Part shown: positions 1-39,701 of the stretch, piece by piece
Position numbering within the stretch: the stretch's first letter is position 1
How the letters are laid out: every line of letters starts with the position of its first letter
IMG/VR virus record: IMGVR_UViG_3300045988_055374
Length of the DNA stretch: 39,701 nt
Reading direction: 5' to 3' (one strand)
Origin: a virus
The notes under the pieces: model-generated
Seen by the model: only the letters and a program-made list of their open reading frames with translations
Told to the model about the DNA's origin: nothing
Database searches by the model: none
Program-made: the position numbers and the translations under genes

Positions 1-119
1 ACCGCATATCCTTCCTTCAGGACGCTGTTGAAGTGGCTTATTTCTCCGACAATAAGCTGTATGTGACAGACGGCCATTTTCTCCATTCCCTTCAGCTTGG
101 AAACTTTGCTTTCATTCCG
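1..119. repeat. Terminal direct repeat, identical to 39583..39701 (circular-assembly overlap)
   Basis: Read directly: accgcatatccttccttcaggacgctg...ctttcattccg occurs at both ends. Confidence 0.95.
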
Positions 120-161
120 AGGGCAAATAACAATTTGAGTTTCAAGAAGGTGGGTGGTTGA
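1..161 (+). CDS. C-terminal end of tail-associated protein Tal-2 (continues from 38133..39701 across the circular junction)
   Basis: The frame is continuous through the terminal repeat. It ends ...LSFKKVGG with TGA at 159-161, and the C-terminus parallels Tal-1 (...LGFKWIGG). Confidence 0.8.
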   Translation, partial: RISFLQDAVEVAYFSDNKLYVTDGHFLHSLQLGNFAFIPRANNNLSFKKVGG

Positions 162-162
162 T

Positions 163-1941
163 ATGGCGAAAACTGGAACGATCACAAAGGCAATTCGGAC
201 AGGCTATCAAATGAAAATCGTTTGGACAGTTGGCAGTCAGTCCGTGGCAAACAACACATCCAGCGTCACGGTTAAGGTGCAGCTTGTTTCAACCGGCGCA
301 AGCTATACCATCAACAGCAGCACAAGCAAAAGCGGCAGTCTGTCCATCAACGGGACGAAATACACATTTTCGTTTTCTGCGGCGCTGTCCGGCAATCAGA
401 CGAAAACGCTATTCACAAAAACCGTTACCGTAGCACATAACGCAGACGGAAGCAAGGCTTGTGCTTTTGCGTCTACCATCGGGATCAAGGTCACGCTGGG
501 CGGCACATACTATGGTGATGTTACGGCAACCGGCAGCGGCACATTTGACACGATCCCACGGGCAACCACGCCCACACTGTCAGCAAGCAGTGTCAACATG
601 GGATCGAGTGTCACAATCAATATGCCGAGGGCGGCAAGTGCCTTCACGCACACGCTGACATATAAGTTTGGAAATGCGACCGGCACGATTGGCAGCGGCC
701 TTGGTACAAGCAAAGCGTGGGATGTCCCGCTTTCCCTTGCAAGTCAGATTCCTTCCGGAACATCCGGCACTTGCACCATCACCTGTAAGACCTATAACGG
801 CAGTACGCTGATAGGCACAAAGACGGTTTCCTTTAAGGCCAGTGTCCCGGCGGCTATTGTCCCCACCATTTCAGCCGTTTCCATGACGGAAACGGTTTCC
901 GGCCTTGCTGCGAATTTTGGCGCTTTTGTGCAGGGCAAATCCAAGGTCAAGATCGGCATTGTGGCGGCTGGGGCTTACGGCTCCACCATCAAGGCGTACA
1001 AGACCACCGTGGACGGAAAGACTTATTCCGGGGCAGCTCCCATCACCGGCACACTGTCCAGCGGCACAAAGGCCGTGACAGTCACCGTCACAGACAGCAG
1101 AGGACGCACAGCCAAGACAACCAAAACGCTGACGGTCATTGCCTACGCCGCACCGGTCATCCGTGGCGTATCTGCTGTGCGATGCTTGGCAGACGGTACG
1201 GAAAACTATGACGGTACGCACGGCAAAATTGGCTTTGGATTCAATATCTCCCCCGTCTCAAATCAAAACACAAGCAAATATGTTTTGGAATATAAAGCAA
1301 GGGCATCAAGCACATGGATAAAGCTGAAAGAGGGCACAGGGTACACCCTGTCAACCACGCTGATAACCGCCGCCGACTTGAATGTTGATTCTGCCTATGA
1401 TGTCAGGCTATCGGTGACAGATTATTTCACCACGATCAGAAAAACCGTGGAGATACCCACGGCGTTCACGATGCTGGACTTCAATGCTTCCGGGCGCGGC
1501 CTTGCTTTTGGCAAGGTATCAGAGCTTGCGGAAGGCATTGAATTTGGCCTTCCGGTCATCTTCCGCAACGGGTATTCAATAACAGAAAATCCCGGATGGA
1601 TAACCGCAAAGCTCACAAGCGACTTTGAAACATACGCCGCAAACGCTGGAAACACATTGCGATATAGAAAGGTCGGCGGCGTTGTCTATTTGAAGGGCGT
1701 TGTCACGCCGAAGGCAACCTTGACGGGCGGCACGGACAATGTGACCATCACAACACTGCCGGAAGGGTACAGGCCGGAAGTGCAGGGCAATTTCATTTGT
1801 CAGGGCAGCGGAACGGCAATCTGGCTTTGCACCGTTACTGCTGCGGGGCTTGTGCGTTTCGCCCGGTATAGAAACGGCTCTGCATGGGCTGACGCTCCAA
1901 ACAACACATGGCTACCAATCGACATTTCATTCATAGTCTAA
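163..1941 (+). CDS. Tail fibre / receptor-binding protein 2, paralog of 35477..37444 (DUF859-like siphovirus tail protein architecture)
   Basis: ATG at 163 follows RBS aaggtgggtgg. It shares motifs with the paralog (HNxDGSK, IPRAxT, TDSRG, TVxAY) and has a divergent C-terminal third. Confidence 0.7.
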   Translation: MAKTGTITKAIRTGYQMKIVWTVGSQSVANNTSSVTVKVQLVSTGASYTINSSTSKSGSLSINGTKYTFSFSAALSGNQTKTLFTKTVTVAHNADGSKACAFASTIGIKVTLGGTYYGDVTATGSGTFDTIPRATTPTLSASSVNMGSSVTINMPRAASAFTHTLTYKFGNATGTIGSGLGTSKAWDVPLSLASQIPSGTSGTCTITCKTYNGSTLIGTKTVSFKASVPAAIVPTISAVSMTETVSGLAANFGAFVQGKSKVKIGIVAAGAYGSTIKAYKTTVDGKTYSGAAPITGTLSSGTKAVTVTVTDSRGRTAKTTKTLTVIAYAAPVIRGVSAVRCLADGTENYDGTHGKIGFGFNISPVSNQNTSKYVLEYKARASSTWIKLKEGTGYTLSTTLITAADLNVDSAYDVRLSVTDYFTTIRKTVEIPTAFTMLDFNASGRGLAFGKVSELAEGIEFGLPVIFRNGYSITENPGWITAKLTSDFETYAANAGNTLRYRKVGGVVYLKGVVTPKATLTGGTDNVTITTLPEGYRPEVQGNFICQGSGTAIWLCTVTAAGLVRFARYRNGSAWADAPNNTWLPIDISFIV

Positions 1942-1945
1942 CGCA

Positions 1946-1980
1946 AAGGGGAAGGCTTCGGCCTTCCCCTTCTTCTTATT
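1946..1980. terminator. Bidirectional hairpin terminator between convergent genes
   Basis: AAGGGGAAGGC-TTCG-GCCTTCCCCTT followed by a T-rich tract. It lies between the + tail fibre stop and the minus 206-aa gene stop. Confidence 0.7.
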
Positions 1981-2596
1981 TCACAAATAGCTTGTATGTG
2001 TTTCCGCTTTTCTCACGAGTGATCGAACCTGATTTTTCACAGAAATACAATTTTTCTTGAATGTAACTTCTTGCCATCGGGTCAAACATCTTGTAAATGT
2101 CTTTCTGCAAAACACCGGGATTCTCCTTGACAATAGCCAACAAATCTTTTTCAAGACTGGGCAAAACACTGTTTTCAAACCATATTTTCTTTTCGTAATC
2201 CGCTTCAAGAGCGGGTAAGTTCTGCTCGAGACAATTCAATTCCTTTGTTCTTTCACTTAAATATTCATCAGTAAAACAGTCCCCCAGCCAATATTCAAAG
2301 CACTCCCCCATATCATGGCAGAGTTTCTTTGCATCGTTCATGTACAAAACAAATGACTTCAAAGCTGCATAAGTTTCACGCGGAGATTTGTCCCGGCTTT
2401 CATACCAAGCATTGAAAAAATAGTTGTACTCTGTCCCAATTCTGCCCGTAAAGTCTGCGTTGGCGGTATACCATCCCCAAGGGAGATCGCCGTCTGATGT
2501 CAAGTGCCGCATATCTTCCCCAAGTGAATTGTGGAATTTATCTTTCGGAGCAGGTTCAACTTGTTTTCTTTTCTTGAAAACATCAAATAATCCCAT
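1976..2596 (-). CDS. Hypothetical 206-aa accessory (moron) protein; the C-terminal ~60 aa look like a winged-helix
   Basis: RBS aaggtgg lies 8 nt upstream and overlaps the stop of the upstream 63-aa ORF. The region is visibly AT-rich. No family recognised. Confidence 0.6.
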   Translation of the reverse strand: MGLFDVFKKRKQVEPAPKDKFHNSLGEDMRHLTSDGDLPWGWYTANADFTGRIGTEYNYFFNAWYESRDKSPRETYAALKSFVLYMNDAKKLCHDMGECFEYWLGDCFTDEYLSERTKELNCLEQNLPALEADYEKKIWFENSVLPSLEKDLLAIVKENPGVLQKDIYKMFDPMARSYIQEKLYFCEKSGSITREKSGNTYKLFVK

Positions 2597-2608
2597 GACA
2601 GCACCACC

Positions 2609-2800
2609 TTAAACACGCTTCATTCTTTTCCCGTGATACTTCGGAATTACATCACGGTAAAAAACATCAACTGCAACCCGCGCTTCCTCAAAGTTTGGGA
2701 AAAGGTATGCGTCATCGCCAAGGATGATTTTCCAGCCCTTATTTTCCACAAGCTCAATTTTGAATCCCTTGTAGGTGGTTTCCTTGACTTCAACAATCAT
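2609..2800 (-). CDS. Hypothetical 63-aa protein, first gene of the moron operon
   Basis: RBS gggggA upstream. It is translationally coupled to the 206-aa gene, 12 nt apart. Confidence 0.55.
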   Translation of the reverse strand: MIVEVKETTYKGFKIELVENKGWKIILGDDAYLFPNFEEARVAVDVFYRDVIPKYHGKRMKRV

Positions 2801-2845
2801 GCGGTGTTTCCCCCTTTATAGTATTGTCACTTGAAATCTGGCAAT

Positions 2846-2874
2846 ATTCTACAACGCGCCAGCGCAGAAAACAA
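2846..2874 (-). promoter_or_regulatory. Candidate promoter of the moron operon (-35 TTGTTT, 17-nt spacer, -10 TAGAAT)
   Basis: Read on the minus strand between the upstream terminator and the 63-aa ORF. Confidence 0.35.
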
Positions 2875-2880
2875 GCCCCC

Positions 2881-2913
2881 AAAATAAAAAGGGAAAGGCA
2901 AATTGCCCTTCCC
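2881..2913 (-). terminator. Rho-independent terminator (minus strand) ending the integrase/small-ORF transcript
   Basis: GGGAAGGGCA-loop-TGCCTTTCCC followed by TTTTTATTTT on the minus strand. Confidence 0.75.
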
Positions 2914-2919
2914 CTGATT

Positions 2920-3078
2920 TTAGTTATTCAGCTTTTCATTCATCTGTTCTTGTGTTATAATCCCCAAACAGTACAGCTCAAGCAGCGATTCAACATACAC
3001 CGCTTTTCTTTCCTTGTATTCCTCCGCAGTTATCATATTGGCAACCAACAGCGTTTCAAGCAATCCTAATGTATTCAT
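2920..3078 (-). CDS. Small hypothetical protein (52 aa from the internal ATG; 72 aa if it starts at 3138)
   Basis: Strong RBS aaaggaag lies 7 nt before the ATG at 3078. The repeated ITxEEY/ITQEQM motif is loosely XkdX/SHOCT-like. Confidence 0.45.
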   Translation of the reverse strand: MNTLGLLETLLVANMITAEEYKERKAVYVESLLELYCLGIITQEQMNEKLNN

Positions 3079-3134
3079 TCCGTACTTCCTTTCCGTTGAT
3101 ATATAAGGCTTTTTCCGGTTTGGTTTAACTATAT

Positions 3135-3174
3135 CCATCAGTCATGCGCGGTTGAATCCGCGCATTGATGATGG
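3135..3174. other. Candidate attP: 40-bp imperfect palindrome immediately downstream of the serine integrase
   Basis: CCATCAGTCATGCGCGG-TTGAAT-CCGCGCATTGATGATGG. The two 17-nt arms match at 14/17 positions. No T-run follows on either strand. Confidence 0.35.
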
Positions 3175-3193
3175 AAATGGTAGATACAAAAAA

Positions 3194-4846
3194 TCAGGCC
3201 TTTAATATAACATCAAGCACGATCTCCGGCGAAGTCCAGTTTCCACCTGTATTCAGCGGCGACTTGTGGCGGGTGCGCTTCTGCTCCTTGTCATAATAGC
3301 GCACCTGCTGACTGCGTATTCTTTGCGGTGCTTCCCGATGATATTCAATGCGATCAATGCAGGCTTTCAGGAGCCTGTTTTTTGTTTCCGCGTCCACATC
3401 GTGACCGTTTAGGGCGTTAAGCGCTTCGGTAAACTGTGCGATTTTTTCTTCATAATTGACAGGTTCAGGCATGGATTCGTAAGCCCTGCAAAGTGCCTGT
3501 CTGACATCCTCTTTTTCCTTCAATAGCTTTTCATTGAGCTGCTGGAAGATATGCTGGGGCATCCGCTTTGCCGGGTCGGGATCGGCTTGCGCTTCCCATT
3601 GTGCAAGCTCTTTTTCTTCAAGTTCTTTCTGCTTGGTTTCCAGGTTTTTGATAAGCCGCATGTGCAGCTTGACGGAATCGCCCTCATTGTTTTTTAGGCG
3701 CACTTCAAAATCCTTAATGCAATCGCTCAAAATCACCTTTACGCGATCCTCTATTTCCGTATAAAGACAGGAGCCTGTTCTACAATGGGTTTGTCCATCG
3801 CACAGAAGGCGCGGGGCCGCGTCCCGGTTTTTGTATGTCCGCAGAGACATTGCGCGGCCACACTTGCACCACAACAGACCGGCAAACGGATTTCTGATTT
3901 TTGTGTTTGGCTTCTGCCGGGTGTTCTTCCCTTTTTTGGCTTGTGCTGCATTAAAAAGTTCTTCGGGAATAATGGCTTCATGCTTCCCATCATAGATCAG
4001 ATATTCGCCCACCTTTGCAACAGGTCGGGTTTTCTTGAACTCCCCTTCTTCAACTATGGTCATTGTCTTTCTGTGATTCCACTTGACCTTGCCTATATAG
4101 TGAATATTTTGCAGCATTTTGGTCACGGCATTTGCTGACCAATACTCCCCTTTCGGCGGCTTAATTCCCATTGCATCAAATTTTTTGCAGATATTTGTGC
4201 ATCCCATGTCTTTATTGACATAGAGATCAAACATCATGCGCACAACATCTGCTTCTTCTTTATTCGGAACGAGGATAGGGCACTTCCGTTTCCCTTCTGT
4301 GACAAAGGTTTTGTCATAACCGTATGGCGCAGTATTTCCTACATAGTTTCCCTGACTTACGGACAGCAGGCGGCCCCGGTTCAGAATCTTCTTCGTATAT
4401 TCCAGGTAGTCATTTCCGCGCTTCAGTTCGCGTTCAAAAGCGTCCCAGTCATATTCATCCCGTAGGTCATAAATGCGCTGTGGCGTGATTACAAGGGTGT
4501 TGGTGTGCTTCAGCAGCTTCATCAGGCGGCCTATATCCTCCAGGTCACCACGGGTCAGACGCTGCGGCTCTACCACGGCAACGGCCTTGTATCGCGGCGA
4601 TTCGATAAGGCGCAGGACGCGGTTGATCTCCGGGCGCTCTGCTATGGTCTCCCCGGACACCACTTCCCTGTATTTGTTTTCTTCCGGCACGACAGCGCCG
4701 AGATGCTGCTCTGCCCATTCGTCCAGCATGGCTTCATGTTTTGACAGCACTTCTTCAACAGTCAGCAGCGGATCATCTGACCGTGACTTTCTTAAATAGT
4801 CAATGACTTCTTCGGGCTTGAAATCTATCTTCGGTTGATAATACAA
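3194..4846 (-). CDS. int: Large serine recombinase (phage integrase)
   Basis: N-terminal resolvase motif YLRKSRSD, a recombinase domain, the Cys-rich zinc ribbon CKCGR...C..C, and a long C-terminal coiled coil. TTG start. 550 aa. Confidence 0.9.
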   Translation of the reverse strand: MYYQPKIDFKPEEVIDYLRKSRSDDPLLTVEEVLSKHEAMLDEWAEQHLGAVVPEENKYREVVSGETIAERPEINRVLRLIESPRYKAVAVVEPQRLTRGDLEDIGRLMKLLKHTNTLVITPQRIYDLRDEYDWDAFERELKRGNDYLEYTKKILNRGRLLSVSQGNYVGNTAPYGYDKTFVTEGKRKCPILVPNKEEADVVRMMFDLYVNKDMGCTNICKKFDAMGIKPPKGEYWSANAVTKMLQNIHYIGKVKWNHRKTMTIVEEGEFKKTRPVAKVGEYLIYDGKHEAIIPEELFNAAQAKKGKNTRQKPNTKIRNPFAGLLWCKCGRAMSLRTYKNRDAAPRLLCDGQTHCRTGSCLYTEIEDRVKVILSDCIKDFEVRLKNNEGDSVKLHMRLIKNLETKQKELEEKELAQWEAQADPDPAKRMPQHIFQQLNEKLLKEKEDVRQALCRAYESMPEPVNYEEKIAQFTEALNALNGHDVDAETKNRLLKACIDRIEYHREAPQRIRSQQVRYYDKEQKRTRHKSPLNTGGNWTSPEIVLDVILKA

Positions 4847-4896
4847 AAAATCAACTTCTTTCTTAGGTTATTGTTCGATTATATTAAACTGTCTTT

Positions 4897-5472
4897 CTAT
4901 TTATCCTCTTTTCTTCTGCTTTTTGCAATATAGTATAGGAACCCAAAGACGGCGGCACCAATGAGAATGCACAGCGCACACCCAATGACGGGGAATCTGT
5001 TTGCAACAAAAAGGCCGTGATCCCTATCGCTGATGTCCAGCGCGATATATCCGCACAGGGCAACGGAAAGGAATATGCACAGGCCAGCCAGCCCATAAAT
5101 AACGGGCTTTCGCTCCCTGATTCCGGCTTCAAGCATCCCGCACTTTTCGTTCAGATGCTTTATTTGCTGTTCTGCGCTGTTTAGCTTGGCCTGAAGGTCG
5201 GCGTTCTCCCCCGCTTCCCGCTCACTCTGCGGCTCTGTGTCAAACAGTCCATCCATAGAAAGATTGAGATACTTGCACAGGGCGGCGATATAAAACACGC
5301 TGGGGCTTGCCAGTGCCCCGGACAGGAACTTTGCAACGGTAGACCGGGGAACGCCCGTATGCTCCACAATCTCACGGTGCGTCCTATGCTGCGTCATCGC
5401 TGCGTCCTTGATGTTCTTATACAGGTTGTCGCATTGTGGCTGAATTTGTTGAATAATAGTCTGCTTTTCCAT
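4897..5472 (-). CDS. Membrane-anchored XRE-family HTH regulator (HTH + coiled coil + two TM helices)
   Basis: HTH segment HREIVEHTGVPRSTVAKFLSG. Hydrophobic helices VIYGLAGLCIFLSVALCGYIAL and FPVIGCALCILIGAAVFGFLYYI. It lies immediately upstream of int. Confidence 0.7.
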   Translation of the reverse strand: MEKQTIIQQIQPQCDNLYKNIKDAAMTQHRTHREIVEHTGVPRSTVAKFLSGALASPSVFYIAALCKYLNLSMDGLFDTEPQSEREAGENADLQAKLNSAEQQIKHLNEKCGMLEAGIRERKPVIYGLAGLCIFLSVALCGYIALDISDRDHGLFVANRFPVIGCALCILIGAAVFGFLYYIAKSRRKEDK

Positions 5473-5752
5473 AAAAATCTCCCGTTATCCTTTCCTTACA
5501 TCGTTTAATTCGTCTGTAACATAGATTATCCCGGTTTGAGTGTTTACTTTTTATGAAAATTCGCTCTATTATGGAACCATAGCAGGTGAGGGGCTGCAAC
5601 TCACAAGCTGCTACACGCCCGGTCATTCGGTGGCACGGTGGCCGGGCAACCTTTTCCAAAAACGGCATTTGTTTCTGGTTTCAAATTTTGTTGCAATTTC
5701 GTAAAATTAACCCGAAAAACATTAGTTCCCCTCTAATGAAAGGATGTCTAAA

Positions 5753-5866
5753 ATGGATAACTCAACATACATACACGAAATTGTCAAACTATTGGAAAGA
5801 TGTAATGATGTCGAACTATTAGACCTTATTCATCAGATCATGCTCAAAGCATCAACAGGCATTTAA
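5753..5866 (+). CDS. Possible 37-aa ORF (MDNSTYIHEIVKLLERCNDVELLDLIHQIMLKASTGI)
   Basis: RBS aaagga lies 8 nt upstream. It is too short for the ORF track and is convergent with the repressor gene. Confidence 0.25.
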   Translation: MDNSTYIHEIVKLLERCNDVELLDLIHQIMLKASTGI

Positions 5867-6219
5867 TCCAGAAAAGCATTTAAGCTTTTCCGCTTTTCAG
5901 AATCCATCTTACTAATTTTATCTACAATAGATAGGAATTCTTCATCACTGCGTAATTTTAGAACGATGTCAGAAATGGCATCGTTATTTTTTTGCGCCTT
6001 TGTCCTTTCCATTGGAACATCATAGCCAAGCAACCATGATTCAGCTACATCAAGACACTTTGCGATTTTGTATAGGCGATCTGACTTTGGTTCAACTTTG
6101 CCAGACAAATACATAGACATTGAAGATTTTGGAATGCCTGTCTTTTCGCAGATGTCAACAGCCTTCATATTCCTTATATCCATTGCATTTTGAATCCGGC
6201 TGTATATCGGAACTCTCAT
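5863..6219 (-). CDS. CI-like XRE-family repressor
   Basis: HTH segment KAVDICEKTGIPKSSMSMYLSGK. ATG at 6219 is preceded by ggaaagggag. It is divergent from the early operon. Confidence 0.85.
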   Translation of the reverse strand: MRVPIYSRIQNAMDIRNMKAVDICEKTGIPKSSMSMYLSGKVEPKSDRLYKIAKCLDVAESWLLGYDVPMERTKAQKNNDAISDIVLKLRSDEEFLSIVDKISKMDSEKRKSLNAFLD

Positions 6220-6243
6220 AATATCACTCCCTTTCCAAAACAT

Positions 6244-6272
6244 ACTATATCACCGAAAGTTCAACTTTGCAA
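6244..6272 (-). promoter_or_regulatory. Leftward (repressor) promoter: -35 TTGCAA, 17-nt spacer, -10 TATAGT
   Basis: Read on the minus strand. A GTTCAAC half-operator sits inside the spacer. Confidence 0.5.
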
Positions 6273-6279
6273 TATGCAA

Positions 6280-6296
6280 GTTTAATTTTTTTGAAC
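6280..6296. promoter_or_regulatory. Operator variant GTTTAATTTTTTTGAAC (17 nt) between the divergent promoters
   Basis: Related to the 16-bp palindrome, with one extra spacer base. Confidence 0.45.
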
Positions 6297-6303
6297 TTAG
6301 GTA

Positions 6304-6331
6304 TTGACAAATAAAATTATAGCAGTATAAT
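6304..6331 (+). promoter_or_regulatory. Rightward early promoter with consensus hexamers: -35 TTGACA, 16-nt spacer, -10 TATAAT
   Basis: Both hexamers are exact consensus and are followed by two palindromic operators. Confidence 0.75.
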
Positions 6332-6340
6332 AATGGCAGA

Positions 6341-6356
6341 GTTCGAAAAGTTGAAC
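6341..6356. promoter_or_regulatory. Operator GTTCGAAAAGTTGAAC
   Basis: Inverted repeat 10 nt downstream of the -10 of the early promoter. Confidence 0.6.
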
Positions 6357-6388
6357 AACGCGTCGAACATATTTTTTTTGCAAAAGAA

Positions 6389-6404
6389 GTTCAAAAAGTT
6401 GAAC
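6389..6404. promoter_or_regulatory. Operator GTTCAAAAAGTTGAAC (perfect palindromic arms)
   Basis: Second copy, 48 nt from the first (start to start), upstream of the first early gene. Confidence 0.6.
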
Positions 6405-6431
6405 AAAGCCGACAGGCAGGAGGAAATAAAA

Positions 6432-6707
6432 ATGAAGAACGCAAAAGCACTTAATCTGAAGAACATGAAGGAAACCATCGTGAATTATTCGGGGGATCAT
6501 GAAGAATTCGATAAAATCTGGGACGCTTTTTACATGATGGCTTGCATTGGCTTTATCAGTCAGGACACTTGGAAAAAGTTTTCCGACCAGTGCGCTGGCT
6601 GGTATGTTGATGATGAAAACGCTTGCGTCCGTGATGGGCAACACTGCCCCGAAGGGGTTGATTCCATCGTCTGGGAGTACACGCCGGATGCAGAATACAG
6701 AGCATAA
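6432..6707 (+). CDS. Small acidic early protein (91 aa), function unknown
   Basis: RBS ggcaggagg before the ATG at 6432. By hand count about 17 D/E against 9 K/R. It is the first gene after the early promoter. Confidence 0.6.
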   Translation: MKNAKALNLKNMKETIVNYSGDHEEFDKIWDAFYMMACIGFISQDTWKKFSDQCAGWYVDDENACVRDGQHCPEGVDSIVWEYTPDAEYRA

Positions 6708-6717
6708 GGGCAAAGCC

Positions 6718-6747
6718 GGTGGGCGGCGGCTAAACCGCCCACCATTT
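6718..6747 (+). terminator. GC-rich hairpin (weak terminator or attenuator)
   Basis: GGTGGGCGG-8 nt-CCGCCCACC followed by ATTTG. The T-run is short. Confidence 0.35.
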
Positions 6748-6761
6748 GAAAGGAGATTGAG

Positions 6762-6950
6762 ATGATTTATACCATAGAAAAACGCCATGAGTTCGGCGGC
6801 GGTACGATGTCCACGCATTACGAAGTGCGAAGTTATACGCACAGAACGCCGATTGGCGTTCTCGCTGACGGCAAGACGCTGAAGTCTGGGACGAAAGCCC
6901 AATGCGAAAAGTATATTCGACTAAAAGGAATCCAAGTCGATTGTGAATAA
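6762..6950 (+). CDS. Hypothetical early protein (62 aa)
   Basis: RBS aaaggag upstream. Confidence 0.55.
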   Translation: MIYTIEKRHEFGGGTMSTHYEVRSYTHRTPIGVLADGKTLKSGTKAQCEKYIRLKGIQVDCE

Positions 6951-7040
6951 AGCCGAAACGGCCTGAAAGGCCGTCTGCCGGGGATAGTCTCCCGACACTG
7001 ACGATGGCAGACTAATATACATAAGAAAGGAATGATGTAA

Positions 7041-7250
7041 ATGAGCTATGCAAAGCTGCGCGGTAAAATCCGCGAGGTGTACGGGACGCAGGAAGCCTTC
7101 GCTGAAGCAATCGGGCTTTCTAAGGCTGGGCTTTCCATGAGACTGAATAACAAGATCAAGTGGACTGCCGATGAAATCGAAAAAACCAAGAACGCACTTG
7201 GCTTTGAAGCGGCAGAAATCGGCGAATATTTTTTTACACGAAAAGTTTAA
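7041..7250 (+). CDS. Cro/DUF739-like small HTH regulator
   Basis: YAKLRGKIREVYGTQEAFAEAIGLSKAGLSMRLNNK...EIGEYFFTRKV is the typical small phage HTH pattern. Confidence 0.7.
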   Translation: MSYAKLRGKIREVYGTQEAFAEAIGLSKAGLSMRLNNKIKWTADEIEKTKNALGFEAAEIGEYFFTRKV

Positions 7251-7260
7251 CTTTTTGAAC
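7245..7260. promoter_or_regulatory. Distal operator copy GTTTAACTTTTTGAAC (reverse complement GTTCAAAAAGTTAAAC)
   Basis: 15/16 match to the 6389 operator. It overlaps the stop codon of the HTH gene, about 860 bp from the main cluster. Confidence 0.5.
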
Positions 7261-7282
7261 TTAGCAGAAGGAGGTAACACCG

Positions 7283-7507
7283 ATGTCAAGGAAAATCACA
7301 CCGGAAGAACTGGTTGACGCAGAGATTGAGCGCCTGAAGAAAACGGACGCTGTGAAGCTGGCGCAGAAGGAGCAGCGGCTTTTGTACCGCAAGCGGAAAT
7401 ACCTTGCTGATCTGCGCTGGCTGGAAAAGCGCGGCAAGGCGCTGATGGCCGATGGCTGGACGCTGGACACGCTGGAGCTGCTGTTCAGGGACATCCCGGA
7501 GGAATAA
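7283..7507 (+). CDS. Hypothetical protein (74 aa)
   Basis: RBS agaaggagg upstream. Confidence 0.55.
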   Translation: MSRKITPEELVDAEIERLKKTDAVKLAQKEQRLLYRKRKYLADLRWLEKRGKALMADGWTLDTLELLFRDIPEE

Positions 7508-7567
7508 CCAGCATTCGGACAACCAATGACCGAATAGGTTAAATCATAACAGAAAGGGAGTGTTTTT

Positions 7568-7792
7568 GTGAAAAGTCAAAGTCAGGATGTCTATGGTGAA
7601 CCGAGGGTTTTCAAGTTTCCGGGTCTGACGGCGTATGTCTACCAACCAATCCTGACGGACGAAGAAAGAGCCAGGCGCATGAAGGTCATCGAAGCTGCCG
7701 CAGCGGCGGTGCTGATCGAACAAGAACAACGAAGGAGAAAAAGAGCCAATGAAGAGAGTAAAAACGAGAAACCAGCGCAAGCGGGCTTTTAA
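7568..7792 (+). CDS. Hypothetical protein (74 aa, GTG start)
   Basis: RBS aaagggag lies 7 nt before the GTG. Confidence 0.5.
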   Translation: MKSQSQDVYGEPRVFKFPGLTAYVYQPILTDEERARRMKVIEAAAAAVLIEQEQRRRKRANEESKNEKPAQAGF

Positions 7793-7952
7793 GGACGCTT
7801 GCCTGACGGCCCTGATGGTGCTGCTCCTGGTGGCGGTGGCCGTGCTGGCCATGCGGACATGGGTTGAGAGCCCGGCAGAGCGACCGGTCACCTATGAGCA
7901 GCACATAGCCCACATTCAGGCGGTAGGCGGTGATTCCCATGTACGCACCTGA
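7749..7952 (+). CDS. Small single-pass membrane protein (67 aa)
   Basis: Hydrophobic helix CLTALMVLLLVAVAVLAM. RBS ggaga upstream. Confidence 0.45.
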   Translation: MKRVKTRNQRKRAFKDACLTALMVLLLVAVAVLAMRTWVESPAERPVTYEQHIAHIQAVGGDSHVRT

Positions 7953-8136
7953 CAATTACAGCCAGTGGGAAGCACGCGAAAGACAAGCCGAAGCGCGGCT
8001 TGCAAGGCGGCCTGTGTGCTATGAGTGCGGCGAACACATACAGGACGATGAATGCTGGGAGATGAACGGCGAACTTATCTGCACGGACTGTCTTGAAACA
8101 AACCACAAGAAATGTACGGAGGATTACATAGAATGA
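7939..8136 (+). CDS. Small zinc-ribbon protein
   Basis: CYECG...CTDC pairs. Its stop overlaps the start of the methyltransferase (ATGA). Confidence 0.5.
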   Translation: MYAPDNYSQWEARERQAEARLARRPVCYECGEHIQDDECWEMNGELICTDCLETNHKKCTEDYIE

Positions 8137-8828
8137 AGGTTCTTGAACTTTTCGCCGGGACGCGAAGCATCGGCAAGGCCTTTGAAGCCCACGGTCACGA
8201 AGTGTTTTCTGTCGAGTGGGACAAGCACTTTGAAAACATTGACCTGTATGCCGACATCATGACGGTCACGGCTGATGACATCATTCAGCGGTTCGGCAGA
8301 CCGGATGTTATATGGGCAAGCCCGGACTGCACGACATTCAGCATTGCGGCAATCAGCCATCACAGGCGCAAGAACGCCGTTACCGGCAATCTTGATCCCG
8401 TCAGCGAATACGCGAGGTTCTGCGATGCGGTCGATCAGCATGTTTTACAGCTTATCCGTGAGCTGAAACCGAAGTTTTACTTCATCGAAAATCCCCGTGG
8501 TGGCATGAGAAAGATGACCTGGATGCAGGGACTTCCCCGTTACACAGTCACATACTGCCAGTATGGTGACACAAGAATGAAGCCTACCGACATTTGGACA
8601 AACCACCCGTTCCCGAGGTTTAAGCCCATCTGCAAAAACGGCGACCCATGCCACGAAAGAGCGCCACGCTCTGCCACCCTACGAAAGCTAAAAGAACAGG
8701 GGGTTTATATCCAAGTTGGCGGCACACAGTACGGCATGAGGGGCAGCAAAGAAAGAAGCGTTATCCCGGAAGCACTGTGCCAGCACATTGTAGAAATCTG
8801 CGAAAAACCTTATGACATTCTGTTTTAG
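8133..8828 (+). CDS. Compact DNA (cytosine-5) methyltransferase-like protein (231 aa)
   Basis: Motif I ELFAGTRSIG, motif IV SPDCTTFS (catalytic Cys), motif VI FIENPRG, motif VIII-like CQYGDTRMKPT, C-terminal RSVIPEAL. RBS ggagg upstream. Confidence 0.8.
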   Translation: MKVLELFAGTRSIGKAFEAHGHEVFSVEWDKHFENIDLYADIMTVTADDIIQRFGRPDVIWASPDCTTFSIAAISHHRRKNAVTGNLDPVSEYARFCDAVDQHVLQLIRELKPKFYFIENPRGGMRKMTWMQGLPRYTVTYCQYGDTRMKPTDIWTNHPFPRFKPICKNGDPCHERAPRSATLRKLKEQGVYIQVGGTQYGMRGSKERSVIPEALCQHIVEICEKPYDILF

Positions 8829-8881
8829 TGCCACGGTCAGCCCCAAATCTGCTAAATCTCAAAATCTTTGGAGGTTTAGCA

Positions 8882-9733
8882 ATGAAAGAGTACAAGAGTT
8901 TTTACAAGGAAGTCACCGGCAACGAAGGCGGCAAATGCCACTACAACAAGCGCCTGGACACCTATGGTTGCGGATGTGCCCACGATTGTTCTTACTGCTA
9001 TGCAAAGTCTCTGTTGAGCTTCCGGGGCTTGTGGGACGCTGTGGAGCCGTCTGTTGCAAGCCTGGCAAGGATCGAGCGCAAGATTGCGAAGCTGGAACCG
9101 GGAACCATCGTCCGGCTTGGTGGGATGACAGATTGCTTCCAGCCGATGGAGCGCCGGGAGCGGATCACCAAAGGCACAATCGAGCTGCTGAACAAGTACG
9201 GCATCGGCTACCTGATCGTTACGAAGTCTGACCTGGTGTGTGAATACATGAGCATTCTTGACAAGCGGCTTGCACACATTCAGATCAGCACGACATGGAT
9301 TCCGGCAGAAAAGGCCGTCAGCACGGAACGCCGGATTAAAGCCATTGAAACGCTGTACGCTGCCGGGTTTGATGTGGCTGTCAGGCTGTCCCCCTTCCTT
9401 CCGCAGTTCGTGGACTTTGACCGGCTGAACAGCATCAAGTGCAACAAGATCATCGTGGAGTTTCTGCGGGTGAATCACTGGATCAAGAAATGGTTGCCGC
9501 TGGACTATTCGGATTACACCGTTAAGCAATCCGGCTATCAGCACCTGCCGCTGGGAAAGAAAATCGAATACCTTGCGAAAGTCACCGGCTTTGATGAAGT
9601 GTCCGTCTGCGAGGATGTATCGGAACATTACGAATATTGGAAAGAATCAGTAAATCACAATAAGGAAGATTGCTGCAATCTCAGGAAGGAGTGTTTGAGT
9701 GAGCATCACAAAAGTAAAAACGGCCAGCCATGA
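8882..9733 (+). CDS. Radical SAM protein of the SplB / spore-photoproduct-lyase-like (COG1533-type) family
   Basis: CX3CX2C cluster in YGCGCAHDCSYCYAKS. TDCFQPME resembles the family's TDPYQPxE. RBS ggagg before the ATG at 8882. Confidence 0.75.
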   Translation: MKEYKSFYKEVTGNEGGKCHYNKRLDTYGCGCAHDCSYCYAKSLLSFRGLWDAVEPSVASLARIERKIAKLEPGTIVRLGGMTDCFQPMERRERITKGTIELLNKYGIGYLIVTKSDLVCEYMSILDKRLAHIQISTTWIPAEKAVSTERRIKAIETLYAAGFDVAVRLSPFLPQFVDFDRLNSIKCNKIIVEFLRVNHWIKKWLPLDYSDYTVKQSGYQHLPLGKKIEYLAKVTGFDEVSVCEDVSEHYEYWKESVNHNKEDCCNLRKECLSEHHKSKNGQP

Positions 9734-10631
9734 AGAATGGAAAGAGCTGCGAAGCCATTATATAGGTGGCAGCGATGCGGCGGCGGTTGTCGGCTTGAAT
9801 GCCTTTTCTTCCCCCTATGCGCTGTGGGCGGAAAAGACAGGTAAAGCCCCTGGATTTTCCGGGAATCTTGCAACGGAAGTCGGTACATACCTTGAAGAAT
9901 TCGTTGCACAGAAGTTCGCCGCCGAAACCGGGAAGAAGGTTAGAAAGAGCAATCAGAGCTTCTTCAACAGTGATTACCCGTGGGCGATTGCGAATATTGA
10001 CCGGGAGATCATCGGCGAGGATGCCGGGCTTGAAATCAAAACCACTTCCGAACTGAATATGAAGAAATTCAGGGGCGGCGAGTACCCAGCAAATTATTAC
10101 TGCCAGTGTGTTCACTACCTTGCAATGACCGGGAAACAGCGGTGGTATCTTGCCGTCCTGATCGGCAACCGGGATTTCAGGTGGTTCACCATTGAGCGAG
10201 ACGAAGCCGAGATTGCCGCCCTAATGGCCGCAGAAGCGGACTTTTGGGAGATGGTGAAGAATAACACCCCTCCCGTTGCGGATGGCTCACAGGCCACCAC
10301 AGCGGCCATTAAGACCATTTATGCGGAAAGCAACGAGGACACCGTTGACCTGACGCTGGAAAACACGGCGCTTGCGCAGTACATAGCAATCGGAAAGCAG
10401 ATTGCAGAGCTGGAATCCATGCGGGACGAAGCCGCAAACAAGATCAAGTCCTTCATGGGCGATGCTGGCGGCGGCGAGTGTGACGGTTTCCGGGTTTCGT
10501 GGAAGTCCAGCACACGGCGCACATTTGACAGCAAGCGGTTTGCGAAGGAAAATCCTGGTCTTGACCTGGCCGGATATTACAAAGAAACATCCACCCGCAC
10601 ATTCCGGGTGACAGAACTGAAAGGAGAATGA
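9699..10631 (+). CDS. YqaJ-type (lambda Exo-like) recombination exonuclease
   Basis: GGSDAAAVVGLNAFSSPYALWAEKTGK and EIKTT PD-(D/E)XK motifs. GTG start after aggaagga. Confidence 0.85.
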   Translation: MSITKVKTASHEEWKELRSHYIGGSDAAAVVGLNAFSSPYALWAEKTGKAPGFSGNLATEVGTYLEEFVAQKFAAETGKKVRKSNQSFFNSDYPWAIANIDREIIGEDAGLEIKTTSELNMKKFRGGEYPANYYCQCVHYLAMTGKQRWYLAVLIGNRDFRWFTIERDEAEIAALMAAEADFWEMVKNNTPPVADGSQATTAAIKTIYAESNEDTVDLTLENTALAQYIAIGKQIAELESMRDEAANKIKSFMGDAGGGECDGFRVSWKSSTRRTFDSKRFAKENPGLDLAGYYKETSTRTFRVTELKGE

Positions 10632-10636
10632 CAATT

Positions 10637-11446
10637 ATGGCAAACATCATCCAAAAGCAGCAGAACGAAATGAAGGCCCCGGAGAGAAAGACCATGCAGC
10701 AGTACATCAAGAGCATGGAAGGCGAGATTGCAAAGGCGCTGCCCTCCGTCATCACGCCGGAGCGGTTTACCAGGATCGTGCTTTCTGCAATCTCTGTCAA
10801 TCCGAAGCTGGGGAGCTGCACCCCGGCCAGCTTCCTTGGCGCAATGATGACCAGCGCACAGCTTGGCCTTGAAGTCAACACGCCGCTTGGACAGGCCTAT
10901 GTCCTGCCCTACAACAACAAGGGGACACTGGAAGCGCAGTTCCAGCTTGGCTACAAGGGCCTTATTGATTTGGCCTACCGTTCCGGCGAAGTGGAAGTCA
11001 TTCAGGCCCATGTTGTCTACGCCAACGATGAATTCACCTGCGAATATGGCCTTGAACCGAAGCTGACGCACAAACCGGCTGACACGAACCGGGGCGAGCC
11101 TATCAAGGTTTATGCCGTATTCAAGACGAAAAGCGGCGGTTATGGCTTTGAAGTCATGAGCATGGAAGATGTGCGGAAACACGCTGAGAAATACAGCAAG
11201 GCCTACGGCAGCAGCTATTCCCCGTGGAAAACCAACTTTGAGGAAATGGCGAAAAAGACCGTTCTGAAGCGTGTCCTGAAATATGCGCCGCTGAAGTCCG
11301 ATTTTGTCCGGGCGGCGGTGCAGGATGAAGTCATCAAGCACGAAATTTCCGATGATATGTATTCCGTGCCGAATGAAACCGTCTTTGATGCCGAATTCTC
11401 CGAGGTTGACGAAGCCACCGGCGAAGTCGTAAGCAAGGGGGAATGA
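10637..11446 (+). CDS. recT: RecT-family single-strand annealing protein
   Basis: PERFTRIVLSAISVNPKL...GQAYVLPY...FQLGYKGLIDLAYRSG is the typical RecT core. Confidence 0.85.
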   Translation: MANIIQKQQNEMKAPERKTMQQYIKSMEGEIAKALPSVITPERFTRIVLSAISVNPKLGSCTPASFLGAMMTSAQLGLEVNTPLGQAYVLPYNNKGTLEAQFQLGYKGLIDLAYRSGEVEVIQAHVVYANDEFTCEYGLEPKLTHKPADTNRGEPIKVYAVFKTKSGGYGFEVMSMEDVRKHAEKYSKAYGSSYSPWKTNFEEMAKKTVLKRVLKYAPLKSDFVRAAVQDEVIKHEISDDMYSVPNETVFDAEFSEVDEATGEVVSKGE

Positions 11447-11458
11447 CTTATCAACAAG

Positions 11459-11845
11459 GTGGTTTTAATTGGCCGCTTGACGGCTGATCCCGACATCCGG
11501 CGCACGCAGTCCGGCAAGTGTGTTGCTTCCTATCGCTTGGCGGTGGACAGGCCTTTCAAGTCTGACGGCCAGCCGGAAGCGGATTTCATCAACTGCGTTG
11601 CTTGGGGCAAAAACGGCGAGTTTTGCCAAAGATACCTTCACAAAGGCATGAAGATTGCCCTTGAAGGCCGTATTCAGACCAGAACCTATGACGACAAGGA
11701 CGGCAAAAAAGTCTATGTGACTGAAATCATTGTCGAACACCACGAATTCTGTGAAAGCAAGAAGCAGAGCGATTCCGGCAGCTATGCGGAACCGGCGCAA
11801 GGCTTCACAGAGATTGACGAAGATGACAGTGATCTGCCGTTCTGA
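11459..11845 (+). CDS. ssb: Single-stranded DNA-binding protein
   Basis: OB-fold pattern LIGRLTADPD...FINCVAWGK...RIQTRTYDDKDGKKVYVTEI and an acidic tail DDSDLPF. The start is uncertain: the GTG at 11459 has a distant RBS, and the frame is open from 11447. Confidence 0.9.
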   Translation: MVLIGRLTADPDIRRTQSGKCVASYRLAVDRPFKSDGQPEADFINCVAWGKNGEFCQRYLHKGMKIALEGRIQTRTYDDKDGKKVYVTEIIVEHHEFCESKKQSDSGSYAEPAQGFTEIDEDDSDLPF

Positions 11846-11859
11846 AAGGAGAATAAAAC

Positions 11860-12036
11860 ATGAATAAGACTAAGACCAATCATCAGACCGGCTATCACAA
11901 GCCTGTTGTCAATCCCACTACCAACTATCAGAAGGACAGCCACAAAGCTTTCTGTAAGCGCTGCTTGGAGAGATACCACGAAGGCATTTGCCCTATCACG
12001 CACAGCAAGAATCCTTCCGGTCGGTGTGATCTCTGA
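11860..12036 (+). CDS. Hypothetical 58-aa Cys/His-containing protein (not in the ORF track)
   Basis: RBS gaaaggag lies 8 nt upstream. Its stop overlaps the next ORF. Confidence 0.45.
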   Translation: MNKTKTNHQTGYHKPVVNPTTNYQKDSHKAFCKRCLERYHEGICPITHSKNPSGRCDL

Positions 12037-12050
12037 TGGGGGGTGACGAA

Positions 12051-12554
12051 ATGAATTATACCAAGGCGCAAAAGGAAGTTTTTGATGCACTGTGCAGCGG
12101 TAAACGCGCAGGGCGGTTTGATATTGACGGGAATAACATTTTTGTTTCACCGGATGGATTCAGAGCATACATATTCCCCAAAAATATTATCTGCTTCGGC
12201 CTTGAAAAAATCGCTGAATTGAAGCAGTTTCCGGTCAAAGAGCTTATTCAAGATCAGTATCAATTAACGCTTACGCCGGATTTGAGAATCATTGACGCAC
12301 ACCGAACAGCAAGACGGCTAAAGGGTGATGGGAAAAATGTTCTTGTCAATGTGAAATTTCTTTCCTGCTTCCAAAATCCGAGGTTCTACCAAGCAAAAAA
12401 ACCCAGTTTCCGGAATCGTAGTTACAGAGCCGGTTTACCGTGGGCGTGGGGAAATAGAGGAAATCCCGGTTGGGTATTTGCTTCCGATTCGTGCCAACGA
12501 AGTTCAGGGGGACTATTACTCCTACGCAGATTCGTTAAAGGAGGAAGATTCTAA
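12051..12554 (+). CDS. Hypothetical protein, probably frameshifted at an A7 run (12395..12401)
   Basis: The N-terminal 117 aa look normal. After the A7 run the annotated frame becomes R/G/W-rich junk, while the +1 frame reads NPVSGIVVTEPVYRGRGEIEEIPVGYLLPIRANEVQGDYYSYADSLKEEDS and stays open to 12591. Confidence 0.5.
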   Translation: MNYTKAQKEVFDALCSGKRAGRFDIDGNNIFVSPDGFRAYIFPKNIICFGLEKIAELKQFPVKELIQDQYQLTLTPDLRIIDAHRTARRLKGDGKNVLVNVKFLSCFQNPRFYQAKKPSFRNRSYRAGLPWAWGNRGNPGWVFASDSCQRSSGGLLLLRRFVKGGRF

Positions 12555-12955
12555 TGCCCGTGAACAGCAAACAGAAGGGCGCACGATTTGAACGGCTGCT
12601 TGCTTCAAAATTCCGTGAATACGGCTATGATGCCAGACGCACAGCGCAATACTGCGGCAACACTGGTGATGCTTCCGATGTTGTAGGCCTTAATGGCCTA
12701 CACATCGAAGCAAAACACCAGGAGACTATGCGCCTTTATGACTGGATGGCACAGGCAAAGCGGGACGCTGAAGCTGGCGGCGAAGGTAGACTTCCGGCTG
12801 TGTTCCACAAGAAAAACAATGCGCCGATCCTTGTAACAATGGAACTTGACGATTTCATGAATCTTTACAGGGAATGGGAAGCTGGCTTTGATCTATACGC
12901 AAGAAAGGACGGTGAACCGAATGACACAATGCGAAAGAATCATCAGGCACCTTGA
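12554..12955 (+). CDS. PD-(D/E)XK nuclease, putative Holliday junction resolvase
   Basis: KGARFERLLASKFREYGY...DASDVVGLNGLHIEAKH gives a D...ExK active-site pattern. Confidence 0.6.
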   Translation: MPVNSKQKGARFERLLASKFREYGYDARRTAQYCGNTGDASDVVGLNGLHIEAKHQETMRLYDWMAQAKRDAEAGGEGRLPAVFHKKNNAPILVTMELDDFMNLYREWEAGFDLYARKDGEPNDTMRKNHQAP

Positions 12956-13142
12956 AGATTACGGCAGTATCACCAGCGCAACCGCGATGGAGGAATACGG
13001 CATCATGCGGCTTGCGTCCAGGATCAGCGACCTGAAAAAGCAGGGTGTTTCCATTAAGACAGAGATTGTCAGCGGCAAGAACCGCTACGGTGAGCGGACA
13101 AGCTACGCCCGGTATTCTTTGGGGGGCGGCAAGTGTGGCTGA
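12921..13142 (+). CDS. Small winged-helix/HTH DNA-binding protein
   Basis: MTQCERIIRHLEDYGSITSATAMEEYGIMRLASRISDLKKQG is a common phage HTH pattern. Confidence 0.6.
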   Translation: MTQCERIIRHLEDYGSITSATAMEEYGIMRLASRISDLKKQGVSIKTEIVSGKNRYGERTSYARYSLGGGKCG

Positions 13143-13980
13143 TGTAAAGTGGATTAAGATCACAACGGATATGTTCGACAACCGCAAAATCAAGCACCTG
13201 CGGCGGCTCCCGGACGGAAACAACATCGTCCTGATTTGGGTGATGCTGCTGACAATGGCCGGGCGGTGCAATTCCGGTGGAATGATCTTTCTGACCGAAA
13301 ATATCCCCTACACGCCGAAAATGCTTGCTGATGAATTGGACTTTGAAGAAAACACCGTCCGTCTTGCGCTGGAAGCACTTGAACAGCTTGGCATGGTGGT
13401 GACAGACAACGGCTACTTTGCAATCGCCGGATGGGAAGAGCATCAAAACATTGAAGGCATGGATAAAATCAGGGAAAGCAAGCGCCTTGCGCAAGCCAGA
13501 TGGAGGGCAAAACAAAAGGCGCTTCAATCTACCGTAGATTCTACGAGATGTCTTGTAGACGATGCAGAAGAAGATATAGAAGAAGAAAGAGAAGAAGAAA
13601 TAGAAAGAGATAAGATAGATTATAAGGGAATCGTAGCCACCTTCAATTCTGTCTGTGTCTCCTTCCCTTCTGTAAGGGCTTTATCTGATGCACGGAAGAA
13701 AGCAATAAAAGCCCGGCTGAACAACTATTCTGTTGAGGACTTCAAAACGCTGTTTGAAAAGGCCGAAGCATCGTCTTTCTTAAAGGGAAAAAACAGCAGT
13801 AATTGGTCAGCTACATTTGATTGGCTCATTAAGGATTCCAATATGGCAAAAGTCCTTGATGGCAACTACGATGACAGGGCCGGAAGCCCAGGCCCAAACC
13901 ATCAGCCCTATCACAAGCAATCCAAGGCTGAAGAACTGGATGACTTCTACAAGATGGCTGCGGAATGGAGTGAATCATGA
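13135..13980 (+). CDS. Phage replisome organizer
   Basis: N-terminal WIKITTDMFDNRKIKHLRRLPDGNNIVLIWVMLL matches the replisome-organizer N-domain pattern. Acidic linker. GTG start. Confidence 0.8.
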   Translation: MADVKWIKITTDMFDNRKIKHLRRLPDGNNIVLIWVMLLTMAGRCNSGGMIFLTENIPYTPKMLADELDFEENTVRLALEALEQLGMVVTDNGYFAIAGWEEHQNIEGMDKIRESKRLAQARWRAKQKALQSTVDSTRCLVDDAEEDIEEEREEEIERDKIDYKGIVATFNSVCVSFPSVRALSDARKKAIKARLNNYSVEDFKTLFEKAEASSFLKGKNSSNWSATFDWLIKDSNMAKVLDGNYDDRAGSPGPNHQPYHKQSKAEELDDFYKMAAEWSES

Positions 13981-14174
13981 AATATCCCTGTAAAGGCTGC
14001 GCGGAAAGAGCCGCTGGGTGTCACGACACTTGCAAGAAATACATAGACGCAAAGACGATCATTGAAAGCGAGAATAGCACGATCAAAAGGGCGAAGATGG
14101 AACAAAGGGCTTTCGATGATTACAAAGTGGGGATCGTGACATCAACAAAGAAAAAAACAAGGGGGTGCAAGTAA
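13977..14174 (+). CDS. Small Cys-rich hypothetical protein (65 aa)
   Basis: CKGC...C...C motif. Its start overlaps the upstream stop. Confidence 0.5.
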   Translation: MKYPCKGCAERAAGCHDTCKKYIDAKTIIESENSTIKRAKMEQRAFDDYKVGIVTSTKKKTRGCK

Positions 14175-14707
14175 TGGAAAAACGGGAATTTGGATTGTTC
14201 GCTTCTGCAATCCGTACATACTACCCGCGAGAACAGATTCTTCCAAACAAGGAAGCTATGGAACTGTGGTTCCGTGAGCTGCAAGACATTCCCTTCCCTG
14301 TCGCCGAAGCTGTCCTTCGGAAATGGGTGTCAACAAATAAGTGGTCACCTTCTATTGCGGACATCCGGGAGCTGTCTGCCAATGTCCAAAACGGTGACAT
14401 CCCGGATTGGGGCGAAGGGTGGGAAGAAGTTCTGAGGGCAATTAAAAGGCACGGAATGTACAATGTGCAGGGCGCTATGGATAGTTTCTCACCGCTGACC
14501 AGGAAAACCGTTGAACGGCTTGGATTCAGAAATATTTGCATTTCTGAAAACCCGATGGCTGAACGGGCTAATTTCCGGCAGTGCTATGAAATCCTTGCCA
14601 AGCGGGAGCAGGCGCGGCAGCAGGTAGCGCTTCCCTTGCAGGACACGATTAAGCAGCTACAAAGCGGATTCGCTATGATTGAAGAAGGGAGTGAAAATCA
14701 TGATTGA
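14174..14707 (+). CDS. G39P-like replicative helicase loader/inhibitor
   Basis: FASAIRTYYP...AMELWFRELQDIPFPVAEAVLRKWVSTNKWSPSIADIRE matches the G39P family N-terminal pattern. It follows the replisome organizer. Confidence 0.6.
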   Translation: MEKREFGLFASAIRTYYPREQILPNKEAMELWFRELQDIPFPVAEAVLRKWVSTNKWSPSIADIRELSANVQNGDIPDWGEGWEEVLRAIKRHGMYNVQGAMDSFSPLTRKTVERLGFRNICISENPMAERANFRQCYEILAKREQARQQVALPLQDTIKQLQSGFAMIEEGSENHD

Positions 14708-14885
14708 ACTGAATCCCTGCCCGAAGTGTGGGCGTAGACCGCTGTTCGGATATGCTTGCGGGGAATATTTCATTGTGGGGCAGCATGAAGGATGCCCGGT
14801 ATGTGACAATTTCAGAGAAATGCACGCTTCCAGAGAGCAGGAAGCGGAAGCGTGGAACAGGAGGGCTGACAATGACACTAACTGA
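14700..14885 (+). CDS. Lar-family restriction alleviation protein
   Basis: LNPCPKCG...CPVC...EAEAWNRRA is the typical Lar zinc ribbon plus the AWNRR ending. Confidence 0.6.
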   Translation: MIELNPCPKCGRRPLFGYACGEYFIVGQHEGCPVCDNFREMHASREQEAEAWNRRADNDTN

Positions 14886-15021
14886 GATGTTTACAATTTG
14901 TGATTCATGCGTATATGCGCCATGTCTTTGTGGGAATGACCCTGAGAACTGCGTGGCGTATGTGATGAGGACTTCCTGCGGGGCAAAGATGGACGGAGGT
15001 GCTGATGATGCGGCTGGTTGA
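14872..15021 (+). CDS. Small Cys-rich hypothetical protein (49 aa)
   Basis: RBS aggaggg before the ATG at 14872. Confidence 0.4.
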   Translation: MTLTEMFTICDSCVYAPCLCGNDPENCVAYVMRTSCGAKMDGGADDAAG

Positions 15022-15289
15022 CGCTGACCAAATGGCTGTGGAGGAATCAGAGGCCTATATGTCTGCACAGGTGCAGATTACAGACGATTTGAAATGGCTT
15101 GTAAACTTTGCCGCACACAGCAAAATCCAGAGGCTCATAGCCGATACGCCCACCGTTGACGCTGTGCCCGTGGTGCGGTGCCGGGATTGCCGGAAGTTCA
15201 AAACATACGGTTGCCGGATGGTTGCCAGCGGATATGACGATTTCTGCTCCTACGGCGAACGGAAGGACGGTGAAACCGATGGAAGCTGA
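15005..15289 (+). CDS. Conserved-looking prophage protein with a C-terminal Cys cluster
   Basis: RBS ggaggtg. Motif VVRCRDCRKF...C...C. Confidence 0.5.
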   Translation: MMRLVDADQMAVEESEAYMSAQVQITDDLKWLVNFAAHSKIQRLIADTPTVDAVPVVRCRDCRKFKTYGCRMVASGYDDFCSYGERKDGETDGS

Positions 15290-15731
15290 GAAAAACAATT
15301 CTGCAAAGCGATACCTTCAGCAGATCAGGCGGCTTGATACGAAGATCAACCGGGATATTGAAGAACTTCACCGCCTGAAAGCGATGGTCACGAAGATCAC
15401 GCCAACGCTGAAGCAGGATGTTGTTTCTGGCGGTGGCAGTCAGGACAAGCTTTCTGATGCTGTGGCGAAAATTGTTGACCTTGAAGCAGAGATTAACCGG
15501 GAGATTGACCGGCTTGTTGACGCGAGAGCTGCCGTGACAGCGACAATAGACCGAGTGGAGGATGCGCGGCTACATACTGTCTTGAATATGCGCTATGTGC
15601 AGTTCAAAACATGGGAACAGATAGCGTGTTATATGGGGCGTTCTTATCAATGGGTTTGTAAACTTCATGGGACAGCTCTGCAAGCTATTGAAAAAATCAT
15701 CAAAATTTCCGAAGAAAATGACATTAGTTGA
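15279..15731 (+). CDS. Late-gene transcriptional regulator (DUF1492 / ArpU-RinA-like, sigma-70 region-4-like C-terminus)
   Basis: Coiled-coil N-terminal part, then VLNMRYVQFKTWEQIACYMGRSYQWVCKLHGTALQAIEKI. It sits directly upstream of the terminase genes. Confidence 0.6.
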   Translation: MEAEKNNSAKRYLQQIRRLDTKINRDIEELHRLKAMVTKITPTLKQDVVSGGGSQDKLSDAVAKIVDLEAEINREIDRLVDARAAVTATIDRVEDARLHTVLNMRYVQFKTWEQIACYMGRSYQWVCKLHGTALQAIEKIIKISEENDIS

Positions 15732-15737
15732 TAGAAG

Positions 15738-15767
15738 TTTATAGTTGAAATGTGATATTGTTATAAT
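15738..15767 (+). promoter_or_regulatory. Candidate late promoter with extended -10 (TGtTATAAT; -35 TTTATA, 18-nt spacer)
   Basis: Read directly in the AT-rich spacer after the regulator gene. Confidence 0.45.
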
Positions 15768-15804
15768 AGAAAATTTATAGCTTCCGAGGAAGCGCGACTT
15801 TAAT

Positions 15805-15845
15805 AAGCCTGATAGGGTACTTCCCTATTGGGCTTTTTCTATTTC
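15805..15845 (+). terminator. Intrinsic terminator about 40 nt downstream of the candidate late promoter
   Basis: AAGCCTGATAGGG-TACTT-CCCTATTGGGCTT followed by TTTTTCTATTT. It is preceded by a small hairpin GCTTCC-GA-GGAAGC (15780-15793). Confidence 0.65.
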
Positions 15846-15957
15846 AAGCACCAGTGTTCTTTCTTGCCAGTGAAAGTGCATTAAATACCTCACTCCGGGG
15901 GCGGTGGCGTTAGGCTGCCGCCTATGGTGCAATAAATTACTGAAAGGCGGTGAGATT

Positions 15958-16404
15958 GTGGCTGATAAGAAGCTGACGGCAAAACAACAGCGGTTTTGTG
16001 ACGAATACCTGATTGACCTGAATGCAACGCAGGCCGCAATCAGAGCCGGGTATTCAAAGAAAACAGCAAAACAGATTGGGCAGCAAAATTTGACCAAACT
16101 TGACTTGAAGGAATACATAGAAAAACGGATGGCAGAAAAGGAAGCCGCCCTTGTTGCAGACCAGGACGAAGTATTGAAGTATCTAACATCGGTTCTGCGC
16201 GGTGAAAGCCAATCAACGGAAATCGTTGTGGAAGGCATTGGCGATGGATGCAGCGAAGCAAGAACAATCACAAAGGGGCCGTCCGAAAAGGACAGGCTGA
16301 AAGCTGCTGAACTGCTTGGCAAGCGTTATGCGCTGTTCAGGGAGAATGTAAAGCTGGATGCCGTCCCTGTCGTGATTACTGGCGGTGATGATCTTGAGGA
16401 CTGA
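15958..16404 (+). CDS. terS: Terminase small subunit
   Basis: LTAKQQRFCDEYLIDLNATQAAIRAGYSKKTAKQIGQQNL is the classic Terminase_2-type N-terminus. GTG start after gaaaggcggtg. Confidence 0.9.
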   Translation: MADKKLTAKQQRFCDEYLIDLNATQAAIRAGYSKKTAKQIGQQNLTKLDLKEYIEKRMAEKEAALVADQDEVLKYLTSVLRGESQSTEIVVEGIGDGCSEARTITKGPSEKDRLKAAELLGKRYALFRENVKLDAVPVVITGGDDLED

Positions 16405-17677
16405 ACCGCCGAAGATTAGCTTTTATCTCCCTGACATTGTTGGGAAAGGCTATGGCACATTTTGGCGCTTCAAAGGACGATACAGGGTAGTCAAGGGAAG
16501 CCGAGCTTCAAAAAAATCAAAGACAACGGCGCTTTGGTTCGTTGTGAACATGATGCTTTACCCGTTTGACGAAGCCGGAAATCCAACGGGGCTGCTTCCA
16601 AATTTGCTGGTTGTCAGAAAGACATTCCGAACACTGAAAGATAGCTGCTTCACAGAATTGAAGTGGGCCGTGCATCGTCTGAAGGTTGATGCATGGTGGG
16701 AGTTCAAAGAAAGCCCTTTGGAAGCCACATACACGCCCACAGGTCAAAAGATTTATTTCCGTGGGCTGGATGACCCATTGAAGGTTACATCAATCACAGT
16801 GGATGTTGGTGTGCTTTGCTGGGCATGGCTTGAAGAAGCCTATGAAGTCACAAAAGAGGATGATTTCAATATTCTTGATGAATCCATTCGTGGCGAATGC
16901 CCAGCGCCGTTGTTCAAGCAGTGGACAATAACATTTAACCCTTGGAACGAACACCATTGGTTGAAGAAGCGCTTCTTTGATGCGCCGCCCGATCCTGACA
17001 AGCTTGCAATGACCACAAATTACATGTGCAATGAATGGCTGGATGCTGCTGACATCAAGGTCTTTGAGGACATGAAAAAACGCAATCCCAGGCGCTATGC
17101 GGTTGCAGGGCTTGGCGGCTGGGGCATTGTGGACGGCCTTGTATATGAGAACTGGAAAGAAGAACGGTTCGACATCGACACAATACGAAGCAAGCCGGGT
17201 GTTGTTTCTGCCTTTGGCCTTGACTTCGGATATACGAACGACCCATCAACGCTTTTCTGCGGCTTACTTGACCAAAAGGAGAAGCGTTTATTTGTGTTCG
17301 ATGAAATGTATGAAAAGGGCCTGTCAAATAAGCGGATAGCGGAAACAGTGCAGAGCATGGGCTATGGAAAAGAGCATATCACAGCAGATTCAGCAGAGCC
17401 GAAGTCCATTGATGAATTGAAAAGCCTTGGCCTTCGTGTGAAGGGTGCAGCCAAAGGCAAAGACAGCATTGCGAACGGTATTCAGTGGATTCAGGACCTG
17501 GAAATCATCATTCACCCGCGCTGTGTGAACTTCCTGACAGAGATCAGCAATTACACATGGGACACAGACAAGTTCGGGAACAAGCTGAATGCGCCGATTG
17601 ATGATTTCAACCACCTGATGGATGCTATGCGCTACGCATTGGAGAAATACATTGCAGAAAAGAAATGGCTTGTATAG
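16385..17677 (+). CDS. terL: Terminase large subunit (PBSX/Terminase_3-like)
   Basis: Walker-A-like KGSRASKKSKT. Size and position fit, and the C-terminal nuclease region contains DDFNHLMDAMRYA. Confidence 0.9.
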   Translation: MMILRTEPPKISFYLPDIVGKGYGTFWRFKGRYRVVKGSRASKKSKTTALWFVVNMMLYPFDEAGNPTGLLPNLLVVRKTFRTLKDSCFTELKWAVHRLKVDAWWEFKESPLEATYTPTGQKIYFRGLDDPLKVTSITVDVGVLCWAWLEEAYEVTKEDDFNILDESIRGECPAPLFKQWTITFNPWNEHHWLKKRFFDAPPDPDKLAMTTNYMCNEWLDAADIKVFEDMKKRNPRRYAVAGLGGWGIVDGLVYENWKEERFDIDTIRSKPGVVSAFGLDFGYTNDPSTLFCGLLDQKEKRLFVFDEMYEKGLSNKRIAETVQSMGYGKEHITADSAEPKSIDELKSLGLRVKGAAKGKDSIANGIQWIQDLEIIIHPRCVNFLTEISNYTWDTDKFGNKLNAPIDDFNHLMDAMRYALEKYIAEKKWLV

Positions 17678-17708
17678 CCGTTACAAAAATGAAAGAGAGT
17701 GCCACACA

Positions 17709-18155
17709 ATGACAATCAAAGAAATCCTATACGGCAGCGGCGGTGCGCTGGTGCTTATCATGTCGCTTTTGCAGGTGTCCAAAATCAACATCAATCCTTG
17801 GACGGCAATCTTCGGCTGGTTTGGAAAGCAGCTCAATCACGAAGTGCTGTCAAAGGTTTCCGGCCTTGAAAAGAACATGAAGACCATGCAGACGGACATT
17901 GACACAATTAGGGACGAAGGCCGGGAGCGCCATGCCAAGGACTGCCGCGTTAGGATTCTGCGGTTTGCCGATGAAATCTATTTGGGCACAAACCATAGCC
18001 AGGAGCATTATAAACAGGTGCTTGGCGACATCACAGCATACGAAAAATACTGTGATGACCACGCAGAATTTGAAAACCAAATCGCCGTGTCGGCAATCAG
18101 GCAGATAAAAGAAGCCTATGACCGGCACACACGGCAGCACGATTTTTTACAGTAA
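17709..18155 (+). CDS. Hypothetical membrane-anchored protein (149 aa) inserted between terL and portal
   Basis: N-terminal TM helix GSGGALVLIMSLLQV, a coiled coil, and an RILRFADE motif. No family recognised. Confidence 0.5.
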   Translation: MTIKEILYGSGGALVLIMSLLQVSKININPWTAIFGWFGKQLNHEVLSKVSGLEKNMKTMQTDIDTIRDEGRERHAKDCRVRILRFADEIYLGTNHSQEHYKQVLGDITAYEKYCDDHAEFENQIAVSAIRQIKEAYDRHTRQHDFLQ

Positions 18156-18169
18156 GGCGGTGAATCCCT

Positions 18170-19627
18170 ATGCTTACAGTCAGTGAGATTAAGACATTCA
18201 TGGATAGCGATGCAGCAAGCACCAAGAAGCGGCTTGCAAAGGTCGGATTGAAATACTACGAGGGTAACCATGATATTAACAACTATCGGATTTTCTTCTT
18301 TGACGCAGATGGAAAGCTCCAGGAAGATAAGACCAAGAGCAATATCAGAATCAGTCATCCGTTTTTCAAGCTGCTGACGGATCAGCAAGCACAGTATATG
18401 CTTTCTGCGAAGGACGGCTTTGTGAAGTCTGACATTCCGGAGCTTCAGACGGAGCTTGACGCATATTTCAACGAGAATGAATCCTTTGCCGCAGAACTGT
18501 ATGAATTGCTTGTAGGCTGCATTTCCAAGGGGTTTGAGTATATGTATGCCTATAAGGATGAAAACGACAGGACGGCCTTTCAAACGGCTGACAGCATCGG
18601 TGTTGTGGAAGTCCAGGAGAAGGAAACGGATGACGGCTGCGCCTATGTAATCTACTGGTACATTGAGCGTATCGGCAAGGACAATAAGAAAATCAAGCGG
18701 ATTCAAGTTTGGGACAAATCCCAGACCGTTTTTTATTGCCAGGAAGATGATGGGAAGATCGAACTGGACAAGTCCGTTGAAATCAATCCAAGGCCGCATA
18801 TCCTCTACAAGAAGGACGGTGACGAAAGCACCTACTATGAGGATTACGGCCTGATTCCCTTTTTCCGGCTGGATAATGGCAAGAAGCAGGTCAGCGGCGT
18901 GAAGCCCATCAAAGACCTGATTGATGATTACGACCTCATGAATGCAGGCCTTTCCAACAACATCCAGGACACCAACGAAGCACTGTATGTGGTCAGGGGC
19001 TTTCAGGGTGACAACCTGGATGAACTGATGCTGAATATTAAGGCGAAGAAGCATATCGGCGTGGACGATGAAGGCGGCGTTGACATCAAGACCGTGGACA
19101 TCCCGGTGGAAGCCCGGAAAACCAAGATGGAAGTGGACGAAAAGAACATCTTCCGTTTTGGCATGGGGGTCAACACGGAAGCCCTGAAGGACACCAGCGC
19201 CACCACAAGCATTGCTATCAAGTCCGCTTATGCAAACCTTGACCTGAAGTGTGACGGCCTTCTGCCGAGCCTTAAACAGTTCATGCGCAAGCTGCTGAAG
19301 CTGGTGCTGAAGGAGATCAACGACACGCAGGGCACGGACTATGAAAACAAAGATGTGTATTTCACATTCGACCGTGAGATCATCACCAATGCACAGGAGA
19401 ACGCCACCATCGACTTGACCAAGGCGCAGGAGCAGCAAGCGCGGCTGACCACCATTCTGAACGCTTCCCCACAGCTTGGGGATGAATTGACTAAGCAGCT
19501 TATCTGCGAAGCGCTTGAATTGGACTATGACGATGTAAAGGACAAGCTGCCCACGCCGGAAGATGATTCCACGGCGACAGCACAGGCGGCGCTTGGCGGT
19601 GTTATGCCGGAAGGTGATGTGATGTGA
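18170..19627 (+). CDS. Portal protein (SPP1 gp6-like)
   Basis: 485 aa, directly after the terminase module. The N-terminal pattern KKRLAKVGLKYYEGNHDI is typical of SPP1-type portals. Confidence 0.85.
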   Translation: MLTVSEIKTFMDSDAASTKKRLAKVGLKYYEGNHDINNYRIFFFDADGKLQEDKTKSNIRISHPFFKLLTDQQAQYMLSAKDGFVKSDIPELQTELDAYFNENESFAAELYELLVGCISKGFEYMYAYKDENDRTAFQTADSIGVVEVQEKETDDGCAYVIYWYIERIGKDNKKIKRIQVWDKSQTVFYCQEDDGKIELDKSVEINPRPHILYKKDGDESTYYEDYGLIPFFRLDNGKKQVSGVKPIKDLIDDYDLMNAGLSNNIQDTNEALYVVRGFQGDNLDELMLNIKAKKHIGVDDEGGVDIKTVDIPVEARKTKMEVDEKNIFRFGMGVNTEALKDTSATTSIAIKSAYANLDLKCDGLLPSLKQFMRKLLKLVLKEINDTQGTDYENKDVYFTFDREIITNAQENATIDLTKAQEQQARLTTILNASPQLGDELTKQLICEALELDYDDVKDKLPTPEDDSTATAQAALGGVMPEGDVM

Positions 19628-21321
19628 ACAGATGGGAGATTGAGGTGCAGAAATCCTTGCTTGACAGCGAGGAAGCAGCACTGAAGGAGCTTGAAAAGCA
19701 GTATGGCAAGGCCCTGAAGGACATCAACGAAAAGGTCAAGGGCTTTCAGGCTGACATTGACCTGCTGGATCAGGCGCTTTCACAGGACGGCCTGGACGAA
19801 ACCGCAAGGGCGATGCTGCAATCACAGAAGCGGTCAAAGATTTACCAGCAGAATTATCAGAGGGCGCTTCAGGGCCAGATCAGCGGCATTTTGGACAAGA
19901 TGCACGGTGACAATTACGGCACCATTGACAAATACCTGAATGGGTGCTATGAAACCGGCTATGTTGGAACAATGTATTCAATCGCCGGTCAGGGCGTTCC
20001 GCTGGTTATCCCTGTTGACCAGGCGGCTGCTGTAAAGGCCGTACTGACAGATTCCAAGGTCAGCAACGGCCTGTATGCTGCGCTGGGCGTGGATGTCAAA
20101 AAGCTGAAAAAGACCATCACACAGGAGATCAGCCGGGGCATTGCGTCCTCCCTCCCCTATTCTGACATTGCCCGGAACATCAGCAGCGTGTCCAAAGCGC
20201 CGCTGTCCAGAGCGAAAACCATTGCCCGGACTGAAGGCCACCGAATACAGCAGACATCCGCCCGTGATGCGCAGTATGCGGCAAAGAAAAAGGGCGCTGA
20301 TGTGCTGAAGCAGTGGGATGCGGCGCTTGACGGGCGCACAAGGGATTCCCACGCAAGAGTTGACGGCGAAATCAGGGAATTGGATGAAAAGTTCTCCAAT
20401 GGCCTTATGTTCCCCGGCGATCCTTCTGGTGGAGCTGCCGAAGTGGTGAACTGCCGCTGCACGGCAAACACCAGGGCGCGGTGGGCGCTGGATGATGAAG
20501 AACTTCAAACGCTGAAAGAACGCGCTGAATATTTCGGGCTGGACAAGACGGAAAACTTTGAGGATTTCAAGCAGAAGTATTTGAAAGCGGCTGAAAGTGT
20601 GGCTAATACTCCGATGACAGCGGAAGAACAAAAGGTTTACCTGCAAAAATTCCTGCGAGACAAAAACCAAACAGGAACGAGTAAGCCCGTCACAATAGGT
20701 GGTATGGATGTGACTGTGACTAAGGCGCAGTTCGGTTTCCACGATGGGCGCGGCGGCGTGAAAAAGACTGTTGATGCTGTTATATACGAAACGCAGGAAG
20801 GGACGAAGTTTGTATTCCCGAAATCATATAACAAGGCCAACCAGCAAATGACACCGGAACAAGCGATTGCGCTGTGGTCACAAGTCCCCGCCGATATACG
20901 CAGACAGGCGCAAAAAACCATCCAGTTTGTTGATTACTACAATCCGCAGGATAGTTATTGGAAGAAGATGTATAAGAACTTCAGCCATTCTTACGCAACC
21001 GGTGGACAAACTATAACATTTTATCGCTATGATTATCCACATAATGACGCATATGTAATAAGCACATATTGCCACGAAGCAGGGCATTTTATCGACACAA
21101 ACCAAGGAACAAATGGAAGATTTTCTTCCGAAGCCCTATGGACAAAAGCAATGTCTGATGATATAGTAGTAAGTGGGAAAAAGTCTTGCACCGCATACGG
21201 CGAAAATTCTGCAACAGAAGATTTTGCTGAAAGCGTAGCGGAGTATGTGAAAGACAAGAGGGGATTTGAAAAGAACTTCCCGAACCGTGCTGCTATACTT
21301 GCGACAATTATTTCAATTTAG
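19624..21321 (+). CDS. MuF/SPP1 gp7-like head morphogenesis protein fused to a C-terminal HExxH metallopeptidase-like domain
   Basis: MuF core ARTEGHRIQQ...DGRTRDSHARVDGE...VVNCRCT, then a ~230-aa extension with HEAGH (21073-21087) and a downstream EDFAESVAEY. Confidence 0.8.
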   Translation: MNRWEIEVQKSLLDSEEAALKELEKQYGKALKDINEKVKGFQADIDLLDQALSQDGLDETARAMLQSQKRSKIYQQNYQRALQGQISGILDKMHGDNYGTIDKYLNGCYETGYVGTMYSIAGQGVPLVIPVDQAAAVKAVLTDSKVSNGLYAALGVDVKKLKKTITQEISRGIASSLPYSDIARNISSVSKAPLSRAKTIARTEGHRIQQTSARDAQYAAKKKGADVLKQWDAALDGRTRDSHARVDGEIRELDEKFSNGLMFPGDPSGGAAEVVNCRCTANTRARWALDDEELQTLKERAEYFGLDKTENFEDFKQKYLKAAESVANTPMTAEEQKVYLQKFLRDKNQTGTSKPVTIGGMDVTVTKAQFGFHDGRGGVKKTVDAVIYETQEGTKFVFPKSYNKANQQMTPEQAIALWSQVPADIRRQAQKTIQFVDYYNPQDSYWKKMYKNFSHSYATGGQTITFYRYDYPHNDAYVISTYCHEAGHFIDTNQGTNGRFSSEALWTKAMSDDIVVSGKKSCTAYGENSATEDFAESVAEYVKDKRGFEKNFPNRAAILATIISI

Positions 21322-21329
21322 AAGGTGAA

Positions 21330-21506
21330 ATGATGGCAAAGCATAAGAAAATAGAAGGGAAAACGCCTAACGGCGGCGCTTATTCCGAGATATATTTCTT
21401 TGACAATAGCGGTAATATTGTTGATGAATCAAAAGCAACCAAGTGTGTCATCAGGGAGTGCAAGGAAAGCGGCGAATTGATAGCCGAAACTTGGGGCGTT
21501 TTATAA
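21330..21506 (+). CDS. Hypothetical 58-aa protein immediately downstream of the MuF fusion (not in the ORF track)
   Basis: RBS agaaggtg. Sequence MMAKHKKIEGKTPNGGAYSEIYFFDNSGNIVDESKATKCVIRECKESGELIAETWGVL. Confidence 0.5.
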   Translation: MMAKHKKIEGKTPNGGAYSEIYFFDNSGNIVDESKATKCVIRECKESGELIAETWGVL

Positions 21507-21509
21507 AGA

Positions 21510-21540
21510 AGCATCGTGCATCCGCACGGTGCTTTTTCTA
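21510..21540 (+). terminator. Rho-independent terminator
   Basis: AGCATCGTGC-ATCC-GCACGGTGCT followed by TTTTT. Confidence 0.7.
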
Positions 21541-21737
21541 TGCTCAAAACGCACGGCGTGTGTTTTTCGTGTGTTTTTGCTGCGTTTATCGTGCCAAAAT
21601 ATGCCCTTGGGGTTTGCGGACTGCCCATGAAAGCTATTGTTCTGCGGAGCATTTAAGAAAGGCAATATCAGCAAGTAAATAATCAAGTAAAAACATAAGA
21701 AACACCTAAAGATAACTTAATAAACTTCGTAAGAAAG

Positions 21738-21770
21738 CAACTTGTAATTAAAATTTACAGGTTGTTTTTT
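21738..21770 (+). terminator. Rho-independent terminator directly upstream of the holin gene
   Basis: CAACTTGTAA-TTAAAAT-TTACAGGTTG followed by TTTTTT. Confidence 0.65.
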
Positions 21771-21796
21771 AATTTATGAAAGGATGGTAAATAACC

Positions 21797-22012
21797 ATGA
21801 AAAGATGTTGGAAGGACTGGATCAAGAAGGCTGGTATCAGAGCGCTGAAAACCGTTGCGCAGACTGCGGTTGCAACCATCGGCACCAGCGCGGTGCTGAG
21901 TGAAGTAAACTGGATCATGGTGGGCAGCGCTTCCCTGCTGTCCGGTGTGCTGTCTCTGCTGACTTCGCTGGCCGGTATTCCCGAGGAATGCGAGGTTGAA
22001 AGCAATGCCTAA
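21797..22012 (+). CDS. Holin (two TM segments)
   Basis: 71 aa. AGIRALKTVAQTAVATIG and MVGSASLLSGVLSLLTSLAG helices. It overlaps the start of the endolysin. Confidence 0.7.
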   Translation: MKRCWKDWIKKAGIRALKTVAQTAVATIGTSAVLSEVNWIMVGSASLLSGVLSLLTSLAGIPEECEVESNA

Positions 22013-22862
22013 AGTATTTCTTTCCCCCAGCAACCAGTACGATAACCGCTATGCCTACGGTGACACCACCGAGGGCGTACAGTGCGGCAAGATCGCCGAG
22101 GCCTGCAAGGCGGCCTTGGAGCGCAGCGGCGTGACTGTGAAGCTGATGCACGATGAATCCATGCAGGAGAAGTGCGCGGCTTCCAACGCCTTCGGTGCCG
22201 ATCTCCATGTGCCCATCCACACCAACGCCTTTAACGGCACGGTGAGCGGCACCCGGATGTTCTACTACGCCGAGGGCGGGGAAGGTCAGAAGGCTTGTCA
22301 GGCAATTTTTGCCCGGCTGGCCCCGGTCACCCCCGGCACCAGTGAGAATATCCGGGCAGACGCTTCTCTCTACGAGGTGCGGGTGCCTGCCGCCCCTACG
22401 GCCTACATCGAGTGCGAGTTCCACGACAACCCCACCGCGTCTAAGTGGATCGTGGAGAATACCGGGCTTATCGGCGAGACCATCGCCCGGGGCATCTGCG
22501 ACTACTTCGGCGTGACCTTCAAGGGGAAGGAGCAGGCCGCGCCCGCTAAGTCCGTGGACGAGGTTGCCCGGGAGGTGATCCGCGGCGAGTGGGGCAATGG
22601 CTCCGACCGCCGCCAGCGCCTGGAGGCCGCAGGGTACGACTACGACACCGTACAGGATCGCGTGAACGCTATCCTGACGGGCGATGAACCGGAGCAGCCC
22701 GCGCCTGCCGAGCCGGTAGAGCCCACTCCCGAGCCGGAGCAGCCTGCCACCGATAAGCTCTACCGCGTCCAGGTGGGTGCCTTCGCCAACCGCGAAAACG
22801 CGGAAAAGATGCTGAAGCGGCTGACGGATTCCGGATTTGCCGGTTATATCAGAGCTGATTAA
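22005..22862 (+). CDS. Endolysin: N-acetylmuramoyl-L-alanine amidase (Amidase_3-like) + Cpl-7-type repeat + SPOR domain
   Basis: FLSPSNQ...HTNA...ECEFHDN amidase pattern. VIRGEWGNGSDRRQRLEAAGYDYDTVQDRVN is Cpl-7/CW_7-like. YRVQVGAFANRENAEKMLKRL is SPOR. Confidence 0.85.
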   Translation: MPKVFLSPSNQYDNRYAYGDTTEGVQCGKIAEACKAALERSGVTVKLMHDESMQEKCAASNAFGADLHVPIHTNAFNGTVSGTRMFYYAEGGEGQKACQAIFARLAPVTPGTSENIRADASLYEVRVPAAPTAYIECEFHDNPTASKWIVENTGLIGETIARGICDYFGVTFKGKEQAAPAKSVDEVAREVIRGEWGNGSDRRQRLEAAGYDYDTVQDRVNAILTGDEPEQPAPAEPVEPTPEPEQPATDKLYRVQVGAFANRENAEKMLKRLTDSGFAGYIRAD

Positions 22863-22896
22863 ACCATTTTCGTGACATCACGGATATGGTTTTTTC
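22862..22896 (+). terminator. Rho-independent terminator after the lysis cassette
   Basis: AACCAT...CGTGA-CA-TCACG...ATGGTT followed by TTTTT. Confidence 0.65.
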
Positions 22897-23023
22897 ATTG
22901 CCCAGGACACGGCGCTTAAACTATCCAACAAATAATTTTGTCTTGCGCCCGGACGCTTAAACGGGTGCTTGTCAGTGGATGATACCACGCTTAAAAACAA
23001 CGACAAGAAAGGAAACACAAACA

Positions 23024-23680
23024 ATGGAATTTCTGAAAGAGATTTTGGGCGAAGAACTCTATAAGCAGGTGGAAACCGCACTCAACGCCTACAACGGCAA
23101 CGAAGCCAACAAGGACAAGCAAATCAAACTTGCCAACCTTGGCAGCGGCGAATATGTCGGCAAGGGGAAGTATGATTCCCTTCAGGCGTTGCTTGACGGA
23201 AAGACGACCGAACTGGACACCGCCAACGGCCTGATTGCCGAGCTGAAGAAGGGCACCAAGGGCAATGAGGACTTGCAGGGCAAGATCACCGGCTATGAAA
23301 CGCAGGTGCAGCAGCTTCAGGCAGAGCTTGAAAAGACCAAGCTGGAAAACGCTATCCAGCTTGCCTTGCGCGATGCAAAGGCGGTCGATCCCGACTATTT
23401 GGCTTTCAAGCTGCGCGAGAAGTACAGTGCCGATGAACTGACGCTTGACGAAAACGGCAAGGTCAAGGGCATGGATGACAAGCTGGCCGGGCTGAAAACG
23501 CAGTTTCCGGCGCAGTTTGAAGGCTCCGGCAGCAAGAAGGTCATCGAGAACAAGCTGCCTGACGAACAGGGCGGCGGCGATTCTGTGACGAAGGATGACT
23601 TCGCCAAAATGAGCTACCAGGAACGGCTGAAGCTGTTCAACGAGAATCCCGATACCTACGCAGAACTCACAAAAAATTGA
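23024..23680 (+). CDS. Scaffolding protein (GP20-like)
   Basis: Coiled-coil-rich, 218 aa, directly upstream of the major capsid gene. Starts MEFLKEILGEELYKQVE. Confidence 0.8.
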   Translation: MEFLKEILGEELYKQVETALNAYNGNEANKDKQIKLANLGSGEYVGKGKYDSLQALLDGKTTELDTANGLIAELKKGTKGNEDLQGKITGYETQVQQLQAELEKTKLENAIQLALRDAKAVDPDYLAFKLREKYSADELTLDENGKVKGMDDKLAGLKTQFPAQFEGSGSKKVIENKLPDEQGGGDSVTKDDFAKMSYQERLKLFNENPDTYAELTKN

Positions 23681-23700
23681 CATGAAAGGAAACCGATACA

Positions 23701-24576
23701 ATGGCTAATCAGACTACCAAACTTTCTGACCTGATTAATCCCCAGGTCATGGCGGACATGATTTCCGCTAAAATCGCAAACAAGATCGTTGTCGCGCCCT
23801 TTGCGAAGATCGACACCACCCTTCAGGGCGTTCCCGGCAACACCGTTACCGTTCCGCAGTACGCCTATATCGGCGATGCTGCCGACATCGCGGAGGGCGT
23901 GGCCGCTGAAACCGTGAAGCTGACCGCTTCCACCACTACCGTCACCGTCAAGAAGGCCATGAAGGCCGTTGAGCTGACGGACGAAGCGGTTCTTTCCGGC
24001 TATGGCAATCCCGTTGGCGAAACCAACACCCAGCTTGCGAAGTCCATTGCTTCCAAGGTGGACAGTGATGCAATGACCGCCCTTCAGGGCGCACAGCTCA
24101 CCTATGACGGCAGCGCCGCCGCGATCAAGTATTCCGGCATCGTGGACGCTATTGATCTGTTCGAGGAGGAGATCAACAGCGAAAAGGTCATCTTCGTCCA
24201 CCCCAAGCAGGTGACGCAGCTCCGCAAGGATTCCGATTTCATCAGCGCGGACAAGTACAAGGCCGGTGTCATCCTGTCCGGCGAGATCGGCATGATCGCA
24301 AACTGCCGTGTGGTGCCGTCCAAGAAGGTGCCCGTGGTGAAGGTTGGCGAAACCGGCAGTCAGGTTGATTGCTACGCCTGCCCCATCGTCAAGCTGAACA
24401 ATGATGCGGAAACCGAGGATGACGCTGCCGCGCTGACCATCTACCTGAAGCGTGACACCAATGTGGAGACCGACCGCGTGAGCCTGTCCCGCAAGACCGA
24501 CATTTCCGTTGACAAGCACTACGCCGTGGCCCTGTCCAACACTTCCAAGGTGGTTCTGGCCAAGTTCAAGAAGTGA
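23701..24576 (+). CDS. Major capsid protein
   Basis: 291 aa following the scaffold gene. The N-terminal pattern LSDLINPQVMADMISAKI is typical of this capsid family. Confidence 0.85.
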   Translation: MANQTTKLSDLINPQVMADMISAKIANKIVVAPFAKIDTTLQGVPGNTVTVPQYAYIGDAADIAEGVAAETVKLTASTTTVTVKKAMKAVELTDEAVLSGYGNPVGETNTQLAKSIASKVDSDAMTALQGAQLTYDGSAAAIKYSGIVDAIDLFEEEINSEKVIFVHPKQVTQLRKDSDFISADKYKAGVILSGEIGMIANCRVVPSKKVPVVKVGETGSQVDCYACPIVKLNNDAETEDDAAALTIYLKRDTNVETDRVSLSRKTDISVDKHYAVALSNTSKVVLAKFKK

Positions 24577-24632
24577 CAAGTCGCTTTGTTAAAAGCGTTG
24601 GAATGAAACAAGAAGTAAGGAGCTGAAACCTT

Positions 24633-25184
24633 ATGATTATGACCGTTGCCGAACTGCGGCAGTTTGTGACAACGGGCGAGGAGGATCAGGCGCTTGAAGC
24701 ACGACTTCAGGCGCTTGAACTTCTTATCCGCGCATATACCAACAACAACTTCCAGCAGCGTGGATTCCGCGTTGAAGCTGACATCCGGGGCGGCGTGTTC
24801 ATGTCCGAAAGCCTGATTCCGTTTGCCGTGGGCGACACGGTAATGATCTCACAATCGGACTTGCAATCGGATTGCCTTTGCACAGTCAAGGAAATCACGG
24901 ATGACACTACATTCACGGTGAACGAATCGTGTGCTGATGATGATTGCATCCTTGTGACCAAGGTTGTCTACCCCGCAGATGTCAAGCTGGGCGTGGCAAA
25001 TATGCTGAAATGGCAGCTTGACAACGGGGACAAGGTTGGAGTGGCTTCAGAAACGATTTCAAGGCACTCTGTGACATATTTCGACATGACCGGGGATAAT
25101 TCCGCAGCCGGATTCCCGAAGGCTCTTACGGGCTTTCTAAGGCCGTATATGAAGGCCAGGTTCGGACGGGGGTTGAGAGTATGA
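24633..25184 (+). CDS. Head-tail connector (gp6-like adaptor)
   Basis: Position after the capsid gene. N-terminal TVAELRQFV...ALELLIRAYTNNNF pattern. Confidence 0.6.
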   Translation: MIMTVAELRQFVTTGEEDQALEARLQALELLIRAYTNNNFQQRGFRVEADIRGGVFMSESLIPFAVGDTVMISQSDLQSDCLCTVKEITDDTTFTVNESCADDDCILVTKVVYPADVKLGVANMLKWQLDNGDKVGVASETISRHSVTYFDMTGDNSAAGFPKALTGFLRPYMKARFGRGLRV

Positions 25185-25525
25185 AAGGCATCGGCGGCAA
25201 CATCACGGCAACGATCCAGGTCTACACTTCCATCAAGAATGAAATCGGCGAGAATGTGAAGTCGTGGACGGACGCGCAGACGCTCAAAGGCTGGCTTGAC
25301 CTTTCTGCCGGTGACGCACGGCATACCACCTTCAATGCCAAAATCCAAGAATCCACCCATGTCTTTGTAGCTGACTATGTGCCGCTTGACAGTCGGATTA
25401 CTGCCGAAAGTAGCAGAATGGCTATCGGCGGCAAGCGATACGAAGTCACGCTGATTGACAATCCAATGGAGATGGGCAGCGGATCACAGCTTGAAATCTA
25501 TCTGAAATACACGGGAGGTCAGTAA
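25181..25525 (+). CDS. Head closure / head-tail adaptor protein (SPP1 gp16-like)
   Basis: 114 aa. The pattern and the overlapping start/stop are typical of neck genes. Confidence 0.6.
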   Translation: MKGIGGNITATIQVYTSIKNEIGENVKSWTDAQTLKGWLDLSAGDARHTTFNAKIQESTHVFVADYVPLDSRITAESSRMAIGGKRYEVTLIDNPMEMGSGSQLEIYLKYTGGQ

Positions 25526-25526
25526 A

Positions 25527-26015
25527 ATGGCAGATGTTGAATTTATTGACAACCGCGTTCAAGTAACAAGAGCCATTGACGATGCTGTTGGCGCATTCCT
25601 GTTGGAAATCTCTGCGGAGCTTGTCTCTAAAACCATCGAAAACATTGACAAATCCGCAGTGGACACCGGCCAGCTTAAAGGATCGTTTGCGGCGAATGTC
25701 GATGAATCCAAGGGTGAAGCTGTGGTTGGAAGCCCGCTTGAAAATGCCATTTGGACGGAACTTGGAACGGGTGAATGGGCGTCAAAACGCAATGGCCGTG
25801 CTGGTGCATGGTATGTCCCTGTTGAGAAGGTCACTGGCAAGAAAAAGCCGACATTCAACGGCAAAGTCATCATCGTGTACGGCAAGGACGGCCAGCAGTT
25901 CTACAAGACAAACGGCAAAAAGCCCGTTCATATGCTGCAAAAGGCATTTGATGCAAACAAAGGCAAATTCATCCGAAGGGCTGAAGAAATCTTCAAAGCG
26001 AGGTTTGATGACTAA
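25527..26015 (+). CDS. HK97 gp10-like neck/tail component
   Basis: DTGQLKGSF motif and position in the neck module. Confidence 0.6.
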   Translation: MADVEFIDNRVQVTRAIDDAVGAFLLEISAELVSKTIENIDKSAVDTGQLKGSFAANVDESKGEAVVGSPLENAIWTELGTGEWASKRNGRAGAWYVPVEKVTGKKKPTFNGKVIIVYGKDGQQFYKTNGKKPVHMLQKAFDANKGKFIRRAEEIFKARFDD

Positions 26016-26398
26016 TGTCTAAAAATCTGCTGAAAGTCGTGTCAGACGGCATGACAGAATTGGGGCTTGAATACGAATTCGGCGAATACACCAAGGAGCC
26101 GATTGTATACCCCTATTTTGTCGGTGAGTACACGGAAACAGAGCCTATGACAGAGGACGGCTTGCAGGAAACGACCTTCATGCTGTCAGGCTTCAGCCGT
26201 GGCACATGGCTGACGCTGGAAAATGCAAAAGCGAAGATCGAGAACTATTTCAACAAGGTATATGGCAAGACGGTCATGGTTGACGATGGGTCAGCCGTGG
26301 CCGTTTTCTATGGTAGTTCTCTGATCGTCCCAACCGGGGACGAAGAACTGAAGAAAATCCAAATCAATCTACAATGCAAAGAATGGAAGGTGAGCTGA
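26015..26398 (+). CDS. Tail completion / tail terminator-like protein
   Basis: Called on position, immediately upstream of the major tail protein. 127 aa. Confidence 0.5.
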   Translation: MSKNLLKVVSDGMTELGLEYEFGEYTKEPIVYPYFVGEYTETEPMTEDGLQETTFMLSGFSRGTWLTLENAKAKIENYFNKVYGKTVMVDDGSAVAVFYGSSLIVPTGDEELKKIQINLQCKEWKVS

Positions 26399-26399
26399 T

Positions 26400-26987
26400 A
26401 TGAGCAAAGAGGGCAAGACCGGCGTATCTGCCAATACCCCCAAGAATATCATGTTCGGGGCTGGTACGATCCACAAGGGTCTGAAGTATACCAGCAACGC
26501 ATGGAACTTTGACAGCACCATTGTTGGTGCCACTTCCGGCGGCTCCAAGCTGTCCATCGTGCCGGAGATTACCAACATCGAGGTTGACGGCGCACTGGTT
26601 AAGGCCAAGGGGCTGACCGTCAAGACCGGCGAAACGGCCAGCATGGAGATCAACTTCATTGAGCTAACCAAGGACATCATCAAAACCGCCACGATCGGCA
26701 CAGACGGCACATCCGATGATGCAACAAACTATGATGTGATCGAATCCAAGGCGAATATTGCCACGGGCGATTATTGGGAAAACATCGCCTTTGTCGGCAA
26801 GACGCTGGAAGGCAAGAACATCATTGCCATTATGGACAATGCGCTTTGTACTTCCGGCTTTGAGCAGGAAGGCAAGAACAAGGAAGGCGCTGTCGGCAAG
26901 TACACATTCGAGTGCCACGCAGACCTGACCAGCGACCTGGACAAGCTGCCTTGGCATATCTACTACCCGAAGGCATCCGAAATCTGA
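26400..26987 (+). CDS. Major tail (tube) protein
   Basis: 195 aa, upstream of the G/GT chaperones, followed by a strong hairpin terminator. Confidence 0.8.
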   Translation: MSKEGKTGVSANTPKNIMFGAGTIHKGLKYTSNAWNFDSTIVGATSGGSKLSIVPEITNIEVDGALVKAKGLTVKTGETASMEINFIELTKDIIKTATIGTDGTSDDATNYDVIESKANIATGDYWENIAFVGKTLEGKNIIAIMDNALCTSGFEQEGKNKEGAVGKYTFECHADLTSDLDKLPWHIYYPKASEI

Positions 26988-26992
26988 TCTGT

Positions 26993-27034
26993 AAGGGCAG
27001 AATCACAAAATGTAAGTGGTTCTGCCCTTATTTG
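26993..27034 (+). terminator. Hairpin terminator after the major tail gene
   Basis: AAGGGCAGAA-17 nt-TTCTGCCCTT followed by ATTT. Confidence 0.6.
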
Positions 27035-27073
27035 CATTAAATGCAAAAATAATTGAAAGTGTGGTTATATAAA

Positions 27074-27511
27074 ATGCCTGAAAACATTGAAAAGACCTAT
27101 GAACTGCGCAGTCTGGAAGCTGATGACCTGTTTATCATGGTCGGCATCATCAGCAAAATCGGTGTCAAGGAATTCAAGGCTTGCTTTGAATCCAATGATG
27201 TGAAGGACGCTATCAAAGCCATGTTTAATCAGAAGGGCAATGCTGACGATGACGGCGAAAAGGCAGACGCTGACGATGACGGCTTTGTTTCCATTGGCAT
27301 TTCCGTTGCGCTGGACATCGCTGCAATCCTGATGGCGAACATCGGCAAGTGCAAGAATGACATCTATGCGCTGCTGGCCAATCTGTCCGGCATGAAAGAA
27401 AAGGAAATTGCGAAGCTGCCTATCAAGACCTTCACAAGCATGGTCGTTGACCTTGTGAAGAAAAAGGAGTTTGCAGATTTTTTTCAGGAAGCTGTAAAGT
27501 TGTTCAAGTAG
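27074..27511 (+). CDS. Tail assembly chaperone G
   Basis: Acidic protein between the major tail and tape measure genes, with a slippery T-run near its 3' end. Confidence 0.75.
   Translation: MPENIEKTYELRSLEADDLFIMVGIISKIGVKEFKACFESNDVKDAIKAMFNQKGNADDDGEKADADDDGFVSIGISVALDIAAILMANIGKCKNDIYALLANLSGMKEKEIAKLPIKTFTSMVVDLVKKKEFADFFQEAVKLFK
27478..27484 (+). promoter_or_regulatory. -1 programmed ribosomal frameshift site (T7 run, gaT TTT TTT Cag)
   Basis: Checked codon by codon: the -1 frame entered at 27484 is the frame of ORF 27559..27828 and is open throughout. Confidence 0.7.
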
Positions 27512-27828
27512 GCGACATTCAATTCTTCGATATTCTGTTTCAGCGGTATGCAAATCCAATGATTTTGTTGGATCAGATGGCAAAGACCGGGCGGCTGTAT
27601 GAGTTCATCAGCGCGGTTGTCCGCATACGCAACGAGGAACAGGAAGAAAAGGTCATGTGGGAATACTGGCTGCACAAGGATTTTGAGCGCTCCTATCCTG
27701 AATTTCTTAACGCAGCAGGTGGAAACAGTACCACGCAGGCCGAGCCGGAAACAACCAGCAAGCAGGAGCTGACAGAGATTGTCAAGCAATCTATGAAAAT
27801 AGCATCATTCGTGCCACAAGAGGAATGA
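27484..27828 (+). CDS. T part of the G-T frameshift chaperone fusion
   Basis: No convincing independent RBS for 27559. The frame is continuous from the slippery site. Confidence 0.65.
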   Translation, partial: SGSCKVVQVGDIQFFDILFQRYANPMILLDQMAKTGRLYEFISAVVRIRNEEQEEKVMWEYWLHKDFERSYPEFLNAAGGNSTTQAEPETTSKQELTEIVKQSMKIASFVPQEE

Positions 27829-27872
27829 ATTGCGGCCCCTTCCCTGCCCTATCAATTTAGGGAGGGAACAAC

Positions 27873-29612
27873 ATGGAACTTTTCAAGCTGTTAGGCACAA
27901 TCGCCGTTGATAACGCACAGGCGAAGCAGGCCATTGACGAAACTGCATCAACAGCAGATAAGGGAAGCAAGAAAACGGATTCTTCCTTTAGGAAAATCGG
28001 TGAATCGGCACTGAAAATCGGAAAGGCTGTTTTTACTGCCGGTGCTGCACTTGGCGGCGCGTGGATAGCAGCTATTGAGGGTTCCAGGGAATATAGGACA
28101 GAAATGGGCAAGCTGGACACGGCTTTTGTCACAAATGGCCATTCCTCCGAAGCGGCAAAGAAAACATACCAGGATTTACAGGCCGTTTTGGGTGATACGG
28201 ATGTATCTGTTGAAGCTGCAAACCATTTGGCTGTCATGACCGACAACGAAAAGGATTTGCAGACCTGGACGGACATCTGCACCGGCGTTTTTGCAACATT
28301 CGGCGACAGTTTACCCATCGAGGGCTTGACGGAAGCGGCCAACGAAACGGCAAAGGTCGGCGAAGTCACCGGGCCATTGGCAGACGCTTTGAATTGGGCC
28401 GGAATATCCGAAGATGCATTCAATGAAAAACTTGCCAAGTGCTCCAATGAACAGGAGCGGCAAAGGCTTATTATGGACACTCTGAACGGGACTTACAAGA
28501 AAGCGTCCGAACAGTACAAGGAAACCAATGCCGATGTCATAGCGGCGAATAGGGCCAACGAGAAGCTGACAAGCGCCTTTGCAGAATTGGGGCGTGTTGG
28601 TGAACCGATTTTGACCGCTATCAAGAATAAGACTGCTGACATGGTGGCCGCTGCTGCTCCCCTGCTTCAATCCTTTATCACGAAAATAAAGGACATGATT
28701 AAGTGGTTCAAGCAAAACAAAAACACCGTGCAGGCGTGGGCGGCTGGCATCCTTGCCGCCACGGTCACAGTGTCCGGGTTTGTTCTTGTGCTGAAGTGGG
28801 GCAGCATTATGAGCAAGGCAACCACCGCCCTAAAGCTGGTCACAGGCGGCGTGAAGGCTCTGAATTTGGCCATGAAGGCAAATATAATCGGCCTGGTCGT
28901 GTCTCTTATCATCGGCCTTGTGGCGGCCTTCGTGTACCTTTGGAAGAACAATGAAGGATTCCGCAACTTTTGGCTGAAGATGTGGGAAAAGATCAAGTCC
29001 GCCACTTCCTCCGCTGTCAAGTGGATCAAGAGCAAGTTCAACGATCTGAAGGATGTTGTTTCAAGGGTCAGAAACACATTCGGCAGTATCAAGGACGCTA
29101 TTGCTGACAAGATTGATGGTGCGCGGGACGCTGTAAAAAAAGCCGTTGATAAGATTAAGGGCTTTTTCCCATTGAGTGTTGGCAAGATTTTTACAAATTT
29201 GAAAGTCCCGAAAATCACTGTCAGCGGCGGCAAAGCACCCTTTGGCATTGCTGGCAAGGGCAAGAAGCCCAGCTTTGATGTCAAATGGAACGCTGAAGGC
29301 GGTATTCTTGACCGGCCCACCATCTTTGGCAGCATCGGAAACACGCTGCTGGGCGGCGGCGAAGCCGGGAAAGAAGCCATTGCGCCCATTGACACGCTTC
29401 TTGACTATGTACGCGCTGCTGTCAGCGCAGAAAACGAAGGAATCAGAAAGACGCTGATTGAGCAAAACCAAATCCTGATTGACTTTTTGGCCCGGTCTAT
29501 GCCACACGGCGTTATGCTGGATTCCGGCGCACTGGTTGGGGAGCTGACACCGGCGATTGATATTCAGTTGTCGGACAGATTGAGAAACACACAAAGAGGA
29601 AACACACGATAG
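27873..29612 (+). CDS. Tape measure protein 1 (579 aa, complete)
   Basis: RBS agggaggg. Core GDSLPIEGLTEAANETAKVG...LADALNWAG, two TM helices, and a C-terminal GGILDRPTIFG...GEAGKEAIAPI motif typical of TMP ends. Confidence 0.85.
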   Translation: MELFKLLGTIAVDNAQAKQAIDETASTADKGSKKTDSSFRKIGESALKIGKAVFTAGAALGGAWIAAIEGSREYRTEMGKLDTAFVTNGHSSEAAKKTYQDLQAVLGDTDVSVEAANHLAVMTDNEKDLQTWTDICTGVFATFGDSLPIEGLTEAANETAKVGEVTGPLADALNWAGISEDAFNEKLAKCSNEQERQRLIMDTLNGTYKKASEQYKETNADVIAANRANEKLTSAFAELGRVGEPILTAIKNKTADMVAAAAPLLQSFITKIKDMIKWFKQNKNTVQAWAAGILAATVTVSGFVLVLKWGSIMSKATTALKLVTGGVKALNLAMKANIIGLVVSLIIGLVAAFVYLWKNNEGFRNFWLKMWEKIKSATSSAVKWIKSKFNDLKDVVSRVRNTFGSIKDAIADKIDGARDAVKKAVDKIKGFFPLSVGKIFTNLKVPKITVSGGKAPFGIAGKGKKPSFDVKWNAEGGILDRPTIFGSIGNTLLGGGEAGKEAIAPIDTLLDYVRAAVSAENEGIRKTLIEQNQILIDFLARSMPHGVMLDSGALVGELTPAIDIQLSDRLRNTQRGNTR

Positions 29613-29646
29613 AAGGCTGCTTTCCGGTGGCCTTCTTTTATTTTAT
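29611..29646 (+). terminator. Intrinsic terminator between the two tape measure genes
   Basis: AGAAGGC-loop-GCCTTCT followed by TTTTATTTTAT, starting at the TMP-1 stop codon. Confidence 0.65.
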
Positions 29647-29672
29647 CTTCACAGAAAGTGGGTGAAGGTCAC

Positions 29673-31367
29673 TTGGAAATTTTTAAGCTACTTGGCAAAA
29701 TTGCTATTTCCGGGTCGGATGAAGCAAAAAACGAAATCAATGAAACCACAGAACACGCAGAGCGGAAAGGCTCTAAGCTTTTAAGCACAATGGCGAAAAT
29801 CGGCACCGCCGCCATTGCTGCGGGTGGTGCTGCTGTTGTAGCTATTGGCAAACAGGCTTTGTCATCGTATGCGGACTATGAGCAGCTTGTAGGCGGTGTT
29901 GATACGCTTTTCAAGGATAGTTCCGCTACGGTTCAAGAATATGCCGCTAACGCATATAAGACTGCTGGATTGTCTGCTAATGAGTATATGGAGACGGTAA
30001 CGGGCTTTTCTGCGTCTCTATTGCAATCGCTTGGTGGTGACACAGAAGCGGCGGCAAAAATGGCTGATGTTGCCATTACGGATATGTCCGACAACGCAAA
30101 TAAAATGGGTACGGACATGGCATCTATCCAAAATGCTTATCAGGGATTTGCCAAGCAGAACTATACCATGCTGGATAACCTGAAGCTTGGCTATGGCGGC
30201 ACAAAAGAGGAAATGCAGCGTCTTATAGACGATGCAAACGAACTAAATGCCGCGCAGGGCAATTACACGAATTACACCATTGAAAGCTATGCGGATATTG
30301 TCAGCGCAATCCATGATGTGCAGACAGAAATGGACATCACTGGTACCACCGCAAAAGAAGCCAGCACCACCATACAAGGATCTGTAAACTCCATGAAAAG
30401 CGCATGGAAAAATATGCTTGTCGGCATTGCTGACGAAAATGCAAACTTTGAATCGCTGACAAGCACCTTCGTTGACAGCCTTGTTACTGTTGGTGCAAAT
30501 ATCATTCCACGCATAGATGTCATTATTCAGGGGCTTACACAGCTTATCACAGAAGCGTCCCAGACAATCATTCCGTTAGCTGTGCAGATTTTACTTGAAA
30601 ACCTGCCGAGCATTGTTGCCGCAGGCATGGATTTAATCATGGCGCTTGTGAACGGCATCCTTGACAATATTGACATGCTGATTGACTGTGTGATTGATAT
30701 GGTTGATGTGATAGTTGATAAGCTGATTGATAATCTGCCGAAACTGATCGATGGTGGAATCAGGCTGATTGCTGCACTTGCGAACGGGCTGATCCGTGCC
30801 ATACCGAATTTGGTATCAAAAATCCCGCAAATCATTTCGGCTATCGTGAAGGGACTTGTCAGCGGCATTCCTTCGATTCTTGATGTCGGAAAGAACATCG
30901 TTGAGGGACTTTGGAGCGGTATCAAAAATATGGGTTCATGGATTACTGGAAAAGTAAAAGACTTTTTCGGTGGAATTGTAAGCGGGGTTAAAAACTTCTT
31001 GGGCATTCACTCCCCGTCTAAGGTCTTTGCCGGGATCGGTGGCTTCATGGCTGAAGGTTTGGGCGAAGGCTTTGACGATCAATTCAAGTCCGTAAAAAAG
31101 GACATCGAAGGCAACATGAGCTTTGACGCTGGCACTATTACGGCAGATGCAAACATCAGCAGAAACTATACAAGTGGCTCTTACGGAGCAGCAAGCACAA
31201 GCGGTGGCAGCGATTCCGGCAGAATTGTAATGCTGCTGGAACAGTACCTGCCTATGTTGGCAAATATGAAAGTCATTATGGACAGTGGCCAGGTTGTCGG
31301 TTTGCTTGCCCCAGGCATGGATGAAGAACTGGCCAAAATCAATGCAAGGAGGGCGAGGGCCGTATGA
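29673..31367 (+). CDS. Tape measure protein 2 (about 564 aa, complete, different TMP type)
   Basis: The N-terminus LEIFKLLGKIAISG parallels TMP-1's MELFKLLGTIAVDN (TTG at 29673, or GTG at 29658). Core NAYKTAGLSANEYMETVTGFSASLLQSLGGD...NAYQGFAKQNYTMLDNLKLGYGGTKEEM. GIHSPSKVF motif near the C-terminus. Confidence 0.8.
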   Translation: MEIFKLLGKIAISGSDEAKNEINETTEHAERKGSKLLSTMAKIGTAAIAAGGAAVVAIGKQALSSYADYEQLVGGVDTLFKDSSATVQEYAANAYKTAGLSANEYMETVTGFSASLLQSLGGDTEAAAKMADVAITDMSDNANKMGTDMASIQNAYQGFAKQNYTMLDNLKLGYGGTKEEMQRLIDDANELNAAQGNYTNYTIESYADIVSAIHDVQTEMDITGTTAKEASTTIQGSVNSMKSAWKNMLVGIADENANFESLTSTFVDSLVTVGANIIPRIDVIIQGLTQLITEASQTIIPLAVQILLENLPSIVAAGMDLIMALVNGILDNIDMLIDCVIDMVDVIVDKLIDNLPKLIDGGIRLIAALANGLIRAIPNLVSKIPQIISAIVKGLVSGIPSILDVGKNIVEGLWSGIKNMGSWITGKVKDFFGGIVSGVKNFLGIHSPSKVFAGIGGFMAEGLGEGFDDQFKSVKKDIEGNMSFDAGTITADANISRNYTSGSYGAASTSGGSDSGRIVMLLEQYLPMLANMKVIMDSGQVVGLLAPGMDEELAKINARRARAV

Positions 31368-32029
31368 TGGGAAAAGTATTTTTTGACGGAAAAGACACCT
31401 ACACAGAATATGGCCTGCTGCTTGCAAGCAAGTCCATTTCTCTTCCGGAAGTCCGCACGAATATGATTGATGTTCCGGGCCGGGACGGTCTGATTGACGC
31501 TTCCGAAGTGCTGACCGGCGAAGTCACCTATAAGAACCGCACCATTACGCTGAAGCTGACTGGCGTGGACACGGTGAGTGGCAAGAAATGGCCCGCCACG
31601 ATTTCTGATTTCTGCAACAAAGTCCACGGAAAGCGCGTGAAAGTGACCTTCCCCGAGGACACCGCCCATTTTTACAGTGGGCGGTGTTCTGTTGGGCAAG
31701 TGGAGCTTGTCAAAATGATGCAGACCATCCCGGTCACAGTCAACTGCGACCCGTGGAAATACAAGAACGCAAAAACCACGGTTTCCCGCTCTGACCTGGG
31801 CACGGCCTATAAACAGCTTTCGCTTCCGAATGAAAGCCGTCCGGTGATTCCCGCCATCACGGTGGCCCAGGACACCACCTTGCTTTGGGGCAGCAGCACA
31901 ATCAACATCAGCGCGGGAGATCATATTTTGCCCGCTATCCGTCTTGCGGCTGGCAACAACATTCTGAAAGCCAAAGTTGCAAGCGGCACCGGCAGTATCA
32001 CAGTTACATACCAGGAGGCGAGCCTGTAA
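31364..32029 (+). CDS. Distal tail protein Dit-1
   Basis: Siphovirus Dit pattern: N-terminal FDGKDTYTEYGLLL, then CDPWKYK, ending TVTYQEASL. Paralog of 37484..38131. Confidence 0.8.
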   Translation: MMGKVFFDGKDTYTEYGLLLASKSISLPEVRTNMIDVPGRDGLIDASEVLTGEVTYKNRTITLKLTGVDTVSGKKWPATISDFCNKVHGKRVKVTFPEDTAHFYSGRCSVGQVELVKMMQTIPVTVNCDPWKYKNAKTTVSRSDLGTAYKQLSLPNESRPVIPAITVAQDTTLLWGSSTINISAGDHILPAIRLAAGNNILKAKVASGTGSITVTYQEASL

Positions 32030-35000
32030 TGTACCAACTCAAATATAAAAACTATATCCTGTATGACCCGCGCCTTGCGGATGAAAAACTAATCATCCGT
32101 GACCCCTCTGTGAAGCTGGCGGTCAGCAAGGCCGGGGAAATGTCCTTTACGGTGGACGCAGAACATCCCTATTTAAGCAATCTGCGCCGCATGAGCGGCC
32201 TTGTGGAGCTGCTGGACGGCACTTTCCCCATATATAGGGGAAGAATCACCGGAGACACAAAAGACTTCTACGGGGCGCACAAAATCGAAACAGAGGGCAT
32301 TATGGCGGTGCTGAATGACAGCATCATTCCACCGTTCAACTTCCCAGAGGACTTTACGGAGGACACTTCCTATAAGGCCGCCGCCGCAAGCGGGAATGTG
32401 GTGGAGTTTTTCTTCCGCTGGATTCTGTCACAGCACAATTCGCAGGTGACCGCAGAGCAGCAGATCAAGCCCGGCGTGGTCACCGTGTCCGACCCGAACA
32501 ATTACATTACCCGCAGCTCTGAGGAGTACGCCACGGCGATGACCACTATTTCCGATAAGCTGTTCAAATCTTCCCTGGGTGGGAATCTGCTGATCCGTTA
32601 CGAGAATGACGGCAATTATTTGGACTATTACGCCGCGCTGCCGCTGACAAACACGCAGACGGTGGAATTTGCCGAAAATCTTCTTGACCTGTCCAGCGAG
32701 ACGGACGGTGCGGACATTTACACCGCTATTCTTCCGGAGGGCAAGGACGGCCTGACCATCGGAAATCTGCCGGACGGTGACTTGACGGATGACCTTGTGA
32801 AGTCCGGGAAAATCATCTATAGCAAGTCCGGCGTGGCTACATATGGGCGCATTACCCGGCATATCAAATGGGGCGATGTGACCGTTGACACCAACCTTCG
32901 GACGAAAGCAAAGGCAGCCTTGGCTGACAATGGCCTGTCCATGCCGGAGACCATCACCTGCAAGGCGGTTGATTTGGGCTGGCAAGAGGGCATCCAGCAT
33001 TTCCGGGTGGGCAGAATGACCGCCCTGGTCAGTACGCCCCACGGCTACAGCGCGTCCTATCCGCTGATGGAGCTTGCCCCGGATATTCTTGACCCCGGCA
33101 ACACACAGATCACGCTGGGCGCGACCCGGCGCACATTCACCGGCTCACAGATCGATGCAGTGCGGAAGGCCGAGGAAAGCGCGGGGCAAGTCCGTACCGA
33201 CCTCAACAAGAAAATCGAGGACATCGAACTTACCCCCGGCCCGGCTGGCCCTGCCGGGGCGGACGGCAAGGACGGAAAAGACGGCACCAACGGAACCAAC
33301 GGCTTGTCTGTGTGGATCACCTACCATGACGGCACGGCTACCCCGGCCACGCCCACAGGAAACGGTACTCTGAACGGCTGGCATACGGATTTGACCGCCG
33401 CCGTTGTTTGGATGTCGCAGAAGGTAGCGGCATCGGCCACGGCTGGCGCATGGGGCGCACCCATCCGTCTGCTGGGTGAAAAGGGTGAGCAGGGCATACA
33501 GGGCATTCCCGGCGAGAAAGGCGACCCCGGAGAGCAGGGGCCGCAGGGAGTGAAAGGCGATACCGGCGCAACAGGGCCTCAAGGTGAGCAAGGCCCCCAG
33601 GGAGAAAAAGGAGACACGGGAGCCAAGGGAGACCCCGGCGCAAAGGGCGATCCTGGCAAGGATGGAACGAACGGCAAGGACGGCGTGTCCCCCACGGTGA
33701 GCCTTACCAAGTCCGGCAATACCACCACCATCACCATCACCGACAAAAACGGGACACATACGCAGACCGTCAAGGACGGCACCAACGGCACACCCGGCAA
33801 GCCCGGCGCGGACGGAAAAACGCCGTATTTGCACTTGAAATACAGCAATGACGGCGGCGCGACCTTTACGACCAACGAGGGCGAGACCCCCGGCGCATAC
33901 ATCGGCACTTACACCGATTTCACCGAAGCGGACAGTACTTTGGTCAGCTCCTACACCTGGGCGAAAATCAAGGGTGAGCAGGGCGCACAGGGAAACCCCG
34001 GCAAGGACGGCAGCCCCGGGGCCACCGGCCCCCAAGGCCCACAAGGTGAGAAGGGTGCAACGGGGGCTACCGGCCCACAAGGAGAAAAGGGTGATGTCGG
34101 CCCGCAAGGTCCGCAGGGCGTTAAGGGCGCAGACGGCAAGACCTATTTCACCTGGATAAAATACGCCGATTCGCCCACCTCCGGGATGTCCGATAATCCC
34201 ACCGGGAAGAAGTATATCGGCATCGCATACAATAAACTGACGGCCACGGAAAGCACAGAATATGCGGATTATACCTGGTCGCTTATCAAGGGTGATAAAG
34301 GCGATAAGGGCGACAAGGGAGCCACCGGTGATACCGGCCCACAGGGTGAGCAGGGTGTCAAGGGTGATACCGGGGCCACAGGCCCCCAGGGGCCGCAGGG
34401 GGAAAAGGGCAACACCGGCCCCACCGGCAACGGCATCAAGTCCATCACCTATTACTACGCCAGGACGGCTACCCAAACGGCCCCTGCTGCCGCTGCTATC
34501 ACTTCCACTACCATGCCCGCCCTGGATGCTACGAACAAGTATCTGTGGCAGAAAGAGGTTATTGCCTACACCAACGGCACCAATCAGACCACCGTTCTGC
34601 TATTGGCCGTGTACGGCGACAAGGGCAGCAAGGGTGACAAGGGAGCCACTGGCGATACCGGCCCCCAAGGCCCACAAGGTGAGAAGGGTGCAACGGGGGC
34701 CACCGGCCCGCAAGGAGAAAAAGGGGCAACTGGCCCCCAGGGCGTAAGCGTCACCGCCACCACAGTGGAATATTATCTTTCCGCTTCCGGGACAGAGCTT
34801 TCCGGAGGCACATGGCAGGCCACAGCCCCGACTATCACGGACGGCATGTATCTCTGGGGGCGCACGAAGATCACCTATTCCAACGGTAAAACGGCCTACA
34901 CCGGCGCATACTGCATCAGTAAGGCCATGACCGAGAGCGCCGAACCGATTGTTAGCGAGACCCGCACGGCGGTGACAAAGCTGACCCAGGATGTGGACAG

Positions 35001-35472
35001 TTTCAAGGCCACGGTTTCCGAGACCTACACCGAAAAATCCAACTTCAACGAGTTCAAGCAAAAAACGGAATCCGACCTAACCGCCAACAGTACGGCCATA
35101 GAGCAGCGGTATACCGAGATCAAGACCGTGGAGCAGCAAGTCCTTGGCGTAGATGGCAAGGTCACGGATGTGCAGAAAAAGGTCACAGAGACGGCGGGAT
35201 ATATCCGTACCGGCAAGGTGGCTGAGGATGAATCCGGGAATCCGATTTACGGCGTGAAAATCGGGCAAACCGATACGGCTGGCAATTATAACGCCTTTGC
35301 CCAGTTCACAGCCGGGCGCATTTCGTTTTTCGATGAAACCGGGAAGGAGATTAGCCACTTCGCGGGCAAAGATTTCTACATCGACAGCGGTATCATCGTC
35401 CAAAACCTGAATCTCGGTGGCTATGAGCTGCGCCGGAATAAGGGCCTTGGCTTCAAATGGATAGGAGGCTGA
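32029..35472 (+). CDS. Tail-associated protein Tal-1 (1147 aa) with an internal collagen-like/beta-domain expansion
   Basis: ATG at 32029 overlaps the Dit stop, with RBS ggagg. The N-terminal ~390 aa are homologous to Tal-2. There are six G-X-Y tracts. The C-terminus is homologous to the Tal-2 C-terminus. Confidence 0.85.
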   Translation: MYQLKYKNYILYDPRLADEKLIIRDPSVKLAVSKAGEMSFTVDAEHPYLSNLRRMSGLVELLDGTFPIYRGRITGDTKDFYGAHKIETEGIMAVLNDSIIPPFNFPEDFTEDTSYKAAAASGNVVEFFFRWILSQHNSQVTAEQQIKPGVVTVSDPNNYITRSSEEYATAMTTISDKLFKSSLGGNLLIRYENDGNYLDYYAALPLTNTQTVEFAENLLDLSSETDGADIYTAILPEGKDGLTIGNLPDGDLTDDLVKSGKIIYSKSGVATYGRITRHIKWGDVTVDTNLRTKAKAALADNGLSMPETITCKAVDLGWQEGIQHFRVGRMTALVSTPHGYSASYPLMELAPDILDPGNTQITLGATRRTFTGSQIDAVRKAEESAGQVRTDLNKKIEDIELTPGPAGPAGADGKDGKDGTNGTNGLSVWITYHDGTATPATPTGNGTLNGWHTDLTAAVVWMSQKVAASATAGAWGAPIRLLGEKGEQGIQGIPGEKGDPGEQGPQGVKGDTGATGPQGEQGPQGEKGDTGAKGDPGAKGDPGKDGTNGKDGVSPTVSLTKSGNTTTITITDKNGTHTQTVKDGTNGTPGKPGADGKTPYLHLKYSNDGGATFTTNEGETPGAYIGTYTDFTEADSTLVSSYTWAKIKGEQGAQGNPGKDGSPGATGPQGPQGEKGATGATGPQGEKGDVGPQGPQGVKGADGKTYFTWIKYADSPTSGMSDNPTGKKYIGIAYNKLTATESTEYADYTWSLIKGDKGDKGDKGATGDTGPQGEQGVKGDTGATGPQGPQGEKGNTGPTGNGIKSITYYYARTATQTAPAAAAITSTTMPALDATNKYLWQKEVIAYTNGTNQTTVLLLAVYGDKGSKGDKGATGDTGPQGPQGEKGATGATGPQGEKGATGPQGVSVTATTVEYYLSASGTELSGGTWQATAPTITDGMYLWGRTKITYSNGKTAYTGAYCISKAMTESAEPIVSETRTAVTKLTQDVDSFKATVSETYTEKSNFNEFKQKTESDLTANSTAIEQRYTEIKTVEQQVLGVDGKVTDVQKKVTETAGYIRTGKVAEDESGNPIYGVKIGQTDTAGNYNAFAQFTAGRISFFDETGKEISHFAGKDFYIDSGIIVQNLNLGGYELRRNKGLGFKWIGG
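34024..34090 (+). repeat. 67-nt near-identical direct repeat, copy A (partner 34657..34723)
   Basis: 43 nt are identical, followed by 3 mismatches in the remaining 24 nt. The offset is 633 nt (211 codons, in frame). Confidence 0.85.
34657..34723 (+). repeat. 67-nt near-identical direct repeat, copy B
   Basis: accggcccccaaggcccacaaggtgagaagggtgcaacggggg... is shared with 34024..34090. Confidence 0.85.
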
Positions 35473-35476
35473 TAGA

Positions 35477-37444
35477 ATGGCAACAAGCGGAACCGTAAAA
35501 ACAAACACAAAATATGGCTCCTATTTTTGGGTCAAGTGGGAAATCAGCGGCAGTCAGGACATAGCCGGGAATAAGACTACCATATCCTGGTCTTGTGGTC
35601 TGCACCCCGAGGAGCAGTATTACACAAACGCCATAAAAATGGGTGCGGTGGTCATTAACGGTCAAACTGTGTATTCCGGTGGCACATATTCCGACATCAC
35701 GGATTACAAGGATCGCACCTTTGCCTCCGGCACACTGGATATTTCCCACAACAATGACGGCAGCAAGACCTTCACTGTTTCTGCCTTTTCCGGCTGGCTT
35801 TACGGAAACGGAGATTATACCGCTTCGGCGGAGAGTTTTGCCCTGCCTGCCATACCCCGGGCGGCTACCATCACATCCGCGCCCAACTTTACGGATGTGG
35901 ACAACCCGGCCATTGTCTATGCCAATCCGGCGGGATCGGCGGTTGCTGCGCTGGATGTGTGCATTTCCCTGACCGGTTCGGCATCGGATATTGCTTACCG
36001 AGCCGTCAGCACCAGCGGCGGCAGCTACACCTTCCAGCTTACCAATGCGGAGCGGGCCGTGCTGCGCAACAACACGACCTTAACGCGAAAAGTCGTGTTC
36101 CTGCTGCGTACCAAAATCGGCAGCACCTATTACTACGACACCGCAGAAAGGACATTTAGCGTCACCAATAATGCGGCCACCCGGCCCAGTGAAGCTATCG
36201 CTGTGGCCCCTGTCAGTGCCCTGTCTGCGCCGTTTAATGCCCTGTATATCCAGGGCAGAACACAGGCCAAAATCACGCACACGGCCAGCGGCAAGTTCGG
36301 CGCGACCATAAAGCAATATTCCGCCTCCGTAGAGGGTAAAGCCTATTCCGGGAAAACAGTCACCAGTGACGCACTGCAAACGCCGGGCGTGCTGACCATC
36401 ACCGGCACGGCAACGGACAGCAGAGGGTTTTCCACTACAGCATCTAAAACCGTCACGGTGCTGGCGTACAATACGCCCTCTGTGGTGCGTAACGGCAACA
36501 CGGGAAAATTTGTGTGCGCACGGTCTACCTCTGACGGAACAATAAGCGAAGATGGTACTGCGCTTTATGTGGGGTGTTCCAAGTCCTTTTCCTCTTTGGC
36601 CGGAAACAATAAATGCACCTTGCGTCTGCGCTATGCGGCAGAAGGCGGCGGTTGGTCAAGTTGGATCACGCTTTCGGCAGAATCTTCCGGAAACGATTAC
36701 GCAGGCGTGGTGCCCGGTGTCACCCTATCGGTATCGGTAGTATATACCATCGAGATTCAGGCGGTGGACAAGCTGGGTGAGAGCGGGTCGGTGGAAACGA
36801 GAATCCCCACATCCGAGATGACCTTTCACTTGGGCGAGAACGGTAAAGCCGTGGGCATTGGGCGGTACGCCAGCGAGAGCGGAGAAAAGCGGCTGGATGT
36901 GGCCTGGGACGCTCATTTTGAAAAGGGACTGCAAGTCAGCGGTGCCACAACGCTGGGCGGAAACCTAACGGGCAAATATCTGACCGGCACATGGCTACAA
37001 ACCACGGCGACCACAGACCTGGGCAAAACGCCGCCAAAGGTGGCAGTGCTGGATAATGCCGGTTTGGTGTATTACCGGACACCGGCGGAGCTGCGGGCCG
37101 ATTTGGGCTATGGGGACTATGTGTTAGAACAGGGCACCAGCGGTATTTGGACTTACCGCAAATGGGCCAGCGGTGTGGCGGAGTGTTGGGGGCAGCCATC
37201 TAAGAGTGTAGCATCATCCGGCACATTCCTTGGTGCGGATGCATTTTCCACATACTTTTCGCTGCCTGCCGGTCTTTTTACAAGTGTGACGGAAGCCAAT
37301 GTGAATCCAAAGGTCGGAAGCGGATACGCAATCCCTGCATACATAAATGCGACCAATGCATCAATCGGTGTTGACGCGCTATCAAATAACAGCGGTACGC
37401 AGACCTTTTCCGCGCATATCAGCGTAAAAGGGAAATGGAAATAA
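35477..37444 (+). CDS. Tail fibre / receptor-binding protein 1 (DUF859-like architecture), paralog of 163..1941
   Basis: 655 aa. RBS ataggagg. Shares N-terminal and central motifs with the paralog and has an unrelated-looking C-terminal ~200 aa. Confidence 0.7.
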   Translation: MATSGTVKTNTKYGSYFWVKWEISGSQDIAGNKTTISWSCGLHPEEQYYTNAIKMGAVVINGQTVYSGGTYSDITDYKDRTFASGTLDISHNNDGSKTFTVSAFSGWLYGNGDYTASAESFALPAIPRAATITSAPNFTDVDNPAIVYANPAGSAVAALDVCISLTGSASDIAYRAVSTSGGSYTFQLTNAERAVLRNNTTLTRKVVFLLRTKIGSTYYYDTAERTFSVTNNAATRPSEAIAVAPVSALSAPFNALYIQGRTQAKITHTASGKFGATIKQYSASVEGKAYSGKTVTSDALQTPGVLTITGTATDSRGFSTTASKTVTVLAYNTPSVVRNGNTGKFVCARSTSDGTISEDGTALYVGCSKSFSSLAGNNKCTLRLRYAAEGGGWSSWITLSAESSGNDYAGVVPGVTLSVSVVYTIEIQAVDKLGESGSVETRIPTSEMTFHLGENGKAVGIGRYASESGEKRLDVAWDAHFEKGLQVSGATTLGGNLTGKYLTGTWLQTTATTDLGKTPPKVAVLDNAGLVYYRTPAELRADLGYGDYVLEQGTSGIWTYRKWASGVAECWGQPSKSVASSGTFLGADAFSTYFSLPAGLFTSVTEANVNPKVGSGYAIPAYINATNASIGVDALSNNSGTQTFSAHISVKGKWK

Positions 37445-37483
37445 AAACTGACATAAAAATCAAAACAAGAAAGGCGGTGCAAA

Positions 37484-38131
37484 ATGAAAGGGGTTACTTT
37501 TGGAACATATCACAGCTATGATGATTTTAGCTTGATACTGACTTCAAAAGAGATTGCAGCCCCGAAAACAAAGACAGTGAAAATTGATGTGGAAGGTGCA
37601 GACGGGTCTATTGATCTGACGGATTATTTCGGTGAGCCGAAATATGAGGATTGCACCCACAAATTTCAGTTTTCAACCATCGTGCCACAAAGTGAATTCC
37701 TTACACTGTTTTCAACCATCAAAAACGCAATACATGGTAAAAAAATGCGGATCGTCCTTGATGATGATCCGCTTTTTTACTATGTCGGAAGATGCTTTGT
37801 ATCTGCGTTTACCAGCGAAAAGAACATCGGCAAATTTGGCGTAGATTGTGATTGTGAGCCGTGGAAGTACAAGGCAGCAAAAACGGTTATCACGCAGGCA
37901 GTCAGCGGCGAAAGCACCCTTTCCCTGCCCAATCTCCGCAAGCGTGTTGTGCCGGAAGTGGTGATTAACGCCGAAACCCCTCTGCACATTGTATACGACA
38001 CATACAATATTTGGGATTTGGGCAGCGGCAGCTATACCCTTCCGGAACTGGAATTGAAGGCCGGAAACAATAGCGTTTCCGTGACGGGAGAAGGAACCAT
38101 TTCCTTTTCTTATCAGGAAGCGGGGTTGTGA
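37484..38131 (+). CDS. Distal tail protein Dit-2
   Basis: CEPWKYK and the ending ISFSYQEAGL parallel Dit-1. 215 aa. Confidence 0.8.
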   Translation: MKGVTFGTYHSYDDFSLILTSKEIAAPKTKTVKIDVEGADGSIDLTDYFGEPKYEDCTHKFQFSTIVPQSEFLTLFSTIKNAIHGKKMRIVLDDDPLFYYVGRCFVSAFTSEKNIGKFGVDCDCEPWKYKAAKTVITQAVSGESTLSLPNLRKRVVPEVVINAETPLHIVYDTYNIWDLGSGSYTLPELELKAGNNSVSVTGEGTISFSYQEAGL

Positions 38132-38132
38132 T

Positions 38133-39701
38133 ATGTACAGGGTATATTGTGACGGCCTGACGCTGTATAACAGCAACCTGGAAAGCCTGAAAATATTCAG
38201 TCCTTCCGTGGAATTGGAGTTGAACAAGACCGGCAGCTTCTTATTCACAGTTTATCCCGATCATCCACAGTACAACGCCATTCAAAAGCTGCGGTCGATC
38301 ATCACGGTTTATCAGGATGACTATCTGATTTTCCGTGGGCGTGTCCTTGATGATGAAATCGGCTTCTACAATGAAAAGCGTGTTGTCTGCGAAGGTGAGC
38401 TTGCTTTCCTTCTGGACAGCGTACAAAGACCATACGACTATTCCGGGACAGTTGAAGGCTTCTTGAATCTGCTGGTAGATAACCACAACGCGCAGGTGGA
38501 AGAAGCAAAGTGGTTCACTGTCGGAAATGTCACGGTTACTGATCCGAATGATTATATCGCCCGTTCAAACATTGATTATGTTGATACATGGACAGAGCTG
38601 CAAAAGAAGCTGATTGACCTGCTGGGCGGCTATATCGTCATCCGGCATGAAGGCTATATCAACTATATTGACTATCTGCAAGACTTCACGCTGCTTTCTC
38701 CGCAGAAGATCACCTTCGGGAAGAATCTGCTTGACCTAAAGCGGATCAGGAAAGGCGCGGACATTGCAACGGCGCTAATCCCGCTGGGCGCAAAGCTGAA
38801 GGACGATGAAGGCAAGGACACCGACAACCGCCTGACTATTGCAGGTGTCAATGATGGCCTTGATTATATCGTTGACGAAGAATCCGCTGAAAAGTACGGC
38901 CTTATTTTCGCAACGCATACATGGGACGATGTTACAGAAGCGGCAAACCTGCTGACCAAAGCCAATGCACATTTGGCCAATCTTGTCAACCAGTCTGAAA
39001 CCATTGACCTGACGGCGGCTGACCTGGCCACCGTGAATGCTTCCTTCAGCAGCTTTCACCTTGGAACCTATGTCAAGGTGGAAAGCACGCCCCACGGAAT
39101 GAATCAGAATTTCCTTGTTTCAAAGCTGTCTTTGAAGCTGCTGGAGCCGGGAGCAAACAGGCTGACGCTTGGCGGGGTGTTTTTGGGTATTTCCGGGGCA
39201 CTGGCAGGCATTTCCGGGGCGCAGAGTGAAATTATACTGCAAATAGAAAATGCGTCCAAAACGGCTTCTGCGGCCATTTACAATGTGGAACAGAATTTGC
39301 TTGCGTCATTGCAGGTATCAGAAGAAAACATCAAATCAATCGTTGCGGAAAACTACTACCTGAAAGATCAGACGGACGCGCTTGTTTCCTCTGTTAGCAC
39401 AGAGATAGAGCAGACGAAGGAAAGCGTGGAAATCCAGTTCAACCAATTTAACGCCGACATTGAAGCGGTGGCGGCTGGAACGGACGCAGAGTTTGAAGAA
39501 ATCCGCAAATACATTCGGTTTGTAGACGGCTCCATTCTGCTGGGACAAGTCGGGAATGAACTGGAATTGAAAATCAGCAATGACCGCATATCCTTCCTTC
39601 AGGACGCTGTTGAAGTGGCTTATTTCTCCGACAATAAGCTGTATGTGACAGACGGCCATTTTCTCCATTCCCTTCAGCTTGGAAACTTTGCTTTCATTCC
39701 G
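38133..39701 (+). CDS. Tail-associated protein Tal-2, N-terminal 523 codons (open at the window end, finishes at 1..161; 536 aa in total)
   Basis: ATG at 38133 right after the Dit-2 stop. Homologous to the Tal-1 N-terminus (xYRGRI / IFRGRV, ...STPHG...). Absent from the ORF track because no stop falls inside the window. Confidence 0.8.
   Translation, partial: MYRVYCDGLTLYNSNLESLKIFSPSVELELNKTGSFLFTVYPDHPQYNAIQKLRSIITVYQDDYLIFRGRVLDDEIGFYNEKRVVCEGELAFLLDSVQRPYDYSGTVEGFLNLLVDNHNAQVEEAKWFTVGNVTVTDPNDYIARSNIDYVDTWTELQKKLIDLLGGYIVIRHEGYINYIDYLQDFTLLSPQKITFGKNLLDLKRIRKGADIATALIPLGAKLKDDEGKDTDNRLTIAGVNDGLDYIVDEESAEKYGLIFATHTWDDVTEAANLLTKANAHLANLVNQSETIDLTAADLATVNASFSSFHLGTYVKVESTPHGMNQNFLVSKLSLKLLEPGANRLTLGGVFLGISGALAGISGAQSEIILQIENASKTASAAIYNVEQNLLASLQVSEENIKSIVAENYYLKDQTDALVSSVSTEIEQTKESVEIQFNQFNADIEAVAAGTDAEFEEIRKYIRFVDGSILLGQVGNELELKISNDRISFLQDAVEVAYFSDNKLYVTDGHFLHSLQLGNFAFIP
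39583..39701. repeat. Terminal direct repeat, identical to 1..119
   Basis: Same 119-nt string as the window start. Confidence 0.95.

Follow-up and report, generated by a model that had tools for sequence, protein, structure and literature searches.

The window analysed here, the whole 39,701-nucleotide stretch of IMG/VR record IMGVR_UViG_3300045988_055374, encodes two tail-tip sets, each with its own complete tape measure protein (TMP), and one nested inside the other. In the late operon, an outer module, in which TMP-1 would belong with Dit-2, Tal-2, and RBP-2, encloses an inner module of TMP-2, Dit-1, Tal-1, and RBP-1. From the gene content and its conservation, we judge it an even chance that these are two alternative tail-tip initiator modules, giving two kinds of virion. 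If so, one genome would build two tail types that differ in host specificity.

Two tail-tip sets in one genome

The source is a temperate gut phage of 39.6 kb. A repeat search showed that bases 1-119 are identical to bases 39583-39701, as in a circular-type contig. The unit genome is therefore 39,582 bp, and a gene may legitimately run across the contig end. The tail genes comprise ten ORFs, all on the + strand and close to the coordinates given by a sequence-only reading of the window. The gene order proposed there (G/GT, TMP-1, hairpin, TMP-2, Dit-1, Tal-1, RBP-1, Dit-2, Tal-2, RBP-2) is present, and the last genes do wrap into positions 1-1941 of the circular unit. The only recombinase is a 550-aa large serine integrase with Resolvase and Recombinase domains (3194-4846).

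The tail assembly chaperone G (27053-27511; phrog_1021, E 3e-29; the ENA call starts at 27074, giving 145 aa) lies downstream of the major tail protein (195 aa; 26400-26987) and upstream of TMP-1. Direct reading of the sequence reveals the slippery site GCA GAT TTT TTT CAG, with its T7 run at 27478-27484, and a -1 frame that is open from 27451 to 27828. The T extension in this frame, ending at 27828, matches phrog_1294 (E 3e-10), and a -1 frameshift is predicted to yield a ~251-aa G-T fusion. This single G/GT pair would serve both tape measures: TMP-1 follows it directly, and no second pair accompanies TMP-2.

TMP-1 (27873-29612; 579 aa) and TMP-2 (29673-31367; 564 aa) both match PHROGs 58, 991, and 3981, and TMP-2 also matches phrog_6900. 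The most likely TMP-2 start is the TTG at 29673 (MEIFKLLG), in agreement with the ENA gene call; the longest ORF begins at the GTG at 29658. On the 584 positions of phrog_3981, residues 15-443 of TMP-1 align with positions 5-424 and residues 19-449 of TMP-2 with positions 14-451, and phrog_58 and phrog_991 likewise match the same region of both proteins. Since both align end to end on the same profile regions, they are two complete tape measures rather than two halves, as the sequence-only reading had held. Pairwise BLASTP gives 28% identity over the N-terminal ~225-246 residues (E 1e-6). Both proteins do carry the (M/L)E(L/I)FKLLG motif from which that reading had linked them, but this is a generic TMP motif, and no covariation of the TMP-1 and TMP-2 N-termini within genomes was found. 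TMP-1 also has a weak PDB match to gp57, the TMP of 80alpha (E 0.002). A terminator-like hairpin on the + strand (29611-29636, with a T-tract to 29646) separates the two TMP genes.

In the inner set, the TMP-2 stop overlaps the start of Dit-1 (31364-32029; 221 aa; phrog_33, E 4e-14). Tal-1 (32026-35472; 1148 aa; PF06605, 42.3 bits; phrog_3558, E 1e-77) begins with a gp27-like domain, continues as a long collagen-like/CFSR fibre, and ends in a domain that it shares with Tal-2. The collagen match is strong (PF01391, E 3e-38), the repeat families span 33246-34742, and the protein reaches 1358 aa in the L002/L003 strain. RBP-1 (35477-37444; 655 aa; PF05895, 54 bits; phrog_372, E 2e-53) is a DUF859 fibre and receptor-binding candidate. 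In the outer set, Dit-2 occupies 37484-38131 (215 aa; phrog_33, E 2e-13), and Tal-2 runs from 38133 to 39701 and on to 161 (536 aa; PF06605, 60.4 bits; phrog_3558, E 5e-127), its last 13 codons and stop lying at 120-161, immediately after the bases that duplicate 39583-39701. RBP-2 (163-1941; 592 aa from the ATG at 163; PF05895, 203.7 bits) is the second DUF859 fibre and receptor-binding candidate, and its C-terminus matches phrog_7127, annotated as a receptor binding tail protein. A strong intrinsic terminator on the + strand (1946-1971; an 11-bp stem with seven GC pairs and a T-rich tail) ends the late operon.

Pfam and PHROG profiles, together with gene position, thus identify two TMPs, two Dits, two Tals, and two DUF859 fibres, each fibre being the last structural gene of its set. 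Both Tals and both RBPs score above the gathering cut-offs of 31.3 bits (PF06605) and 28.8 bits (PF05895); a sequence search of the Dits against solved structures gave no match. In pairwise BLASTP, all of the inner/outer pairs are homologous at 28-34% identity: Dit-1 and Dit-2 are 34% identical over their full length (E 7e-40), Tal-1 and Tal-2 34% over the N-terminal ~365 aa (E 5e-50) and 21% over the C-terminal ~185 aa, and RBP-1 and RBP-2 28% over residues 1-488 (E 1e-24). No BLASTP alignment covers the last 120-170 aa of the two RBPs. The description of these pairs as homologous but strongly diverged is therefore accurate.

A constant outer set and an exchangeable inner cassette

The nested layout occurs in all 73 loci that have DNA downstream of a TMP-1 homologue (47-100% identical to TMP-1; from IMG/VR, ENA, GenBank, and MAG bins, covering more than 20 metagenome datasets). 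In each of them, the TMP-1 homologue is followed by a second TMP, a Dit, a Tal, and fibre genes, and then by Dit-2/Tal-2/RBP-2. L189 and L191 have this layout as well. None of the 73 is a single-cassette member, and neither set is ever absent. The control was the set of the 80 best TMP-2 relatives, of which 77 come from phages with a single TMP. The sequence-only reading had envisaged a cassette inserted between TMP-1 and its own Dit in this genome. The layout is indeed best read as nested in this way, but not as a single insertion into one genome: it is old and clade-wide, and the inner cassette has been replaced repeatedly.

The two sets differ sharply in their variability. At 40% identity, the inner Dits form 13 clusters and the inner Tals 10, whereas the outer Dits form two, the outer Tals one, and the TMP-1 C-termini two (the Dit comparison was counted over 42 loci). 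TMP-1, Dit-2, and Tal-2 are thus conserved with the backbone, whereas no fewer than 10-13 types of TMP-Dit-Tal(-fibre) cassette replace one another in the inner position. Even inner cassettes whose sequence types are unrelated still encode Dit (phrog_33) and Tal-type (phrog_538) proteins. In a coarse clustering, the TMP-2 C-terminal type is only weakly associated with the inner Dit type (ARI 0.15), which lends no support to strict co-inheritance of TMP and Dit within the inner cassette. Both sets are under purifying selection, as their genes have dN/dS values of 0.07-0.24, recent pairs with dS of about 0.08 included.

TMP length follows the same pattern. In 72 of 73 relatives the length of TMP-1 stays within 575-589 aa, but that of TMP-2 varies between 538 and 1207 aa. 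The near-equal TMP lengths noticed in this genome (predicted tails of ~87 nm for 579 aa and 85 nm for 564 aa, at 1.5 Å per residue) are thus not conserved, and the argument that equal length lets both tips share a tube fails. For an L073-like relative with TMPs of 582 and 1207 aa, the predicted tails measure 87 and 181 nm.

Single-cassette relatives of each set do exist outside the clade. From residue 60 on, TMP-2 shares 89% identity with the only TMP of the single-tip phage L001, and Dit-1 is 93% identical to the Dit of L001; TMP-2, Dit-1, and Tal-1 together constitute the sole tail tip in L001/MT836707 and in L192. Members of the Dit-1 cluster at 90% identity or above also occur in single-tip phages. 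For the outer set, the Ca. Heliusvirales phages NatCom_27009 (a Blautia phage) and NatCom_34192, together with Streptococcus phage Javan261, have a single TMP, and homologues of Dit-2/Tal-2/RBP-2 come immediately after it. In its C-terminal third, TMP-1 shares 32-37% identity with the C-termini of the sole TMPs of these three phages, and Tal-2 is 37-39% identical to the Tal of outer-type single-tip phages. These similarities suggest that TMP-1 partners the distal Dit-2/Tal-2/RBP-2.

The terminator-like hairpin after TMP-1 is conserved by position. In the relatives it lies at the same place with differing stem sequences, and 21 of 37 distinct sequences are terminator-like, as compared to 8 of 314 after other tail-gene stops. 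The TMP-1/TMP-2 junction also takes reverse-strand moron insertions.

Proposed assembly of two tails and the alternatives

Siphophage tail assembly starts from a complex in which a Dit hexamer and a Tal trimer join a TMP trimer that G/GT holds, and the tube polymerises on this complex. We propose that each TMP would seed its own Dit-Tal-RBP tip and that the two tips would assemble independently, while drawing on common G/GT chaperones, tube protein, terminator, and heads. A single infected cell would then release two virion populations that differ in tip, in receptor specificity, and possibly in DNA-entry route, and in many relatives also in tail length. None of this would need a DNA rearrangement, and the conserved hairpin after TMP-1 may set the relative amounts of the two tips. 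The inner slot serves as a plug-in site, where cassettes are traded with ordinary single-tip phages. Each module is the sole tip in other phages and is sufficient there on its own. Moreover, every cassette brings its own TMP, which would be needless if the extra Dit, Tal, and RBP were mere accessory baseplate parts.

The leading alternative, which we consider unlikely, is a composite tail containing both sets in every particle, for example with two Dit rings stacked on each other, TMP bundles of mixed composition, or a second tier of Tal and RBP; the lineage would then have one tip of unusual complexity instead of two types of virion. Consistent with it, neither set is missing from any clade member, and the genes 3′ of the hairpin all lie close together and are probably transcribed as one unit. 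Phages whose single tail contains two Dit paralogs are also known, with the paralogs forming two rings or a hetero-hexamer (PMC13595954). On the other hand, a specific interface is hard to reconcile with inner Dits and Tals of at least 10 unrelated types facing a constant outer set, and if the two sets were tightly coupled physically, the inner one would hardly be exchanged so freely. The twofold variation of TMP-2 against a fixed TMP-1, and the use of either set as the only tip in other phages, also speak against it, and we know of no way in which two gp27-like Tal trimers and two TMPs could be placed on one tube end. Several observations count against the reading as two kinds of virion. The inner cassette is never lost, although a simple deletion would yield a normal phage, and such retention would be expected of two mutually dependent sets no less than of selection for two tips. 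The hairpin, if it is an efficient terminator, would also cut off the presumed TMP-1 partners Dit-2 and Tal-2. The weak association of TMP-2 and inner Dit types and the lack of covariation between the TMP N-termini count against it too, and one G/GT pair would have to serve two TMPs of only 28% identity.

Less probable still is that one set alone makes infectious virions, the other producing headless killing particles, decoy or enzyme tips, or a tip for special conditions. F-type tailocins are derivatives of siphophage tails, which lends this idea some weight. Both sets are under purifying selection, the conserved hairpin suggests differential expression, and the striking conservation of the outer set contrasts with the variability of the inner one. 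However, both sets belong to one late operon, in which no separate promoter for either was found, and since the tube and chaperones are common to both, nothing visible would keep either tail type off the heads.

We give marginally less credence to non-adaptive redundancy, in which the inner cassette was left behind when co-resident prophages recombined and persists as a tolerated or selfish passenger of no benefit to the phage. Tail-tip cassettes move readily among phages, the junction hosts the morons described above, and TMP-2 is split into two ORFs in two of 67 complete cases (L040 and L055). A passenger is nevertheless at odds with the retention of ~8 kb, or 20% of the genome, in all members, down to 47% TMP-1 identity, with intact frames and the low dN/dS values given above. 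Repeated replacement without loss points to selection for an occupied slot. Finally, the joining of two strains' tips in tandem by the assembler can practically be dismissed. The window is a contig of metagenome type, with a k-mer overlap of 119 bp, but independent assemblies from differing assemblers and samples show the identical order: ERZ28572026 scaffold_661, ERZ27229779 k119_197293, GenBank MT835521, and more than 60 IMG/VR contigs from ~21 datasets. The chimera considered in the sequence-only reading is thus excluded, and paralogs this diverged offer no common k-mers for a mis-join.

Comparison with known tail-tip systems

We found no published description of such a doubled tail-tip system in the literature. 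Each set has the same component families, in the canonical order, as the tail-tip modules of siphophages of Gram-positive hosts (SPP1, TP901-1, p2, and 80alpha). As with ordinary modules, cassettes are exchanged horizontally, which the Dit-1 cluster illustrates. Ordinary modular exchange is replacement, however, whereas here the incoming cassette was added inside the resident one and the doubling was kept throughout the clade. Single-tip gut phages of the MT836707.1/L192 type resemble the inner set (TMP-2, Dit-1, and Tal-1 are 84-93% identical to L001), and NatCom_27009, NatCom_34192, and Javan261 represent the outer-set type, with one TMP and one tip. Unlike this window, these single-tip phages have their lysis genes after the fibre gene.

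In Nocturne116, two Dit paralogs form a hetero-hexamer, and in other phages two rings occur in the same particle (PMC13595954). Those phages have one TMP and one tip or Tal protein, whereas here TMP and Tal are doubled and the inner set varies freely; with two TMPs and two Tals, the genome does not match the Nocturne116 gene complement. Nor did the direct-repeat search show the template/variable repeat pair, with one copy in an RBP gene, of a diversity-generating retroelement: it returned just the Tal-1 collagen-like repeats, the terminal overlap, and one 30-nt chance pair.

SP6/K1-5, CBA120, phiK64-1, and phi92, as well as P1, T-even phages, and Sf14 with their two fibre sets, achieve broader or dual receptor recognition from one genome. 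These multi-RBP phages carry their several RBPs on a single baseplate or adaptor and have only one hub and one TMP, while here each RBP has its own TMP, Dit, and Tal. The present genome does not match that plan, since a separate Dit and Tal stand before either RBP gene and the TMP gene is present twice.

Functional parallels are the Mu G segment with Gin and the P1 C segment with Cin, through which one genome yields virions of two host ranges, an outcome that in our case is predicted from the genes. In Mu and P1, an invertase acting at flanking inverted repeats switches only the fibre C-terminus and its chaperone, and each cell makes one type. An invertible switch of this kind does not account for the present locus: no inverted repeats were found at the cassette borders at 29.6 kb and 37.45 kb, all of the genes lie on one strand, and the sole recombinase is the large serine integrase, not a small serine invertase. 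Compared with Mu and P1, the whole initiator (TMP, Dit, Tal, and RBP) is doubled here on one strand.

Two tail-tip sets in one late operon

The window phage is a temperate siphophage on a circular-type contig, in which bases 1–119 repeat bases 39583–39701, giving a unit genome of 39,582 bp. Its head-side genes comprise a portal, a MuF-like gene, scaffold and capsid genes, and a 195-aa tube protein. The tail-tip genes all lie on the plus strand. The G chaperone (27053–27511) is joined to the T frame by a −1 slip on the T7 run at 27478–27484; this frame is open to 27828 and would yield a G-T fusion of ~251 aa. The tape measure TMP-1 (27873–29612, 579 aa) comes next, followed by a terminator-like hairpin with a T-tract (29611–29646). 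An inner cassette then contains the second tape measure TMP-2 (29673–31367, 564 aa, from a TTG giving MEIFKLLG), the distal tail protein Dit-1 (31364–32029, 221 aa), the tail-associated protein Tal-1 (32026–35472, 1148 aa), and the receptor-binding candidate RBP-1 (35477–37444, 655 aa). Finally, Dit-2 (37484–38131, 215 aa), Tal-2 (38133 across the contig end to 161, 536 aa), and RBP-2 (163–1941, 592 aa) form the outer set with TMP-1, and a strong terminator (1946–1971, +) ends the late operon.

The sequence-only reading described the two sets as complete, homologous, and strongly diverged, with unrelated-looking RBP C-terminal parts. Pairwise BLASTP (28–34% identity) and the PHROG and Pfam families confirmed this description. 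TMP-1 and TMP-2 are 28% identical over the N-terminal ~225–246 aa (E 1e-6), and their final ~30 residues have the visible motif (V/I)M(L)DSGxxVGxLxPxxD in common. Dit-1 and Dit-2 are 34% identical over their full length (E 7e-40), and both match phrog_33. Tal-1 and Tal-2, which both pass the threshold of Pfam PF06605, are 34% identical over the N-terminal ~365 aa (E 5e-50) and 21% identical over the C-terminal ~185 aa. RBP-1 and RBP-2 both pass PF05895 (DUF859) and are 28% identical over residues 1–488 (E 1e-24), beyond which the C-terminal heads are not alignable. Searched by sequence against the PDB, Dit-2, Tal-2, and RBP-2 gave no meaningful match. The two TMPs cover the same N-to-C span of the TMP profiles; therefore, neither is half of a split gene, and we rejected the idea of one ruler in two halves.

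In addition to PF06605, Tal-1 contains ~570 aa of collagen-like repeats (PF01391), so a long central fibre is expected for the tip with Tal-1 and a short one for the tip with Tal-2. The Gly-X-Y arrays (33246–34742) vary in length among strains that are otherwise identical (Tal-1 of 1148 vs 1358 aa, the latter in L002/L003), which makes the length of the central fibre variable. The C-terminal domain shared by the two Tals (Tal-2 residues ~398–532) is a separate small ORF in the single-tip Blautia phage NatCom_27009 (L075, 17294–17848), where it lies directly upstream of the DUF859 fibre gene. This placement suggests that the domain docks the DUF859 fibre.

Lysis genes usually follow the tail fibre genes. 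In the window, RBP-2 is directly followed by the terminator, not by lysis genes, and the holin and endolysin occupy an unusual position in the head region (21797–22862), with the MuF-like gene on one side and the scaffold/capsid genes on the other. The endolysin combines Amidase_3, CW_7, and SPOR domains, and the local GC content is 0.60 vs ~0.50. A type II hammerhead ribozyme (RF02276; 6951–7016, +; 55.5 bits against a gathering score of 37, E 6e-9) is located in the early/lysogeny-proximal region. The Rfam search gave no match in the tail region, and the tRNA search found none.

A constant outer set and a variable inner cassette

Exact-protein look-ups found the same gene order in two further independent assemblies, made with other assemblers from other samples; one of them has the longer, 1358-aa Tal-1. 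An IMG/VR scan with TMP-1 yielded 67 loci (47–100% identity) from ~21 datasets. We mapped the ten window proteins onto these loci by tblastn and with locally iterated HMMs. Counting also three MAG contigs, the ENA loci, and the window, sequence downstream of TMP-1 is available for 73 loci, and a second TMP-like ORF is present in 73/73. Where the sequence is long enough, the order is TMP-1, TMP-2, Dit, Tal, (fibres), Dit-2, Tal-2, RBP-2, and two loci found via Dit-2 (L189 and L191) agree with this layout. TMP-1 is directly followed by Dit-2 in none of the 73 loci, L189, or L191. As a control, 77 of the 80 best TMP-2 relatives reside in one-TMP phages, the other three being members of the TMP-1 clade; the two-TMP finding is thus not a product of the method. 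A chimeric assembly, against which the sequence-only reading had urged a check, is excluded by the recurrence of the order in independent assemblies and in all 73 loci. The same recurrence shows that the proposed cassette between TMP-1 and its own Dit is no one-off event, while the nesting itself is supported.

Human gut metagenomes commonly harbour the dual-tip lineage: the TMP-1 cluster at 90% identity alone has 356 members, on many contigs of ~40 kb. In the GenBank phage set, the clade is represented only by the unannotated metagenomic record MT835521.1, with no cultured or annotated member.

Single-cassette relatives, which the sequence-only reading proposed to seek as markers of the insertion borders, were found for both modules. 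For the inner type, MT836707.1 (L001) and the 39.7-kb phage L192 each have one TMP (558 aa), Dit, Tal, and DUF859 fibre. L001 matches the window at 89% in TMP-2 (from residue 60), 93% in Dit-1, and 84% in the N-terminal part of Tal-1; the Dit of L192, whose backbone differs, clusters with Dit-1 at ≥90% identity. For the outer type, NatCom_27009, NatCom_34192, and Streptococcus phage Javan261 each have one TMP, whose C-terminus is 32–37% identical to TMP-1 residues ~304–579 and only 20–22% identical to TMP-2. This TMP is directly followed by Dit-2-like, Tal-2-like (37–39% identity), and RBP-2-like genes. The existence of single-tip phages with either module supports the nested reading, in which TMP-1 would pair with Dit-2, Tal-2, and RBP-2 around a cassette running from TMP-2 through RBP-1. 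The N-terminal core of TMP-1 also occurs within ordinary long single TMPs (phage nd12 and NatCom_11578).

TMP-1 is 575–589 aa long in every relative but one, and the length of complete TMP-2 ORFs varies between 538 and 1207 aa (median 622). At 40% identity, the outer set forms few clusters (TMP-1 C-terminus, 2; Dit, 2; Tal, 1) and the inner set many (TMP-2 core, 11; Dit, 13; Tal, 10). Where inner proteins were too divergent for our own profiles, phrog_33 still identified a Dit and phrog_538 a Tal-type minor tail protein after it, and some relatives (L059–L062 and L073) have a reduced inner set of TMP, a short 140-aa Dit, and Tal only. TMP-1, Dit-2, Tal-2, and RBP-2 thus move together with the backbone, and the inner TMP-Dit-Tal(-fibre) cassette has been replaced repeatedly. 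The inner Dit and inner Tal are tightly linked (ARI 0.81). Co-inheritance of the TMP-2 C-terminus with the inner Dit is only weak (ARI 0.15). At the other end, the initial ~36 residues of TMP-2 are identical in the relative L005, the remainder being 46% identical, and residues 1–59 are replaced between the window and L001. The first ~36–59 aa of TMP-2 thus remain with the backbone when the rest of the protein is exchanged. Adaptation of this N-terminus to TMP-1 was rejected: the 30-aa identity is 0.40 within genomes and 0.40 in shuffled pairs, and the N-terminal motif is generic, being present in some single-tip TMPs as well.

Junctions and integration site

In most relatives, a hairpin and then a T-run directly follow the TMP-1 stop, with stem sequences that differ among relatives. 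Of 37 distinct sequences downstream of TMP-1, 21 are terminator-like; the figure is 8/314 after the stops of other tail genes and 3.4% in shuffled sequences, and the mean folding energy in the comparison is −13.3 vs −6.6 kcal/mol. Unlike this junction, that between the inner cassette and Dit-2 is a short spacer with a ribosome-binding site. No inverted repeats flanking the cassette were found, and an invertible switch was therefore rejected. The longer TMP-1/TMP-2 spacers of some relatives contain no second chaperone pair but reverse-strand moron ORFs (L042, 11768–12568; L064, 2583–3095 and 2325–2579; all −), including proteins with signal-peptide or lipoprotein-like N-termini, which makes the junction an insertion hot spot. 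In two relatives, TMP-2 is split into two ORFs (L040, 11762–13406; L055, 11801–13631), by a frameshift or an assembly error.

A degraded relative (L078, 3877–15659, and L079; ENA k127_117875, 91.7 kb) sits in a bacterial chromosome, where it interrupts a Mn-catalase/CotJC spore-coat gene; this gene is split into 68-aa and 128-aa parts and adjoins cotJA/cotJB, ffh, and rpsP, and the window region concerned is ~3080–3193. Integration into a spore-coat gene shows that the host is a spore-forming Bacillota. The large serine recombinase of the window (3194–4846, −) is probably used for insertion into a sporulation gene, resembling skin/SPbeta-type elements. The genome contig scan yielded only three MAG-binned phage contigs, whose taxon labels are inconsistent.

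Two initiators or one composite tail

How would one genome use two tape measures? In lambda, SPP1, T5, and 80alpha, TMP, G/GT, Dit, and Tal form the complex on which the siphophage tail begins, and the TMP C-terminus sits in its own Dit-Tal complex. We consider it an even call that the two sets are alternative tail-tip initiators, each with its own TMP, which would draw on common tubes, chaperones, and heads and give two virion populations from one genome. This reading is the most economical, because each cassette has its own TMP, each is sufficient in other phages, and the inner one is freely swapped against a constant outer set. A little more tentatively, this gut-phage lineage may be constitutively two-tipped: every burst would contain a conserved-tip and a plug-in-slot morphotype, without DNA rearrangement, and the slot would be refilled repeatedly with TMP-Dit-Tal-fibre cassettes that other phages supply.

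The strongest competing explanation is a single composite tail incorporating both sets. What sustains it is that not one clade member lacks the inner cassette; set beside cassettes that each suffice in single-tip phages, it is unlikely. A non-virion role for one set and neutral carriage are less likely than the composite tail, the former improbable and the latter slightly more so. Between dual-tip genomes, dN/dS (Nei-Gojobori) is 0.07–0.14 for TMP-1, Dit-2, and Tal-2, and 0.08–0.24 for TMP-2 and the inner Dit and Tal, with one recent pair (dS ~0.08) among the comparisons, although some inner-set divergence may have arisen while the genes resided in single-tip phages.

Host range is the variable at the centre of phage ecology and phage therapy, and the arrangement belongs with host-range diversification and tail-tip modularity. 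If two alternative initiators operate, two different tape measures can work with the same tube, chaperone pair, and head set; the tail lengths of the two morphotypes would differ ~twofold in many members, and members with unequal TMPs should give two tail lengths in one lysate. TMP doubling could also evade defences acting on the TMP or the DNA-entry step, and the lineage would offer a natural chassis for engineered phages with an exchangeable second specificity.

Known phages hedge host range from one genome by fibre inversion, by DGRs, or by mounting several RBPs on a single baseplate; two whole initiator modules, one of them hot-swappable, would be a new bet-hedging strategy. Taken singly, the parts are ordinary; what appears to be undescribed is their doubling and nesting across a whole clade, with an inner slot open to exchange. 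In line with the sequence-only reading, which knew of no such system, our full-text literature search, whose incomplete coverage leaves absence unproven, found no phage with two TMP-Dit-Tal modules. The nearest reports concern two-Dit phages (PMC13595954), which differ in that their two Dit paralogs lie within one tail.
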